From: Candidatus Kaiserbacteria bacterium
Lineage (GTDB): Bacteria; Patescibacteriota; Minisyncoccia; Phycocordibacterales; UBA2100
Direction of reading: 5' to 3'
Assembly (NCBI GenBank): GCA_016214605.1
Contig: JACROD010000005.1
Location: 6,108 to 70,107 of the forward strand
Length of the DNA: 64,000 nt
Made by a program: the position numbers and the translations under genes. Every line of letters starts with the position of its first letter. The first letter of the stretch is position 1. This document shows positions 1 through 64,000 of the stretch, piece after piece. Under the pieces are notes generated by a model. The model had not been told where the DNA came from and made no database searches. It was given only the letters and a program-made list of their open reading frames with translations.

Positions 1-2136
1 TTCTACGCGCAGGCGCAAGTAATGGAGGTAGCGCGCGTAATCATCGATACGGGCTTGGACTGCGGGATTGTTGGCCGCCAGATTTTCCGCCTGCTGGATA
101 TCCTGATACGAAGTACCAAGCTCGGCCGAGATCGGGCGATAGCTCGTCGCCCAACGTTCCATCATCCGCTTCATGGGCGCTTTGGCCGGGCCAAACGCGA
201 GCGTGTACCACTCGTCGATGAGTTTCACATCATCGATCGTCGTGTCCCACATGACGTGCGAAGCGACATAGTGGCCGATGCCCATCGCACCGGCACTGTA
301 AGTTGATTCGGCATTAATGCCTTTGATGTTTTCTTGGTGGTACGTGCGCAGCTTGTCCCCTATCGTCAGATAATTGAATGAAGGCTCATCGTGCGTCCAA
401 TCGGGAATGGACCAGTAGTCGTAGAGACCCATCGTGCTCACCTTGGTGCCCCATAGGGCGACCCATTGATCGTTGGTCAGCCCTGCGGTCTTCGGACTAA
501 AGCGGAACGCAAATGCCGGCTGGATGAAGACATTTGATTCGAGTGAGAAAGTCGGAGGATCGGAGTGGTTGGCGTATGCGAGCGATATAGCGGCCGCATC
601 CGGAAACTCCGCACGCAACATGCGAGCGCATTGATTGATGATGAAGAATTCCTGATCGCTTGGCGAGCCGTCGCCCACGCCGGCTGCGACCAATTCGGAT
701 ATATTGTTACCCTCCCCCGTACCATCCGAAGGCTCGACTGACATGGTGGTCGCGGCCACGCCCAGGACCTTGCGTGCAGCGCGATACCCTTTCATGATCC
801 AGTCACAATAATAGTTGACCGCTTCCGGATTTCCGGCATTGATCTTGGCAGTGACATTGAGATTGCCATTTGGGAGATAGAGCGGTGAGTATGTACCGTC
901 GATTTTTGCAAGGTATTCGGGATGTGCCGTAAGCGTGCTCACGTTCTGCGAAATGAAAGATTCGCCCATTGATTTACCAAGATGATATTCGTTGCCATAT
1001 CGTAAATGCCGATTCCAACCGATGACATCCATACTGAATTCCCCTGACCCCAGATATCGTCTACCAAGATCATTACTGAAAAATCCACCCGTGCCGGCGT
1101 AGGTGCGATTGAGAGCAAACGCCGGCGCCACCAGTTTGTCGATCGCGAGGGTGACATTGCCTTTGCGTGGCACGACCGTCCAGTTGTCTCCCGAGAGGAG
1201 CCATCGCACCCCGAGTTGCTCCAGATAGTAGTAGACGCCATAAGAGAGGCCACGCTCGTTGTTGGCGATAATCTTGAGTTGAATAGTGTCGCCGCGAATG
1301 ACAAACGCTTCGAATCCTTTTCCATTCAATTGGGCAACGGCATCTGCGGGAGCATTCGGAGAATTCGCGAGAAACAACTGGATACCGGGCACACGGGTGT
1401 ACTGACCGATATAATAATCAAAGTTGGTCATTTGCTTGAGGTATTTCTGAATATCTGCGACAACCGGACTGAGGATTGTTGAGGTTGCCGCTGCCGGACC
1501 AACCACGACGATCCTGCCGCCGTATCCGCTGTAGTATAGAGACGCATTGATGATGTCATAAGTGAAAGAAGTCACCGGGGACACTGGCTTGGTGCCCTTG
1601 CAGGCGATGGCGCGGATGATGGCGGAAGTGGCGACATTTATTCCACCCGAATATACGTTGCCGGACGCACAGGTAGGAACTACTCCATCGCGACGATAGC
1701 GGATCGTGGTGCTTGCGGAGAGATATACCGTTTGCGGCCTGCCGTATGCGCCGGGAGCAGGTACAGCACTGAGGTACGGCGTATTCATGGCCTTCAGATT
1801 CATGGTCGTCGAAGCGACATTCCCCGCGGTATCGCTTGCGGTGGCATTGATGGCATGCCATCCACTGGTGGAAGAAGCGGAGTTCCATGTTGCGGTATAG
1901 GGAGGGATCGTATCTTTGGGACCGAGGTTCACGCCGTCGAGCTTGAATTGCACACCGGTGATGCTGCTCGTGCTGCTTGCGGTCGCCGCGAGATTGACGA
2001 CGCCAGCCACTGCGGGAGTAGTGCTGATATCAGGCGAGGTAAACGTGATCGAGAGCGGTCCCGCGAAGACAGCGGAAGGGATGGCGATCAAGAAGGACGC
2101 GATGGCGGTCGTGAGAAGGCGATTGCTGCGAAACAT
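1..2136 (-). CDS. Partial (C-terminus beyond the window start) secreted protein. It has a signal peptide (MFRSNRLLTTAIASFLIAIPSAVFA), a chitobiase/Fn3-like Ig domain and a DUF4838/glycoside-hydrolase-like domain.
   Basis: My own translation of the minus strand from the ATG at 2136..2134 gives a continuous 712-codon frame down to position 1 with no stop. The ORF track omits it because no stop lies inside the window. The N-terminus is hydrophobic and signal-like. The segment RYRRDGVVPTCASGNVYSGGINVATSAIIRAIACKG resembles chitobiase C-terminal domains. The C-terminal part (WSIPDWTHDEPSFNYLT...GINAESTYSAGAMGIGHYVASHVMWD) resembles the DUF4838/GH20-like fold. Confidence 0.6.
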   Translation of the reverse strand, partial: MFRSNRLLTTAIASFLIAIPSAVFAGPLSITFTSPDISTTPAVAGVVNLAATASSTSSITGVQFKLDGVNLGPKDTIPPYTATWNSASSTSGWHAINATASDTAGNVASTTMNLKAMNTPYLSAVPAPGAYGRPQTVYLSASTTIRYRRDGVVPTCASGNVYSGGINVATSAIIRAIACKGTKPVSPVTSFTYDIINASLYYSGYGGRIVVVGPAAATSTILSPVVADIQKYLKQMTNFDYYIGQYTRVPGIQLFLANSPNAPADAVAQLNGKGFEAFVIRGDTIQLKIIANNERGLSYGVYYYLEQLGVRWLLSGDNWTVVPRKGNVTLAIDKLVAPAFALNRTYAGTGGFFSNDLGRRYLGSGEFSMDVIGWNRHLRYGNEYHLGKSMGESFISQNVSTLTAHPEYLAKIDGTYSPLYLPNGNLNVTAKINAGNPEAVNYYCDWIMKGYRAARKVLGVAATTMSVEPSDGTGEGNNISELVAAGVGDGSPSDQEFFIINQCARMLRAEFPDAAAISLAYANHSDPPTFSLESNVFIQPAFAFRFSPKTAGLTNDQWVALWGTKVSTMGLYDYWSIPDWTHDEPSFNYLTIGDKLRTYHQENIKGINAESTYSAGAMGIGHYVASHVMWDTTIDDVKLIDEWYTLAFGPAKAPMKRMMERWATSYRPISAELGTSYQDIQQAENLAANNPAVQARIDDYARYLHYLRLRVE

Positions 2137-2321
2137 AGAGCGAATAGGTATTATGATTATCCGATACTGGTATGGGTATCATTGTGACATGGGGGGGTGT
2201 GATGCGAGTTTTGGGGTGGGGATAATCACATCATCTTTGAATACGAAATTTTTCTTACCTCTTGTTGAGTCTTGTTGAGTCAACAATTACATATCACTTT
2301 ATGTGGTACACTTTCTTCCAT

Positions 2322-3431
2322 ATGCAATACGACTTCGTGGCGTTTGGGGACATTGTCATCGACGCTTTTATCAAATTACAAGATGCAGAAGAGCTCGTGA
2401 ATCACGGCGTGCGTGAGCTCTGCGTACGCTTCGGTGAGAAGGTCCCCTTTGAGTCCGTCACCGAGGTGCTCTCGGTAGGCAACGGCCCCAACGCCGCCGT
2501 CGCGGCACACAAGCTCGGCCTCGCCTCGGGGCTCGTCGTCCATGTCGGCGACGATCAAAATGGAGAACGATGTATCGCAGACCTGAGGGCGCGCGGCGTC
2601 GACACCTCGCTCATCTCGGTCGATGCAGGATTCAAGACCAACTATCACTACATCTTGCAGTTTGGTCCCGAACGCACCATCCTCATCAAGCATGAGCTCT
2701 ATCCGTACAAACTCCCCGCTTTTGAGACCGCACCAAAATGGTTTTACCTCACCTCACTCCCCCTTGAGACACTCGATCATCAGCTCGAGATCGCTCGCTA
2801 TGTGAAAGCCAACGGTGTGAAGCTCGCTTTCCAGCCCGGGACATTTCAGATCAAGCTCGGCGCAGAAGCCCTCAAAGAGGTCTACTCAGTGACCGAGATA
2901 TTCTTCTGCAACAAAGAAGAGGCGCAGAAAATCCTCGGCACAGAAGAATCCGACATCAAGAAGCTCATGGAAGGTATCCGTGCGCTCGGTCCCAAGATCG
3001 TGGTCGTAACCGACGGCCCGAGCGGAGCTTATATCTCGTATGTCGAAGAAAGCGCAGGAGGCACGCAACGGGATGCAGTTCAAGGCGCGGGGAGAACGAT
3101 TTCTGGAGACGTACAAAGCGGTACGGCGACAGAAATCGTGGGGCCCCGCAACGCAGAAATGCGCCCGTTGAGTGCCTCCTGCTGGCATATGCCGATGTAT
3201 CCTGACCCCGCTCCGCCGGTATCACGCACCGGCGCGGGCGATGCCACCGCATCGACCTGTGTCGCCTACATCATCAAAGGTCTCGAGCCTAAAGAAGCAC
3301 TCATGCGCGGACTCATCAACGCCGCATCAGTAGTACAAGGCGTCGGCGCGCAGACCAAGCTCCTCACGGATGCCGAGGTCGAAGAGTGGTACGCCAAACG
3401 CCCGGCAGATTTTGTAGCAACAGCTTTGTAA
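2322..3431 (+). CDS. PfkB-family carbohydrate kinase (ribokinase-like). It carries an unusual ~55-aa low-complexity insertion before the GAGD anion-hole motif.
   Basis: The track ORF is 2262..3431. The likely start is the in-frame ATG at 2322 (MQYDFVAFGDIVIDAF, a typical pfkB N-terminus). It has the GG dipeptide region and the TGAGDA motif near the C-terminus. Confidence 0.7.
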   Translation: MQYDFVAFGDIVIDAFIKLQDAEELVNHGVRELCVRFGEKVPFESVTEVLSVGNGPNAAVAAHKLGLASGLVVHVGDDQNGERCIADLRARGVDTSLISVDAGFKTNYHYILQFGPERTILIKHELYPYKLPAFETAPKWFYLTSLPLETLDHQLEIARYVKANGVKLAFQPGTFQIKLGAEALKEVYSVTEIFFCNKEEAQKILGTEESDIKKLMEGIRALGPKIVVVTDGPSGAYISYVEESAGGTQRDAVQGAGRTISGDVQSGTATEIVGPRNAEMRPLSASCWHMPMYPDPAPPVSRTGAGDATASTCVAYIIKGLEPKEALMRGLINAASVVQGVGAQTKLLTDAEVEEWYAKRPADFVATAL

Positions 3432-3454
3432 ATTGGCAAGTGCGGAAAATACAC

Positions 3455-3490
3455 AAGGGCGCCATGCACACGAGTGTGCATGGCGCCCTT
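3455..3490. terminator. Strong GC-rich hairpin (16-bp perfect stem, 4-nt loop): aagggcgccatgcacac/gtgtgcatggcgccctt. It lies between convergent gene ends.
   Basis: A perfect palindrome read directly from the sequence. It lies downstream of both the pfkB ORF (+) and the tktB/small-ORF operon (-). No clear U-tract is present. Confidence 0.4.
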
Positions 3491-3506
3491 CCGCATTGCG
3501 CTCAAA

Positions 3507-3668
3507 CTAATAGTTGATGTCAGTCATAGAGGCCCCTTTCGTCTCTGTGATGGGATTCTCTAGTTGTGCGAGATCCAAGACCTTGATCGTCATAAACAAT
3601 CCGAACGATCCGATGAAAAAGACACTGATCACAAAATTGACCTGTTGTTTGAAGATGCCAGCCGACAT
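3507..3668 (-). CDS. Small 53-aa single-TM membrane protein. It is translationally coupled to tktB (TAA-at-ATG).
   Basis: My own translation gives MSAGIFKQQVNFVISVFFIGSFGLFMTIKVLDLAQLENPITETKGASMTDINY. Its ATG lies 2 nt after the tktB stop. One hydrophobic helix is present. It is followed by the strong hairpin at 3455..3490. It is below the track size cutoff. Confidence 0.35.
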   Translation of the reverse strand: MSAGIFKQQVNFVISVFFIGSFGLFMTIKVLDLAQLENPITETKGASMTDINY

Positions 3669-3670
3669 AT

Positions 3671-4666
3671 TTAGTGTGCCGCTTTCCTAGAGATGACCTT
3701 GCGGATCGCGTCTTTGATATGCGATACCCCCATGTGGTAATGCTCGATCAGCTCTTTGGGCTCTCCTGATTGTCCGAATTGGTCGTGGACACCGATGAAT
3801 TCGATCGGTACCGGATGTTCCTGTGCGAGCACCTCGGCGATCGCACTCCCGAGCCCTCCGGCGATCTGATGTTCTTCGACCGTGACGACCGCTCCGGCGA
3901 GTCGCGCCTGCGCTTGAATCGTCTCTCGATCAAGCGGCTTGATGGTAGCGACATTGACGACATGTACTCCTACCCCCTCATCCCCCATTTGCTTCGCCGC
4001 GAGCATCGCATTGTGCAGAAGCGGGCCCGTGGCAAAGATGACCGCCTGCGGATTGTCTGCGGTGAGAAACACTTGTGCCTTGCCTATCTCAAATGGCGTC
4101 TCGGTGGTGGTCATCAGCGGAGTCTTTTCGCGCCCGAAGCGCAGGTATACTGGGCCGTCCCATTGTGCCGCCGCGATCGTCGCCTTGCGGGCTTCTTCAG
4201 CATCGCATGGAGAGATCACGGTCATATGGGGCTGTACGCGCATGAGCGCCATGTCTTCGAGCGCCTGATGTGTCGCCCCGTCGGGACCGACCGAGATACC
4301 GGCATGCATGCCGCAGACCTTGACTGGTACGCGGTTGAGCGAGATGGTCGTGCGGATCTGCTCATTGTTGCGCCCCGGATTAAAAGCTGCATATGAGGTG
4401 ATGAATGGGATCTTGCCCGCCGCCGCAAATCCCGCGCCGAGTGTAGCGAGATTTTGCTCGGCCACACCCACCTCGATATATCGCTCGGGAAATTGCTTTT
4501 TGAATCCTTCGACGCGGGTCGATTCGGTGAGGTCGGCGCAGAGCGCCACGACCCTACTATCGGCCATAGCCGCTTCGATAAGCCCATGCCCAAAACCATC
4601 GCGCGTCGGCGACTGCTCGGGAGCATCAAACATGTTTTCTTTGAGGTGGAGGTCGGGGTTTAACAT
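3671..4666 (-). CDS. tktB: Transketolase, C-terminal subunit (pyrimidine-binding plus C-terminal domain of a split transketolase).
   Basis: 331-aa ORF. Diagnostic segments include YIEVGVAEQNLATLGAGFAAAGKIPF and PVKVCGMHAGISVGPDGATHQALEDMALMR. Confidence 0.9.
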   Translation of the reverse strand: MLNPDLHLKENMFDAPEQSPTRDGFGHGLIEAAMADSRVVALCADLTESTRVEGFKKQFPERYIEVGVAEQNLATLGAGFAAAGKIPFITSYAAFNPGRNNEQIRTTISLNRVPVKVCGMHAGISVGPDGATHQALEDMALMRVQPHMTVISPCDAEEARKATIAAAQWDGPVYLRFGREKTPLMTTTETPFEIGKAQVFLTADNPQAVIFATGPLLHNAMLAAKQMGDEGVGVHVVNVATIKPLDRETIQAQARLAGAVVTVEEHQIAGGLGSAIAEVLAQEHPVPIEFIGVHDQFGQSGEPKELIEHYHMGVSHIKDAIRKVISRKAAH

Positions 4667-4671
4667 AGAGA

Positions 4672-5075
4672 GAAGTTTACAGTAGATAGTTTACAGATTA
4701 CAGTTTTTTAATGAGTGACTCCAGCATCTTTTGCACCTCTTTGAGTATATCGAGCAATGGTTCGTTATCGAAACCAAACAACTCCTTTGACAGTAATAAT
4801 TGCGTCTCTAGTTCGGCTGCTGATCCCGCTGCTATTCTCAGGAACTGTGTGAAGTCTTTTTTGGTGCCCCGTTTTGATCCCTCTGCTATGTTTGATGGGA
4901 TCGAAACGGCACTTCGACGCATTTGACTAGTGAGTCCAAATTTCTCTTCCGACGGGAATTTACTCGTATGCACATACAAATCACGAGCAAGATCCATTGC
5001 CTTTTGCCATACTATTAATTTTCGAAAATCATTCATGTTTTTCTGTCTACTGTAAACTGTCATCTGTAAACTGCT
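4672..5075. repeat. Inverted repeats flanking the four-helix-bundle gene. The left arm is 4675..4703 (gtttacagtagatagtttacagattacag) and the right arm is 5043..5073 (ctgtctactgtaaactgtcatctgtaaactg). There is a 12-bp perfect complement between gtttacagtaga and tctactgtaaac.
   Basis: Read directly from the sequence. Each arm carries two copies of the agtttacag/ctgtaaact motif. The arms overlap the tktA stop, the 4HB start and the 4HB stop. Confidence 0.8.
4698..5063 (-). CDS. Four-helix-bundle protein of the 23S rRNA intervening-sequence family (TIGR02436-like).
   Basis: 121-aa ORF. Segments WQKAMDLARDLYVHTSKFPSEEKFGLTSQMRRSAVSIPSNIAEGSKRGTKKDFTQFLRIAAGSAAELETQLLLSKEL match the characteristic family motifs. 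It is inserted between tktA and tktB. Confidence 0.8.
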   Translation of the reverse strand: MTVYSRQKNMNDFRKLIVWQKAMDLARDLYVHTSKFPSEEKFGLTSQMRRSAVSIPSNIAEGSKRGTKKDFTQFLRIAAGSAAELETQLLLSKELFGFDNEPLLDILKEVQKMLESLIKKL

Positions 5076-5934
5076 ACTGATGTTCGCTTGTTACTTTACC
5101 CTGCATGGTACGTAGCTCATGGAGAAATGTCTGCGCTTCTTCCTTGGACGGCGGTTTGCCGTGCCAGCGATAATCGCGCTCGATCTCGCGGATGCCTTTG
5201 CCGGGAATGGTGTGTGCGATGATCACGGTCGGCTTCTCGTAGATCGCCTTGGCTTCGTCGCATGCGGCGATAAACTGCGGGATGTTGTGCCCATCTATCT
5301 CGAGCACGTGCCAACCGAATGATTCGTATTTTTCGCGTAGAGGCTCAAGCGGCATGATGCTCTCTGTGTATCCATCTATCTGTATATTGTTGCGATCAAT
5401 GATACCGGTGAGATTGTAGAGCTTGTTGGCGCCCGCCCACATAGCCGCTTCCCAGATGTTGCCCGCATCATGCTCGCCGTCGGACATGGCGCAATAGATG
5501 CGATTCTGTTTGCCATCCATGCGCAGAGCGTATGCCATCCCCGCCGCTTGCGAAAGGCCGGAGCCGAGCGGGCCCGATGTGGTCTCCATACCCGGCAAGC
5601 GCAAGCGCTCGGGGTGCCCCTGCAGACGCGAGCCAAATTTGCGCAAGGTCAGGCATTCTTCTATGGGAAAATATCCCGCATGCGCCATGGCGGCATAGCG
5701 CACCGGCACGATGTGACCATTTGATAGTATGAGACGATCGCGCTCTTCCCAATCGGGATTCTGCGGGTCGTGTTTGAGCACGTTGAAATAGAGTGCTGTG
5801 AATATATCCGCCATACCGAGCGGCCCCGCCGTGTGACCACTGCCTGCCGCGACAAGCATCTCGATGATGGTCTGCCGGATCGCATTGGCGCGCGCAGTCA
5901 GCTCGTATACCTCAGAGTCGGTGAGCGGTTGCAT
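5074..5934 (-). CDS. tktA: Transketolase, N-terminal (thiamine-diphosphate-binding) subunit.
   Basis: 286-aa ORF with the GSGHTAGPLGMADI TPP-binding signature and GHPE/GPLGSGL motifs. Confidence 0.9.
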   Translation of the reverse strand: MQPLTDSEVYELTARANAIRQTIIEMLVAAGSGHTAGPLGMADIFTALYFNVLKHDPQNPDWEERDRLILSNGHIVPVRYAAMAHAGYFPIEECLTLRKFGSRLQGHPERLRLPGMETTSGPLGSGLSQAAGMAYALRMDGKQNRIYCAMSDGEHDAGNIWEAAMWAGANKLYNLTGIIDRNNIQIDGYTESIMPLEPLREKYESFGWHVLEIDGHNIPQFIAACDEAKAIYEKPTVIIAHTIPGKGIREIERDYRWHGKPPSKEEAQTFLHELRTMQGKVTSEHQ

Positions 5935-6011
5935 CTATCTATTGTATCTCACTTTGCTCAGCCTTAATTGCTCACGAGGTGGACAAAACCCATGCTGATT
6001 CCTACCCCCTA

Positions 6012-9000
6012 TTAATTCGAAATAAAGTTCAGCTTTGAGAAGTTGATGCCGTGGTTGTACCCGCCCGCGGTGGACCAGAAGTATAGCTTGATGGTCTTTG
6101 GTTTGCGCCAGTTGGCCGTGCTGTCGAACGTGGGTGTCGTCACGGGAGTGTACGAGCCATAGGTGATAGTCACGTTCCCACCATTTGCCTTGATCGAGAA
6201 CGGCTGCACTTTCCTTATGGCCAACAAGAACGACTTGAATTCCGTCATCTGAAAGATCACCTGGTTGTTAGCGAAGACCCTATAATCGTTCGCTGTCACC
6301 TGTTTTGTATACAGGCGCGAGATTACCTTGCCTGCGTCATCCAATACGTCGAAATACATGCCTTCGTAATCACCCATATTTGGCGATCCTGACAAACCTG
6401 ACGCGAATACCACCGCACCAGTAAGCATCCAGCTGGTTGTTGAAGCGTCCGGGGTACCCAAGTCGCGAGTGACTGTCGCATTTGCAGCAGGTCGGTGCGC
6501 AAAGAGAATGTCGATGTCAGGTGAATCGTACAGGTGTTTGTTCCACGGGTAGTTTTTGAGACTCGTTATGACCTTCCACCAATCAGTTTGCAAATTATTA
6601 GTGGTGTCGGTCGCGGGCGTACGGCGCCAACCAGCAGTATCGTCGGCAACACTGCTGTCGTAGGGCAGGCCTGCGAGGAGATCAGTCGGGTCCTTACGGG
6701 GGACATACTTGGCTGCATCCCAGTTGACCGGGATCTTTTGCTCGCTAATGCTCGAGAGATTATCGATCTTCCAACGATGAATCCCGCCGTGCCAGCCTTC
6801 GTCGTTTTGATACACGTAGATCGCACCATCGGGACCTTTCACGAGCCCCTGCGCCGCCGCATTACCTGCAAGGCCCGCCTGACCTTCGTTCTCTTGGCCA
6901 TTCGGCAGATCCTGCTCTACAGTGCCAAATTCACCGATCATGAGACCGTCGTCACTGACGTGTGTCCACATATTCGACTGATCTCGACCGCACTTCCACC
7001 CCTCGCCCTGGTAATGCCAGAAGATGTTGTTATCGACGGCATGCGCAAAACTGCCAGCAACGTAGACACGTTCGTTATTGTTGAACGTCCCGTCTCCCGG
7101 CCATTCACTACAGTAGTGGATGCCCGTCGATGGTGCAGTCTTCCACCGCCAAGTACCGGTGTTTGTATCGAGTCCGGCAAGATGATAGCCTTTGTGGTCT
7201 ACTGGATCGGTTGCATACGCCCCCGTAAAAACAGGACTGCGTGCATCGAACGAGACAATGATGCCCGAATTGGTCATTTCCCAGGGGACGAAACTCCCTC
7301 CCGAGGGTAGATTGTAGTGATCGTCCGAAGAAGCAAGGATAGGTGACGTACCGACCACTTTCTCGAGACCCCACTGCGGATCACCTGCAGCGGTAAATCC
7401 GGTCAGCGGCTTCTTTCTCCATTCGAAGGACTCTCCGATTTTTGGTCGATTCACCACATGTAACGAGCCGTCTTTATAGAGTGTATAATTGTAGTTCGGA
7501 GTCGAAGCGCTGGTAAAACGCAGGGTTCCAATTTCCGGGAATTCGACCACATCGAATTTGGCTGTTTGGAAGTTGCGCAGAAGCCCGTAGGTACGCCCGT
7601 TGTTGAGGGTTGTCATGCCGAATGGTACTGCGAAGACATTTTTTGACGCCAGCACGTATTGCGGAGGAAGCTTCTCTTTCACTATCCCCCAATTCTTCAC
7701 GAGCTTCCATGAGCCAGTATTGGGCCCCTGCGGCTTTGCATAATCGACGGCGAATTCGAGAAACCCCGCAAAGATCCGCTGGGGATTATTGGGATCGACG
7801 GCGGTATTGTAGAAAAGTGGCACCCATGAGACTGATTCAAGGAGTGTGCGGCTCGCACTGAAGTGCTGCGAGCGATCATTGCCTGAGTCACCCACCCAGA
7901 AGGAACCATCGGGAGCATAGGTGAGAAATGTCCAATCGACACCGCCACGGAAGGTGATGTTATTGAAGTTGTGAAAGGAAAACTTATCCACGGCGACATT
8001 CGGATCACTAAGGTAGCCGCCTGGTTTGCCATAGATCCACGTAGAAGATGCGGTCGTGTTACTGAAGGCCTTGACCTGGTGGCTCGTGCCGCCATCAGCG
8101 ACAAGGAGCGTTGCATTGTCGGGTGAGATGGCAAGTGTCAAGGGTTTAGAAAGACCGGTGATCTTGAGATTGGAGATAGCCGAGAGCGAGCCGTCGGCGG
8201 CAACAGTATACTTTTGTACGACTGCCGCCGTCTCGGATCCGGTAATGACCCAGAGATTGCCGCTCATATCCGTTGCGATCTTGCGCGGTGCGGTCATGGC
8301 GATGGCACGCACGAAGGCGCCGGTCGTCTTGTTGAGAACATCTATTTTGTTCAGATCGCCATGCGCCACAAAGAGGTAATCGCCGCTCTTCTGTACCGCA
8401 AGACCCGTGATGGTCGAGGAAGCAACATCGAGATTGTTGATGGCGCTGTACTTTCTCGGCACACCATCGGGACCAGCGACGCCGATGGTAACATCGGTAC
8501 CACTGAGGAATTTCACCATGGTGTCGTCGCTCACTTTGGTGGCATATACATAGACGTGGTTGTTGACGTTGGGATATCCGCCCCAGTCCATACCATCCCA
8601 GTACACATAATTACCATCGGTTGCGACGTAGAGAGCTATCGGGCCGGTGTAATGGAACGCCGTAGGAAGAATAATCGTTTTGGCCTGAGGATTCGAAACA
8701 CTTGTTTTGAACGTGCCGGAGCGCGCCTCGTTGTAAGCGGTAGTGTAGTAGATGGTCGAACCCGTGATTGCCATGCCGTAGATGACATCCTGCGCATGAA
8801 GTGTGGTGGAGTCCGTAAAACTGGTCGAGGTGTTACCGATCACGTCCCAGCTATAGCGGACGTTATTGGAGAGAATGCGGACCTCATAAATGCCGCCTGG
8901 GGCAACCGCACCGCCGTCTTTGGTACCATCCCACGTCGCAGTGTGCGCTCCGGCAGAATACTGTACATTGCTCCAGAGTGTCTTTATAAGCGTTCCGTTT

Positions 9001-10256
9001 TGATACACACCGGCGCTCGTGGTGGCGGCGGTATTGAGGTTGAAGGTGAAGGTCGTACCCGACTGCACGATGCTGTACGTGAAGGTTGCGACTGGCGAAG
9101 AAACGGCCAAATAACAGGAAATTGCTTTGATCGTCTTGGTGGTAGAGGCAACAATGGGTTTGGTGTAGATCGGACTTGTCGTGCAGGTCGGGTTAGAGCC
9201 GTCGGTCACATAGCGCACGTGCACGATTGATTGGTAGTTAGAAATCGACGAAAGGGTTGATGTTGCGGTCGAGGTGGCGAGCACAATATTCTGCGTGCTC
9301 CCGTACGTGCTCGGTGCGGGCGTGGCGACCGGCGGCGGGATGTAATTCGCGAAGATAACGTTTACGGTACTAGTGGCGCGATTGCCTGCCGCATCGCGTA
9401 CGACCGCAGAGAGTGCGTGCGGACCATTAACAAACGAACCGAAATTCACTCCTATTCCGGGGGACGGCACGCGCTTATCTTCGCCACCGTAATTCTTGCC
9501 GTCGATCTTGAATTGTGTACCAATGGTCGTGGTGCTCACTCGTGTCCCGATCGTGAACCCACCCGAGACGGTCGCACCATCTTTGGGTGCACCGATCGTG
9601 ACCCACAACGCGTTGTTTGTGGTGGAAGTGGAGGTGGTTGAGGTCGTCGAGGTGCCGAGGACAGCGGGAGCGCCTGCGGCGGATGTATCAGCAAATGAGG
9701 ATGCGGATTCTCTCTCCCCTGCATCTGTTGTGATCTGAGAAACTGCGCCACCTGCAGGTGGTGGCAAGAGAGCATTCGTGGCAAGTGCTGTTGACCGTAC
9801 TTGGTTGATGTGTGCACGAGTGAGCTTGCCCACATGCCCGACTTGTTCGAGATTCTGCGCTTGCTGGAAACGGCGCACCGCCGCTCTCGTGAGCGGGCCG
9901 AAGTAGCCGGTGGCGCTGTCGGGAGCGAGGAGATTCTGCGCGATGAGAAAACGCTGGAGGCAAGTGACGTCGTCTCCCTTTGCGCCGAGGGCGAGGGTGC
10001 GGGAGAGGGTGCAGGTCACAGCAGAAGCGGCAGCGCCTCCGGCACTGCCGCCTCCCTGCTGAACGAGTCCAGAGAGATTGGCAGGAATCGCCACAGGGGC
10101 ACCGCCGAGAGCGACGATTTGTTTTTGAAGTTCGAGGACTTGAGTGATGAGCTGAATTAAGAAAGTGTTCTTTTCTTCAGGGGTGAGGGCTTGTGTGAGG
10201 AGAGGAGTTGCTAATAGTACGACGACTACCCAAGTCGTTAGCTGTTTGTTATGCAT
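6012..10256 (-). CDS. Large secreted/cell-surface protein (1414 aa). Architecture: signal peptide, peptidoglycan-binding domain (PG_binding_1-like), Ig/chitobiase-like and FlgD-Ig-like domains, and beta-propeller repeats.
   Basis: N-terminal signal MHNKQLTTWVVVVLLATPLLTQALT. The PG-binding-like segment is DDVTCLQRFLIAQNLLAPDSATGYFGPLTRAAVRRFQQAQNL. Repetitive propeller-like segments follow (YAT.G.Y, beta-strand rich). Confidence 0.6.
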   Translation of the reverse strand: MHNKQLTTWVVVVLLATPLLTQALTPEEKNTFLIQLITQVLELQKQIVALGGAPVAIPANLSGLVQQGGGSAGGAAASAVTCTLSRTLALGAKGDDVTCLQRFLIAQNLLAPDSATGYFGPLTRAAVRRFQQAQNLEQVGHVGKLTRAHINQVRSTALATNALLPPPAGGAVSQITTDAGERESASSFADTSAAGAPAVLGTSTTSTTSTSTTNNALWVTIGAPKDGATVSGGFTIGTRVSTTTIGTQFKIDGKNYGGEDKRVPSPGIGVNFGSFVNGPHALSAVVRDAAGNRATSTVNVIFANYIPPPVATPAPSTYGSTQNIVLATSTATSTLSSISNYQSIVHVRYVTDGSNPTCTTSPIYTKPIVASTTKTIKAISCYLAVSSPVATFTYSIVQSGTTFTFNLNTAATTSAGVYQNGTLIKTLWSNVQYSAGAHTATWDGTKDGGAVAPGGIYEVRILSNNVRYSWDVIGNTSTSFTDSTTLHAQDVIYGMAITGSTIYYTTAYNEARSGTFKTSVSNPQAKTIILPTAFHYTGPIALYVATDGNYVYWDGMDWGGYPNVNNHVYVYATKVSDDTMVKFLSGTDVTIGVAGPDGVPRKYSAINNLDVASSTITGLAVQKSGDYLFVAHGDLNKIDVLNKTTGAFVRAIAMTAPRKIATDMSGNLWVITGSETAAVVQKYTVAADGSLSAISNLKITGLSKPLTLAISPDNATLLVADGGTSHQVKAFSNTTASSTWIYGKPGGYLSDPNVAVDKFSFHNFNNITFRGGVDWTFLTYAPDGSFWVGDSGNDRSQHFSASRTLLESVSWVPLFYNTAVDPNNPQRIFAGFLEFAVDYAKPQGPNTGSWKLVKNWGIVKEKLPPQYVLASKNVFAVPFGMTTLNNGRTYGLLRNFQTAKFDVVEFPEIGTLRFTSASTPNYNYTLYKDGSLHVVNRPKIGESFEWRKKPLTGFTAAGDPQWGLEKVVGTSPILASSDDHYNLPSGGSFVPWEMTNSGIIVSFDARSPVFTGAYATDPVDHKGYHLAGLDTNTGTWRWKTAPSTGIHYCSEWPGDGTFNNNERVYVAGSFAHAVDNNIFWHYQGEGWKCGRDQSNMWTHVSDDGLMIGEFGTVEQDLPNGQENEGQAGLAGNAAAQGLVKGPDGAIYVYQNDEGWHGGIHRWKIDNLSSISEQKIPVNWDAAKYVPRKDPTDLLAGLPYDSSVADDTAGWRRTPATDTTNNLQTDWWKVITSLKNYPWNKHLYDSPDIDILFAHRPAANATVTRDLGTPDASTTSWMLTGAVVFASGLSGSPNMGDYEGMYFDVLDDAGKVISRLYTKQVTANDYRVFANNQVIFQMTEFKSFLLAIRKVQPFSIKANGGNVTITYGSYTPVTTPTFDSTANWRKPKTIKLYFWSTAGGYNHGINFSKLNFISN

Positions 10257-10350
10257 GGGTACACAATACCTTATGGATGTCTCGGCGGGAATACGGTTTG
10301 GGGATAAAGTTGGAGTTTATTGTGTAGGTAGCCGTTCAGCGCAAGAGCTA

Positions 10351-13300
10351 CTACTTAACGCCCACTATATTGATGACTGCTATCGGATACGGGTCATTCG
10401 CATCAAGATGCAAGGAGAATGAATAGTTGCGTGCAAAAATCCAAGGAACCGTGGCAGTACCTGATAGAGTTCCTGCTGCGTACCCCTTCATATTTGCATT
10501 ATTAACCTTAAGAATTGGCTTTGTATTAGCCGGTGCTCCGGTAATCTGCCAATGGATATCTACAGGGGGGCAAAGTCCCGTTGTAGGATTCACCACACAA
10601 GTCTTGGGCGTACCCGCAAATGTCGCCGACATGACCGGACCACTCCCTTTTCGAATCTGGTTTGAATCCACATCGACATATGGGTGCATGTTGTTCGGAA
10701 ATGCGGCTGGATTCGACTCCAGCTGGATTCCGGCCGTCGCCGGCAAATTCAACGTGGGAAAATCAAGGTATGAATCGAAAACCCGATTATTCCGAACAAT
10801 GACATCCCTCTGATTAAGCAGGGTTGTCGTCGCGTTGTGAATCGCAATACCATTACGCGGCATGTCATGCACGTAGTTTCCTTCTAGAAGCACGTTCGAC
10901 AGTGGAGCACGCGCACCGTTATCAATCTCGATGCCAACCGTGGTCTGATGTCCGAGATACTCGGGGGTCATGAAGAGCTCATTGTTAAGTATGCGTACAT
11001 TACGCACTGGCGCATTGGCCACGTCTGCGGCATACAATTGTCCACCAGGGTAAAATCTTTTTGTTCCTCCTACACACTGCGGCGGGGTGCCGCCTCCCTC
11101 ACAATACAAGAACTGCGGATCTATGTGGTTGTCGAAGAACACATTGTCTTCGACTAATACATCATCCACATTATGCAGATTCAGAGCTGCGGTACCTGCA
11201 TGAGAAAAACGATTATTTTTGAATACTGTTTGAAGATGAGGATAGGTAGCGTGGAAGAAAATGCCGTGCACTGTCGCGCCGTCGAAGACCGAGTTCGTAA
11301 CAGTAAGTCCTGTGGTTCGCCGTACTTCAAAGACCGACGCCTTATGAGAGATGATTGTCATTTTATCGACAGTGACATCCTTCGCAAGATCATCTGCTCG
11401 CGCCGAGACACCGCCGACAAAGAGTGCGGGGTAGCAAAACGGCGGATCCCATAGTGTGTACTTTGCTGGATCAGGATTCGCACCCGCTCGACATTTTTGC
11501 TTTAGGATCGCAGTGCTACCCGTAGCATCTACAAGCGTAAGATTCGACACTGTCACGTGATCAGATCCACCCAATACTTCGATCATGTACTTGTCATTGG
11601 CCGCATCAGATTCCATGCGCGCGGTGGTCTCCGAAATGCGAACTGGTTGATCCAGTAGTGGACCGCCCGCCCCGCGTAACGTTACGTTTTGGAGATTCTG
11701 AAACCGAATCACTTGATTGAGGTCGAGGACCATGTCGCCGGTCATAAGGATATGGAACTGTGGCGCATTGGCAGGCCGTGCCGCCGCAAGAGTCAGACAA
11801 GATTGTACCTGTGCATACGTCGGGGCGAAGCATTCGTCTACAATTTTCGGGCAAATCGCCGCGTCGCAAGTCACAGAGACATCGGACGAGCTTGCAGAGT
11901 GTCCCATCGTATCGGTTGCTGTCACTTGGACCTTGTGGGTGCCGTCTTTCAGCGAAGAATGCGGGAGCATAAATTGGTACGGTGGCGCTGTCTGGATCGA
12001 GACAAGGGCATCATCAACATAGAACTTCACATCTTGGATGGCGACACCCACGCGCGGGGCACTTGCGACCGCATACAGCAAAGTACTCGTACCAGTGAGC
12101 GTCGCGCCATCAAGCGGGTTCGTCAGGATTGCATGGACAGACGGAATACTAATGAGCGGCTGGACCGTGATAGAACCAAGCGACGCATTGGCATTGCGGA
12201 TAAAGGCGAGAAAAGAATCGGTATAGCCCGGTTCGATATTTTGATAGCTCCCCGACTGGGAGTATGTGCTCGTACGCGACGCATAGAATTCGAAAGACCA
12301 TGGTGCCGAGTAAGGGATTTTCAACGCAACGGTCTTATCGATGACACTATGGACGAACGGACCAAAGTCGGGCAAGAAATCCTTGAGATACGGATCAAAG
12401 TCCCCATATTCGGCGATGTGTAATTTCTTTCCCATCGTATCAGCAACTGTCTGGTATACATCGAGGAGGTCGGCATTGTTAGCCCCCTCTATACAATCCG
12501 ACCCGGGACAGAAGCGCTCGTTGTCACGCCTTGAACCATCTGCGGTGGGAAAATTGTAGAAATGGAGCTCTAGCAAATCAATACCTTGTGTAATGTATGT
12601 GAGATGAGAGATAAGTTGGGTCTTGGTGTCCAAGGTCCAATCCGGTCCACCCGGAAGCCAGCCTGGCTTGCGTTGCAGGTGATACGCCGATGGTCGAGCC
12701 GCGCTATTGCCGGAAGTAACCGGATGCGTCGGATCAATCATGCGTATGAGGGACGCTCCTCGCGTCTGGAATGCTAACATCTGGTTCGTCGAATAGTTAC
12801 CGAAATTTTGACAGAGCCATCCTGATGCCTGTGCGCAATGGAGCGTGCGGCCATCAAGATCAGTACTGAGATTTGCTTCGTTGCCAATCATATACAGATA
12901 GATGGAAGCCTGCGGATCGTTCTTGTAGCGCGTCACAAACTCACGCACATATCGTGCCCATAGCTGGTATGATGCCGAGTTCGGATTACCGAAGAAGTCG
13001 GATAAAGTGTCCCCCGCAAGGGTCGAGAAACGCGTATAATGCCAGGTGAGATCGACCTCAGCTGAGAGCCCGCGCGCGTACATGTCGTGCATCATAGTAT
13101 CCATGAGCGCCCAATACGCCGTCGGATTATTCTGCCAAAGTGCCAGATCTTGCGGCCAAAAACCTGCAGGGGCGATACGTACATAATTGGCACCAGCAAG
13201 CATCTTTGCGTCGTCGAGCGACTTGCGCGCCATCGCGGTCCCCACCTGCATCTCCGCATCCGTACCCAGAGCACCGGCGCCGTGACGACCTTGGTACTGC

Positions 13301-14076
13301 GTGAAGAGTTCAAGATGCACCGCACCGATGTTCTTTGCCGGGTATACAAGTGCCCCTGACGGGACGCCTGTCACACTGATCGAAGCCAGCCATTCGAGTC
13401 CGGCTGGAGACGACGGATTTGTCGAACAGTTCGGGACCGCATATACACTGAATTCATACACGCTTCCTTTGACGATCCACGGGATGGTCGTCGTCGCATT
13501 CTTACCGGCACAAGCGACGAGCACCGGCGCGGCGCCGTTCTTGCTCGCCCAGAGCACTGTCGTCTTCGCGGGTGTCTCCCAATGAACAAGAGTCGCGCAC
13601 TTCCCTGTCGCATCAACGATGCAAGGATTCGGTGAGATGGTCAGGAACGAGTTTGTGGAAGTAGCAGACGGCGGCGCAGGCGGCGTGATGGTAGACACTA
13701 CTGTAAACGGAAATGGAGCGCTCACCTGTGTGCCGTTGTTCACCGTGAGTGTGTAAGATCCCTCAGGGAGAGTCGACGGAAACACGAATGAAAACAGTGT
13801 ACCGCCTTGTACACTAGGAGCAACAAAATACGCGGTGCTTGTTCCTGTGCCTGTGACAGTTACTATATTGCGTGTCGTATTGAATCCGGTTCCGGCAATC
13901 GTGACTGGGGTATTGGGTACGAATCGCGACGGGTATATCGCCGAGACAGTCGGGGTGCTTCCGGTTGAGCTGGTGAGCGCCTGTATGAGGAGAGGAACTA
14001 CTAGTAGTACGATAACTAACCACGTTGTTACTTGTTTATTATGCATGTATATATAGAGTACCGTGTGATGTCTCAA
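10351..14076 (-). CDS. Large secreted protein (1241 aa). Architecture: signal peptide, IPT/Ig-like domain, glycoside-hydrolase (GH5/clan-A-like) domain, Ig-like domain, and right-handed parallel beta-helix (pectate-lyase-like) repeats.
   Basis: N-terminal signal MHNKQVTTWLVIVLLVVPLLIQALT is near-identical to that of the neighbouring gene. The YLYMIGNEANL segment matches the NE(P) acid/base region of clan GH-A. The C-terminal NN.F/V.D.N repeats are typical of beta-helix proteins. Confidence 0.55.
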   Translation of the reverse strand: MRHHTVLYIYMHNKQVTTWLVIVLLVVPLLIQALTSSTGSTPTVSAIYPSRFVPNTPVTIAGTGFNTTRNIVTVTGTGTSTAYFVAPSVQGGTLFSFVFPSTLPEGSYTLTVNNGTQVSAPFPFTVVSTITPPAPPSATSTNSFLTISPNPCIVDATGKCATLVHWETPAKTTVLWASKNGAAPVLVACAGKNATTTIPWIVKGSVYEFSVYAVPNCSTNPSSPAGLEWLASISVTGVPSGALVYPAKNIGAVHLELFTQYQGRHGAGALGTDAEMQVGTAMARKSLDDAKMLAGANYVRIAPAGFWPQDLALWQNNPTAYWALMDTMMHDMYARGLSAEVDLTWHYTRFSTLAGDTLSDFFGNPNSASYQLWARYVREFVTRYKNDPQASIYLYMIGNEANLSTDLDGRTLHCAQASGWLCQNFGNYSTNQMLAFQTRGASLIRMIDPTHPVTSGNSAARPSAYHLQRKPGWLPGGPDWTLDTKTQLISHLTYITQGIDLLELHFYNFPTADGSRRDNERFCPGSDCIEGANNADLLDVYQTVADTMGKKLHIAEYGDFDPYLKDFLPDFGPFVHSVIDKTVALKIPYSAPWSFEFYASRTSTYSQSGSYQNIEPGYTDSFLAFIRNANASLGSITVQPLISIPSVHAILTNPLDGATLTGTSTLLYAVASAPRVGVAIQDVKFYVDDALVSIQTAPPYQFMLPHSSLKDGTHKVQVTATDTMGHSASSSDVSVTCDAAICPKIVDECFAPTYAQVQSCLTLAAARPANAPQFHILMTGDMVLDLNQVIRFQNLQNVTLRGAGGPLLDQPVRISETTARMESDAANDKYMIEVLGGSDHVTVSNLTLVDATGSTAILKQKCRAGANPDPAKYTLWDPPFCYPALFVGGVSARADDLAKDVTVDKMTIISHKASVFEVRRTTGLTVTNSVFDGATVHGIFFHATYPHLQTVFKNNRFSHAGTAALNLHNVDDVLVEDNVFFDNHIDPQFLYCEGGGTPPQCVGGTKRFYPGGQLYAADVANAPVRNVRILNNELFMTPEYLGHQTTVGIEIDNGARAPLSNVLLEGNYVHDMPRNGIAIHNATTTLLNQRDVIVRNNRVFDSYLDFPTLNLPATAGIQLESNPAAFPNNMHPYVDVDSNQIRKGSGPVMSATFAGTPKTCVVNPTTGLCPPVDIHWQITGAPANTKPILKVNNANMKGYAAGTLSGTATVPWIFARNYSFSLHLDANDPYPIAVINIVGVK

Positions 14077-14119
14077 CAGGAGTACGCGTGAGTTGGGGAT
14101 AATCCTTATGTTCTGATGC

Positions 14120-14791
14120 TCAGGAAGCGGTTGCGGATAACATACTCCTAAAGGCAGCCGCGGGATCAGACGCTTGCATGATCGCGGAGCCTACACAGAA
14201 ACGCGATGCACCTGCCGCGATCAGCTCGCCTATGTTGGATGCAGATACGCCGCCGTCGACGGCGATCTTGACTTTGGGATGTGCTTGATGGAGTTCGCGG
14301 ACACGCTCGATCGCACGCGGATCAAAAGCCGCACCCTGTGCGCCGATCGTCGCGACCGACATCACCTGCACCACATCGCACAGATCGATACACGGCACGA
14401 TGTCCCTGATCGGCGTGTTGATGAGGATCGCGAGCCCGACCTCGCGCGCACCTGCGGCCCGCCACGCAGCAAGCATTGATTCTGCATCCGCGTGATCAGC
14501 ACATGCCTCGATGTGTCCCGCGATCGAGGTCACTCCTGCCTGTATGAGATGCAGGCCCAGTGCACGCGGCTCACTCACCATCATATGCGCCTGGACCGTA
14601 TGACCGCTGGGGATGATGACATCGGCACTGCCGTAGGTATCCGGACCGAGATACGGCCATGATACCTGCGGCACGAAAACCCCATCGTTGATGTCGAGAT
14701 GGATCTTGTCGGAGAACGCGAAAATTTTGTCCATAGCCGCGACCAATTCACCATGGTCGCGCGGCACTGCGGTGGGGACGATGTCGATCAT
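14120..14791 (-). CDS. rpe: Ribulose-phosphate 3-epimerase.
   Basis: 223 aa. The HLDINDGVFVPQ metal-binding motif (H.D.MDG.FVPN family signature) and a TIM-barrel pattern are present. It overlaps rpiB by 4 nt (ATGA). Confidence 0.85.
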   Translation of the reverse strand: MIDIVPTAVPRDHGELVAAMDKIFAFSDKIHLDINDGVFVPQVSWPYLGPDTYGSADVIIPSGHTVQAHMMVSEPRALGLHLIQAGVTSIAGHIEACADHADAESMLAAWRAAGAREVGLAILINTPIRDIVPCIDLCDVVQVMSVATIGAQGAAFDPRAIERVRELHQAHPKVKIAVDGGVSASNIGELIAAGASRFCVGSAIMQASDPAAAFRSMLSATAS

Positions 14792-15255
14792 AGTTGTACG
14801 ATCGTCTCGATCTCCGAGAGTCGGCGCATATGTCGCTCATCTTTTGAAGGATTCGTCGTGAGCCACTCATGGACGGCTTTCTTGGCTTCGTCGACACTGA
14901 GGAAGCGTGCGCCCAGAGAAAGCACATTTGCATCGTTGTGTTCGCGCGAGAGCTTGATGATCTCCGGACGACCTCCGTAGTAGACCGCCGCACGCACTCC
15001 CGTAAAACGATTGGCGACGATCGCCTCTCCCTGCCCCGACCCGCCCAATATGATCGCCTTGGCATCCCTCCCCTCTTTGAGATCCTGCGCAAGTGAACGA
15101 ACGGCAACGGCGATTATCGGCGGATAGTCATCGCCAGCGTCAAATTCACGCGCTCCCACATCTTCGATCTCGTGCCCAAGCTCGTCGCGTACATACACGG
15201 CAAGCGCATTTTTCATCTCAAATCCCGCATGATCGCTCGCAAAATATATTTTCAT
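14788..15255 (-). CDS. rpiB: Ribose-5-phosphate isomerase B (RpiB/LacAB family).
   Basis: 155 aa. MKIYFASDHAGFEMKNAL...ILGGSGQGEAIVANRFTGVRAA...DANVLSLGARF are canonical RpiB segments. Confidence 0.9.
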   Translation of the reverse strand: MKIYFASDHAGFEMKNALAVYVRDELGHEIEDVGAREFDAGDDYPPIIAVAVRSLAQDLKEGRDAKAIILGGSGQGEAIVANRFTGVRAAVYYGGRPEIIKLSREHNDANVLSLGARFLSVDEAKKAVHEWLTTNPSKDERHMRRLSEIETIVQL

Positions 15256-15276
15256 AGTTTAACTGCAAACTTAAAA

Positions 15277-16338
15277 CTAAACGTGTTTGCCCGTCTCCAC
15301 CACATGTCGCACCAGGGTGTGCGTATACCCCATTTCATTGTCGTACCAAGCAAGGACCTTGACGAGATTACCATCGACGACGCGCGTCATGCCGAGATCG
15401 GCGATAGAGCCGTAGGGCTGCCCGATGATGTCTGATGATACGAGCTCTTCTTCAGAGGCGGTAAAAATACCCTTCCACCGATCGGACTGCGCAGCCGCCT
15501 TGAGGACCGCATTTACTTCTTCGACCGTGGTCGGACGCTTGGCGATAAAGGTGATATCTGCGATAGAGCCGGCAGGCACCGGCACACGCAGTGAAATACC
15601 GTCGAATTTCCCGGCGAGCGCCGGATATGCCTTGGTGACAGCGATCGCAGCGCCAGTCGATGTCGGCACGATATTTTGCGCTGCTGCGCGGCCTTCTTTC
15701 TTATCTTTCTTGGACGGTCCGTCGACGATCGACTGCGAAGCGGTGTACGCATGCGTCGTCGATAGGATCGCCTTCTCTATTCCTATGCCCTCGTCGAGGA
15801 TCGCGATGATCGGCGATGCGGCATTGGTCGTACAAGAGGCATTGGAGGTAACGGCGCAGGTCGAGACCTTGTCATTGTTGAGTCCCATGAGGATAGTCGC
15901 GCCCGGCACGCTGCCGTCGCCGTCTTTGGACGGAGCCGAGACCACCACGCGCTTGGCACCGGCAGTGATGTGGACACCTGCCTTGTCGAAATCAGTGAAA
16001 AGCCCGGTCGATTCGACGACCACATCGATATTCATATCGCGCCACGGGAGCGCGGCGGGATCTTTTTCGGCAAGCACTTTGAGTTTCCACTTCCCTGCCG
16101 TGATGACGCCGTCGGCCGCGGATACCTCAAACGGCGCACGCCTGTAGACCGTGTCGTATTTCAGCAAATATGCGAGATTGTCTATGTTGCCGAGGTCGTT
16201 TACCGCGACTATCTCGATGTCCGCCCCCGCCTCCGCGAGGCCAGAGCCCGCTTCGGCGTGGCGGAGGCCCGCATCATGCGCCGCACGGACGAACGCCCGT
16301 CCAATTCGCCCAAAACCATTGATAGCTACTCGTACCAT
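15277..16338 (-). CDS. gap: Glyceraldehyde-3-phosphate dehydrogenase (type I).
   Basis: 353 aa. NGFGRIGR NAD-binding N-terminus and the SNASCTTNA active-site cysteine motif are present. It lies 21 nt upstream of rpiB, giving a gap-rpiB-rpe operon. Confidence 0.95.
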   Translation of the reverse strand: MVRVAINGFGRIGRAFVRAAHDAGLRHAEAGSGLAEAGADIEIVAVNDLGNIDNLAYLLKYDTVYRRAPFEVSAADGVITAGKWKLKVLAEKDPAALPWRDMNIDVVVESTGLFTDFDKAGVHITAGAKRVVVSAPSKDGDGSVPGATILMGLNNDKVSTCAVTSNASCTTNAASPIIAILDEGIGIEKAILSTTHAYTASQSIVDGPSKKDKKEGRAAAQNIVPTSTGAAIAVTKAYPALAGKFDGISLRVPVPAGSIADITFIAKRPTTVEEVNAVLKAAAQSDRWKGIFTASEEELVSSDIIGQPYGSIADLGMTRVVDGNLVKVLAWYDNEMGYTHTLVRHVVETGKHV

Positions 16339-16443
16339 ATCTATATAGATGTATTCAGTTCAATAATATCCAAAAAGTATATCATGCCAAACCACTCCGT
16401 ACTCATGCGGATCAAGACAAAAACGAACTGCGAGAAGCAACTG

Positions 16444-16489
16444 CGAGAATCAGACCTTCGCAAATCCTTTGCGAAGGTCTGATTCTCGC
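16444..16489. repeat. REP-like palindromic element: 22-bp perfect stem gcgagaatcagaccttcgcaaa with a 3-nt loop tcc.
   Basis: Read directly from the sequence. It lies immediately 3' of the RAYT gene stop. A partial extra copy of ctgcgagaag sits at 16426..16435. Confidence 0.85.
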
Positions 16490-16495
16490 AAGCAA

Positions 16496-17197
16496 CTATT
16501 CTAAAGCAGCTGCGTACAGGTTGTTATCGGACTCCACTACACGATTTAGTATCATTTCCTTCGCATGCACTTTAAACGCGTCGAGTGAGTCAAACAATTC
16601 GCCAAAGATATCCTTCTCGATAATCGGCGACATACGACCTATCGCGTAATCTGCCAAGCTGGAAAATGGGTATTCTTCGACAGCCCACTTCCAAGCATTA
16701 TCGAATTCCGAGACAGCGAGGTCGTAGCCGCCCGGATAGAGTTCAAAAACATTTTTTACCATGACATAGGGTGCGACGTGTTTGAGGTAAAAATCATCAT
16801 CAAGTGTGCGCGATTTGAATGCCCCCTGGAAGATACTCCCCTTTTCTTCGTACTTTAGATTGAAGTGGGCAGTCATACTGTTGCCAATCTTTTGCATATA
16901 TTTTGAGACACCTCCTTCATTGATCTCTTTCAGTACCAAATGAAAATGATTCGGCATCAAAACCCACGCAAGCACCTTGACCAGAGGGCGTCGTTCAGGC
17001 CAAGAACTCGGCCGCTCAAAAATCCCCATACCGAAAGTGTCACGCTCCCACGTGTCAGATTTATACTCATCATTCATGTGATACAGGAGCCGTGCAAAGC
17101 GCCAACAGTCGGCAAGATCACTTGTAACAGGAAGACCTCGTGCGCCACGCTTCATAACGTGAACAAATGAGTCGACCCCATATGGCTCCTTGCGCAT
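16496..17197 (-). CDS. IS200/IS605-family Y1 (HUH) transposase of the REP-associated tyrosine transposase (RAYT) type.
   Basis: 233 aa. HUH motif PNHFHLVL and a downstream catalytic-Tyr region. The size and the flanking by REP-like hairpins are typical of RAYTs. Confidence 0.75.
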   Translation of the reverse strand: MRKEPYGVDSFVHVMKRGARGLPVTSDLADCWRFARLLYHMNDEYKSDTWERDTFGMGIFERPSSWPERRPLVKVLAWVLMPNHFHLVLKEINEGGVSKYMQKIGNSMTAHFNLKYEEKGSIFQGAFKSRTLDDDFYLKHVAPYVMVKNVFELYPGGYDLAVSEFDNAWKWAVEEYPFSSLADYAIGRMSPIIEKDIFGELFDSLDAFKVHAKEMILNRVVESDNNLYAAALE

Positions 17198-17227
17198 ATG
17201 ACGCGATTATAGCACCAAACTACTTTT

Positions 17228-17274
17228 GCGAGAATCAGACCTTCGCAAAGGCTTTGCGAAGGTCTGATTCTCGC
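17228..17274. repeat. REP-like palindromic element: the same 22-bp stem gcgagaatcagaccttcgcaaa with loop ggc.
   Basis: Read directly from the sequence. It lies 30 nt 5' of the RAYT start and 35 nt downstream of the giant-gene stop. Confidence 0.85.
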
Positions 17275-17308
17275 AGTTACGGCTCTGAGGCTAATCTCAT
17301 ATCCTTAT

Positions 17309-20300
17309 TCATTGGCTCGTGCTCGTCGTTGTTGAATCCACAGGAGCGGTCGATGACGAGGTGGAAGTGTCAATGGTCGACGGCGTTGAGGTCGACGTAT
17401 CCGTGGATGATGTGGTCGTATTGATGGTCGTCGTTCCTGAGGCCGTCTCTTCGGCTGGCGACGTGGTCGTCGTCGGATCATAGACGACGACCGTGCGCGT
17501 CGCCGAACCCTGCACACCGCTTGCGTCCGTGGCAAAGTAACGGATCGTATGCGTACCCGTCACACTCGTATCGATATGGATCTGATCGATTGTCGTCGTC
17601 GCTCCCCCATCCACGATCGCACTGATCCCGAGATTGAGCGCGCTCGTCGGACCCGTGATCGTCGCCCCGAGATCACTATATACCGAGCCGACCTGGATCG
17701 AAGCGGGATTGTTGCCGTTGACGGAGATGATCGGCGCCACCGATCCGGTCGCGGTGGTCGCAGTCGGGGTCGTGGCACCCGAGGAGACACCTCCGGTGCT
17801 ACCACCGGTCGCCCCGGCGGCGCCCGAGCCGCCTCCGCCAGAGGCTACGGCGGCCGAAGCGAGAAGCGCTTGGAGCTGCGCCTCGGTCACGCAGGTCGTG
17901 CCGACACACATCTGCTGCACGGCAGTCACTTTCTGCGCGGTGATGTTGTCGGCATAGATCTCCTTGGCAAAGACCTTGTCAAAGGCAGCGAGACTCCCAT
18001 GTACCGCTCCTCCGAGTTCACGCACGCCTGTGCCCGCGATACCAGACACCGAGGCAAGGGCCAAAGAAAGTGTGTCATGGAGCATCTGACTCACTCCAGC
18101 AAACGGACCATCGATGATTGCTGTCTGCGAACTCGTTGCAAAAGTGCTTGAAGCGATCGCCTGTATCGCCGAGACGTTAATATCCTGCAGGTTAACAAAT
18201 GCGAGGATCGCTGTTGAAGTCGCACCAGTCTGATATGCCTGCAACGCAATTGCCACACTCGGATCCATCGGGTCCGCCTTCATACCGACACCCGGTGTCG
18301 AAGTAGAGAGAGCAATGCGATCTCCGATTGCAATCGGACCGTTGTCGAGATTGACTAAGACCGGTACGCGTCCCACGAGCGCCACAGGATAGTGATTGTC
18401 TGTGGTATCGAAGGTACCATCCGGATTGAAGCCAAGTGTGAGACCTGGCGCGGTCGAGACAATGCCTATTATATGATGTTTGGTATCTGTCACTGCTGCT
18501 TTGATCGCCACATTACCTGCTGTCGCAACAATATTGCCCGGAACGAGAGTATCGTGCGATGCGTACATTTCCGCGACGTCAGAGCCACCCGTCGTAGACG
18601 TCACTGAACTAACACGACCAGTCGTCGAGGCGAAACACCACCCATCGCTGTCCACACAAAGACCGCCATTGACGATTGAGACACTCGCGGCGGTGCTACC
18701 ATTTCCGATGATCATATAGTTACTCGCTTGCGCAGCCGTAGCGGCGACACCAGAAGTCGTGAGGAACGTCGTGGTTGAGGTGAAGAATGTGACCGTAGTC
18801 GTACCAGAGTTACTTTGGATTTTCATAGCGGCATTTGCTGCGGTGGCAGATGACGTGGCAATCGTAAGGAGTCCCATCGGTGTCGTCGTGCCGATACCGA
18901 GATTCGTGCCGGTAAACGTGAGCGCCGTCCCGCTCGTGATCCGCGTGCCGTCGAAGAAATTCACGCCGTTGGTGACTTGGGTGCCCGTGGCCGTACCGCC
19001 ATTAGCGATGCCGAGAATACCGGTCAAATAGTTGACACCGATCGACGTGGTGGCGACGACCGCACCGCTTGCATTGGTGCTGAGGATCGCGTTGGCAGGA
19101 CCGATGAGGTAGTTGGTGCCGATCGTAGTGGTGGCGATTGGATTGCCGCTCGCGTCAAAGGCAAAGATGGATGATGCCGGGCCTTTGAGGAGATTCCAGC
19201 CGATTGTGGTAGAAGCAACCACCGAGCCATTCGCATTCGTACTGAGAATACTGTTGGTGATGGAGGTGATCGCAAAGGTGGTGGTGGTAGCTTGCTGGAG
19301 GCTGGCGGTGCCGTTTACGGTGAGATTATTGCCAAATGTTGCGGCGCCGTTGGAATTAATCGCAAGTGCGGCGACGGTCGAGGTGGCGGTCGCGGTCGAG
19401 GTGGCAATATAGAACGAGTTGCTGATACTGCGGAAGGTCCAAGCATTTGAACTTGCAGTGCCGTCAGTGAGTGCGATCTGTGGACCGGTGGACGATGCGA
19501 CGGTCAATTTCCAAAATGGCGTCGTCGTACCGATGCCGACGAGACCGGTGTTGGTGATGCGCATTTGTTCGGTGAGTGATGTCGTTTGCGCTGTTTTGAA
19601 TATCATGGCACCGCCTACGCCCGCGACATCAGTACCCGTGCCGCCGATACCGGCATTGAGCGTGAGCGCACCTCCCGCTCCGCCCGTCCTCGTGCCCGGG
19701 GTCGCGTTGGCATTGGTCGCGGCCCCGCCGGTGCCTGCAGAAAGCGCGACAGCTCCGCCGGCGCCGGCTGTATTTACTCCGGTCGTGTTGCCACTCGCCG
19801 CGCCGCCGGTGCCTGCTGTCCAGGTGAAGGCACTACCCGCACCGCCGGTGTTGTTGCCGGTACCCGCGACGGATGCGGCGCCGCCCACACCGCCGGTCAT
19901 CGTGAAGGTGCCGCCGGCGCCGCCGGTAGAGAGCACATCGGCTGCGGTGGCGGTGCCGCCGGCCCCCATTGAAAAGGTGTGCCCGCCACCCGCGCCGCCG
20001 GTGGCGGTGCCCGTGTTGGTATTGGTACCGCCGGCGCCGGTCGTCAGCGTGAGGAGACCGCCCGCGAGAGTACTCGACGCACTCGCGGCGCCCGTGGTGA
20101 GTGTGATCGCGCCACCGGCGTTTTGTCCTTTTGACGCGCCTGCAGTAACTGTGACGGCACCACCGGCACGGGCTACACTGTTGTCACCAGCTGCCGCACC
20201 GGCAGTAAGGGTCAGCGCGCCGCCGGCGCCGCCACTTCCTATGGACGTACCCACATCACCAAGGATGGATACTCCACCGCCGGCAGAGCTGGTGGCCGCA

Positions 20301-23300
20301 GCGGCGGTTCCTCCACTGATAGTGAGGAGACCACCACTGCCACCCGTGTCAGTACCTGCACCACCGGCGCCAGCGTTGATAGTGACCGCACCGCCTGCAC
20401 CGCCGGTACGTGTGCCTGGTGTCCCGTTGGCGTTGGTAGCGGCACCGCCGGTGCCGGCTGTCCAGGTAAATGCTCCTCCGATGCCGCCGGTGTTGTTGCC
20501 GGTCGTGTTGCCGTTGGCAGCACCGCCGGTGCCTCCTGTCCAGGTGAAGGGGCTGCCCGCGCCACCGGTGTTGTTGCCGGTACCGGCGACGGAGGCCGCG
20601 CCGCCGACGCCGCCGGTCATGGTGAAGGTGCCGCCGGTGCCGCCGGTGGAGAGGACGTCGGCTGCGGTGGCGGTGCCGCCGGTACCCAGCGTGAATGCAA
20701 ATCCACTGCCGGTGCCGCCCAGGGCTGTACCGGTATTCGTATTGGTGCCGCCCAATCCACCCGTGAGAGAGATTGCACCGCCGGCAAGCGTACTTGATGC
20801 ACTCGAAGCACCGGCAGTGAGTGTGATGGCACCACCTGCATTATTTCCCTTCGATGCTCCGGCAGTGATCGCGATGGCGCCGCCAGCACGAGCCACGCTG
20901 TTATCTCCGCCTGCCAATCCGCCCGTGAGGGTGATCGCGCCGCCGGCGCCGCCCGAGCCGGTCGTGCCGCCGGCCGCACCGGTGATAGTAACGGCGCCGC
21001 CGGCAGAGCTCGTGGCCGCGGCAGCAAGACCGCTGGAGAGCGAGAGGCCGCCGCCGTTGCCGCCTGTGTCAGTACCAACGCCGCCGGCGCCGGCACGTAG
21101 TGTGATCGCACCGCCGACGCCGCCGGTGCGTGTGCCCGGTGTCCCATTGGCGTTGGTAGCAGCACCGCCGGTGCCGGCTACCCAGGTGAAAGCACCGCCG
21201 GTGCCGCCGGTGTTGTTGCCGGTCGTATCCCCATTGGCCGCGCCGCCGATACCGCCTGTCCAGGTGAAGGCACTGCCCGCGCCGCCGGTATTGTTGCCGG
21301 TACCGGCGACGGAGGCCGCGCCGCCGACGCCGCCGGTCATGGTGAAGGTGCCGCCGGTGCCGCCGGTGGAGAGGACGTCGGCTGCGGTGGCGGTGCCGCC
21401 GGTGCCGAGGGTGAGCGTGAGCGCACTGCCGGCGCCGCCGGTGCGCGTGCCTGTGTCGGTAGTCACACCACCCGTGATGCCTGCGATGTTCAAGATCGAA
21501 GTCGCTGCCGTACCGTTGCCCGATGACGCCGATGTCGGCTGTGTACCCGAGACATGGAGCATTGAGGTGGGTGCCGTGATGCCGATACCGACGAGATTGG
21601 TCGGCAAGATGCGCATCGCTTCGCCGAGACTACCTGCATTGAGGGTGAGGAATGCGAGCGCACCCGATGAAGCACCTGCGGTATGCGCGGTGTTGATGCC
21701 GACGATTTGTGCAGAAGAAGTGGCTCCGCCATTGGTCAGATCCTGTGTGCGGAATGCGAGTGTCGAGAAATTGTTGGCGGTCGTATTGCGGTTGCTGATC
21801 GAAAGCGTCGTGCCAGACGTGAAGGTGTTGAGTGTCGTACCCGCATCAGAGCCGGAGATTTCGATCGCGGAGTTGGGGCTTGTGGTGCCGATACCAAATC
21901 TGTTGTTCGTGTCATCCCAGAAGAAGTTGCTGTTATCCTGCGTAAGCGAAGTGCCATTGGAGAATATCACCGAGCCGGCGGTGTATGCAGAGGAGTTGTT
22001 GGTACCGCCATTGGCAATGGCGAGTACACCGGTCAGATAATTGGTGCCGATGGATGTCGTCGCAACAACTTGGCCGCTACTATTCGTAGAGAGTATCGCG
22101 TTGGTGATACTGGGAATATTAAGGATGCCGAGCGAAGCTGTCTGCGCGAAGAGATTGGTCGATGATGCCGTCGTAGAGAAGAGATTCGTGGTGGTGGCAT
22201 TGCCCAAGATCGTGAGGCCGGTGGCAGTAAAATTGGTCGTGCTCGCTCCCCCGTTCATACTGAAGAGTCCTGAGGTGATCGTGCTAGATGCGGTGGAAAG
22301 GAAGCCGCCGGAGAGAGTCGCGAGGCCGGTGTCTCCCGCGATCGAGAAAAGCGAGGTGCCGGTCGAGCTTGCGATGACGAAAAGCGGATTGGTCTGGCCT
22401 GCCGTGCCCGCGAGCGAGAGACTGCCCCATGGCGTGGTGGTGCCGACGCCGACGTTGCCACCCATGAAGAGACCGGCGATCGGTGTGGTGGCGCTCGATG
22501 ATGCGACATACGAGAAGATGCCGCCGGTGGAGTAGATGCCTCCCGCACCGGCGTTGAAAGTATCGGCAAAGATATGACCCTGCGAGGTGAGATCGTTGCG
22601 CAGTTGCAAAGAGCCCGCGTCGAGCGTACCCACAGCCAGCGATTGCAGATCGGCACCGGTGATGTCGTGTACGACAAGGTCATTGCCCGAGATGCTCGAC
22701 AGCCCGACGAATGCGCTATGACCGGAGACAACGAGACCTTGGACGTTGGCATTTTCGTCAACACCGCCGACGGCAATCGGATTGTATGGATCGGATATGT
22801 CGTACACGCGGAAGTCGCAGCCGGTGATCGTTGTTGAGTTGCACGAACCAGCGAGCGAGCTTACACCGAGATACATATATCGTCCCGAGACTTGGACAGT
22901 CTGCGCAGCAGCGGCACTGATGACCGAGGTGGTGGCGATCGCGGTCGGGTTGGAAACATCGTAGATGATGAGGTTGCCCGTGACGCCGCCCGTGTCTTTG
23001 CCTACGTAGGCATAATTGCCCGAGACGGCGATGGCGCGGCCGTTGGTGCCGAGGTCCATACCGCCGACAGTGACGGGGGCAGCGGGATTGGAGATGTCCA
23101 CGATGATAAAGTCGTTGCCGGTAACACTTCCTTGGGCGATATACGCATAATTACCCTGTACGCGCAGACCAATACCGGCAGTACCCAAATCGAGCCCGCC
23201 CACCGTTACCGGATTGGTCGGATCCGAGATGTCGATGATACGGAAGTCGTTGCCGGAAACAGAGTTCAAAGTCACGTACGCATAATGCCCCGAAACGACC

Positions 23301-26300
23301 ACGTTAATACCGGAAATAGCAAAGTTGAGACCGCCTTTGAACAGGGGTGCGGATGGATTGGAGATATCGTAAATGCGGAATTCGCAACCGGTGGCGGTGG
23401 TCGAGTTGCAGGTGCCGGCTACCGTGCTGACCGTTACGTATGCATATTGCCCCGCTACCGCGATACCGTTGCCATGCGCGGTCGCCGTCGGTCCGAAGTC
23501 GGCACCGCCGAGGAAACGCGGCGTGCCCGTAGCTATATCAAAGATGCGGAGTTCGCAATCTGACATATCGCTCGTGGAGCAGCCGGTATTGGCGGTCGTG
23601 GAGGCGGTGACCAGGTAGAGGGTGTTGCCGACGACCGTCATATCCTGCCCGCCAAAGAGTGACTCCCCCACCCCGATCCCGAGATCGACGCCGCCGAGGA
23701 GCGCGGGATTGTACAGCTGCCCTGAATTACCGCTGCCGCCCGTCTGGAAGATATTGCCACCCATCACGGTGAGCCGCTCCTGCGGAGAGGTCGTACCGAC
23801 GCCAAGGTTTGTGCCGTCGAAAGTGAGCGCTGTACCGCTCGTAATGCGTGTCCCATCAAAGAAGTTCACACCATTCGTCACCTGCGTACCGGTCGCTGTT
23901 CCCCCGTTGGCGATCGGGAGGATACCACTGAGATAGTTCACGCCGATCGAGGTAGTGGCGATCACCATGCCGTTTGCATCGGTGGCAAGAAGTTTGCTGG
24001 TGGTGGCTTTGAGGTTAAGTGTGCCCAGTGATGCAAGCTGCGAGAAGAGATTCGTGGAGCTGGCGGTGGTGCTGAAGAGATTGGTCGTGGTGGCATTGCC
24101 CAAGATCACAAGACCGGTGGCAGTGAAGTTGGTGGTGCTCGCTCCCCCGTTGGCTGAGAAGAGACCGCTTGTGATGGTCGAGGATGCGGTACTGATGAAG
24201 CCACCGAGGGTCGAGAGACCGGTGACGCCAAGCGTGCCGCCCGTGGAGATGTTTGAGGCAGCAAAGGTCGTGCCGTTCCAGGTGATGGCGGTGCCGGAGG
24301 TGATGCGCGTACCGTCGAAGAAGTTCACACCGTTGGTGACCTGTGTGCCGGTCGCGGTGCCGCCGTTGGCGATCGGGAGGATGCCGGAGAGATAATTCAC
24401 ACCCACGGAAGTGGTGCCCACGACATTACCGGAGGAATCGGTGGAAAGCAGGAGATTGTTACCTCCCTTGAGGTAGTTGAGACCGATGGTGGAGGTGGCC
24501 GTCGGGTTGCCCGAAGAGTCGAAGGCGAAGATGGATGATGCCGGGCCTTTGAGGAGATTCCAGCCGATGGTGGTGGTGGAGACGATCTTCTTGTTGGCAT
24601 CAAGCGCAAGAAGCGTTGACGCGGTGAGATTGGTGAGCCAGGTCGATCCGGAGAAGGTGGCGAGAGTCGTGCTGGATTGAGCGATGTTGAGCGGTGCCGA
24701 GAAGGTGGACGATGCATTGGCGACGATGTTGCCGTCAAAGGTGGAAAGACCCTGCGAAGTAAAGCCACTCGCAAACGTGGCCAGGTCATTGACGAAAAAT
24801 GAGGAGCTCGGGGTATACGTAAGGCCTCCATCACTGGTGAATTTGGTACCATCGAAGTACATGACGCCATTGGTCGTGCCGCCGGTGGAGTTGTTGGTGC
24901 CTCCATTGGCGATCGGGAGAATGCCAGTGAGGTAGTTGACACCAATCGACGTGGTAGCAATCACCATGCCGTTTGCATCGGTGGCAAGGAGCTTGCTTGT
25001 GGTCGCGCGGAGATTGAGTATGCCGAGGCTTGCGGTCTGCGAGAAGAGATTGGTGGAGGATGCGGTCGTACTGAAGAGATTGGTCGATGTCGCACCATTC
25101 TGGCCGATGAGGAATACCGTACTCGATGAGTTGTTGACTGCCTCAAAGAGATTGGCAGTACCCCAGGTGGTGAGCTTGCTGTATGGAGTGGTAGTGCCGA
25201 TGCCGATGTTGCCACTTGATACAGTTGAGCCGGTACCGGTAATACCGGTGCCGTAGATGATATTGCCAATGTTGAGTTGGCCGCTGGCTGTCGCACTCGG
25301 AAACGAGATATTATTGCCGATGAGGATGTTTTGCGATCCCGTGGTGAGGTTGGCTATTGCGGCCGAGGAGGTGGCGGTACCGATCCAGATGTTGTTGCTC
25401 CCGGTCGTGATGCCGCGACCGGATTGATAGCCGAAGAGCGTGTTGAAATCGGAGTTGGTCTGGGCACCATACCCGGCAAGATAACCGACGTACGTGCCTC
25501 CTTGGTTATTGAAGTTGGCAGCCGCATTGCCAGCACTCGATCCTATCGCGACAGAACTGGTCGCGGAGATATTGAGTCTCGATGCATTCGCGCCGATCGC
25601 GACGTTGTCAGAACCGGTAGTATTCAGGCGCAAAGATTCATTTCCCATCGCCGTATTTGAACTGCCGGTCGTGAGTGCATTCATCGCGGCACGTCCCATA
25701 GCGTTATTAAAATCGCCTGTCGTGATTGCACTCAGTGCGAACGTCCCGAGTCCGTAGTTTTGCAAACCAGTCGTACTCGTGTTACCTGCAGATTGGCCGA
25801 TGAAAAAAGAATTGAGTGTCGAGGATGCTTGCAAGATCAGATTACCGTCGATCTTGTACCCGCCCGTCGTGCCGGAGGTGTTGTAAAATCCGGAAGCGTA
25901 TACATCGCCTGCAACGGATAACAAGGAGCCGGGTGTGCTGGTCCCGATCCCCACATTGCCACTTCCCTGTTGCAAGACGAATTGGCTGGTACCGATGGTG
26001 AAGCCTTGGCCGGCGGCGATGGTGGATGTGCCACTCGTCTGCGTGCTGTTGAAGAGTGGCGCGCCAAAGGTCGTGCCGTTGAAAGTAAGCGCAGTACCGC
26101 TCGTGATCCGCGTACCGTCGAAGAAGTTCACACCATTCGTCACCTGCGTACCGGTCGCTGTTCCCCCATTGGCGATCGGCAAGATACCACTCAAGTAGTT
26201 GACGCCGATACTTGAGGTCGCGACGACGCTGCCATTTGCATTGGTCGAGAGGATCGCCGACGCGAGATTGGTGATGGCAAAGTTGGTGGTGGTCGCACCA

Positions 26301-29300
26301 TTCTGTCCGATCGAGAAGACGGTCGATGAGCTGTTGGTGACGGCTTCGAATAAGGAGCCGGTGCCCCAGGTGGTGAGCTTGCTGTATGGCGTGCTGGTGC
26401 CGATGGCGATATTGCCGGTCGATATCGTCGCCCCCGTACCAGAGAGGCCGGTGCCATAGATCAAGTTGCCGATGACGAGCTGATTGGACGCGGTCGCGCT
26501 CGGGACGGCCACGTCATTGCCGATCGCGATATTGTTGCTTCCGGTGGTGACCTGATCGCGTGAAGCGGTGATGGTGGACTGGCCGAGGAGGACGTTGCGG
26601 GCGCCGGTAGTAATGGCGTAGCCGGATTGATAGCCGAGGAGGGTGTTGTAGTCGGAGCCGGTGGTGAATCCTCGCCCTGCAGAAAAGCCAATGACCGTAC
26701 CCCCTTGATTACTATAGTTGGCGGTGCCGATCGCGGCTGAAGACCCGATAGCGACGGTACTGGTGGCTGACTGATTGAAATTGGAAGCCGAAGAACCGAC
26801 AGCGACGTTGCTGCTACCTGTAGTATTGGAAAGAAGAGCATTATAGCCACTGGCAGTATTGGAACTGCCGGTAGTGTTGAAGATGAGGGATCGCGCACCC
26901 AGAGCGGTGTTGGAACCGCCAGTGGTGTTGGACTGGAGCGTACTGTTGCCGCTCGCGGTGTTATTGGTACCTGTCGTATTAGAAAAGAGAGCGAGATAAC
27001 CGGTCGCAGTATTGATCTGACCTGTGGTATTGGAACTGAGCGCGTTGTATCCGACCGCGGTATTTGCTATCGCTGTGCCCGAAGTCGGCGTCGTGCCGAG
27101 CGCACCTTGACCGATGGCGACAGAAAGCCAGCTTGTCGAGGATGCACTCATCCAAGCGGCTGCAGCAGATGCACCGACAGCAAGAGATGTATTCGTCGTA
27201 CTCGCATACAGTACTGTGTTTCCGGCCTGCTTGTATCCTCCCGTTGTACCATCTGTGTTGATGAAGCCATTGACGTCGAGCGAGTAGCTCGGGGTGGTGT
27301 CATTGATACCGAGATTGGTCCCATCAAACGTAAGCGCTGTGCCGGATGTGATCCGCGTACCATCGAAGAAGTTCACGCCGTTGGTGACTTGGGTGCCGGT
27401 CGCGGTGCCGCCATTGGCGATTGGGAGAATGCCGGAGAGGTAATTGACCCCGATCGAGGTGGTCGCGATCACCATACCGTTTGCATCAGTGGCAAGGAGC
27501 TTGCTTGTGGTCGCCTTGAGCGCGAGCGTGTTCCAGATATTGGCCGAGGCAAGCTGTGATGTGGAGGATGCATAGAAGCCCATCTGATACCAGGTCGGTG
27601 TGGTAGTGGCGTTGGTCGATGTACCAAAGGTGGTGGCTATGGTCCAAGGCCAAGAGGTTCCGCTTGATGGCCAGGTGGTGCGGCACGTATCGCCGGTGAA
27701 GCAGATGGTGGTCGCTGCAAAGTTGGTCGAGGTAGCACCATTCTGACCGATGAGGAATACTGTACTCGATGAGTTGTTGACCGCCTCGAAGAGATTGGCA
27801 GTGCCCCAAGTGGTGAGCTTGCTGTATGGCGTGCTGGTGCCGATGGCGATATTGCCGGTCGATATCGTCGCCCCCGTACCAGAGAGGCCGGTGCCATAGA
27901 TCAAGTTGCCGATGACGAGCTGGTTGGAGAGTGTGGAGGATGCAATGGCCACGTCATTGCCGATGGCGATGTTATTGGAGCCTGTGGTGACTTGGTTTTG
28001 TGAGGCGGCGATGGTGGACTGGCCGAGGAGGACGTTGCGGGCACCGGTGGTGATGCCGTAGCCGGATTGGTAACCGAGGAGGGTGTTGTAATCGCTTCCG
28101 GTGGCGAAGTTGAAGCCGGCTTGCATGCCGACGACGGTGCCGCCCTGATTGGAGTAGTTGCCGTTGCCCTGGCCGGCATACGCACCGAAGGCAGTGGTGC
28201 TGGTGGCAGACCCGTTGTAGAACAGAGCATAGTAGCCATTGGCGGAGTTATTGGAGCCGGTGGTGTTATTGAAGAGCGCGTTGCTGCCGTTGGCGGTGTT
28301 GTACGAGCCGATATTTTTGTTCAGAGCATTCGTGCCGATGGCGGTATTCACGACACCGGTGGTATTAGAGGTGAGCGCATAGTAACCGATTGCAGTGTTG
28401 CCATAACCGATTGTATTGGCGGATAGACTTTGGATACCGATTGAGGTGTTTAATTGGCCGTTAGAACCGAGATGATCCGTGGGGATCGTTGCGAGCGCAC
28501 CGGAGCCGATGGCAATGTCATTCCAACTTGTCGACGACGCACTCATCCATGCGGCGGCTGCTGATGCACCAACAGCGAGAGATGTGTTGGTCGTGCTCGC
28601 ATACAGCACCGTATTCCCCGCCTGTTTGTATCCGCCCGTCGTGCCGTCGGTGTTGACGAAACCATTCACATCGAGAGTGTACGTAGGTGCCGTGAGCGAA
28701 CCGACGCCGAGCTTGCCCGCAAAGATCGAGTTGGCGGTCGAGGAAGTCGCGAGATACGCCGCGGCGGTCGGTGTCGATGTGGAAACGATGCGCGTACCGT
28801 CGAAAGCAGTAAGCATATGACTGCCGATCGAGCTTGCATTAGTGCCGCCATTCGCAATGCCGAGAATGCCCGAGAGGTAATTGACCCCGATACTCGTGGT
28901 CGCCGTCGGATTGCCCGAAGAGTCGAACGCAAAAATGGATGATGCCGGGCCCTTGAGGAGGTTCCAGCCGATTGAGGTGGTGGCGACGAGCTTTTGATTG
29001 GCGTCGAGCGCGAGAAGACTGCTTGCGGCGATACCAGTAAACCAGGTGTTGTTGGTGAATGTGGCGAGGCTCGTGGTGCTCTGGGAGAGATTGAGAAGCG
29101 CCGAGAAGGTCGAGGAAGCTTGCGCGATGAGACCGCCGGTAAAGGTGGAGGCGGTCGATGAAGTGGCGTTGAAGTACTGAGCTGATACGGCACCTTGGAC
29201 GTTGAGCTTGTCGGTCGGAGCACTGTTGCCGAGGCCGAGCTTGCCGTCTGCAGTGAGGACGGTCGAGAGCACACCATTGGCATCATAGATATCGATCAGG

Positions 29301-32300
29301 TTGGCTGATTGGCTTGCGGCAGCGGAGAGGACGAGGGTCGTGGTGGCGGCGGAGCCTGAGAGGATGGAAAATTTGGCATACGGAGTCGTGCTCGCACCGA
29401 CCACCGCCAGATCCGTGGTGGTAGCGAGGGTGACACGACCGATACTGTTGGTGGTCCAGCCGCCGCCGGTGCTCGCGCCACCGACCGAGATCGTACCGCA
29501 AGAGATATTGCCCGAACCATCGGTCTGCAGCGCCTGACCTCCCGTACAAGTAGTGACCGATCCGAGCGCGAGGGTACTGGTGAAGCGGCCGGTGCCAGAG
29601 ACGTCGAGTGTGTATGAGGGAGCATTGGTGCCGATGCCCACACGGCCGCTTCCCTGTTGTACTACTAATTGTGTACCGCCGATAGTGAAGCCTTGGCCGC
29701 TGGCGATGGTGGATGTACCAGAGGTCTGCGTGCTGTTGAAGAGTGGCGCGCCAAAGGTCGTACCGTTGAAGGTAAGTGCGGTGCCGGAGGTGATCCGCGT
29801 ACCGTCAAAGAAATTCACACCGTTGGTGACCTGTGTGCCGGTCGCGGTGCCGCCATTGGCGATCGGCAAGATACCACTCAAATAGTTGACTCCGATGGTG
29901 GTAGTGGCGATGACCATACCATTCACATCCGTGGCGAGGAGCTTGCTGGTGGTGGCATTGAGATTGAGTGTGCCCAGTGATGCAAGCTGCGAAAAGAGAT
30001 TTGTGGAGCTTGCAGTGGTGGCAAAGGTGTTGGTGGTTGTGGCGTTGCCCCAGATGAATACATTGCCCGATACGGCGAAGGTGGCGGAGGGAGCGGTGGT
30101 GGCAATGCCGAAGCTCCCTGCTGACGTAAGTCGTGCACCTTCGGTGAGGGTGCCGGAGCGAAGTGTGGCGAAGGCGAGATCGCCGTTCCCGGTTTGTGGT
30201 ACGCCGCCGGTGCCTCCCTGGAAGATGCTGAAGATGGATGCGGTCGTGGTGCCGGTGTTGTGGACGATGTCGTCGGTCTTGAATGCGAGCGAGACCTTGG
30301 TGGAAGAGGTGGCCGAGCCGAAGTTGGAGAGGGAGAAGGGTGTGGTGCTGGCTGAGGTGTTGTCGGAGACTTCGAGCTTGGTCTGTGGAGTGGTGGTGCC
30401 GATGCCGACGTTGCCGGAGTTGTTGGAATAGATGGCGTTGGAAGCTCCCAGTGTCCACGGCGTGTTGATCGTGAGTGCCGAGCCGCCGACCAGGAAGCCT
30501 GCAGTACCGGTGAAGGTCACGCCGGTGCCGGCGGAGACACTGGAAGTGGCGACGGAGGTGAGGCCGTTGGTGCCGTTGCCATACAGAAGCTGACTGCTCG
30601 TGAAGGTGGATTGACCGGTGCCGCCGTTGGCGATACCGAGGATGCCGGTGAGGTAGTTGGTGCCGATTGATGTGGTCGCGACGACCGCGCCGCTTGCATT
30701 GGTGCTGAGGATGGCGTTGGCAGGGCCGATGAGGTAATTGGTACCGATCGTGGTGGTCGCCGTCGGATTACCCGAAGAGTCGAACGCGAAAATGGATGAC
30801 GCCGGACCCTTGAGGAGGTTCCAGCCGATGGTGGTAGATGCAACGACCGAGCCGTTGGCGTTCGTGCTGAGGATACTGTTGGTGAGCGAAGTAATCGCAA
30901 AGGCGGTGGTAGTAGCGCGGGTCAAGGTGGCGTTGCCGGAGAAGACGTTGGTGCCGCTCCAGGTATTGGCGTCAGACAGCAATGTCGTCGAAGCGCCCGT
31001 GAAGGTCTGCTGGGTCTTCCAGTAGTCAGTCGAGGTGGTGGAGAATGCGAGACCTTGGTTTTGTGAGAGGAAGTACGAGGCGGAGGTGGTGGCCCAGCGG
31101 GTCTGCGTGGTCTCCCAGTATGCTGTGGAGGTCGTGGAGAAGAAGTTGTTGGCGGTTTTCCAGTAGTCGCTCGATGTCGTCGAGAAGAAATATCCCTTAT
31201 TGAGGGTATTGAGATAGGTATTCACCAGCGTGTCACTGTAGTACTTGTTGGTGCTACCCTGCGCGAGACCGTCGGTCGTGGTAGCGTACCACGACAAGAG
31301 TGAAAGTTTGGCATCGAGCGCACTCTGCAGGTCGGTTTGGTTGCTCAAAGTGCCTGTAATAGAGCCCCAGATTGCGCTGTTGATGCCGAGGGAGGTGGTG
31401 GAGACGTAGTCGAAGGTGCCGCCGCTGTTGCCCATGAGGAGCTTGCCGTATGTGGGGGCGCTGGATGTGCCGGTACCGCCGTTTGCAATCGAAAGTACAT
31501 TGGTAACATCACTCGCCAGGTTTACAAACCCCGTTGATATCACGCCGGCGGTTGCTTTTAGCAAACCATTCAGAGAGCCGATGGAGAGGCTATTCACCGA
31601 GAGCCCGCCGATGTTTGCCGCTGTGGCATAAAGATTCGTACTTGAGGCAGTCGTTGCAAAGAAATTCGTTGCGGTTGCACTCGTGGTTGTAAGGTTCGTT
31701 ATCGTACCGGTCGCCGCATTAAAAAGCGACGCAAAGAGCGATGTCGTAGTTGCCGATGTGATCGTCGCAGTCCCCAAAATGGCGTCCGTTGAGAAAAGAT
31801 GCGTCGAAGAGGAAATCGTTGAGAAAAACGACGTCGTTGTCGCCGACTGACCGGTCGCGCTTACAAAAGTGATTCCCCCGATATTGCTAACCGAGAACAC
31901 CGTCGCACCTGTCGAAGACGCGAGCGAAAACAGTGTAGAGGTGGTATCAGTCGACGACGCAACGATAGCAAGCCGCGCCGTCGGCGTGGTCGTACCGATA
32001 CCAAGGTTACCCGAGGACGCATTGTATGAAAAATTACTCACGCCATCAAACACTCCTCCGTTGTTGAATTGGATTTGTCCGCTTGATCCGCCAGGCGTAC
32101 CGCCTCCACCGCCAGTCGTTATACAGTTACCATTCACCGAGAAACATCCTCCTGAGAGAGCGATACCATTGGCAAATGTCGAGGTTGCCGTCGTCGACGA
32201 TATGGACAAAACCCCTGCCCCGAGACCGCCTGAAAACGTCGATGTGCCGCTATATGTGCTTTTCAAAAGTCCTGTGAGTGTACCACCGGAGACCGCAAGA

Positions 32301-33577
32301 TACTGACCGCTTAAGTCAGGCAGGTCGGCGGATGTGAGGCCTGTGACGCCATTGACATGTACGTTCGTTAGGAGTGTTCCATTCAGCGAATCGATATGCT
32401 GCGTCAATGCGATCTGATTTGCGACACCACCGCTTGCAGGCGGCGCCACGGGGGTAAATTGCGAGACCTGTAGCGACTGAGCAAATTGCTGGAGGCGCCT
32501 ATCAAGGTCATTCGTCGTTATACCGCTTGTCGCCGGCAGCGAATATGCAGTGTTGTTGTAGACATTATGGGTCTCATTGTTCGTCGTGTTATAGGTGTTG
32601 TTATAGGTGTTGTTTACAACGCTCGACGGCGCCATAACACCACCACCGAATGATGCGAATCCTCCCGATGCAACAGTGGCAGGAGGCGACGAAAGAGCAG
32701 ATTTGGCTGTTGGCGTAATGTGCACATACACAGATCCTTGCTGTCCGACATCCCAGCCAAATACTCGCAAAATATTAGCAAAGAAGCCACCGATACTACT
32801 CACCACATGAGAAGGAATACTTTCTTCGATCGCCGCAACATTCTGAACGCGACTCGGCGATGTATTGTTGGTGAGGGATGCATGTCGCGTTATCGCGTTT
32901 TGCGATGATCCGATAAAAGCCATGAAAACGAAGACAATAGCCACCGTCGCAAAGACTCCTTTCAGAGACACAAGAGAGCGCATCGAGGACATAGAATACG
33001 CAGCCGGGTCCGACACTGATCTGGGGGCACGACTCGCCAGAGTTTTTGTTTCCTCCCCAGCGACCAAGGGAGATTCTTTCACGAGCTTTTCTTGTACAGG
33101 CGACAGAATCCTTTCGGTAATACCAAGGGCTTGGGGATTAAACTGGAGAATCTCATATACAGAAACCGGACGCGGTGAGACACCCTTTGCAGCAAAGAAG
33201 TCCGAGACGGATTCTTTATCGACAAGCCAGAGACCGTCTTGTACGACACCCCGGATTTTCTTCTGGCGACAAAGACGTGAAATGTGATCATTCGTCACTC
33301 CAAAAAGAGCTGCCGCATCCTTGGACGAGATGTATTTTGCTACGCGATGTATGACCTCCCGCACAGAAACCGGACGCGGTGAGACACCCTTTGCAGCAAA
33401 GAAGTCCGAGACGGATTCTTTATCGACAAGCCAAAGACCGTCTTGTACGACACCCCGGATTTTCTTCTGGCGACAAAGACGTGAAATGTGATCATTCGTC
33501 ACTCCAAAAAGAGCTGCCGCATCCTTGGACGAGATGTATTTTATTTGGTAGTCGTTTCTTTGGATTGTGTCGCCCAT
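17309..33577 (-). CDS. Giant 5422-aa membrane-anchored surface protein. N- to C-terminal architecture: two identical wHTH-like (excisionase/MerR-like) repeats, a TM helix, S/T-rich segments, multiple families of tail-fibre-like repeats (ANGGT motif), a triplicated Gly-rich module, an LVIVD beta-propeller, a DUF5011-like Ig domain, and a Ser/Thr-rich C-terminal tail.
   Basis: A single uninterrupted 16,269-nt ORF with a TGA stop. N-terminus KYISSKDAAALFGVTNDHISRLCRQKKIRGVVQDGLWLVDKESVSDFF appears twice. Hydrophobic segment VFATVAIVFVFMAFIG. Repeats NYLSGILPIANGGTATGTQVTNGVNFFDGTRITSGTALTF occur at least 6 times. The LVIVD-like repeats include FRIIDISDPTNPV, FIIVDISNPAAPV and LIIYDVSNP. The C-terminal segment APIISVNGNNPASIQVGSVYSDLGATITG...THTIRYFATDASGVQGSATRTVVV is DUF5011-like. 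Confidence 0.85.
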   Translation of the reverse strand: MGDTIQRNDYQIKYISSKDAAALFGVTNDHISRLCRQKKIRGVVQDGLWLVDKESVSDFFAAKGVSPRPVSVREVIHRVAKYISSKDAAALFGVTNDHISRLCRQKKIRGVVQDGLWLVDKESVSDFFAAKGVSPRPVSVYEILQFNPQALGITERILSPVQEKLVKESPLVAGEETKTLASRAPRSVSDPAAYSMSSMRSLVSLKGVFATVAIVFVFMAFIGSSQNAITRHASLTNNTSPSRVQNVAAIEESIPSHVVSSIGGFFANILRVFGWDVGQQGSVYVHITPTAKSALSSPPATVASGGFASFGGGVMAPSSVVNNTYNNTYNTTNNETHNVYNNTAYSLPATSGITTNDLDRRLQQFAQSLQVSQFTPVAPPASGGVANQIALTQHIDSLNGTLLTNVHVNGVTGLTSADLPDLSGQYLAVSGGTLTGLLKSTYSGTSTFSGGLGAGVLSISSTTATSTFANGIALSGGCFSVNGNCITTGGGGGTPGGSSGQIQFNNGGVFDGVSNFSYNASSGNLGIGTTTPTARLAIVASSTDTTSTLFSLASSTGATVFSVSNIGGITFVSATGQSATTTSFFSTISSSTHLFSTDAILGTATITSATTTSLFASLFNAATGTITNLTTTSATATNFFATTASSTNLYATAANIGGLSVNSLSIGSLNGLLKATAGVISTGFVNLASDVTNVLSIANGGTGTSSAPTYGKLLMGNSGGTFDYVSTTSLGINSAIWGSITGTLSNQTDLQSALDAKLSLLSWYATTTDGLAQGSTNKYYSDTLVNTYLNTLNKGYFFSTTSSDYWKTANNFFSTTSTAYWETTQTRWATTSASYFLSQNQGLAFSTTSTDYWKTQQTFTGASTTLLSDANTWSGTNVFSGNATLTRATTTAFAITSLTNSILSTNANGSVVASTTIGWNLLKGPASSIFAFDSSGNPTATTTIGTNYLIGPANAILSTNASGAVVATTSIGTNYLTGILGIANGGTGQSTFTSSQLLYGNGTNGLTSVATSSVSAGTGVTFTGTAGFLVGGSALTINTPWTLGASNAIYSNNSGNVGIGTTTPQTKLEVSDNTSASTTPFSLSNFGSATSSTKVSLAFKTDDIVHNTGTTTASIFSIFQGGTGGVPQTGNGDLAFATLRSGTLTEGARLTSAGSFGIATTAPSATFAVSGNVFIWGNATTTNTFATTASSTNLFSQLASLGTLNLNATTSKLLATDVNGMVIATTTIGVNYLSGILPIANGGTATGTQVTNGVNFFDGTRITSGTALTFNGTTFGAPLFNSTQTSGTSTIASGQGFTIGGTQLVVQQGSGRVGIGTNAPSYTLDVSGTGRFTSTLALGSVTTCTGGQALQTDGSGNISCGTISVGGASTGGGWTTNSIGRVTLATTTDLAVVGASTTPYAKFSILSGSAATTTLVLSAAASQSANLIDIYDANGVLSTVLTADGKLGLGNSAPTDKLNVQGAVSAQYFNATSSTASTFTGGLIAQASSTFSALLNLSQSTTSLATFTNNTWFTGIAASSLLALDANQKLVATTSIGWNLLKGPASSIFAFDSSGNPTATTSIGVNYLSGILGIANGGTNASSIGSHMLTAFDGTRIVSTSTPTAAAYLATSSTANSIFAGKLGVGSLTAPTYTLDVNGFVNTDGTTGGYKQAGNTVLYASTTNTSLAVGASAAAAWMSASSTSWNDIAIGSGALATIPTDHLGSNGQLNTSIGIQSLSANTIGYGNTAIGYYALTSNTTGVVNTAIGTNALNKNIGSYNTANGSNALFNNTTGSNNSANGYYALFYNGSATSTTAFGAYAGQGNGNYSNQGGTVVGMQAGFNFATGSDYNTLLGYQSGYGITTGARNVLLGQSTIAASQNQVTTGSNNIAIGNDVAIASSTLSNQLVIGNLIYGTGLSGTGATISTGNIAIGTSTPYSKLTTWGTANLFEAVNNSSSTVFLIGQNGATSTNFAATTICFTGDTCRTTWPSSGTSWPWTIATTFGTSTNATTTPTWYQMGFYASSTSQLASANIWNTLALKATTSKLLATDANGMVIATTSIGVNYLSGILPIANGGTATGTQVTNGVNFFDGTRITSGTALTFDGTNLGINDTTPSYSLDVNGFINTDGTTGGYKQAGNTVLYASTTNTSLAVGASAAAAWMSASSTSWLSVAIGQGALGTTPTSGTAIANTAVGYNALSSNTTGQINTATGYLALFSNTTGTNNTASGNSTLQSNTTGGSNTALGARSLIFNTTGSSNTASGYNALLSNTTGSSNVAVGSSASNFNQSATSTVAIGSSAAIGTANYSNQGGTVIGFSAGRGFTTGSDYNTLLGYQSGYAITTGARNVLLGQSTITASRDQVTTGSNNIAIGNDVAVPSATASNQLVIGNLIYGTGLSGTGATISTGNIAIGTSTPYSKLTTWGTGSLFEAVTNSSSTVFSIGQNGATTTNFAITNLASAILSTNANGSVVATSSIGVNYLSGILPIANGGTATGTQVTNGVNFFDGTRITSGTALTFNGTTFGAPLFNSTQTSGTSTIAAGQGFTIGTSQFVLQQGSGNVGIGTSTPGSLLSVAGDVYASGFYNTSGTTGGYKIDGNLILQASSTLNSFFIGQSAGNTSTTGLQNYGLGTFALSAITTGDFNNAMGRAAMNALTTGSSNTAMGNESLRLNTTGSDNVAIGANASRLNISATSSVAIGSSAGNAAANFNNQGGTYVGYLAGYGAQTNSDFNTLFGYQSGRGITTGSNNIWIGTATSSAAIANLTTGSQNILIGNNISFPSATASGQLNIGNIIYGTGITGTGSTVSSGNIGIGTTTPYSKLTTWGTANLFEAVNNSSSTVFLIGQNGATSTNLFSTTASSTNLFSQTASLGILNLRATTSKLLATDANGMVIATTSIGVNYLTGILPIANGGTNNSTGGTTNGVMYFDGTKFTSDGGLTYTPSSSFFVNDLATFASGFTSQGLSTFDGNIVANASSTFSAPLNIAQSSTTLATFSGSTWLTNLTASTLLALDANKKIVSTTTIGWNLLKGPASSIFAFDSSGNPTATSTIGLNYLKGGNNLLLSTDSSGNVVGTTSVGVNYLSGILPIANGGTATGTQVTNGVNFFDGTRITSGTAITWNGTTFAASNISTGGTLGVTGLSTLGGFISTASSTITSGLFSANGGASTTNFTATGLVILGNATTTNLFSTTASSTNLFSQLASLGTLNLKATTSKLLATDANGMVIATTSIGVNYLSGILPIANGGTATGTQVTNGVNFFDGTRITSGTALTFDGTNLGVGTTSPQERLTVMGGNIFQTGGSGNSGQLYNPALLGGVDLGIGVGESLFGGQDMTVVGNTLYLVTASTTANTGCSTSDMSDCELRIFDIATGTPRFLGGADFGPTATAHGNGIAVAGQYAYVTVSTVAGTCNSTTATGCEFRIYDISNPSAPLFKGGLNFAISGINVVVSGHYAYVTLNSVSGNDFRIIDISDPTNPVTVGGLDLGTAGIGLRVQGNYAYIAQGSVTGNDFIIVDISNPAAPVTVGGMDLGTNGRAIAVSGNYAYVGKDTGGVTGNLIIYDVSNPTAIATTSVISAAAAQTVQVSGRYMYLGVSSLAGSCNSTTITGCDFRVYDISDPYNPIAVGGVDENANVQGLVVSGHSAFVGLSSISGNDLVVHDITGADLQSLAVGTLDAGSLQLRNDLTSQGHIFADTFNAGAGGIYSTGGIFSYVASSSATTPIAGLFMGGNVGVGTTTPWGSLSLAGTAGQTNPLFVIASSTGTSLFSIAGDTGLATLSGGFLSTASSTITSGLFSMNGGASTTNFTATGLTILGNATTTNLFSTTASSTNLFAQTASLGILNIPSITNAILSTNSSGQVVATTSIGTNYLTGVLAIANGGTNNSSAYTAGSVIFSNGTSLTQDNSNFFWDDTNNRFGIGTTSPNSAIEISGSDAGTTLNTFTSGTTLSISNRNTTANNFSTLAFRTQDLTNGGATSSAQIVGINTAHTAGASSGALAFLTLNAGSLGEAMRILPTNLVGIGITAPTSMLHVSGTQPTSASSGNGTAATSILNIAGITGGVTTDTGTRTGGAGSALTLTLGTGGTATAADVLSTGGTGGTFTMTGGVGGAASVAGTGNNTGGAGSAFTWTGGIGGAANGDTTGNNTGGTGGAFTWVAGTGGAATNANGTPGTRTGGVGGAITLRAGAGGVGTDTGGNGGGLSLSSGLAAAATSSAGGAVTITGAAGGTTGSGGAGGAITLTGGLAGGDNSVARAGGAIAITAGASKGNNAGGAITLTAGASSASSTLAGGAISLTGGLGGTNTNTGTALGGTGSGFAFTLGTGGTATAADVLSTGGTGGTFTMTGGVGGAASVAGTGNNTGGAGSPFTWTGGTGGAANGNTTGNNTGGIGGAFTWTAGTGGAATNANGTPGTRTGGAGGAVTINAGAGGAGTDTGGSGGLLTISGGTAAAATSSAGGGVSILGDVGTSIGSGGAGGALTLTAGAAAGDNSVARAGGAVTVTAGASKGQNAGGAITLTTGAASASSTLAGGLLTLTTGAGGTNTNTGTATGGAGGGHTFSMGAGGTATAADVLSTGGAGGTFTMTGGVGGAASVAGTGNNTGGAGSAFTWTAGTGGAASGNTTGVNTAGAGGAVALSAGTGGAATNANATPGTRTGGAGGALTLNAGIGGTGTDVAGVGGAMIFKTAQTTSLTEQMRITNTGLVGIGTTTPFWKLTVASSTGPQIALTDGTASSNAWTFRSISNSFYIATSTATATSTVAALAINSNGAATFGNNLTVNGTASLQQATTTTFAITSITNSILSTNANGSVVASTTIGWNLLKGPASSIFAFDASGNPIATTTIGTNYLIGPANAILSTNASGAVVATTSIGVNYLTGILGIANGGTATGTQVTNGVNFFDGTRITSGTALTFTGTNLGIGTTTPMGLLTIATSSATAANAAMKIQSNSGTTTVTFFTSTTTFLTTSGVAATAAQASNYMIIGNGSTAASVSIVNGGLCVDSDGWCFASTTGRVSSVTSTTGGSDVAEMYASHDTLVPGNIVATAGNVAIKAAVTDTKHHIIGIVSTAPGLTLGFNPDGTFDTTDNHYPVALVGRVPVLVNLDNGPIAIGDRIALSTSTPGVGMKADPMDPSVAIALQAYQTGATSTAILAFVNLQDINVSAIQAIASSTFATSSQTAIIDGPFAGVSQMLHDTLSLALASVSGIAGTGVRELGGAVHGSLAAFDKVFAKEIYADNITAQKVTAVQQMCVGTTCVTEAQLQALLASAAVASGGGGSGAAGATGGSTGGVSSGATTPTATTATGSVAPIISVNGNNPASIQVGSVYSDLGATITGPTSALNLGISAIVDGGATTTIDQIHIDTSVTGTHTIRYFATDASGVQGSATRTVVVYDPTTTTSPAEETASGTTTINTTTSSTDTSTSTPSTIDTSTSSSTAPVDSTTTSTSQ
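19560..21700 (-). repeat. Triplicated ~720-bp module encoding a Gly/Ala/Thr-rich (PGRS-like) ~240-aa repeat inside the giant gene.
   Basis: The protein repeat TGNNTGGAGSAFTWTGGxGGAANGxTTGNNTGGxGGAFTWxAGTGGAATNANGTPGTRTGG occurs 3 times. DNA landmarks recur at ~19690, ~20420 and ~21135. Confidence 0.75.
23790..31500 (-). repeat. Array of diverged to near-identical intragenic repeats (units ~130 bp to ~1.4 kb) encoding ANGGT-type tail-fibre-like repeats.
   Basis: The ~130-bp unit ...gtgatccgcgtaccgtcgaagaagttcacaccgttggtgacctg.gtgccggtcgc.gtgccgcc.ttggcgatcgg.a.gat.cc... recurs at ~18900, 23810, 24290, 24830, 26080, 27320 and 29760. The 26361..26480 segment is 100% identical to 27805..27924, with ~90% identity over the adjoining ~200 bp. 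19020..19290 is ~85% identical to 30640..30900. Confidence 0.8.
33159..33542 (-). repeat. Tandem direct duplication (two copies of ~180 bp with a 204-bp period and one mismatch) at the 5' end of the giant gene. It encodes the two wHTH-like repeats.
   Basis: Copy 1 is 33159..33338 and copy 2 is 33363..33542. The only difference is g/a (ccagagacc vs ccaaagacc). Confidence 0.9.
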
Positions 33578-34119
33578 ATTTTTTTATTTCAAGCCACATG
33601 TCGCCGAGACGACATAACGATTCAATGTTCAAATTGTACGACGTGTTCGCTTGAATGAAGTCGCATTTTTTATTTCGTGTGGATAAGTCCCGTAAAAGAT
33701 TTTTCCGTGCCATTCACTCTTCTGATACCAAAAGTCACACCGGATATTTTTGTTTTCGTTCGTCAAACACAAGGAGATTTTTCACATACAAAGTCGCGGG
33801 GCAAGATCGTATATTGAGGAGCAAGAATACAAGGCTCTAATGGCTTAATTCCTCACTACCTATTAATCGACAGCACCTTTTAGCAAAGAGAAAGATTTAT
33901 CTTACCCAAACACAAAGAAAGATCGTATCCGCCACAAAAAATCAATCTGACTAGAAACATTTTCACATTACCCTGATCTTTGGCGATCTAAATCCAAAAA
34001 TTATAAAACCCCTGGTATGGATAAAAAATCAAAAAACTATCGATTATGTGGTATTTATATACTCGTTATGCCGAGATTTACTGTATTTACGTATATCGGA
34101 TACCCGATATTTATTAAAA

Positions 34120-35031
34120 TCATCTATGACCAGCAGGGTTTTCGTAGTTTTCCGGCTCAGGCGGACGAACGGGACCCGCGTATGGCTTGATACTAATGTA
34201 AACAGAACCACGCACCCCTGCGGTGTGCGCCCAAGCAAGGCCCGAGGCAGATTCGACTGCCGCGACAAGACGCCCCGGATCGGCGTCTTGAATCTGTACA
34301 AAGGTTTCTTTGAGCGCCTCTTTGCCACCAAGTGCATATCGGGGGTCAATCACAGAGTACAAGCTAGACGCGATCATAACGGCGATACTGAGCGCAAAAG
34401 CTTTCTGGGTGAAAACCGCAAAAGAGGAGGATAAATATGTGGGTTTATAGCTATTTCCGATCTGCCTTATGTGGCCAGTACGCTTTCCCTCATCTTGTTT
34501 GCGCACCACCAACTCAAGCTGATCTCGAATACTTCTTACTGACGAAAGATCGTCCCAAGATTTTGATAAAAACTGCGTAGTATCAGGTGTACTAATCGCC
34601 CTTTTCGAAGAATTCTGACGCACGAAAGACGGATGTTCCGGTGGATTAGTCTGAATAGCAGGATTTTGCGGCCAATAAGAATATCGGAAAATATCCTTTT
34701 CATTCAATGTGTTTTGACTTTTTGAAATCATCGGCTCAACCATTGTAAGAGAGGTGCGCCGCTCATCCTGGAAGCTGGCAAGCGCCCGGTGATATTCGTT
34801 CCGGCGTTGCTCAGAAAGTGTTTGACGACTCTTGCTTTTCGAATACTCTTGCGTGGTCAGGAACGCCTGAAATGAGTTTTTGTCGACATACCACAGTTTG
34901 CCGATGCGTTTCCCACACACTTTTCCGTCACGGCAAAGACGCCCGACATAGTCGCGAGTGAATCCGGATGATTCTGCCGCCTCACGCGCAGAAACATAAT
35001 GCATTCCGTCAAAAAATATTTCGTCACTCAT
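34120..35031 (-). CDS. Membrane protein (303 aa). It has one N-terminal wHTH-like module paralogous to the giant-protein N-terminus, a long linker, a TM helix and a short extracytoplasmic C-terminus.
   Basis: YVSAREAAESSGFTRDYVGRLCRDGKVCGKRIGKLWYVDKNSFQAFL shares the pattern Y[IV]S..A.....G...DY[IV]..L.R.G.[IV]......G.LW.VD..S...F with the giant protein. The hydrophobic segment is FALSIAVMIASSLYSVI. Confidence 0.6.
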   Translation of the reverse strand: MSDEIFFDGMHYVSAREAAESSGFTRDYVGRLCRDGKVCGKRIGKLWYVDKNSFQAFLTTQEYSKSKSRQTLSEQRRNEYHRALASFQDERRTSLTMVEPMISKSQNTLNEKDIFRYSYWPQNPAIQTNPPEHPSFVRQNSSKRAISTPDTTQFLSKSWDDLSSVRSIRDQLELVVRKQDEGKRTGHIRQIGNSYKPTYLSSSFAVFTQKAFALSIAVMIASSLYSVIDPRYALGGKEALKETFVQIQDADPGRLVAAVESASGLAWAHTAGVRGSVYISIKPYAGPVRPPEPENYENPAGHR

Positions 35032-35352
35032 GAATTGTTTTGTTTGTCTTCCATATTTTTATGACACGACTTAACTACTATTTTACTAGCTAAATCGGAT
35101 ATACGAACAAACAAAAAGACATGTTCTGTGGATAAGAAAATTCGGTATTTTTAAAGAGAACAGTGTGAGAAAGTTTACCGTGTGCAAAGGATTCAAATCA
35201 AAATAACGATCTCCGTCCGGCACAAAAACTACCCATGTCACAACCCAAACACATACCTCCAAAGAAAAGATGATCTATGGGGGCACGTTCAAGATGACAA
35301 CTGAGGGACGGTGGAGTCTTCTCGATCGCGGGTACGCTCGTACCCACCAAAT

Positions 35353-36339
35353 TCACTCCCCGCGATTGTAGTCCAATTCCCGTGTCAAAACCTTCTCAAT
35401 CCTTGAAATAAAGCCATCAAAGGCTGTTGACGCTTCTGCTACAAGCGTCGATTTTTCCGTATTTGAGACTACTGAGTTCGCCTCTGTTCCTCCGATGTCA
35501 AAACCAGCCACAGGCACAGGAGTTCTTTTTTGAAATGAGAAAAATCCAACAGAAATTACCAGAACTACCACTAAAGCAAACGCCGGAATTATGGCTTTAT
35601 GTATAGTCTTTTCGTGTGTATTTTGCTCTTCTGATCGCTCCGGTCCATAGGTCCTCCTCGTAGGTGCGGTCTGCAGACGGATTTCCTTCCGTGGGTACCG
35701 CTCAACCACTCGGATCGGAACTGCATGTTCCTCATCGGTCCCGACACCCTCATTTTCTTCTTCCAATTCCTCCTCGCTGATGGATGGTATGAGATCCCCT
35801 TCATCCGTCGTATACGTAAGTAGTTCATCCTGAAAATACGGATTCTTCGGTGCTACCTCCGTGGGAGTGTGCCTCTGTGCTATGCCGACCGACTGGACCT
35901 GAACGGCGGCCAAGAGAGAGTCTTTCTCTTGCTTATGTGCCAACAATGCGCTCTTATCGACGTACCAACGATTACCAACCTGACGCGACATTACCTTGCC
36001 TCCACGGGCCAACTGGCCCACATAATCCTGATTATATCCTGTTATCTTTGAAGCTCGGCTTGCCGAGATATATTCCTTTCCGTCCAAGTGTACGAATGAA
36101 TCTGCATCTGGAAAAGTGTTTACATGATCTGTCGAGACCTTTTGCTTAACCTCTTCCGATTTGTTCTTGTATGCCAAAAGAGAGTCCATCGAGACGTACC
36201 AAAGACCCCCAATCCTGCGTGCATCAATGAGTGATCCGCGAGACAATTGACCGATATAATCCTGAGCATAGCCTGTCATCTCTGAAGCTCGTTTCGACGA
36301 GATATACTTGCCTTCATCGAGAATAATATCCGTGGACAT
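35353..36339 (-). CDS. Membrane protein (~329 aa from M24 of the track ORF). It has two tandem wHTH-like modules, an acidic linker, a TM helix and a short extracytoplasmic C-terminus.
   Basis: The track ORF is 35353..36408. The likely start is MSTDIILDEGKYISSKRASEMTGYAQDYIGQLSRG... at 36339. The second module is YISASRASKITGYNQDYVGQLARGGKVMSRQVGNRWYVDKSALLAH. The acidic run is EEELEEENEG. The TM segment is IIPAFALVVVLVISVGFFSF. Confidence 0.6.
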   Translation of the reverse strand: MSTDIILDEGKYISSKRASEMTGYAQDYIGQLSRGSLIDARRIGGLWYVSMDSLLAYKNKSEEVKQKVSTDHVNTFPDADSFVHLDGKEYISASRASKITGYNQDYVGQLARGGKVMSRQVGNRWYVDKSALLAHKQEKDSLLAAVQVQSVGIAQRHTPTEVAPKNPYFQDELLTYTTDEGDLIPSISEEELEEENEGVGTDEEHAVPIRVVERYPRKEIRLQTAPTRRTYGPERSEEQNTHEKTIHKAIIPAFALVVVLVISVGFFSFQKRTPVPVAGFDIGGTEANSVVSNTEKSTLVAEASTAFDGFISRIEKVLTRELDYNRGE

Positions 36340-36509
36340 GCACTGCAGTATATACGAGAAAGGTCCGCACGTCATACAGGCGAGATAACCCTGTGGATAG
36401 CACATCAAGATATCGGGACCTAGGCGAGATCCGAGGCACTCACATGTCTCGTTATGTCAGCCGCTACGATTCTAAGACCATTAAAAAATCGTCCTTCCGA
36501 GATATTATT

Positions 36510-37955
36510 TTACGCGCCGAGAGCAACCTTTATCATTGTCCGCAGCACCTCCGGATCACCGGCACCACGGAGACTCTTCATGCATTGCCCGACGAGATAT
36601 TCCAGCGTAGAGAGCTTGCCCGAGCGGTACTCGGCGACGACAGCGGGATTATTCGATATGACCTCCTGGACGATCGCCTTGATCTGGTCTTCCGAGATAT
36701 CAGTCTTGAGTAGGTTCTTCTCCTTGGCGATCACTTCCGGATCTTTCTTCTCGTCTATGGCCATCTGGATGAGGTCTTTTGCCGATCGAGACGATATCTT
36801 CTTGTCCGCCAGCATATCTACTATCGTCTTGAAATTGCGTGCCGATATCGGAATCTCGTGATTTGAATCTGTATCTTGTGTACCGGTGTCTCGGATTATT
36901 TTTACGAGGTCGTTGGCGATATAATTGGACGCAAGCACGATCTTTGGATCACCTGCCGGATACGTCGATATAGCCTCCTCGAGGAAGCTACCGAGACGTC
37001 CGTCGCGGACGTACGCGTCTGCATCTTCTAGCTTGATACCGAGTGTCACATAACGCTGCCTGCGCACCCAAGGCAGCTCCGGGAGACTGGCCCGGAGCTT
37101 CTCTGTAGCAAACTCCGGCATCTCGGAGATCTTGAGCGAAGGCAGGTCGGGATCAGGAAAATAACGGTAATCAGCGCTTCCCTCCTTAACCCTTTGTGCA
37201 AAGGTAGATTGCTTACCCTCGTCCCATCCGCGTGTTTCCTGCAAGACCTGACCCCCTCCCTCTAGGACTCCAATCTGGCGATCTATCTCATATGCCACGG
37301 CACGCTCCATGGCCCTAAAAGAATTGAGATTCTTGACCTCGACCTTGGTACCAAAGGTACTCGTCTTGGATACCGAGATATTTGCCTCCACACGCATCTC
37401 GCCCTTTTCCATATTGGCATTACTAGCACCGAGATAGCGCAGGAGAAGCTGTAATTCTCGGGCAAACGCACCTGCCTGTGCCGCACTCGAGATGACCGGA
37501 TCGGTCACCAGCTCCATCAGTGGGACTCCGGCGCGATTGTAGTCGATGAGTGTGACACCGGTAGCCTCGTCGTGTATGGAGCTCGCCGTGTCTTCTTCCA
37601 GGTGCACGCGCGTGATAGCCACACCGTGGAGCTCGCCACCCGACACGAGAGGGAACTCGTACTGGCTGATCTGATACCCCTTGGGGAGGTCCGGGTAGAA
37701 GTAATTCTTGCGGTCAAACTCGCTGTAGTCGGCAAGCTTGGATCCTAGAGCTAGGCCCACGCGCAATACATGCTTCACCGCCTCGCGATTGATCACCGGG
37801 AGCGTCCCTGGGTGTGCGAGGCAGACCGGGCAGATATTTACATTGGCGCGTGTCTCGTCGGGGTCGTTCTTGGACGTGCAAAACATTTTGGTCTGGGTGC
37901 GGAGCTCCGCATGGACCTCCATTCCGATCGTTACTTTGTATTCTTCTGCAACCAT
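36510..37955 (-). CDS. gatB: Asp-tRNA(Asn)/Glu-tRNA(Gln) amidotransferase subunit B.
   Basis: 481 aa. The GatB N-terminus IGMEVHAELRTQTKMFCTS and C-terminal GatB/YqeY-like helical domain are present. Confidence 0.9.
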   Translation of the reverse strand: MVAEEYKVTIGMEVHAELRTQTKMFCTSKNDPDETRANVNICPVCLAHPGTLPVINREAVKHVLRVGLALGSKLADYSEFDRKNYFYPDLPKGYQISQYEFPLVSGGELHGVAITRVHLEEDTASSIHDEATGVTLIDYNRAGVPLMELVTDPVISSAAQAGAFARELQLLLRYLGASNANMEKGEMRVEANISVSKTSTFGTKVEVKNLNSFRAMERAVAYEIDRQIGVLEGGGQVLQETRGWDEGKQSTFAQRVKEGSADYRYFPDPDLPSLKISEMPEFATEKLRASLPELPWVRRQRYVTLGIKLEDADAYVRDGRLGSFLEEAISTYPAGDPKIVLASNYIANDLVKIIRDTGTQDTDSNHEIPISARNFKTIVDMLADKKISSRSAKDLIQMAIDEKKDPEVIAKEKNLLKTDISEDQIKAIVQEVISNNPAVVAEYRSGKLSTLEYLVGQCMKSLRGAGDPEVLRTMIKVALGA

Positions 37956-38262
37956 ATTAGGCCTACTGTATCAGGCCTGCATGCCACGCACAAACTCAAT
38001 CCTTCCTGCGCCGATCTCCTTCTTGTATATCCACAGGCAAAAAACCTTGCACAAAATTCCTGCCGACCAAAACCCCTGCGAGTCTGGGTCGGCACAGTGG
38101 GTGCAGCGCCGGGTCGGGGAGGTGTAGGGGATTCTCCAAGCAAAACCCAGGCCCCATCGGTAGGTCCGATAGAGGAACCTGGTAGCATCGATCCATCTCT
38201 CGTTTTGCCGAGATATGACTTAGATCATACCAATCTCGGAAGCCGAGATTTTCATCTCGTCT

Positions 38263-38288
38263 TAAGATAAAAACCCCGGTCAGGGGCT
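38263..38288. terminator. Weak A-run/4-bp GC stem/T-run hairpin (aaaaccccggtcaggggctttta) just downstream of secA.
   Basis: Read from the sequence. The stem is short, so confidence is low. Confidence 0.3.
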
Positions 38289-38289
38289 T

Positions 38290-40830
38290 TTATTCTTTGA
38301 TCTTCCATTCACCGGATGCGAGAAGTGGTTCTGCTTTTTTATATTTCATCTCACGATCTTCGTCTCCGTTGGTGATCGTGACATGATCATTACGTCCGTA
38401 TTCTTTGCGTATGCCTTCCCTGCCTGTCCCGATTATCGACATGACTGCCTTGTGGATAACCTCCGACTCTTTGACCGCTGACGCCTGTACCGAGATCGGC
38501 GCGACCCCCACCATGACTCCTATCGGAGCCTCGGCCCCGAGCTGGGTCATCACCTGATCGGCATAGGTCGCCTCCATGGTCTGGAACATCTGGAGACCCT
38601 CTCTCTTGTACTCGACAAGAGGATCACGCTGTCCGTAGGCACGGAGATTGACGCTGCTGCGCAAGTACTCCATGGCTTCCAAATGCTCGACCCAGAGGTA
38701 GTCGACGACGCGCAGGAGTATGCGGCGAGTGTGCGTATAAAAGGCCTCCCCGAGTTCTTGCTTCTTCTTGTTGATCGTCTCGGTGAATGTCTCGTCCATC
38801 TCGGCAAGCCTCGAGAGCTCCGCATCGAGTATGGCATTGTCGCCGGTGAGAACCATGCGCCGACGCGCATAGATACTTTGGCGCTGGATGTTGAGCACAT
38901 CATCGTATGAAAGCACGTGCTTACGTGAATCAAAGTTGATCTCTTCGATACGTGTCTGCGCTTTTTCGAGTGAACGCGTGATCATGGAATTGTAGATCGG
39001 CTCGTCTTCGGGGATCTTGAAGGTCCCCATCACGCGCTTGATCATGTCGGAAGCAAAAATGCGCATGAGCGAATCCTCAAGTGATACGTAGAATTGTGTC
39101 TCGCCCGGATCACCCTGGCGGCCGGAGCGCCCACGGAGCTGGTTGTCGATGCGTCGAGCTTCGTGCCGCTCGGTACCCAGGACAAAGAGCCCTCCCGCAT
39201 CCTTCACTTGACTCGCCTCTTCTTCGGTGGCGGGATTACCGCCGAGCTTGATGTCGACACCGCGGCCGGCTACATTGGTCGCGATCGTGACCGCCCCCGA
39301 TTTCCCCGCCTGGGCGATGATCTCCCCTTCGCGCTCGTGGTTCTTGGCATTGAGTACCTCGTGCGGGATCCCCTCCTGCTTGAAGTGAGCGCTGAGGATC
39401 TCGTTCTTCTCGACCGAGACCGTGCCTACAAGGACCGGCTGACCCTTCTCATGGAGCTCTTTGATGCGCTTGGCGATGGCCATGTATTTGCCGTGTTCGG
39501 TCTGGAAGATGAGATCTTCGCTGTCGATACGCCTGGGGACTTTGTTGGTCGGGACGATGACCGTATTAAGGCCATAAACCTTGTAGAATTCCTCGGATGA
39601 TGTCGCTGCGGTGCCGGTCATGCCCGCGAGCTTGGCATAGAGACGGAAATAATTTTGAAAGGTGATCGAAGCAAACGTGCGCGATTCTTGCTGGATCGTG
39701 ACGCCTTCCTTGGCTTCGATAGCCTGGTGCAGACCTTCGGACCATCGGCGGCCCGGCTGCATGCGGCCCGTGAATTCATCCACGATCACGATCTCGCCTC
39801 CGCGAACTACGTAGTCTTTGTCGCGATGAAAGAGCGCCTTGGCGCGCACAGCGGTCTCCAAATGATGCACGTATTTGATCCCGGCATCGGTGTAGATATT
39901 GTCGATCTCGAGTATTTTCTCGGCCTTCTCGATACCCGCGTCGGAGAGGGCGATCTGACGGTGTTTCTCGTCGACCGAGAAATCCGTCTCGGATTCCAGA
40001 GTGTCCGCGATCTGGGCAAAACGTGTATAGAAATCATCCGCATTGGCGGTCGGTGCCGAGATAATGAGCGGGGTGCGTGCCTCGTCGATAAGGATCGAGT
40101 CGATCTCGTCGACGATCGCAAAATTGTATTCTCGCTGGCGTAGGAGTGCCGGATCGTACTCGAGATTATCGCGCAAGTAGTCGAAGCCGAATTCGTTGTT
40201 GGTGCCGTAGGTGATGTCGGCCGCATAGGCCTCACGACGACTACAGGGGCGCAGAAAGTCGTTGGCGACCTTGAAGCTCCCTGTCTCATCGCGATCCTTG
40301 TCTTCTTCTACCGCGACCTCGGCGGGGACATGTGCAGGATCGTAGATAAAGGAAGATTCGTGATTGATGACCGCGGTCGAGAGGCCGAGTGCATAATAGA
40401 TCTGACCCATCCAGGCCGCATCGCGGCGCGAGAGATAGTCATTGACCGTGACAATATGGACGCCCTTGCCGGTAAGCGCATTGAGATATGCAGGCAAGGT
40501 GGCGACGAGGGTCTTGCCTTCGCCGGTGCGCATCTCGGCAATATCGCCATGGTGCAGGATCATACCGCCGAGGATCTGGACATCGAAATGCCGCTGACCG
40601 AGGGTCCGTCGAGAAGCCTCCCGAACTGCCGCAAAGGCCTCTGGAGCCAGATCGTCGAGGGTTTCTCCTGCGGCGAGACGCTCTTTGAATAGGACGGTCT
40701 TTTGCTTGAGGGCTTCGTCGGAAAGCACCTGAAAATCAGGCTCTAGAGCGTTGACCTGCGCGATAATAGGCTCCGCACGCTTGAGAGCTGCGGCATTGTC
40801 GTCCCCCATCCAACGATTCCAAAACGCCAT
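38290..40830 (-). CDS. secA: Preprotein translocase ATPase SecA (short form, no C-terminal zinc finger).
   Basis: 846 aa. DEAD-like motor motifs (MRTGEGKTLVATLP, DEIDSILIDEARTPLIIS) and the HKAVMSIIGTGR.. C-terminal region are present. Confidence 0.95.
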   Translation of the reverse strand: MAFWNRWMGDDNAAALKRAEPIIAQVNALEPDFQVLSDEALKQKTVLFKERLAAGETLDDLAPEAFAAVREASRRTLGQRHFDVQILGGMILHHGDIAEMRTGEGKTLVATLPAYLNALTGKGVHIVTVNDYLSRRDAAWMGQIYYALGLSTAVINHESSFIYDPAHVPAEVAVEEDKDRDETGSFKVANDFLRPCSRREAYAADITYGTNNEFGFDYLRDNLEYDPALLRQREYNFAIVDEIDSILIDEARTPLIISAPTANADDFYTRFAQIADTLESETDFSVDEKHRQIALSDAGIEKAEKILEIDNIYTDAGIKYVHHLETAVRAKALFHRDKDYVVRGGEIVIVDEFTGRMQPGRRWSEGLHQAIEAKEGVTIQQESRTFASITFQNYFRLYAKLAGMTGTAATSSEEFYKVYGLNTVIVPTNKVPRRIDSEDLIFQTEHGKYMAIAKRIKELHEKGQPVLVGTVSVEKNEILSAHFKQEGIPHEVLNAKNHEREGEIIAQAGKSGAVTIATNVAGRGVDIKLGGNPATEEEASQVKDAGGLFVLGTERHEARRIDNQLRGRSGRQGDPGETQFYVSLEDSLMRIFASDMIKRVMGTFKIPEDEPIYNSMITRSLEKAQTRIEEINFDSRKHVLSYDDVLNIQRQSIYARRRMVLTGDNAILDAELSRLAEMDETFTETINKKKQELGEAFYTHTRRILLRVVDYLWVEHLEAMEYLRSSVNLRAYGQRDPLVEYKREGLQMFQTMEATYADQVMTQLGAEAPIGVMVGVAPISVQASAVKESEVIHKAVMSIIGTGREGIRKEYGRNDHVTITNGDEDREMKYKKAEPLLASGEWKIKE

Positions 40831-40933
40831 TGAGCTATCCTATCATCGAGACGGCTTAGAATCTACCGTCCGGGACATCCGAGAGACCGACGAGGATACT
40901 GGCTTTTCTCGCCGGCACATTATAAAATGAACC

Positions 40934-42421
40934 ATGTCGCTATCTCTCCAGGCACTCCTGCAAAAACGCGCTGACGATGGGTTTGCGCTTGCCTACTCTG
41001 ATCTCTTGTTGGAACCCGCACATTCGGCGGTCATGCCGCGCGATGCCGACCCGAGCGGTCGATTCTCGCGCACTATTCCTCTCTCGGTCCCATTCGTCTC
41101 GGCGGCAATGTCGACCGTCACCACAGCATCAATGGCAATCGCTATGGCGACCCATGGCGGCATCGGCGTGATCCATCCGGCGATGGATCCGGAAGAACAA
41201 CGCAAAATGGTACGCAAGGTCAAACTGCGCTTGAATGGTCTCATTGACACGCCGGTCACTATACGCGCCCAAATATCGCTCGAAGAAGTGCGGCAATTGC
41301 GTGAAGACAAGGGCTATGGGTTTGAGACATTTCCTGTCGTGGATGATCGCGATCGGCTCGTCGGCATTATCACTTCCAACGACTTCAAATTCTGGCCCGA
41401 TCCCTCTACGCTCGTATCCGATGCTATGACACCCTACGAAAAGATTGTACATGGCAAACGATCGACGACACCCGAAGAAGCTCGCACGCTCATGCGCACA
41501 CATCGTGTGCGCGTACTTCCCCTGGTAGACGACGACCGCAAGCTTGTCGGGCTCTATGTCTCCTCCGATGTCGAACGTGTACTCGGATCACGCAAGAATT
41601 ACACGCTCGACGCACAAGGACATTTGCGCGTAGCGGCATCGATCGGCACGCTCGAAGATGCTTACAAGCGCGCAGAGCTTCTCGCTTCCGTCGGATGCGA
41701 TGCATTCGTCGTAGGCACCGCACATGCCGACACCCAAGGAGTACTCGAAACGGTGCACACGCTCAAGCACACATATCCGCACATCGACATCGTCGCCGGC
41801 AACACTTCATACGACGAAGGTGCAAAACGGCTCGCACAGGCCGGCGCTGACGGCATACTGGTCGGCCAAGGACCCGGATCGATCTGTACGACCCGTATTG
41901 TCGCAGGCATCGGCATACCGCAGGCATCGGCGGTATTCGAATGCGTGCAAGCGCTCAAAGGAAGTGGCGTCCCGATTATCGCCGATGGAGGGATCACGAC
42001 TTCAGGAGATATCGTCAAGGCGCTCGCGATTGGAGCCAGCGCAGTGATGCTCGGCGGCCTCTTGGCCGGCACCGACGAAGCGCCGGGAGAAAAGGTCTAC
42101 GTGAACGGACAGCCCATGAAAGAATATTTCGGCATGGGGTCGGGGCGTGCCATGCGCGAGCACGCCGCTTCACGCAAGCGATACGGCCAGCAAGGGATCC
42201 CGAGCGGTAAGCATACCCCTGAAGGAGTCGAAGGGCGCGTCCCTTATCGCGGCCCGATCGAGAGTGTCATTAATGAGCTCCTCGGCGGCGTACGAAGCGG
42301 CATGGGATATCTCGGCGCAAAGACGATCGAAGACATGCGTGCGGCGCATGCCGTACAGATCACACAGGCAGGATACGTAGAATCGCGCCCGCACAATATC
42401 TACCTTGATCATTCGGAATGA
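40934..42421 (+). CDS. guaB: Inosine-5'-monophosphate dehydrogenase with a CBS pair.
   Basis: 495 aa. The catalytic loop [44 protein letters not shown] and internal CBS domains are present. Confidence 0.95.
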
Positions 42422-42515
42422 CCATAAATAGGGACAAATGCGCCGCAAGCACTATGCTTGCGGCGCATTTCTTTTTTGCCATAACTCCTCGCCTATTCGG
42501 ACATGCCACCAACGC

Positions 42516-42543
42516 AAAAACAGCCCCTTCCGGGGCTGTTTTT
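42516..42543. terminator. Bidirectional intrinsic terminator: A5-cagcccc-ttcc-ggggctg-T5.
   Basis: A 7-bp GC-rich stem flanked by an A-run and a T-run. It lies 95 nt after the guaB stop (+) and 9 nt after the stop of the minus-strand micro-ORF. Confidence 0.75.
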
Positions 42544-42551
42544 GAGGAGCG

Positions 42552-42626
42552 TTAGCGGCGCTTTTTCGTCGCCTTCTTCTTCGCAACCTTCTTTGTGGCC
42601 TTCTTGGCCTTCTTCTTTGCAGCCAT
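42552..42626 (-). CDS. Candidate 24-aa lysine-rich micro-protein, MAAKKKAKKATKKVAKKKATKKRR.
   Basis: My own translation. ATG at 42626..42624, TAA at 42554..42552, and an in-frame stop 7 codons upstream. It is immediately followed by the bidirectional terminator. There is no recognisable SD. It is below the track size cutoff. Confidence 0.3.
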   Translation of the reverse strand: MAAKKKAKKATKKVAKKKATKKRR

Positions 42627-43260
42627 ACGAGTATGAATATTTTTGTTTTATTAATTCGACCCGCACGCGTACACCTGCGACAAAGATGTATCAATGCGTC
42701 TTACCTATTATTATTGCATTCACTTCGCGTATCACACGCATACTGCGCACAAATGTGTGGATAACTTTGTATAGCTAAAAAATAATACGTATGATTGTAT
42801 ATTCATACGTTTTTGGTGTATTTGTGCCGATCTTTCGGTCCCCTTCATACCCTGGAGGAGGCGCCGGCCTTCTAGTTTGCATAGCAAACTAAAAGGCACA
42901 ATGCGGCAGCTCGCTTCGCGACTGCATTTGGATTTACTAAAGTGGGGTACCACTAAGTAAATCTCGGCAGAGACGGGTGCGAGCACTTAGGAACTCGCAC
43001 CTGCCTGTTAGGTTACTGCGTAACATAAAAGGCACAATGCGGAGGACGGGTGCGAGCTCCAAAGTGAAAGTCATTGTGAGTGCCGCCGCCCTCCGCGCTG
43101 TGCCCTTCGTAGCCTTGCCGCGCCCTACCGAAGCCTTATGCGGAGGAGGGGCGAAGCAGGGCTGTGCCCTTTGCGCTTCTTTATTATCCTATCATCCTCA
43201 TCATGCCGCGCAAGACCAAGGAGGAGATCCGAGGATTTTTTGTGGAAAAAGGGAAAAACT

Positions 43261-43286
43261 AAAAAACCACCTTGCGGTGGTTTTTT
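43261..43286. terminator. Bidirectional intrinsic terminator: A6-ccacc-ttgc-ggtgg-T6.
   Basis: A perfect short GC stem with flanking A6 and T6 runs, located inside the long non-coding region 42627..43679. Confidence 0.6.
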
Positions 43287-43651
43287 AGGACTTTCTTGAA
43301 GCTAAACACGTTTACACGTTGTGTAGCACTCACTTCATGAGTATATCATGTGGACTCTTGCCTGCAAGTTTTAGTATCCTCCCCTGTATTAGAAAGTCTG
43401 TGTAGAAAGTCTGTCCCCATTCCCATTCCTCATTCCTCGGCAAAGACGTCCTGTACCTGACCGTCGAGGAGATGGAGGGTGACAGCCACCTCCGTAAACA
43501 TTTTGGCATACACTAAGCTGTTGCTATAGCTTAGCTTAGGTGTATGTGGGTAACGGGTGCAGTAGAGTGAAGGTTGGACGGGATGGGATGCTGATCGCAA
43601 GATCGACCGTCCTCAAACTCCAAAGGAACAGTTGGTTTGGGAAATCAAATT

Positions 43652-43669
43652 GGAAGGCCAGGCCCTTCC
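43652..43669. terminator. Hairpin ggaagg-ccaggc-ccttcc 10 nt downstream of the stop of the 43680..44102 gene (minus strand).
   Basis: Read from the sequence. A U-rich-ish tract follows on the minus-strand RNA. Confidence 0.3.
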
Positions 43670-43679
43670 AAACCCGGCC

Positions 43680-44102
43680 CTATTTTCCTCGTCGAGTGGC
43701 AAAGTATTTGCGGATGATGATTATGAGGGAGATGATGGAGAAGAGAGAGGCAAACACAAAGGCGACGGTCTCTTGATCGATCACATTAGGGATGCCAAAC
43801 CCGCCGGACCCCCCGGGAGTGATGAGTGTGAGCACGATTGAAAGCGGTACCCACCAGTATGCAAAGCGGAGCCATGCGCGAAAAACTTCTTCGCGCATTT
43901 TGTAGGTGAGGAGGGAAAAGATAAAAACAAGTGGCCACGAAAATATAATGGGGGCAATAATATCGAGAGAGTCCCAGAAACGCCAACAACGTCCCTGCTC
44001 AATACAAAAGTCGTATAACGTATCATGAAAATACACTAGAAATGCATACCCCGCTGCTGGAACCAAAGATATCCAAAATACTTTTGTCTTCGTTACCCAC
44101 AT
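43680..44102 (-). CDS. Small integral membrane protein (140 aa, ~4 TM). Function unknown.
   Basis: Hydrophobic segments are FWISLVPAAGYAFLVYF, IIAPIIFSWPLVFIFSLL, WWVPLSIVLTLITP and FVFASLFSIISLIIII. Confidence 0.5.
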   Translation of the reverse strand: MWVTKTKVFWISLVPAAGYAFLVYFHDTLYDFCIEQGRCWRFWDSLDIIAPIIFSWPLVFIFSLLTYKMREEVFRAWLRFAYWWVPLSIVLTLITPGGSGGFGIPNVIDQETVAFVFASLFSIISLIIIIRKYFATRRGK

Positions 44103-44125
44103 AAGTTTGTACCGGACGTTTATTA

Positions 44126-47062
44126 TTAATACTCTACCACCAACTCCCCCTCCCTCGTCGCTATCAGAATCGACACAAGTCCTTGTCGTGTTTCCTTCAA
44201 CTTCTCTTTGTTTTCTTTATCTACAAAGTAGATCTTCGTCTCATCCTTCTTCGCGTCATACTTCGCACGAAGCGTAACATCCTTCTTCACCTTGACCTCT
44301 TGCATCATTTCTTTGAGAGAACCGTCCTTGGCATACTCCCACTCATACTGTATCTCATTCTTCGAGAAGACGCTCTCAGTCGTTGTGGAGAGCGTGCCGT
44401 AACGGATCGCAAGGAGCTGAGCTTTTATGTGCCCGTGTCGTTCATTCTTACTCTCTTTTTCCTTGATGCGTTTGAATGACAGGGTTGTCGTATTGCCGGA
44501 ATCGTCGGTAATCGTGTATTGGAGAGTAGAGGTAGCAAGCACGGGAGAGGGGCTCACTGACACTGATCCTTCGTCACTCCCGAACACAAGGATATCATCG
44601 GTCGTCGTGGAGAATGTAAATACCGCTTCAGGTGGTGTGATGTCGGGGAGAGATACTCCACCCTCCTCCGACGCGAGGATTAGGTCAACATTTCCATCAC
44701 CATTCTCGTCCACTGTAAGCGGTGAGGAGCTGGCGATGCCGCCACCTTGCGGGATCGTGAGTGTAGCGATGGTTGTGGTGCTGGACGGAATACCTGCAAA
44801 AGTGGTGCTCGCAACCGTCACACCACCATTGGTCTCTTCCACATCGAGGGTAAATGATCCTTCGGCCGTGCCGTGCATGATCACATGGATCGTCGTCGAG
44901 GCCGGGGCTGTGGCGTAGGTGATGCCGCCAAATCGCTCGTACCGACTGCCCGGAATATTTTCCTCAAGGAACCCGGTCGACGTGGAAATACCAGTGTGAT
45001 TGCCAAGGTCGTCGTACAAGTGGAGGGAGAGGGGTGAGTGGAGGGTGAAGTGGAGGCGATCATCGCTCGGATCGGCGACAGGTTGGATAGCTGAGATAAA
45101 ATCAGGCAAGGCACTCGTGCTACCATTGGCCATCATCGTTTCGAGAAGAGTGCGGAGCTCGGGAATTTCGAGAAGACCCGCATGCTCACGATCAATACGC
45201 ACTCCAAACAGACCGTCATTGTATTTTTTCAGATTCACCCAATACCTCTCGCTCCCCGTAGTCCACAAAGCACTCGGCACAACTACCGTACCATCACCAT
45301 CTATGACTCGTTCTACTTGGTAATCGAGCACTGGCGTCTGCATGATAGCGGCACAGGTGGAATCCGCTCGACGCTCAGTGCAAGTGCCAGCGGTGCCTTG
45401 ATAGTAGTGAATCGTCTTGAGCGTATCCTCTCCCCATCCGGCGATCTCGATAATTTTAATGCCGCTCGGCGGGATCCACGTATCGAGCTCGGTGTTGTGA
45501 AGCATTTCCGCGTTTGTAAAAAGTATCGGATTTGCGACGACCGGATTCTTGATCGCTTCGGCTACCGGCAGTACCGGACGCGACGAATCGGTCATAAATG
45601 TTCGCAGACGATCACTCGAATGGATGTTGTTTCCATACTTCGCGCGCCAGGGTGCCAAAAGCACAGAATCGTCGAACGTGATCACATTATCGTCCGCATA
45701 GGTGAAGTATTGGAATGACGGGATGAGATTATATGCGCCGGGCATGTTTTGCGCCATGGTACGAGCAGTATCGGCAGAGAGTGCGAGCGGGAACCAGCTC
45801 ACCGGCAACGACTGCTCAAAACCATGCAAGATCGCGCCGATCGCCTTTGGCGTGCCCGTCTGAGGGACCCCAACAAAGATAACCTTGTCGATAAGTTGTT
45901 CAGCCGTTGTGGTCCCCAGTTTGGTAATGAGCGCTTTGGCAACCAACCCGCCATTAGAGTGTGCAATGATCGTTACCTTGTGCGTCCTCGACGATGAAGC
46001 CAGGCGACGTAGTTCTTTTTCAATATATGGGGTGCTTGATCTGCCAAGATACGAGACGATATCTCCTGTCTGCATACCGTGAGTGATTATGTCTTCAAGC
46101 GAAAGCCGCCAATCGTATGGAGCGGCCTGCCAATCTTCAATCTTGTTTTCGTTTTTGAGCGCATTCATGTCTCCGATGAACGACTTGTATACGTCTCCCT
46201 TGAACGGCACATAGGCATTATCGAGGATGTCACGCGTGTAGATATCGTCGCGTACACTCGTCCCATCCGGATTCATCGCAAGCTCCAGCGCATCCGCATC
46301 TCCATACGGCTCCCACAAGCGCTTCTCCGGATCCCCCACCACCTGCGGCCGGTAAAGTCGACTCGCCTCGATCCCCGGCAAAAAGAGGACATTTGAATTG
46401 CAGTTTTCGGTGCAGACGGGCGTGGTCGTGGCGGACTCGACCGTGAAAGAGTACGTGAGATTGTGGCCGCATGATCCGGCACCGGTCGTCCAGTAGGTGT
46501 CACACGCGGTGTCGTTGCGCACGACAGCTGAGACGAAATATGGACCGTTGGGCAATATTGTACTCGAAGAAAGCGGAAAGAATTCCATACCGCCAGCGTT
46601 TCCTGTATAACGCGGACCATCAACAAGAGTCGCACCACCTGCCGTCGGGGTGCCGCGGTACATGTTTGTCTGGATGTGCCCTAGATTGGGATACGATACC
46701 CATTCGCCGCCAAACTGGCCCCACTGAACGCAAAGAGTAGCTCCATCGGGTGCTCCCGGGGCGTACACGTCGTAATACCAACCACAGGTGGGGTATGCTC
46801 CGCCGGTCACATGTATAAAGGAGAAAACCGCACCATCCGAAAGAGGGGCCGACCCAAGGGACGTATTGGGAAGGGTGGTGGTGACATTGGTGATTGAGCC
46901 GTCGCCGCCGGCGGATGCGGTGATGGGGAGGATGAGGAAAGATAGAATCGACAGCAGCGCGGCGATTGCGATCGCCGCGCTGTTTCGGATTTCTTTTATT
47001 GATGACGTGGACCCCTCCCTTTTCATGGGCAGGAGTATGCCACAAGCACATCCGCACATCAA
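44126..47062 (-). CDS. Secreted/anchored alpha/beta-hydrolase (lipase class-2/PGAP1-like, AHSxG nucleophile motif) with long C-terminal beta-rich domains.
   Basis: 978 aa. The N-terminal hydrophobic anchor is AAIAIAALLSILSFLILPITASA. The nucleophile elbow is HKVTIIAHSNGGLVAKALI (AHSNGG, as in Bacillus-type lipases). The start is ambiguous (M1 at 47062 or M13 at 47026). Confidence 0.55.
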   Translation of the reverse strand: MMCGCACGILLPMKREGSTSSIKEIRNSAAIAIAALLSILSFLILPITASAGGDGSITNVTTTLPNTSLGSAPLSDGAVFSFIHVTGGAYPTCGWYYDVYAPGAPDGATLCVQWGQFGGEWVSYPNLGHIQTNMYRGTPTAGGATLVDGPRYTGNAGGMEFFPLSSSTILPNGPYFVSAVVRNDTACDTYWTTGAGSCGHNLTYSFTVESATTTPVCTENCNSNVLFLPGIEASRLYRPQVVGDPEKRLWEPYGDADALELAMNPDGTSVRDDIYTRDILDNAYVPFKGDVYKSFIGDMNALKNENKIEDWQAAPYDWRLSLEDIITHGMQTGDIVSYLGRSSTPYIEKELRRLASSSRTHKVTIIAHSNGGLVAKALITKLGTTTAEQLIDKVIFVGVPQTGTPKAIGAILHGFEQSLPVSWFPLALSADTARTMAQNMPGAYNLIPSFQYFTYADDNVITFDDSVLLAPWRAKYGNNIHSSDRLRTFMTDSSRPVLPVAEAIKNPVVANPILFTNAEMLHNTELDTWIPPSGIKIIEIAGWGEDTLKTIHYYQGTAGTCTERRADSTCAAIMQTPVLDYQVERVIDGDGTVVVPSALWTTGSERYWVNLKKYNDGLFGVRIDREHAGLLEIPELRTLLETMMANGSTSALPDFISAIQPVADPSDDRLHFTLHSPLSLHLYDDLGNHTGISTSTGFLEENIPGSRYERFGGITYATAPASTTIHVIMHGTAEGSFTLDVEETNGGVTVASTTFAGIPSSTTTIATLTIPQGGGIASSSPLTVDENGDGNVDLILASEEGGVSLPDITPPEAVFTFSTTTDDILVFGSDEGSVSVSPSPVLATSTLQYTITDDSGNTTTLSFKRIKEKESKNERHGHIKAQLLAIRYGTLSTTTESVFSKNEIQYEWEYAKDGSLKEMMQEVKVKKDVTLRAKYDAKKDETKIYFVDKENKEKLKETRQGLVSILIATREGELVVEY

Positions 47063-47107
47063 CGAGAATATGTGTCGTGGTGTTTGGGAAGGTCTGACCT
47101 TCCCAAA

Positions 47108-49342
47108 CTACTGCACCTTGGCCGTACCATCCTTGATCTGCTTGATGTAGGTATCTACCTGGTCGGCGGCACTCGGAGCCTGTTTCTTGGCAGCTTCGAG
47201 CACAGCTATCGCTTGGACGCGATCTCCGGTCGCGTAGGTAGCGGCGGCAAGTGTGAAGTATGCTTGAGTATCGCTAGGATTGGCCTTGACGCGGGCCTGC
47301 CAGATCGGCAAGATCTTCGCATACTGACCGCGTGCGGCGTAGGCGGCGGCGATGCGTGTATCTGCGGCGCGTCCGGACTCTACGATCGGCACCAGGATCT
47401 GATCTGCCATCGTGTCGTTGTTGGTGCGGATGAGGATCGCAGCATAGAGGATGCGCGCTTGATCGAAGCTCGGATCGAGCTCGTACGCTTGCTTGAATGC
47501 CGCGAGAGCCCCCGGAGCATCCTCACGCGTGATCGCATTGACTCCCATCTCAAAAAGGATCGATTGCTTGGCCGGTGAAAGATCGTGAGCCTGCTTGAGC
47601 GATTCGGCAGCACCTGTGTAATCCCCATAGGCACCCTGGGTGACGCCGAGGAAAAGCGGGAAACGAGCATCCATCGGCGATGCTTTTTCTTGGAGCGTCA
47701 TCTGTTCGATCGCGGCGTTGTAGAACTGCTGTTTGGCATCCGTAGAGATGTTGGCCTGTGCAAGCTGTGATGTGATCTGGGTCAACTGTTCGCGTGCTTC
47801 CTGTGTGCCAAACGCACCATAGTCGATTGTTTCTTTGAAAGCGGCGAGGTTGTCGAGCACCCCGCTTGCCGATTGCATGCTTATGGCCCTGATGAGTGCC
47901 TGATTCGCGGCAAGCGCCTTGGCGTTGACCGCGTAGACGGTGCCACATACGCCGATCGCCAAGACGACAGCGATGGCCGGGAGCGCCGAACGCGGTAGCA
48001 GCGTCCCTTCATAGATCGAATCGGACTTGCTTACCTCACTCGTGCGCCACACGACATACGCGAGGATCGTACCGAAGAGTATGTAGCTTGTGACATTGTC
48101 GAAGACGAAGAAATTGTGGATGAAGTATCCGGCTAGAAGTCCCGTGAGGAGGCTGCGCTCCGCGATCGTGAATACATGATGCCCATGCACGCGCCGCCAT
48201 ACGGTCCACAAGATCGCCACAAAGATCGAGAGGTACGCGAAGAGACCGAGGAATCCGCCAGCGACGAGCCAGTCGAAAATGATGTTGTGTACGCGATCAA
48301 ACCACTGTTCCTGCGCATACATGCGCGGATCGTAGTACTTGTCGAATACGATCGCGTAGTTCTCCTGACCCCACCCGAGGACCGGGCGTTCTTTCACTCC
48401 TTGCCATGCCATACCCCAGTTGAAGAAGCGCGCCTTCACGGTAGCATCTTGCACCGAGATCGTCGCGAGACGCTGGAGGAAGCCGATCTTCTGGATCCAG
48501 ACAGCGTCGCGGACAGCCCAGAAACTGCCGGCCACGATGAAGATCCCTACAAGTGCGGCCACCGACATGCGCCAGACATTGCGTGAACGGCGAGCCAAAA
48601 TGAGCACCAAGAAGACCGAAATGACCGTGCCGACGATGAGGCCGATCATGGTACCGCGCGTACCGGTAAGGAAGAGCGCGAGCGTATCAAGAAGGATCGC
48701 CACCCCGTAAAAGACCGATGAGAGCATACGCTTGCCCTTGGCCTTCTCGACCCACATTTGCGCCCATAGCATCGCCGCGATGAAAATATGGAAGAGCATA
48801 TACACGGCCATGTAGATCGGATTGCCAAAGGTCGCATCGATACGACCTTGCAAGCCCGAAGTACCACCTTCACCCAAAGCGAAAAACCCTGCCACCTGCA
48901 AAAGGCCGTAGAGGCTCAAGAGCACCGAGATGCCGATAGAGAACTGGAAGAGCCAGCGCCAGAGCTTCTCACTGTTGATCACGACCGAAGCGACGACCGT
49001 ATACGCGAGCAGATGCGCGATCGTGATCCAGCCATCCATGCGCTCATAGTTGCTCCAGAAGCTCTTGAACGGATACACGCCCTGCGCATCGGCGATCGCA
49101 ATCACCAGCACAAATATCGCAAGTGCTGCCAAGATCCAATCGCGGCGCGGGCGGTATTTGGGCGAGATGAGTGCCAGCGCGAGCCATGCTCCCGCCATGA
49201 TCTCGACAATGATACGGAAGGCAAAGTTCTTGCCGGTGATGTACGGGAAGAAAAGTGAATTGGCGACGTAAAGCGGAATAATAGGGAGCGCAAAAATGCC
49301 GATAAGGACGATCCATCGAAGGACCTTTTCTAGTGATGTCAT
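47108..49342 (-). CDS. O-antigen ligase/polymerase-like (Wzy_C-type) polytopic membrane protein with a C-terminal TPR-repeat domain.
   Basis: The track ORF is 47108..49387. The likely start is MTSLEKVLRWIVLIGIFALP at 49342. There are more than 10 predicted TM helices, followed by TPR-like repeats (AYFTLAAATYATGD, ARILYAAILIRTNN etc.). Confidence 0.5.
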   Translation of the reverse strand: MTSLEKVLRWIVLIGIFALPIIPLYVANSLFFPYITGKNFAFRIIVEIMAGAWLALALISPKYRPRRDWILAALAIFVLVIAIADAQGVYPFKSFWSNYERMDGWITIAHLLAYTVVASVVINSEKLWRWLFQFSIGISVLLSLYGLLQVAGFFALGEGGTSGLQGRIDATFGNPIYMAVYMLFHIFIAAMLWAQMWVEKAKGKRMLSSVFYGVAILLDTLALFLTGTRGTMIGLIVGTVISVFLVLILARRSRNVWRMSVAALVGIFIVAGSFWAVRDAVWIQKIGFLQRLATISVQDATVKARFFNWGMAWQGVKERPVLGWGQENYAIVFDKYYDPRMYAQEQWFDRVHNIIFDWLVAGGFLGLFAYLSIFVAILWTVWRRVHGHHVFTIAERSLLTGLLAGYFIHNFFVFDNVTSYILFGTILAYVVWRTSEVSKSDSIYEGTLLPRSALPAIAVVLAIGVCGTVYAVNAKALAANQALIRAISMQSASGVLDNLAAFKETIDYGAFGTQEAREQLTQITSQLAQANISTDAKQQFYNAAIEQMTLQEKASPMDARFPLFLGVTQGAYGDYTGAAESLKQAHDLSPAKQSILFEMGVNAITREDAPGALAAFKQAYELDPSFDQARILYAAILIRTNNDTMADQILVPIVESGRAADTRIAAAYAARGQYAKILPIWQARVKANPSDTQAYFTLAAATYATGDRVQAIAVLEAAKKQAPSAADQVDTYIKQIKDGTAKVQ

Positions 49343-49425
49343 GGGAGATATGCTAACAGACTCACGAGGACTGCGCCAGCAGCACAACCGAATTGTTAAA
49401 GCAAAGCGAATATTTTATGAAAAGT

Positions 49426-51282
49426 CTAGACCGAGGTCTTTTGGAGGGTGGCGATGCGCGCGAGATATGAATCAGGGTTTTCGAGCATCTGGGCCGGGGC
49501 GCCTTCTTCGGCGAGATGACCGCTGTCGATCACCACTATCTTGTCGGCGTCGAGAATAGTAGAGATGCGGTGAGCGATGACGACGAGCGTGATCCCGCCG
49601 CGGAGATTGGCGATCATCTGCTGGATGTCGCGCTCGAGCTCCGAATCGAGCGAGCTCGTGACCTCGTCGAGCACGAGCACTTGCGGCTTGCGCGCCAAGG
49701 CGCGCGCGAGCGAGATGCGCTGACGCTGACCTCCCGAGATCGTCACACCACGATCGCCGAGTACCGTGTCGAATCCTTGCGGCAAGCGCATGATGTCGTC
49801 GTGGATGTGCGCGAGCTGCGCTGCAAGCTCGATATCCTCACGAGAAATGGACTCGTCGAAGAATCGGATATTGTCGAGCACGGATGCATTCATAATGAAA
49901 GCATCCTGCGATACATACGCGATCGCCGCGCGCCACTCCTTGATACTCACCTCGCTCGTCGAGACCCCATCGACTCGTATCTCGCCATGAGTAGGCGCAA
50001 AAAGGCGCAAGATGAGATCCGCGACCGTCGTCTTGCCCGAGCCCGACGGCCCGATGATACCTACAAAAGAGCCCTTTTTGATATCAAATGACACATCCTC
50101 AAGCTGATTCGACTTGCCCTCGTATCCAAATGTCACATGATCAAAAGAGAGCCCATCCTCAAACACAAAAGGATTGGTGCCCTTGGATGCCGCTTCATGG
50201 TTGCGCGCGACCTCTTTCTTGAAAGCGGCAATATTATCGGCAAAAGGAATGAACTGGAGGATCGATTGGAATGAGGCTTGTGTCGAGCTGATGTAATTAA
50301 ATATCTTTTGGATCAAATAGACCGTAGCCGCAAAGCTCGCGACCTGAAAAGTACCTGAGAAGTACGAAAAAGCGAAAATACCGATAACAAATATAAGCGC
50401 AAGCGGTTGGATATATACAGATCCAATCCCCTGGTTAAAATAGGTCTTCGCGAGAGCATGCTCAAGTCGCCCAATATATTCACTCCCCTTGTTTGCAATG
50501 GAATCTCCTGCCCCCGATGCCTTCACCTGCTTGAATCCCTGGATACTCTCACTGATGTGGTGCGACAAAAGTTTCTCTGTCGTAGCGACCACCTGCGAAT
50601 GAGCATGTGTCCGCCTGAGAAGCGGCCGAAAAAAGACGATCACGATAGTACCGACCGCGACAGTCGCCCATGTGATCAGTGGAGAGATATTGATAGCCAC
50701 AAGCAGATACATAAAGGCACCTGTCGTTGATTGCAAGAATTGAACAATACCGTCGAGGAGCTGGGTCTCACGTCGAGCGTCCCAAAAGATCGTATTCTGC
50801 AGATCGCCGCTTTTTTGACGCAATATGTACGGCCAGCTCGCGTGCATGGTACTGCGAAAAAGCGAGTCGATCTCGCGTGCCATGAAGCGCGCACTGATCC
50901 ATGAGCGCACATAGGTAAATGCCGTGAGTACGACCGATCGCGCCAAAAAGATGAGCATAATGAAGACAAGGAGGTAGCGGAAGGTAAACGGAACTCCCAC
51001 GAGTCCAAAGAGTCGCGCCATTAGCTGAGTGATCGTATCGAGCGGCCCCGACTGCCCTCCCATTACGAAAGATACGAGAGGAATAACCGCGTTGATACCA
51101 ATACCATCGAGTGCGGCACTCAACACAGCCAGCCCTGCAAGCAAGACCATATATCGACGATAGCCATGAAATGTTTTTCCTAAGACTTTAAGAATCCGCA
51201 ACGCGCCACGCGGCGAATAAGGCTTGGGGAGATCCCTATCGTCGCCCTCAGGGCGCACCTTAGACGACATTATGCCTGCCAT
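49426..51282 (-). CDS. ABC exporter with fused permease and ATPase (MsbA/lipid-A-flippase-like).
   Basis: 618 aa. A six-TM N-terminal domain is present. Walker A is GPSGSGKTT, the ABC signature is LSGGQRQRISLARAL, and Walker B is VLVLDEVTSSLD. Confidence 0.9.
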   Translation of the reverse strand: MAGIMSSKVRPEGDDRDLPKPYSPRGALRILKVLGKTFHGYRRYMVLLAGLAVLSAALDGIGINAVIPLVSFVMGGQSGPLDTITQLMARLFGLVGVPFTFRYLLVFIMLIFLARSVVLTAFTYVRSWISARFMAREIDSLFRSTMHASWPYILRQKSGDLQNTIFWDARRETQLLDGIVQFLQSTTGAFMYLLVAINISPLITWATVAVGTIVIVFFRPLLRRTHAHSQVVATTEKLLSHHISESIQGFKQVKASGAGDSIANKGSEYIGRLEHALAKTYFNQGIGSVYIQPLALIFVIGIFAFSYFSGTFQVASFAATVYLIQKIFNYISSTQASFQSILQFIPFADNIAAFKKEVARNHEAASKGTNPFVFEDGLSFDHVTFGYEGKSNQLEDVSFDIKKGSFVGIIGPSGSGKTTVADLILRLFAPTHGEIRVDGVSTSEVSIKEWRAAIAYVSQDAFIMNASVLDNIRFFDESISREDIELAAQLAHIHDDIMRLPQGFDTVLGDRGVTISGGQRQRISLARALARKPQVLVLDEVTSSLDSELERDIQQMIANLRGGITLVVIAHRISTILDADKIVVIDSGHLAEEGAPAQMLENPDSYLARIATLQKTSV

Positions 51283-51324
51283 AATTGGGCATTATACATC
51301 ACCACAAACCTAAAGATACAAAAA

Positions 51325-51351
51325 ATCTCACGGAGTAGCGGTCCGTGAGAT
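51325..51351. promoter_or_regulatory. Perfect 10-bp-stem hairpin atctcacgga-gtagcgg-tccgtgagat. On the minus strand it is followed by U6, i.e. terminator-like in the 5' leader of the ABC exporter gene.
   Basis: Read from the sequence. It sits between divergent genes (ABC start 51282, plus-strand gene start 51373). Confidence 0.4.
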
Positions 51352-51372
51352 TAGGTATTAATATACACACGT

Positions 51373-52434
51373 ATGTTCAATAATGTCTCGAAATGGCGTA
51401 CCAGTACCAGGAGATTCATCGCCTCCATGCAACATCGCATCAGATACCTACTCAATAAGATGCGGCATGAGCTTTTTTTGCGCGCACTTGCGTTCGCAGA
51501 GAGAAAGAGTGGCAGGTTTATTACATTCCACACCCGCCCGATTTACTCAAAAGACATCGTGCACGTCGCAGATACACTCGTCCACACACCCTCATGCGCG
51601 ATCGTCTTGCAAGGACCGATACTCAAGAAATACGACTTTACACTGGAGACGATCCGTACCTATAAAAAAGTCTATCCGATGCTCACGATCATCCTTTCGA
51701 CGTGGGAGGACGAAGACCCTGTGTATCTCGAAAAGATCCGCGACGAAGGTATTGAGATCGTCCTCAACAAAAAACCCGCATATAATGGCCCGCGCAACGT
51801 GAACATGCAGATCGTCTCTGCTCGCAACGGCATCAAACGAGCCAAAGACCTCGGAGTACCGTATGTCATCAAAAGCCGCACCGATCAGCGCATGTACAAC
51901 AAAAACATCATTGAGACCCTCTACAATCTCATACAATATTTTCCTCCGGGTGAGCGTTCCAAACAAAATAAAAGAATCATATTCGGTCACAACACGCCGA
52001 AGTATCAGCCATATGTTTTTTCCGATATTTTCATATTTGGCGATATAGATGACATGGTGGAATATTGGGATACCGATCTAGTAGAAAAAGATGCGCAATA
52101 TCCTGTCTTCATTGCGGAAATGTATCTCGCCTACTCATACCTCAAACGCAAGGGTTGGCCGATGACTTGGTCAATACAGGCGATGTGGGAGATCTATCGC
52201 GAGTGCATCATCACGATCGACTGGACAGAAATAGATCTCTTTTGGCTCAAGTATGATTATTTTTGGGAACGGCATTTCTGGGAGCACAAACATCGATACA
52301 ATCAAAAAAACACACCTTCAACAGATCACTTACATTTCCATGATTGGTTCAACATATACAGCGATATGGAAAATAAGGTCATAACTTCGCAACATGAAGG
52401 ATTCATACGTATGCAAGTCCCCGAAAAACGATAA
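51373..52434 (+). CDS. Hypothetical protein, possibly a WavE-like polysaccharide/LPS biosynthesis protein. Low confidence.
   Basis: 353-aa ORF. Segments IVLQGPILKKYDFTLETIRTYKKVYPMLTIILSTWEDE are reminiscent of the WavE family. No firm motif is present, and the real start may be an internal Met. Confidence 0.3.
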   Translation: MFNNVSKWRTSTRRFIASMQHRIRYLLNKMRHELFLRALAFAERKSGRFITFHTRPIYSKDIVHVADTLVHTPSCAIVLQGPILKKYDFTLETIRTYKKVYPMLTIILSTWEDEDPVYLEKIRDEGIEIVLNKKPAYNGPRNVNMQIVSARNGIKRAKDLGVPYVIKSRTDQRMYNKNIIETLYNLIQYFPPGERSKQNKRIIFGHNTPKYQPYVFSDIFIFGDIDDMVEYWDTDLVEKDAQYPVFIAEMYLAYSYLKRKGWPMTWSIQAMWEIYRECIITIDWTEIDLFWLKYDYFWERHFWEHKHRYNQKNTPSTDHLHFHDWFNIYSDMENKVITSQHEGFIRMQVPEKR

Positions 52435-52475
52435 ACAAAAGACAGCGCCAAGCGGCGCTGTCTTGATTGAAGCAT

Positions 52476-53120
52476 TCATGCCCCAAAATGTTTGAGCCCT
52501 TCACGAGCCCACTCGACGAGATCAAGCGGGAGGTCTGGCTGCGAATCGCAGTAGCCCTTGGTCGACCAATCGGCAAGTTTCACCAACTCTTCAAGAACTT
52601 CCTTCACATGTGATGGGTTATCGGGATCGAAGGGATCGGGCATGCAGATCAACTGCTCTCGGGCGGCAAACCCCTTTTCATCTCGAGCGATCTTCTCATG
52701 CGTCGCCCACACCCGACGAGCCTTGCGAGGATGCAGTACCAAGATAAGATCGGAATCTAAACCCTCGCTTCTGATCATATCGATCCCGAAACGAGAATTT
52801 TCAGCGCCATTGCGTGCCTCTGCCTCGACATGGATGCGACTTGCGTCGATCCCGTGATGCTTGGTAAGCAGGTGTGCCTGGTACCGCGCCTCAGCACCAA
52901 ACCGTCGAGATTGTTCGCCCGAGTCCACACCGATACCGCCAGTGAGAAGGATCCAGTCGATCAACCCTCGCTCATAGAGCCTCGCCGCCGCTTGGGCCAT
53001 CCGTGAATCTTCGCGGCAGAATACGAACGCGCCCTTAGACCTCGTTAAGTTGGGATCGCCCGCACCACCGAGTCCCATAGCAAGGTATTCGGCCACTTTG
53101 AGAAGTTTCTCTTGTTCCAC
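52476..53120 (-). CDS. DUF218/YdcF (ElyC/SanA)-family protein.
   Basis: 214 aa. Segments ILLTGGIG...LILVLHPRKARRVWAT match the YdcF-like pattern (LVTSAYHMRRA equivalent). Confidence 0.55.
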   Translation of the reverse strand: MEQEKLLKVAEYLAMGLGGAGDPNLTRSKGAFVFCREDSRMAQAAARLYERGLIDWILLTGGIGVDSGEQSRRFGAEARYQAHLLTKHHGIDASRIHVEAEARNGAENSRFGIDMIRSEGLDSDLILVLHPRKARRVWATHEKIARDEKGFAAREQLICMPDPFDPDNPSHVKEVLEELVKLADWSTKGYCDSQPDLPLDLVEWAREGLKHFGA

Positions 53121-53237
53121 GTCCTATCCCCTTTCAAGTTTCAAGAAGTATTCTGGTGCTATGTAAGCACAGGAAAGTGTCTGTGTCAATTCCAAGATTT
53201 TTTGCGCCGATACTCCCTTCTTGCATGAACTGCCCTA

Positions 53238-54965
53238 TTGTTTATAGTGGACAAGATAACAACCCTACCCATGCCACGAACCATTACAGCCATCATACCG
53301 GCCGCGGGCAAACCGACCAACCGGATCCTGCAGAATTCAAATCTTCCCGACACGATGATACCCATCAACGGCAAACCGGTGATCGGCTATATTTTGGAAG
53401 ACCTGCTTTCCCGCAAGATCACTGATGCGGTGATCGTACTGAGCAAGGCCGACACTCATACTGAAAAATACGTAAACCATAAGTTTGCGAACAAGATCAG
53501 CTTGCGCTTCATATACACCGCACACAAAAGAGGTGTCGGCTATTCCATCTATCTGGCCGCAAAACACTTGGATCCGAAGCATGGCATCCTTATTTATTTG
53601 GGCGATACGATCTACAAAGGTCCGCTCAAACTCCAGGAAAATACATTGGTCGTGTCTGACCAATACGAAGAATCGCGAAAATGGTGTTTTGTAGAGAAAA
53701 ATGGCACGACAATGCGTTTCCTCAACAAACCCGACACTTACGAAGGCACCGGGAAGATCCTGTGCGGTATATACTACCTTGCCTCGGGCAAAAAATTTGC
53801 AAAGAGTCTGCAGATGGCAGAAAAATCGCACCCACACATAGAGCTCTCGCACATATTGGAAGCGTATCAGAAACAGCGCGAGACCTTTCGTCTGGTCAAT
53901 GCCGTCAAATGGTACGACTGCGGCAACATCGAGAATTATTACGCCGCACGAGTCGATTTCTTACGATTGCGTAATTTCAACAAGCTCGACTACAATGCCA
54001 CGACAGGCGTCATCACCAAGTCGAGCGCAAACACCGAGAAGATCTGCCAAGAGATCAACTGGTTCCTCAATACTCCGGACAACCTTAAGGCACTGACCCC
54101 CCGCCTACTCGATCATGGCATCAACAAGGATCATGCTTACTACTCTATGGAGTACTACGGCTATCAGTCTTTGGCCGATATCTATTTGCACGCCCATCAA
54201 GATCTCGCGGTGTGGAGATCGATCTTGCGCCATATATTCTCGGTGATCGAACTTTTCAAAGAACATCCGGGACGGGTGCCATTGAGTGCATCTACCGATA
54301 TGTACGTAGACAAGACGCATGCGCGCATAAAAAGCCTGTGCGAGACTAAGGGATGGAAAGACCTCCTCTCGCTCCCGGAAATACAGATCAACGGACAAGT
54401 CTATAAAAATGTCGACCATTACCTGCCGCTATTGTCCGAGCGCATAAAAGATCTACACAAACAGCAGGACATGACCTTTATCCACGGCGACCTTTGTCTC
54501 AGCAATATTCTCTACGACACATCGAGCCGACTGATCAAACTGGTCGACCCGCGAGGATCTTTCGGTAAGCTCGGCGTATACGGCGATATCAAATACGACC
54601 TTGCAAAATTACGACACAGCTTCGACGGAAATTACGAATTCATAATTTCAGACCTCTTCAAGCTAGAAGAGCCCGCTTTTGGAGAATTCAGCTACCAGGT
54701 CTACACCGACGAACACCATGACCGCCTCTCTGCCCTCTTTGATGACATTCTCGCAAAGGCGGGTTATAGTCTCGATGACATCAAGCTCATTGAAGCGCTC
54801 CTGTTCGTCTCGATGATCCCCCTGCATCAGGGCGAACCACAGCGCCAAAAGGCCATGTATGTCACCGGTGTCAAGTTACTCGATCAAGCTTTTCCAACCC
54901 ATGCGAATCCTCATCGACCTCGACGGGACCATCTGCGAACTCCGCAAAAAGGGCCAAGATTATAG
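53238..54965 (+). CDS. Bifunctional protein: an N-terminal sugar-phosphate nucleotidyltransferase fused to a C-terminal APH/choline-kinase-fold sugar kinase (AmgK/MurU-like or LicA/LicC-like fusion).
   Basis: 575 aa. The nucleotidyltransferase N-terminus is AIIPAAGKPTNRI...MIPINGKPVIGYILEDL. The kinase Brenner motif is IHGDLCLSNILY with the downstream D.K/D region. The 3' tail (HANPHRPRRDHLRTPQKGPRL) overlaps the next gene. Confidence 0.6.
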   Translation: MFIVDKITTLPMPRTITAIIPAAGKPTNRILQNSNLPDTMIPINGKPVIGYILEDLLSRKITDAVIVLSKADTHTEKYVNHKFANKISLRFIYTAHKRGVGYSIYLAAKHLDPKHGILIYLGDTIYKGPLKLQENTLVVSDQYEESRKWCFVEKNGTTMRFLNKPDTYEGTGKILCGIYYLASGKKFAKSLQMAEKSHPHIELSHILEAYQKQRETFRLVNAVKWYDCGNIENYYAARVDFLRLRNFNKLDYNATTGVITKSSANTEKICQEINWFLNTPDNLKALTPRLLDHGINKDHAYYSMEYYGYQSLADIYLHAHQDLAVWRSILRHIFSVIELFKEHPGRVPLSASTDMYVDKTHARIKSLCETKGWKDLLSLPEIQINGQVYKNVDHYLPLLSERIKDLHKQQDMTFIHGDLCLSNILYDTSSRLIKLVDPRGSFGKLGVYGDIKYDLAKLRHSFDGNYEFIISDLFKLEEPAFGEFSYQVYTDEHHDRLSALFDDILAKAGYSLDDIKLIEALLFVSMIPLHQGEPQRQKAMYVTGVKLLDQAFPTHANPHRPRRDHLRTPQKGPRL

Positions 54966-55974
54966 CGACGTGCGGATCAATCCGCAGGCCGTGGAACGAT
55001 TACGCACACTCAAAGCTGCCGGACACTACATCATCCTTCAGACGGCCCGCCATATGAAGACCTGCAGTGGCGATCAAGGACAGGTCGTCGCCAAGATCGG
55101 CAAAAAGACTCTGGACTGGCTCGCTCGGCATGAGATCCCCTACGACGAGATCTACTTCGGCAAACCGTATGCTGATGTGTATCTCGACGACAACGCACGC
55201 ACTTTTATATCATGGGAAGATATCAGTGCGCCTGAGTGGGATACAGAGCGCGTCAATATCCTGATCCCAATGGCCGGGCGGGGTTCACGATTCGCACAAG
55301 CAGGATTCACCGATCCCAAGCCTTTGATACCGACCCATGGCGCCACCATGGTGGAGTGGGCCATGAGGTCATTTGATTTTCTCAAACAGATCAAACGATA
55401 CAAGCTAATCTTCATCATTCTCAAGGAGCACGACGAGAAATACAAATTATCTACAGAGCTCAAAAGAAAGTTCGGTCAAGATACTGTGGTCATTGCGATC
55501 GATGAAGTAACGCGCGGCCAGGCCGAGACCTGCCTCGCTGCCACATCCCACATAGACAACTACAACCAACTCTTCATCTACAACTGCGATACCTATTCGA
55601 CCAGCAAGATCTGGGATCTGATCCAAGAAGAAAAGCCTGATGGCGTCATCCCTGTGTTTACTGCGACCGACCCGCGCTACAGCTATGCCAAAGTGGACGA
55701 GTACGGCTACGTACAACAAACAGCAGAGAAGAGGGCCATCTCGGACCAAGCCTCCACCGGCATGTACTATTTCAAACGCGGATCCGATTTTGTGAGAGCC
55801 GCAGAAAAGATGATCGCCACAGGCGAAATGCACAACGGCGAATTCTACGTGATCCCCTGCTACAATGAGCTTCTAAAGTCCGGCAAAAATATCCGCACCA
55901 TCCCCGTCGATGATTACTGGGTACTCGGGACCCCTGAAGAATTGGAAACATTTAACAAAAATTTTAAGGGCTGA
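54901..55974 (+). CDS. Bifunctional HAD-superfamily phosphatase (N-terminal, DxDGT motif) fused to a sugar-1-phosphate nucleotidyltransferase.
   Basis: The track ORF starts at 54859. The probable start is MRILIDLDGTICE at 54901, where HAD motif I sits at the N-terminus. The nucleotidyltransferase motif is ILIPMAGRGSRFAQAGFTDPKPLIP. Confidence 0.6.
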   Translation: MRILIDLDGTICELRKKGQDYSDVRINPQAVERLRTLKAAGHYIILQTARHMKTCSGDQGQVVAKIGKKTLDWLARHEIPYDEIYFGKPYADVYLDDNARTFISWEDISAPEWDTERVNILIPMAGRGSRFAQAGFTDPKPLIPTHGATMVEWAMRSFDFLKQIKRYKLIFIILKEHDEKYKLSTELKRKFGQDTVVIAIDEVTRGQAETCLAATSHIDNYNQLFIYNCDTYSTSKIWDLIQEEKPDGVIPVFTATDPRYSYAKVDEYGYVQQTAEKRAISDQASTGMYYFKRGSDFVRAAEKMIATGEMHNGEFYVIPCYNELLKSGKNIRTIPVDDYWVLGTPEELETFNKNFKG

Positions 55975-56074
55975 AATTCTCCCTGCATCTGATACAGCGC
56001 ACTGGTCGTGCCTTGAAGATACGGTGTCGCCTCAAACGTACAACTCATTTTCACTGGAGTTTTTGTTTGTAAGA

Positions 56075-56103
56075 AATCCCTGCCGAGAGACCCGGCAGGG
56101 ATT
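56075..56103. terminator. Hairpin atccctgccg-agagacc-cggcagggat (10-bp stem) between convergent gene ends.
   Basis: Read from the sequence. Flanking U/A tracts are imperfect. Confidence 0.35.
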
Positions 56104-56123
56104 GGATGGAATAGATCGATCAT

Positions 56124-57137
56124 TCACTTCAACCATTGATCGAGCCTATTCAGAAGCACCGCCTGTGTCGGGTCGAGCGAGATGAAGATCGCACCCACTA
56201 CGATGACCATCGATAGCAGGATGCGCCGCTTGCCAGATTTTTCACCAAGCAACCACACCGCACCCACCGCGACAAACACCAACGACAAACGCTTCAAACT
56301 TCCAATGGAAGCAATCGGTGCAAGTCGATATGACACCCCTAGAAGAATAGATGGTAATCCGAATACGATTCCCATTATTATCATGCGATACAAGTGTGAC
56401 TGTAATCGCTCCATGAAAGGACCTGTGGATCTCTCATCATGCGCTTGATTAGGCACGCAAATCAGAAAGACTCCGCCGAGTACTCCATATTGGATCGTGA
56501 CCGCCAAGATCATGTCGCCGTGACGCGCAATGAGCCCGTCTCCCAACAGCCCCATCGTACTACAACAGGCAGCTAAATACGCCCATCGCAACGCGCGAAT
56601 ATCATTCCGCTCGGCTTCTGGAAATCTCTCTAGTGACGAAAATATTCTCCAAAAGAATAACGGCATGAAATACGCTTGCCATGAAGCCCCTTCACGCACA
56701 TGCACAAAGGTACCGATCGCGACAATGATAATACCAACGATCCCCCACGCGCCCGGACGCTCTCCGATAAGTATCGTAGTGATCATGATCAACCCGGGAG
56801 TCATTGCACCAATGGGAGCAATGAATGAGGTTTCAGCAAGCCTTGCCGAGCGCATATTGGCGAACTGAATGATCACATTGAATACCGTCGTCAATATGAG
56901 TCCGAACACCCACACTGGTAGATTTGCCTCCTCGATGGCCAGAGTATTCCACCACGGACCTATGACGATAAGGGATAGGAAACATAAGACCGCAGCGATC
57001 ACACATTGCCCCACGAGCAACTCTTTCTCAGTAAATATCCCCAACATTAGAAGATACTTACGGTAAAGGAACGTCGCCGCTATGGGAAATATCGCGACGA
57101 TCGTCAGAACAAGCGCTAGATTATTCACGATGCACAC
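56124..57137 (-). CDS. DMT-superfamily (EamA-like) transporter with 10 TM helices.
   Basis: 337 aa. The hydrophobic profile is that of duplicated EamA-like halves. It is adjacent to the nonulosonic-acid genes. Confidence 0.6.
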   Translation of the reverse strand: MCIVNNLALVLTIVAIFPIAATFLYRKYLLMLGIFTEKELLVGQCVIAAVLCFLSLIVIGPWWNTLAIEEANLPVWVFGLILTTVFNVIIQFANMRSARLAETSFIAPIGAMTPGLIMITTILIGERPGAWGIVGIIIVAIGTFVHVREGASWQAYFMPLFFWRIFSSLERFPEAERNDIRALRWAYLAACCSTMGLLGDGLIARHGDMILAVTIQYGVLGGVFLICVPNQAHDERSTGPFMERLQSHLYRMIIMGIVFGLPSILLGVSYRLAPIASIGSLKRLSLVFVAVGAVWLLGEKSGKRRILLSMVIVVGAIFISLDPTQAVLLNRLDQWLK

Positions 57138-57176
57138 CTCCCGTCACTTATTCACTGATGGACAGTATATACGAAA

Positions 57177-57917
57177 TTAGCCATTCGTCAAGTTTTGTTG
57201 TCCTATTTGTAGCATCTTCATCTTCACCTCAGCTACAAGCCAATCTTCCTGCGTGTCGATGTCCATGGCGTATTTGTTGTCCATCTCATACCCATAGGTG
57301 CTGTTCCCCCACAGACTATTATTACCATCAAATAAATTACTGTACCTAAACGCGTATATTGCGGAATTAATGAAATACGATTCCGGCACATCTTGGTTGC
57401 GATGTATGAGATTGCGCAAGATCGCGCCGTCACCTACCCGTGTGACCACTCCCTGTTCATCTCGTGCCAATTGCTTGAGATGGCTAAAGTGACCCGGCAC
57501 TTTTGAGATGCCGACCAGTGAATCAAAATTGTTTCTCTCCTTGAGGAGTTGCGCCACCTCTTTGATGTGAAATGATTGACGCCCCGGAGACGACGGCTCG
57601 AGGAGGATAATCCAATCGGGCACATATCCGTCGATTTCTTTGAGTTTTTGGACGGCATACACAATGACGTCAAAGATACGAGCGGTGTCGCTCGCCAATT
57701 CCGCAGGCTCCATAAACGGAACTTCTATTCCGGCTTGTTCTGCCATCTTCGCAATTGCCGGACTATCGGTCGAGAGCACGAAGCGATCGAAGACACCACC
57801 GGCTATGCCGGTCTGTATGGACCATGTAATAAGCGGCTTCCCCAAAAAATCTTTTATATTTTTCCCAGGCAAGCGTTTACTGCCGCCACGCGCCACGACT
57901 AAACCTAGAATTTTCAT
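57177..57917 (-). CDS. neuA: Acylneuraminate (nonulosonate) cytidylyltransferase, a CMP-NulO synthetase.
   Basis: 246 aa. The N-terminus LVVARGGSKRLPGKNIKDFLGKPLI is typical of the CMP-NeuAc/CMP-Kdo synthetase family. Confidence 0.8.
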   Translation of the reverse strand: MKILGLVVARGGSKRLPGKNIKDFLGKPLITWSIQTGIAGGVFDRFVLSTDSPAIAKMAEQAGIEVPFMEPAELASDTARIFDVIVYAVQKLKEIDGYVPDWIILLEPSSPGRQSFHIKEVAQLLKERNNFDSLVGISKVPGHFSHLKQLARDEQGVVTRVGDGAILRNLIHRNQDVPESYFINSAIYAFRYSNLFDGNNSLWGNSTYGYEMDNKYAMDIDTQEDWLVAEVKMKMLQIGQQNLTNG

Positions 57918-58276
57918 GCTTTCGAAGTATTACGTATCATGATATCGACAAGTGTATTATCCGCCGCAACCACAGGAACGAGGTTGAAGCCTACATGATC
58001 GCCAAATATCTTTTCTGCCTCCGCTTCTTTGTTGATCGTATCCGGAAGTACGACACTATTCGTATTCACTAATTTCATGATGGGTGTAAGCATGGTTGCT
58101 CCCTTGAGCATGGCACGACGCACATCACCATCAGCAACAATGCCGTAAACTATATTTCGATCATCCACAACAATTACGGCACCGTGCTTGTTCTCGGTGA
58201 TACAGGTCAGAGCATCAGCGATCGTGCCATCTGAACTCATGAAAAAATTTGGGTATGCGGAGAGTTTGTTTTTCAT
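57914..58276 (-). CDS. CBS-pair domain protein (120 aa). It overlaps the neuA-like gene by 4 nt.
   Basis: Two CBS-like motifs are present. CBS modules accompany nucleotidyltransferases in legionaminic-acid-type clusters (PtmE-like). Confidence 0.65.
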   Translation of the reverse strand: MKNKLSAYPNFFMSSDGTIADALTCITENKHGAVIVVDDRNIVYGIVADGDVRRAMLKGATMLTPIMKLVNTNSVVLPDTINKEAEAEKIFGDHVGFNLVPVVAADNTLVDIMIRNTSKA

Positions 58277-58285
58277 ACCTTTATA

Positions 58286-59452
58286 TTAGTACATAATTTT
58301 CTTAACCAATAATGTTTCACTGACGGGAGTCTTCGCGATGATATCTACAATACGCTTAGCAGATTTACCATCGCCGTAGGGATTCACACAATTCTTAAGC
58401 GAACGCTTGAATTCTTTTGAGAGAGCTTTCGCTATAGCATTCTGTATTTCCTTCCTCACATATCCTGCATTAATCACGTTCTTACCTTGAAGACGGCCAC
58501 GTTCCCGATTACCGATATTGACCGCTGGCAGTTTGAAAGACGGGGCCTCGAGGATGCCGGAGGAGGAATTACCCACCAACACATCGGCACTCGCCATGAG
58601 ACCTGCATAATCTTCGCGTGCGAGGTTAGGAAAGATTCTCATTGAAGGAGTGCGGTGTTCGTGTATCGCCTTTGTCACGAGATTACTGCCAGCATCAGAG
58701 TTATTGAGCACAATGACAACGTTTGCATCAAATTGCTTTACTGCCTCGAGCGTCTCTTTCATTTGCTCACCTGCGCGCTCAAACTCTTCCGTCACGGGAT
58801 GTTGTGCAACCACAATGAGTGGTTTGCCATTGTCAGGAATTCCCAACTTCTTAAAAAGCTCTTTCTTGGGGGTCACCTTCCCACCCAAAAGATCATCGAG
58901 CTGCGGCGCACCAACATTATGTATACGGAAGGGTTCTTCTCCCATTTTTTTTACGCGACGAGCGGCATCTTCGTTGGCCGCAAAATGTAGGTGAGCGAAT
59001 TTTGTGATGGCATGACGAGTGACACCATCGATATTTCCGGAAACCTCGCCTGATTGAATGTGGCCCACGGGCAAATAGAGATGTGCGCCGACAATAGCCG
59101 CAATTAACTGTTCACCACGATCCCCGCCAACAAGGACAAAGTCGGCCTGCATGCCATGAAGAATCTCCGGTAATTGGAGCATAAATATAGAAAGAGACTT
59201 CGCCATCGTAAGTCGACTGTATCCGTCTAGGGTATTGTGTACGACCGCATCAATTTTAAAGCCCTCGCGACGTATTTCATCGATGGAGGAACCGAATCGA
59301 TCCAGGAGATGCATATTGCTCACAATGATGCCATAGTCGAGATCCGGGTGTTTTTCAATCTCACGGATTATAGGCTGATAGTAGCCCCACTCCCCGCGCG
59401 ACCCGGCTACGATTGCAATCTTTAGCTTCTTTTTTGCCTGTTTTTTAGCCAT
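58286..59452 (-). CDS. neuC: UDP-N-acetylglucosamine 2-epimerase, hydrolysing type (NeuC/LegG-like).
   Basis: 388 aa. Segments VGGDRGEQLIAAIVGAHLYLPVGHIQSGEVSGNIDGVTRHAITKFAHLHFAAN match the NeuC family. Confidence 0.85.
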   Translation of the reverse strand: MAKKQAKKKLKIAIVAGSRGEWGYYQPIIREIEKHPDLDYGIIVSNMHLLDRFGSSIDEIRREGFKIDAVVHNTLDGYSRLTMAKSLSIFMLQLPEILHGMQADFVLVGGDRGEQLIAAIVGAHLYLPVGHIQSGEVSGNIDGVTRHAITKFAHLHFAANEDAARRVKKMGEEPFRIHNVGAPQLDDLLGGKVTPKKELFKKLGIPDNGKPLIVVAQHPVTEEFERAGEQMKETLEAVKQFDANVVIVLNNSDAGSNLVTKAIHEHRTPSMRIFPNLAREDYAGLMASADVLVGNSSSGILEAPSFKLPAVNIGNRERGRLQGKNVINAGYVRKEIQNAIAKALSKEFKRSLKNCVNPYGDGKSAKRIVDIIAKTPVSETLLVKKIMY

Positions 59453-59545
59453 GTTTCAGTACTGTACAATAATATTTAGAAATACGCAAGACATTCGATT
59501 TGGACTCTCTTACACGATCTCACGATGTTCTTTTCGCTACGAATC

Positions 59546-60598
59546 TTAGCTCAGATCGTCCCACTGTACGATATCATTGACCACCAAATCATGCCTTGCT
59601 TTCTTGCCAAGCAATGCTTTTGAATACATCGGGTCAAGATACTTCGCGGGAATACCGGAACCAGGCCTTTTGGGCATCAGATTTTCAAGGGATAGTTCTT
59701 CTCCTGCTTTAATATCGCGCGATGCGATCACGCTATGAAATGCCCAATCGCGAACGACTTGTTCTTCTTTTGAAATAGTCTTTTCAGACCCAAGCCCAAC
59801 TTCTATTTTGCGTATCCCATCAACAAGCTCCTTGAGCATATGTGGCTCCAGCGAAATGAAATGATCAGGACCCTTTTGGTTTCGATCAAGTGTAAAATGC
59901 TTTTCGACTACTTTTGCGCCGAGCGCCACTGAAGCGTACGCAGTGTAATTATCCATCGTATGATCGCTTTGACCCACCATCACTCCGAATCTATCCTGGA
60001 GTACTTTAATGAGACCTAGATTGGCATGTGAATAATCATTCGGCGGATACTCAGACGTACAGTTGGTAAGCACAAGATTGTCCTTAGCACCTTCTTCTTC
60101 ATAGACCTTGACGGTATCGACTATTTCTTCGATCAAACACATGCCGGTGGACACAATGACAGGCTTCCCGGTCGCCTTTGATATCTTGGCAAGTTTGCGA
60201 TGATGCGGGAGATTCATGATCTCTCCAGAGCCAGTCTTAAAGGCCTTGACTCCCAGATCATTAAGGACGTCGACCGCGGTCGGGCAAAAAGGCGTACAAA
60301 GGTATTCAATACCGACCTGTTCGCAGTATGCCATCATCTCTTTGTGCATTTCTGGTGTAAAGAGATTACGTTTGAGTATCTCGTAGAGATCGCCGTCCCA
60401 CATATGCACCTTCCCAGGAACCATCTCAATATCAGGTAGATGGATCTGAAACTTAGCAACATCTGCCCCCATCTCCTTTGCCGCATCAACGAGTTTCTTG
60501 GCCGTCTCGATGCTACCGTTATGAGAATCTGCCAGCTCGGCGATAATAACAGTCTTCGGTCCGCCGATAATTAATTTACCAAAATTGAGTTGTTTCAT
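59546..60598 (-). CDS. neuB: N-acetylneuraminate (nonulosonate) synthase, NeuB/LegI/PseI family, with a C-terminal SAF domain.
   Basis: 350 aa. Segments IIAELADSHNGSIETAKKLVDAAKEMGADVAKFQ...KTGSGE...QSDHT match the NeuB TIM-barrel. The C-terminal antifreeze-like domain is present. Confidence 0.85.
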   Translation of the reverse strand: MKQLNFGKLIIGGPKTVIIAELADSHNGSIETAKKLVDAAKEMGADVAKFQIHLPDIEMVPGKVHMWDGDLYEILKRNLFTPEMHKEMMAYCEQVGIEYLCTPFCPTAVDVLNDLGVKAFKTGSGEIMNLPHHRKLAKISKATGKPVIVSTGMCLIEEIVDTVKVYEEEGAKDNLVLTNCTSEYPPNDYSHANLGLIKVLQDRFGVMVGQSDHTMDNYTAYASVALGAKVVEKHFTLDRNQKGPDHFISLEPHMLKELVDGIRKIEVGLGSEKTISKEEQVVRDWAFHSVIASRDIKAGEELSLENLMPKRPGSGIPAKYLDPMYSKALLGKKARHDLVVNDIVQWDDLS

Positions 60599-60672
60599 AT
60601 ACAGATAGTATATACATGGCTCATCAGGATAACAATAGAAAGAGGCGCATGTATGAAGTGCGCCTCTGGTAG

Positions 60673-61401
60673 TCAGCGATTAAAATTGCCACCATCTACG
60701 ATAATGTCCGTCGCATTGATCGCGGGATTGGTTGCGATCAACATAACCACTGATGCAACTTCTTCGGTCGTTATCGAGCGACCAAGCAGTGACTCGCTAC
60801 ATGCCTCCTTATATCCATTCGGGTTGGTCGTCAGCATAGGCGTGTCGATCGCACCAAGAGTCAACGCAACCGAACGAATCGGCCGAACATCCGGATGAAA
60901 TGCCCAGGAACGGGAAAGTGCCATTAACCCTCCCTTACTAGCCGTATACGCCTGTGCATAAGGCAACTTACCATATGCCCATATAGACGAGCTTGTGATG
61001 ATGCAACTTACTTCAGATCGCACCATATGAGGAACGGCATGTTTGACGAAGAGCACTGCACCCTCAAGATTCACGGACATCACGCGCCGGAAATCATCCA
61101 GATTCACATCGAGCGGACCTTGACAGACCACCGAGCGTCCTTCGATGAAGTCGGCACTTGCGCCAATACCGTGATTAATGAAGAGTACATCAATCGGACC
61201 AAAGCGATCAGTCGCCGCTTTCACAATCCTCTGTACATCTTCCTCACTACTCGCATCACCCTTTACGAGGTGGTGATCTTGCTCGATTGGCGTACGAACA
61301 TCAGTGATGGTCACTGAAAATTCGCTCCTTTCGAACAAATCCGCGGTCGCGAGACCAATGCCGCCAGCACCGCCAGTAACAAGGATATGTTTCTTTTTCA
61401 T
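60673..61401 (-). CDS. Short-chain dehydrogenase/reductase (SDR).
   Basis: 242 aa. The TGGAGGIG Rossmann motif and the YTASKGG (YxxxK) catalytic motif are present. Confidence 0.8.
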   Translation of the reverse strand: MKKKHILVTGGAGGIGLATADLFERSEFSVTITDVRTPIEQDHHLVKGDASSEEDVQRIVKAATDRFGPIDVLFINHGIGASADFIEGRSVVCQGPLDVNLDDFRRVMSVNLEGAVLFVKHAVPHMVRSEVSCIITSSSIWAYGKLPYAQAYTASKGGLMALSRSWAFHPDVRPIRSVALTLGAIDTPMLTTNPNGYKEACSESLLGRSITTEEVASVVMLIATNPAINATDIIVDGGNFNR

Positions 61402-61476
61402 GGGATAGCCTTTCTCAGTTTTTCTAAATAATATTGTATATTATATATCGAAATAAGTCAATAGGCATCAAAAATC

Positions 61477-62442
61477 CTATATCGGTCTTTGGAGGAAAAA
61501 ACAAGCTTGATCCCCTCTCTGATTTGCGTTCAATTCTCTTGCTCGCGCCTCAAATGCGGCAATTTTCTCAGTCGAGAATATTGAATGAGTGGGATCAATC
61601 TTGTACGAGCGCGGGTCCACAAGCGGGATATCCCGCTTATATTGTTCACTTCCCCAAAATTGAAATCCCCTGGAATCAAAAACGACATCGGTCGTTTCAA
61701 ATCCGACCTCGTCCGCAAGGATCTTCATACTCTTCTGTGTATGCACTATGAGGTGACGCGGTGGGTCCAGGTCTACCCAATTCTCGCGGTACTTCTCCCA
61801 AGCCTCTGATGAAGCAACGGGAATACGGATCAGCACATAATGCCCCGGCTTGATCAGACGATATAGATTCTTAAGGACCGCGCGAGAATCAGCCATATGC
61901 TCAAATGCATGATGAAGCATGATGAAGTCGAATGATTCAGTGAGGTCTGCGAGATCTTGTTTTTTGATCCTGACCCCGCTCGGATATGCGATGTCCGCCT
62001 CTATAAAAGGATCGATTCCTCGGAGGTTTGTAAATCCGTCTTTTGCCAATGCCTGAAGAAATGCGCCCGTACCGCAACCAACATCCAAGATCGAAGAATT
62101 GAGGCCGACATTACGCTTGCCGAGCCATGCATACCACTGCGGCAGACCGTACCACTTGATAAAAAGGAATCCGATCGGATTTTTCTTGTAGAGCGCATAC
62201 CGCGCACGCTGTCGTTTGAGGAAGAGTTTTAGGCCACTGTCTTTCTGGGGAGTAGTTGTATCAAATGAATAGTATTCGGGCGGATAGTATCGACCCAGGT
62301 CCGCTGGAACTTCACTTATTTGGACACATCCGCATGAGGCACACTCGATATACTTAAACTCATCGCGTGTACCAAACATCATTTCGCGTACCTGATATTC
62401 TCTATTTCCGTCACTGTTGTGACATACGCGACAAGCCATCAT
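61477..62442 (-). CDS. Class I SAM-dependent methyltransferase with an N-terminal CxxC...CxxC zinc ribbon.
   Basis: 321 aa. CRVCHN...CASCGC precedes the ILDVGCGTGAFL SAM-binding motif I. Confidence 0.75.
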   Translation of the reverse strand: MMACRVCHNSDGNREYQVREMMFGTRDEFKYIECASCGCVQISEVPADLGRYYPPEYYSFDTTTPQKDSGLKLFLKRQRARYALYKKNPIGFLFIKWYGLPQWYAWLGKRNVGLNSSILDVGCGTGAFLQALAKDGFTNLRGIDPFIEADIAYPSGVRIKKQDLADLTESFDFIMLHHAFEHMADSRAVLKNLYRLIKPGHYVLIRIPVASSEAWEKYRENWVDLDPPRHLIVHTQKSMKILADEVGFETTDVVFDSRGFQFWGSEQYKRDIPLVDPRSYKIDPTHSIFSTEKIAAFEARARELNANQRGDQACFFLQRPI

Positions 62443-62482
62443 TCGTGCTATTTTAGCAATTACACGACTCTTGGCAACAAGA

Positions 62483-64000
62483 CTATTTTAATTGGGCATG
62501 TTTCTCAGCCAACGTACGCACAACATCCGCAAGACGCTCAGACGACTTGCCATCAAAAGAATAATTATGACTCATGAATGTCTTCGCCCCCTCGACGAGA
62601 GATCGACGTTTCTCCGGAGATGTTGCAAGCGTGAGTAGCTCATGGGTCAGTTGCTCTACGTTGTACGCAATAGCAAGAGCCCCTTCCTGCGCATATCGAT
62701 CGAGGTCACTGCCTATGTCTTTACCAAGTACTGCATGCATTGGAAGTATTGCATCATAGACGGTCGGCCTGCCAGATATAAGTGCTTCAAGAACCGATGT
62801 GGAGTGACATGACACAATCGCATCCGATTGGACAAAGATATCTACTAGGGATTCATTGTGAGCAACTCGATAATTCACATTAACAAAAGCGCGCTGTATC
62901 GCTTCTCGGAAAAATGCCTCATTATCTGCACCCCCACGCATTGAAAGTATGATTTTTGCATTAGGTACTCCCAATACTGCCGTAGCGATATCTTGAAGAA
63001 AGTCAAAGGCCTCATAGTGATCGGTCCAGAAAGCACGAGCTATCCCCGGCATAATACATGCGATCACGAACTCACTATCTTGAACATCAATCTTTTCAGA
63101 ATCTGGGATTCTTGCAAACTTGTCAAAACGAGGTGAGCCCACATCAAAAAGCTGATCATCCCTGTAGCCTATCCGCTTGAAGCTCTCTCGAAGGACCGGT
63201 CCATATTCTGCTATGTATTCAACGCTACGTCGGTTGCTATAAGAACCTTTTCCGAAATAAAAAATACCGTGTTGCACTTCAAGAGACGGAATACTAAGCA
63301 AACGCGCAACCTCGCACAATATGCCGAAGTGCGGCTGACCAGATGCGCTCGCACGCACAAGGACAACATCAGGTCGTAAATAGCGCATTATTGCATGCGC
63401 CCCTTCGATCATTTCCACTGATTTGATGCCTCCTGTAGAAATAATGCGCTCAAAAGCCTCCTGTAGGACAGGAGTGAGCGAGTATCCCCGGAATGAAGTC
63501 TTATTAATCAGGTGATTTTTAAATCTGATGCGCTCCCATTCGTCCCTAAATTCACGATCACGCGATACAGCCAAACGGTGCATACCACGCGATACAAATT
63601 GATCAATGTGCATAAACTGCATACGATGTTTCCAGATCAAACGCAGTCCGACCGAAAAAGACTCCAGTCTATCCATGAGCACCAGTTCACCTTCTGGAAG
63701 TTTGTCCATGAGAGGCGCTATATTTCTCCAAATGTCACTTCCCAGAATACGTATCTTTTTACGCGGTCGCAGTGTAGTTACACATATATTAAGTAAAGAA
63801 AGTGCTACACCAAACATGCGACGCTTCCACCAAAACATTTTCCACCTGAATGAATCCAGGACCACCCGTACGCGAAACTTCTTTTCACTAAGCGCGCCTT
63901 TTTCCACAAAAAATTCAATATTCCGCTGCTTACAAACAAGCCCTGCCGCGATTTCAACCACGCGCGCTTCAAGGCCCGCCAAGAGCCGCCCTGTTTCTGG
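62483..64000 (-). CDS. Glycerophosphotransferase/capsule-polysaccharide-type transferase (TagB/TagF or KpsC/KpsS-like). The N-terminus is probably beyond the window end.
   Basis: The track ORF starts at a TTG at 63982, but the frame stays open to 64000. The C-terminal segment LSMRGGADNEAFFREAIQRAFVNVNYRVAHNESLVDIFVQSDAIVSCHSTSVLEALISGRPTVY resembles Glyphos_transf/capsule-synthesis families. Confidence 0.4.
   Translation of the reverse strand, partial: PETGRLLAGLEARVVEIAAGLVCKQRNIEFFVEKGALSEKKFRVRVVLDSFRWKMFWWKRRMFGVALSLLNICVTTLRPRKKIRILGSDIWRNIAPLMDKLPEGELVLMDRLESFSVGLRLIWKHRMQFMHIDQFVSRGMHRLAVSRDREFRDEWERIRFKNHLINKTSFRGYSLTPVLQEAFERIISTGGIKSVEMIEGAHAIMRYLRPDVVLVRASASGQPHFGILCEVARLLSIPSLEVQHGIFYFGKGSYSNRRSVEYIAEYGPVLRESFKRIGYRDDQLFDVGSPRFDKFARIPDSEKIDVQDSEFVIACIMPGIARAFWTDHYEAFDFLQDIATAVLGVPNAKIILSMRGGADNEAFFREAIQRAFVNVNYRVAHNESLVDIFVQSDAIVSCHSTSVLEALISGRPTVYDAILPMHAVLGKDIGSDLDRYAQEGALAIAYNVEQLTHELLTLATSPEKRRSLVEGAKTFMSHNYSFDGKSSERLADVVRTLAEKHAQLK

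Follow-up and report, generated by a model that had tools for sequence, protein, structure and literature searches.

The window analyzed here is a 64,000-nucleotide stretch of DNA from Candidatus Kaiserbacteria. It holds a glycan island with a GC content of 48.4%, against 54.8% in the remaining window. All ten ORFs of the first-pass annotation were confirmed on their strands, with gaps ranging from −4 to 149 nucleotides. Its genes, strands, and family calls stand, whereas its gene starts, its placement of the plus-strand genes, and the completeness of its last gene required revision. The plus-strand fusion genes had been placed directly upstream of the minus-strand operon. They are convergent with it instead, the 3' end of ORF2 facing the 3' end of the EamA gene across 149 nucleotides. 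The features of the region are:

47108..49387, minus strand, Wzy_C membrane protein (O-antigen-ligase/O-oligosaccharyltransferase-like) with C-terminal TPR (PF04932, 74.3 bits; TPR families)
49426..51282, minus strand, half-size ABC exporter, HepA/MsbA/PglK-like (ABC_tran and ABC_membrane)
51373..52434, plus strand, WavE-family protein (PF07507, 64.4 bits against a cut-off of 27)
52476..53120, minus strand, DUF218 protein (PF02698, 38 bits)
53271..54965, plus strand, ORF1, fusion of an N-terminal RmlA-fold domain and, at the C-terminus, an APH-fold kinase of protein-kinase-like type (Pfam NTP_transferase and APH)
54901..55974, plus strand, ORF2, fusion of a HAD phosphatase and a sugar-phosphate nucleotidyltransferase (TIGR01689 EcbF/BcbF; NTP_transferase)
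56124..57137, minus strand, EamA/DMT transporter with 10 transmembrane segments, last gene of the operon (PF00892, 34.9 bits)
57177..57917, minus strand, NeuA-type CMP-nonulosonate synthetase (PF02348)
57914..58276, minus strand, stand-alone CBS-pair protein of 120 residues (PF00571)
58286..59452, minus strand, NeuC-type hydrolysing UDP-HexNAc 2-epimerase (TIGR03568, PF02350)
59546..60598, minus strand, NeuB-family nonulosonate synthase with SAF domain (PF03102 and SAF)
60673..61401, minus strand, classical short-chain dehydrogenase/reductase, SDR (adh_short_C2, 124 bits)
61477..62442, minus strand, class I SAM methyltransferase with an N-terminal Cys-rich segment (Methyltransf_23, 88.2 bits)
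62483..64000, minus strand, TagF-like GT-B transferase of the BFO_1060/TIGR04396 kind, C-terminal 505 residues (P0361)

The minus-strand genes from 64000 down to 56124 (Unit A) are, by their predicted functions, a sialic-acid-type nonulosonic-acid (NulO) operon. NeuC scores 398.6 bits against TIGR03568, above the curated NCBIfam cut-off of 235.9, and 256.7 bits against PF02350. NeuB passes Pfam (PF03102, 234.6 bits; SAF, 38.4 bits) and falls below the equivalog cut-offs of TIGR03569 (300.8 versus 399.65) and PseI (247.5 versus 340). It belongs to a highly conserved CPR/environmental subfamily, with homologues of up to 86% identity. NeuA also passes Pfam (PF02348, 74.5 bits), scores 142.9 for PseF against a cut-off of 205.7, and matches the CMP-Neu5Ac synthetases 6ifd (6.6e-30) and 1eyr (1.2e-22) in the PDB. 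The first-pass neuB, neuC, and neuA assignments, and with them the operon, were thus borne out, by an NCBIfam cut-off for NeuC and by Pfam only for the other two. The profile tests also indicate that NeuB is not a KDO-8-P synthase.

Six related loci, CPR-like and marine, whose NeuB is a close homologue of the window protein (L087 to L092), also carry the NeuA, NeuB, NeuC, and CBS genes as a cassette; none of the six has the fusion genes. Identity to the window genes is 78–82% for NeuB, approximately 62% for NeuC, 51–65% for NeuA (in L087 to L090), and 37–44% for the CBS protein. A CBS gene of 115–123 codons lies directly 3' of NeuC in every one of the six, so the conserved adjacency is NeuC to CBS and not the CBS/NeuA pairing proposed earlier. 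The top NCBIfam match of the window CBS protein is the CBS part of KpsF/GutQ (2.1e-11). We infer that this small protein is a nucleotide-sensing regulatory partner of NeuC. L087 is syntenic with the window over the cassette, the Wzy_C-TPR gene, SecA, GatB, HTH, and the giant ORF, except that the genes from the ABC exporter through EamA are missing there. A second Epimerase_2 gene is present in L088 and L089.

The gene content points most simply to a Neu5Ac-type acid rather than to legionaminic (Leg) or pseudaminic (Pse) acid. NeuC would hydrolyse and 2-epimerise UDP-HexNAc, NeuB would condense the product with PEP, and NeuA would convert the NulO to its CMP-sugar. The product could be other than Neu5Ac because NeuB and NeuA lie below every curated equivalog cut-off. 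One alternative is a 5,7-diamino acid of Leg type, with NeuC acting as LegG and the dehydratase, aminotransferase, and acetyltransferase encoded beyond the window or elsewhere. The missed Neu cut-offs are compatible with this, as are the near-equal PDB scores of NeuC for A. baumannii LegG (5zlr, 191.5 bits) and the human GNE epimerase domain (190.2 bits). The window end also interrupts the operon, and up to approximately 13 kb more of the contig lies beyond it. Against this, the operon within the window contains no dehydratase, aminotransferase, or acetyltransferase, and no Leg-type dehydratase or aminotransferase was called anywhere in the window. Neither a 4,6-dehydratase nor a DegT-type aminotransferase was called within 10 kb of the cassette in five of the six loci; the sixth, L092, has one gene at a contig end without a family call. 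No acetyltransferase was seen beside the cassette elsewhere either. NeuB scores NeuB_NnaB and N. meningitidis NeuB (191 bits in the PDB search) above PseI (161 bits). A Leg-type product is accordingly considered unlikely, and the Leg/Ptm logic of the first-pass annotation is not retained.

The remaining genes of Unit A include candidates for tailoring and transfer of the sugar. The SDR has no equivalog-level match among the NCBIfam profiles and may catalyze a tailoring or epimerising step. The methyltransferase may methylate the glycan or the NulO at an O or N atom; in L088 and L090, too, the cassette is followed by Methyltransf_23 genes, though these are not closely related to the window gene. 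The EamA transporter is particular to this genome, since it is absent from all six cassette loci and from the 80 loci examined for the fusion-gene module (below).

The last gene had been called a Tag/Kps-type transferase, and the TagF/KpsC-like GT-B fold is upheld by a family profile that matches TarL (7.3e-10) and KpsC (0.01) in the PDB. The ORF is incomplete, however: it is cut by the window end, with approximately 435 nucleotides of the gene beyond 64000. Its window part is identical to residues 152–650 of a 650-residue database protein, P0361, which gives the true length. NF046086 (BFO_1060) is matched by 31 of 36 family members (best 3.1e-15) and TIGR04396 by 24 of 36, and in one protein, P0409, this family is fused to CTP_transf_3. 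In Tannerella, BFO_1060/Tanf_01245 is needed for Pse/Leg transfer (PMC5420450). This likeness to a Tannerella NulO transferase suggests that the TagF-like protein is a CMP-NulO-dependent transferase that would transfer the NulO from CMP.

The plus-strand fusions are of a different kind. ORF1 most likely starts at 53271, and its NCBI call is 564 residues long. Its 558 homologues are about 540 residues in length and lack a tail of approximately 30 codons that overlaps ORF2 by 65 nucleotides; this tail reflects the loss of a stop codon rather than a frameshift. The predicted structure has an AF2 pLDDT of 92.4. The catalytic residues of the kinase are invariant (K250, E261, H405-G-D407, N412, and D426). 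The N-terminus reads AAGKPTNRI...LPDTMIP, without the canonical GxGTR...PK motifs, although the transferase domain may still be active because a Lys and an Arg are kept in the N-terminal loop. ORF2 most likely starts at 54901 and is 357 residues long, beginning MRILIDLDGT. Its HAD domain (residues 1 to approximately 100) carries the motifs DLDGT, T, K, and DD, groups with BcbF/EcbF, and scores 70 bits against TIGR01689. Its nucleotidyltransferase domain (residues approximately 120–357) has the canonical motif MAGRGSRF...DPKPLIP. PDB matches of ORF2 are 1xpj (1.8e-14), 9iqw (3.8e-5), and 4evw (2.9e-31), and its 814 homologues are about 357 residues long. Both fusions are therefore conserved families, as the first-pass annotation had supposed, and not frameshift artefacts.

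Members of the ORF1 family occur in at least 556 species, including CPR, Bacteroidota, Chloroflexota, Myxococcota, and DPANN archaea. Gene context was examined in 80 module loci. A 4evw-like transferase lies directly 3' of ORF1 in 75 of these and a HAD in 62, and the order, where the genes are present, is constant (ORF1 kinase, HAD phosphatase, nucleotidyltransferase). The 4evw-like transferase was not seen at the module of a Citrobacter plasmid. This module is widespread and almost unstudied.

The nearest characterized relatives of the module are AfhE and AfhF of a phage DNA-arabinosylation pathway, which, as described in section 27 of PMC13326640, convert arabinose-5-P through the 1,5-bisphosphate and the 1-phosphate to UDP-Araf. 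ORF1 aligns with a Mosigvirus AfhE homologue over 487 columns (hhalign, probability 99.0, E 4.6e-18), and its structural model corresponds to both halves of RB69 gp52:53 (BFVD: RB69ORF052c, RB69ORF053c). The ORF2 HAD domain shares 29% identity with the phage HAD (E 4e-10). In phage proteins that keep the canonical GxGTR/PK motifs, a second transferase is absent. The ORF1 family lacks these motifs, as does phiRSL1 ORF236, and both have a canonical transferase adjacent. ORF1 is thus read as an AfhE-like anomeric kinase. It would phosphorylate the anomeric hydroxyl of a sugar phosphate to give a bisphosphate, the ORF2 HAD domain would strip the distal phosphate, and the canonical transferase domain of ORF2 would make the NDP-sugar. 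Homology, architecture, gene order, motif states, and distribution are established directly; the catalytic steps of both units, and the sugar, are deduced from relatives that share only 20–30% identity.

A LicC/LicA-like role for ORF1 was also considered, in which it would phosphorylate and cytidylylate choline, ethanolamine, or a glycerol-like compound, which the TagF-like protein would then attach as a phosphodiester decoration. S. pneumoniae LicC is the best single PDB match of the ORF1 N-terminus (E 5.5e-4), one JGI homologue is labelled "choline kinase", and the island does contain a TagF-like transferase. The LicC match is marginal, however, with GalU and GlmU equally strong, and such a route has no need of a HAD phosphatase or of another transferase. 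The Neu operon includes the TagF-like gene, whose family is linked with NulO transfer, while the full-length homology of ORF1 is to the sugar-phosphate enzyme AfhE. This role is extremely unlikely.

The first-pass annotation had joined the two units in a single pathway, with ORF1 salvaging a free hexosamine in an AmgK/MurU- or NahK-like manner and supplying, together with ORF2, an NDP-hexosamine to NeuC and NeuB for a Leg-like NulO. The units do adjoin within one low-GC island, and ORF1 does join an RmlA/MurU-fold domain to an APH-fold kinase. Of the 80 loci, 17 have a NeuA-like gene within 10 kb of the module and 13 a NeuB-like gene, and on this basis some functional link between the module and NulO sugars may exist. 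NeuC is present in only 6 of the 80 and missing from 74, and the six loci with close NeuB homologues have the cassette without the module. The NeuB-like genes beside other modules are a different subfamily, as they share only 30–37% identity with the window NeuB. The kinase-domain profile matched neither AmgK nor NahK in the PDB, its best match being APH (E = 0.01). No phosphatase is required to salvage a free sugar, but 62 of the 80 loci have a HAD beside ORF1; the closest characterized relatives use a sugar phosphate, and the Leg dehydratase and aminotransferase were not seen in the window. Hexosamine supply is thus very unlikely. The plus-strand genes at 51373–55974 (Unit B) are probably a separate sugar-activation module and not a source of NulO precursor.

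The sugar activated by Unit B could be the phage one, NDP-D-arabinofuranose, with arabinose-5-P supplied by an isomerase whose gene lies elsewhere in the genome. The homology to the phage enzymes is full length with the same HAD partner, the CBS protein most resembles the CBS pair of the KpsF/GutQ arabinose-5-P isomerases, and Gram-negative hosts of the module already produce arabinose-5-P for Kdo. However, the phage enzymes are only about 20% identical, and the CBS protein accompanies NeuC, not the module. CPR, DPANN, and Chloroflexota, in which the module is common, are not generally expected to make Kdo. The window and the 80 module loci gave no homologue of arabinose-5-P isomerase (SIS/API), whereas in the phage locus examined, Mosigvirus phi25-307, one is encoded beside AfhE, as is also reported for RB69 and DLP3. 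Arabinofuranose is consequently an unlikely product.

The leading guess for Unit B is D-fructofuranose, in which fructose-6-P would pass through Fru-2,6-P2 and Fru-2-P to NDP-Fru. D-fructose-6-P has the D-arabino configuration, as does the phage substrate. The grouping of the HAD domain with BcbF/EcbF, the lack of an isomerase homologue in the window and the 80 loci, and the pairing of WavE family and module also speak for this sugar. The fructose reading leans on the BcbE/F/G literature and on the core of V. cholerae, which contains fructose.

WavE-like genes adjoin the module in 7 of 80 loci (CPR, Chlorobi-like, and Gemmatimonadetes), the Citrobacter plasmid carries two WavE-like copies, and the family and module occur together in four distant lineages. 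The WavE-family protein is therefore a candidate glycosyltransferase for the activated sugar of Unit B. A DUF218 homologue lies upstream of the module in the CPR loci L008 and L009. The ABC exporter scores below all NCBIfam cut-offs (HepA_fam 332 bits, MsbA 279, PglK 189) and is a candidate flippase for a lipid-linked glycan. In L087 an orthologue of the Wzy_C-TPR protein (53% identity) directly adjoins the Neu cassette, and L088 and L090 likewise have Wzy_C-TPR genes flanking it; the window protein probably performs the final transfer step for the island glycan. Together, the exporter and the Wzy_C-TPR protein would export and attach the glycan. On balance, the low-GC region is favored as a surface-glycan island of two functionally independent units, which probably feed one exported glycan.

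Ten ORFs make up the region considered here, two on the plus strand and eight on the minus strand.

Gene sets of the region
53238/53271-54965, plus strand: ORF1, an RmlA-fold domain followed by an APH-fold kinase
54859/54901-55974, plus strand: ORF2, a HAD phosphatase followed by a nucleotidyltransferase
56124 to the window end, minus strand: eight-gene Neu operon, with intergenic gaps of -4 to 93 nt

The two sets are convergent, with 3' ends 149 nt apart, and the fusion genes therefore do not lie upstream of the Neu operon, where the first-pass annotation had placed them. The observation made in that annotation is essentially correct, while its interpretation is only half right: the nonulosonic acid (NulO) operon is real, but the two fusions form a separate module. 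The GC content of 49426-64000 is 48.4%, compared with 54.8% in the remaining window, which fits a variable glycan island. The island also encodes a HepA/MsbA/PglK-like ABC exporter and a Wzy_C-TPR protein, a pair consistent with a lipid-linked glycan that is flipped and then transferred en bloc. The nearby giant Thr/Ser/Gly-rich protein described below is a possible target. The sequences of ORF1, ORF2, and NeuB from this Candidatus Kaiserbacteria contig match NCBI proteins at 100% identity. Promoter and terminator scans of the window did not rise above shuffled controls, and no tRNA or Rfam features were found in it.

Several other features were observed in the window. A central-carbon run at 2262-16338 (PfkB kinase, a transketolase with its N and C halves on separate ORFs, ribulose-P 3-epimerase, RpiB, and GAPDH) is interrupted by two very large surface-type proteins of 1,414 and 1,241 amino acids with PG_binding, Ig-like, and beta-helix domains. 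An IS200-like Y1 transposase (PF01797; 16496-17197, minus strand) immediately adjoins a giant ORF (17309-33577, minus strand), which is 5,422 amino acids in length and contains 16.5% Thr, 11.7% Ser, and 14.8% Gly. An HTH-like segment (KYISSKDAAALFGVTNDHISRLCRQKKIRGVVQDGLWLVD) is present in two nearly identical copies at the start of the giant ORF, and two ORFs just upstream (34120-35031 and 35353-36408, minus strand) each contain an HTH_17 domain. A giant ORF likewise follows an HTH gene in L087, one of six other contigs with close NeuB homologues (L087-L092). At 20001-22000, inside the giant ORF, GC reaches 0.66 against approximately 0.55 around it, and long alternative-frame ORFs lie opposite at 19419-22040 (plus strand); these ORFs are probably a compositional or repeat effect. 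A 978-amino-acid secreted-looking protein with an LCAT/PGAP1-like alpha/beta-hydrolase (lipase) domain is encoded at 44126-47062 (minus strand), between the IMPDH and Wzy_C-TPR genes.

The family calls made in the first-pass annotation for the Neu genes, the CBS protein, the SDR, the methyltransferase (Methyltransf_23), and the DMT transporter (EamA) are borne out by profile searches. NeuB belongs to the NeuB family, with PF03102 at 234.6 bits (cut-off 22.1) and a C-terminal SAF domain at 38.4 (cut-off 21). It is below both curated equivalog cut-offs (TIGR03569 NeuB_NnaB, 300.8 against 399.65; TIGR03586 PseI, 247.5 against 340.25) and is named only a "family protein" by PGAP. In the PDB its closest solved relative is NeuB of N. 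meningitidis at 191 bits, with PseI at 161. NeuB is not a KDO-8-P synthase, the identity named earlier as one that would overturn its assignment. NeuC is of the hydrolysing NeuC/NnaA kind, scoring 398.6 bits against TIGR03568 (cut-off 235.9) and only 103.8 against WecB; in a PDB search, A. baumannii LegG and the epimerase domain of human GNE are equally close to it. NeuA matches PF02348 (CTP_transf_3) at 74.5 bits and is nearer to CMP-sialate synthetases than to KdsB, with E-values of 1e-22 to 7e-30 for CMP-Neu5Ac synthetases in the PDB (best 6.6e-30) and 1e-9 or weaker for KdsB. Its score against the PseF equivalog is 142.9, under the cut-off of 205.7.

As in the CMP-Neu5Ac pathway of E. coli K1 and N. 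meningitidis, the NeuC, NeuB, and NeuA families are encoded in one operon; the window NeuC exceeds its equivalog cut-off, and the window NeuB is closest to that of N. meningitidis. The window operon differs in that NeuB and NeuA fall below equivalog cut-offs, in the addition of a stand-alone CBS protein (conserved after NeuC), an SDR, a methyltransferase, and an EamA transporter, and in its host, a CPR bacterium. Judged by gene content, its NulO is most simply a Neu5Ac-type acid, and no LegB/C/H-type dehydratase, aminotransferase, or N-acetyltransferase is present at 47-64 kb of the window. The product may instead be of the Leg type, because the operon runs past the window end and continues beyond base 64000. 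The operon is real and ordinary in kind, and it is the host that is unusual.

The window NeuB is part of a subfamily with tight sequence conservation: its identity to homologues, which come from Paceibacterota, Patescibacteria, and further environmental genomes, is as high as 86%. NeuA, NeuB, NeuC, and a CBS protein of 115-123 amino acids are encoded together in all six of the contigs L087-L092, and in all six the CBS gene directly follows NeuC. The conserved pairing is therefore NeuC-CBS and not the CBS/NeuA pairing described earlier. GNE is under feedback control and, by analogy, the CBS protein may regulate NeuC. In L087-L091, five of the six contigs, the 10 kb flanking the cassette on each side yielded no call for a dehydratase or a DegT-type aminotransferase; in L092, a single gene that reaches the contig end could not be assigned to a family. 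Recurring companions of the cassette are methyltransferases, Glyphos_transf proteins, a deacetylase and formyltransferase pair, and Wzy_C-TPR proteins. L087, with a NeuB 82% identical to that of the window, is syntenic across the cassette, Wzy_C-TPR, SecA, GatB, HTH, and giant ORF, and lacks the whole block from the ABC exporter to EamA, ORF1 and ORF2 included. L090, L091, and L092 are marine contigs with NeuB 78% identical to the window protein, and one of these loci holds three different NeuB, several NeuA, and two NeuC genes. A Polysacc_deac_1 and Formyl_trans_N pair lies directly upstream of the cassette in this marine set, and likewise in L088 and L089, which hints at N-deacetylated or N-formylated NulO variants.

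The TagF-like GT-B transferase gene (62483-64000, minus strand) has a reading frame open through base 64000, and an identical full protein is 650 amino acids in length. The window fragment alone has no Pfam or PDB match. Its family has 685 representatives of approximately 620-640 amino acids, and the family profile matches the teichoic-acid polymerase TarL in the PDB at 7.3e-10 and KpsC at 0.01. The earlier label of a Tag/Kps-type transferase appears right as a description of the fold; the function is probably NulO transfer. The BFO_1060 model (NF046086) is matched by 31 of 36 family members (best E 3.1e-15), and TIGR04396 by 24 of 36. Deletion of the TagB-like BFO_1060/Tanf_01245 strips the terminal Pse/Leg derivative from the Tannerella O-glycan (PMC5420450). 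Tanf_01245/TFUB4_00887 of T. forsythia probably resemble the window transferase as TagB-like GT-B proteins encoded with NulO genes, and through the BFO_1060 matches of its family; the window transferase itself differs in scoring only 19-20 bits against NF046086 (cut-off 200) and in its length of approximately 650 amino acids, with a long extra N-terminal region. One family member, P0409 (877 amino acids), carries a fused C-terminal CTP_transf_3 (CMP-NulO/Kdo synthetase) domain, and this Rosetta-stone fusion links the family to CMP-activated sugars. In L087 and L090, the Glyphos_transf genes that adjoin the cassette show no tblastn similarity to the window transferase.

The fusion ORFs are genuine. 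A frameshift artefact, foreseen in the first-pass annotation, is ruled out by 558 ORF1-type (approximately 540 amino acids) and 814 ORF2-type (approximately 357 amino acids) proteins that match in length and architecture. ORF1 has a C-terminal tail of approximately 30 codons, absent from its homologues, which overlaps ORF2 by 65 nt; the overlap is a C-terminal extension of ORF1 and not a frameshift. The ORF1 family occurs in at least 556 species in a genome-collection scan, with hosts that include CPR, Bacteroidota, Chloroflexota, Myxococcota, Planctomycetota, and DPANN and other archaea.

Neighbourhoods of the module were counted in 80 retained loci. Directly downstream of ORF1, a nucleotidyltransferase similar to PDB 4evw is present in 75 loci and a 1xpj-like HAD in 62, and the gene order is always ORF1, HAD, transferase. 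The HAD and the transferase are fused in CPR and are separate genes elsewhere. NeuC-like genes occur near the module in 6 of the 80 loci, NeuB-like in 13, and NeuA-like in 17, and the neighbouring NeuB genes are only 30-37% identical to the window NeuB. The rest of the neighbourhood consists of genes common to glycan loci in general (GT4, GT2, acetyltransferases, flippases, and Wzy). Plasmids carry the module as well: a Citrobacter plasmid has it within an O-antigen-like cluster, and E. coli ST131 plasmids have it within a kps-type capsule cluster. In the ST131 plasmid pMB9366_2 (IncF/IncY), the capsule region at 900-12200 encodes a Stealth protein, a TagF-like protein, a HAD, an ORF1-like kinase, a 4evw-like transferase, and KpsC- and KpsS-like proteins; carriage on this plasmid indicates that the module is mobile in clinical E. 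coli. The rarity of NeuC-like neighbours does not support the proposal that the fusions supply the NulO precursor. Nor is the proposed AmgK/MurU or NahK likeness borne out by a kinase-only profile, which finds no AmgK or NahK among all PDB sequences and gives only marginal APH matches. ORF1 and ORF2 form a separate predicted sugar-activation module beside the Neu operon, probably functionally independent of it. A literature search found no biochemical function assigned to the module in cells.

The nearest characterised enzymes are from phages. In PMC13326640, which summarises He et al. (Nat Chem Biol 2026), AfhE of E. coli phage HY126 is described as a bifunctional D-arabinose-5-P 1-kinase/UDP-arabinose pyrophosphorylase, whose transferase domain is N-terminal and whose APH-like kinase domain is C-terminal, and AfhF as a Mg-dependent HAD that converts Araf-1,5-P2 to Araf-1-P. 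The same summary gives gp52:53 and gp51 as the RB69 equivalents, adjoining an arabinose-5-P isomerase, and lists RB69 gp51, gp52:53, and gp55 and DLP3 gp81-83 as UDP-D-arabinofuranose pathway genes (PMC13326640). The Mosigvirus locus has the order kpsF-like isomerase, 561-amino-acid "bifunctional protein", and small HAD. The ORF1 family profile aligns with this bifunctional protein over 487 columns (hhalign probability 99.0, E 4.6e-18), and the HAD domain of ORF2 shares 29% identity with its phage counterpart (E 4e-10) and matches PDB 1xpj at 1.8e-14. The ORF1 AlphaFold model (pLDDT 92.4) matches two-domain phage proteins in BFVD over their full length (TM 0.65), as well as both halves of the split RB69 gene (RB69ORF052c and RB69ORF053c). 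Both systems thus pair a two-domain nucleotidyltransferase and APH-like kinase with a small 1xpj-like HAD phosphatase, with full-length profile homology and structural matches to both gp52:53 halves. They differ in that identity is only approximately 20%, that the cellular module has a second canonical transferase (75 of 80 loci; fused to the HAD in the window) and lacks an arabinose-5-P isomerase partner, and that it is found in surface-glycan loci while the phage genes are in DNA-modification loci. The module belongs to a large group of uncharacterised modules, predicted to activate sugars, that are relatives of AfhE/AfhF.

The two transferase domains of the module can be separated by their motifs. 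The ORF1 kinase retains the beta3 Lys, the alphaC Glu, the HxD...N loop, and the Mg-binding Asp, and its residues K250, E261, H405, D407, N412, and D426 are invariant in 53 family members. Foldseek matches of the ORF1 model in the PDB are dominated by RmlA-type proteins aligned to the N-terminal domain. The N-terminus of ORF1 ("AAGKPTNRI...LPDTMIP") has no canonical GxG(T/S)R loop or PK lysine; other family members read "CGGDINYSHLP...SNAMIP", and in enterobacterial ORF1-like proteins the NTP-motif site is fully degenerate. Phage homologues, by contrast, are canonical ("GAGLATRL...PK" or "AAGRGTRM...PK"). The loop and the lysine are retained in phage proteins without a second transferase (Mosigvirus and Enterococcus phage 9183), whereas they are absent from the cellular ORF1 family and from phiRSL1 ORF236, where a canonical transferase is adjacent (the ORF2 C-terminal domain, "MAGRGSRF...DPKPLIP", and phiRSL1 ORF235, respectively). 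This pattern suggests a shift of nucleotidyl transfer to the ORF2 domain, which would leave the N-terminal domain of ORF1 either degenerate or serving to bind a sugar phosphate.

The ADP-heptose (HldE and GmhB) and GDP-heptose (HddA, GmhB, and HddC) pathways proceed from an anomeric kinase acting on a sugar phosphate to a HAD phosphatase acting on the bisphosphate and then a nucleotidyltransferase, the same chemical logic as that proposed for the module. HddC is among the weak structural and sequence matches. The heptose kinases are of the ribokinase or GHMP fold, while the module kinase is protein-kinase-like; the module also lacks a GmhA-type isomerase and has no sequence-level membership in these families. 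Genes annotated "phosphoheptose isomerase" beside phage modules (L084, 4654-5040; L086, 4435-4791; and NC_055907, Enterococcus phage 9183) are the mis-named small HAD, which rules them out as a clue to heptose, and the name could steer readers to a heptose pathway. In L086 (Synechococcus phage S-SKS1, 2059-5597) the module is split in another way: a 4evw-like transferase fused to a "3,4-dihydroxy-2-butanone-4-P synthase" is followed by a kinase-only protein, a small HAD, and a transaldolase.

No homologue of the phage arabinose-5-P isomerase was found in the window (best E 0.86) or in the 80 loci, and the module is also common in lineages in which Kdo synthesis is not expected. A universal sugar phosphate is therefore the probable substrate. 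D-fructose-6-P is D-arabino-configured, so that its C2-C6 correspond to C1-C5 of the phage substrate. The LPS core of V. cholerae contains fructose, and the solved relatives 4evw and 1xpj both come from this species. A WavE-family protein (51373-52434; PF07507, 64.4 bits against a gathering threshold of 27) is encoded 0.8 kb upstream of ORF1; the family is named after the V. cholerae core cluster. Genes of the WavE kind are likewise found with the module on the Citrobacter plasmid and in loci of CPR, Chlorobi-like, and Gemmatimonadetes origin.

TIGR01689, the capsule biosynthesis phosphatase model named after P. multocida BcbF/EcbF, aligns with the HAD domain of ORF2 over profile positions 3-101 of 126 at 70 bits (E 1.7e-19), where the curated cut-off is 162; the domain is a homologue but not a curated member. 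Many ORF2 homologues are named "capsule biosynthesis phosphatase" by JGI. [quoted passage not shown] The papers searched give no domain content for KfoB/D/E/G, BcbE/G, or HS1.08. A DNA search of 5,426 E. coli genomes with the enterobacterial module, seeking a link to the K4 kfo genes, found nothing. Fructose is the leading candidate because of the TIGR01689 match, the bcb mutants, the V. cholerae origin of 4evw and 1xpj, the co-occurrence with WavE, and the D-arabino configuration.

It is conceivable, though on balance doubtful, that ORF1, ORF2, and the WavE protein constitute an undescribed and very widespread cellular pathway to nucleotide-activated D-fructofuranose, with the phage DNA-arabinosylation enzymes as a derived branch and the ORF1 N-terminal domain as a surviving pseudo-enzyme. 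Fru-6-P would be converted to Fru-2,6-bisphosphate by a protein-kinase-fold 2-kinase, then to Fru-2-P by a HAD 6-phosphatase, and then to NDP-Fru by a dedicated nucleotidyltransferase, for use by a WavE-type fructosyltransferase. If true, this would account for the entry of fructose into capsular polysaccharides and LPS in Pasteurella, Haemophilus, E. coli K4, Vibrio, and Campylobacter. It would also imply that CPR bacteria, DPANN archaea, and members of many further phyla carry fructose on their surface glycans in a hidden, acid-labile form. Fructose activation is in this sense a high-value possibility for the module.

An ultra-small CPR bacterium thus invests in a sialic-acid-type sugar, and its NeuA/NeuB/NeuC and CBS cassette is found again in all six of the related loci examined, which are on CPR-like and marine contigs; the TagF-like family associated with the cassette may be a general NulO transferase. 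Beside it lies a module of three activities found in bacteria and archaea, in at least 556 species, whose sole characterised relatives are DNA-arabinosylating phage enzymes reported in 2025-2026. Identifying its sugar would allow glycan loci to be annotated by the thousand and would show the origin of the phage pathway. It could also answer a long-standing question, namely how bacteria activate fructose or other furanoses for capsules and LPS.
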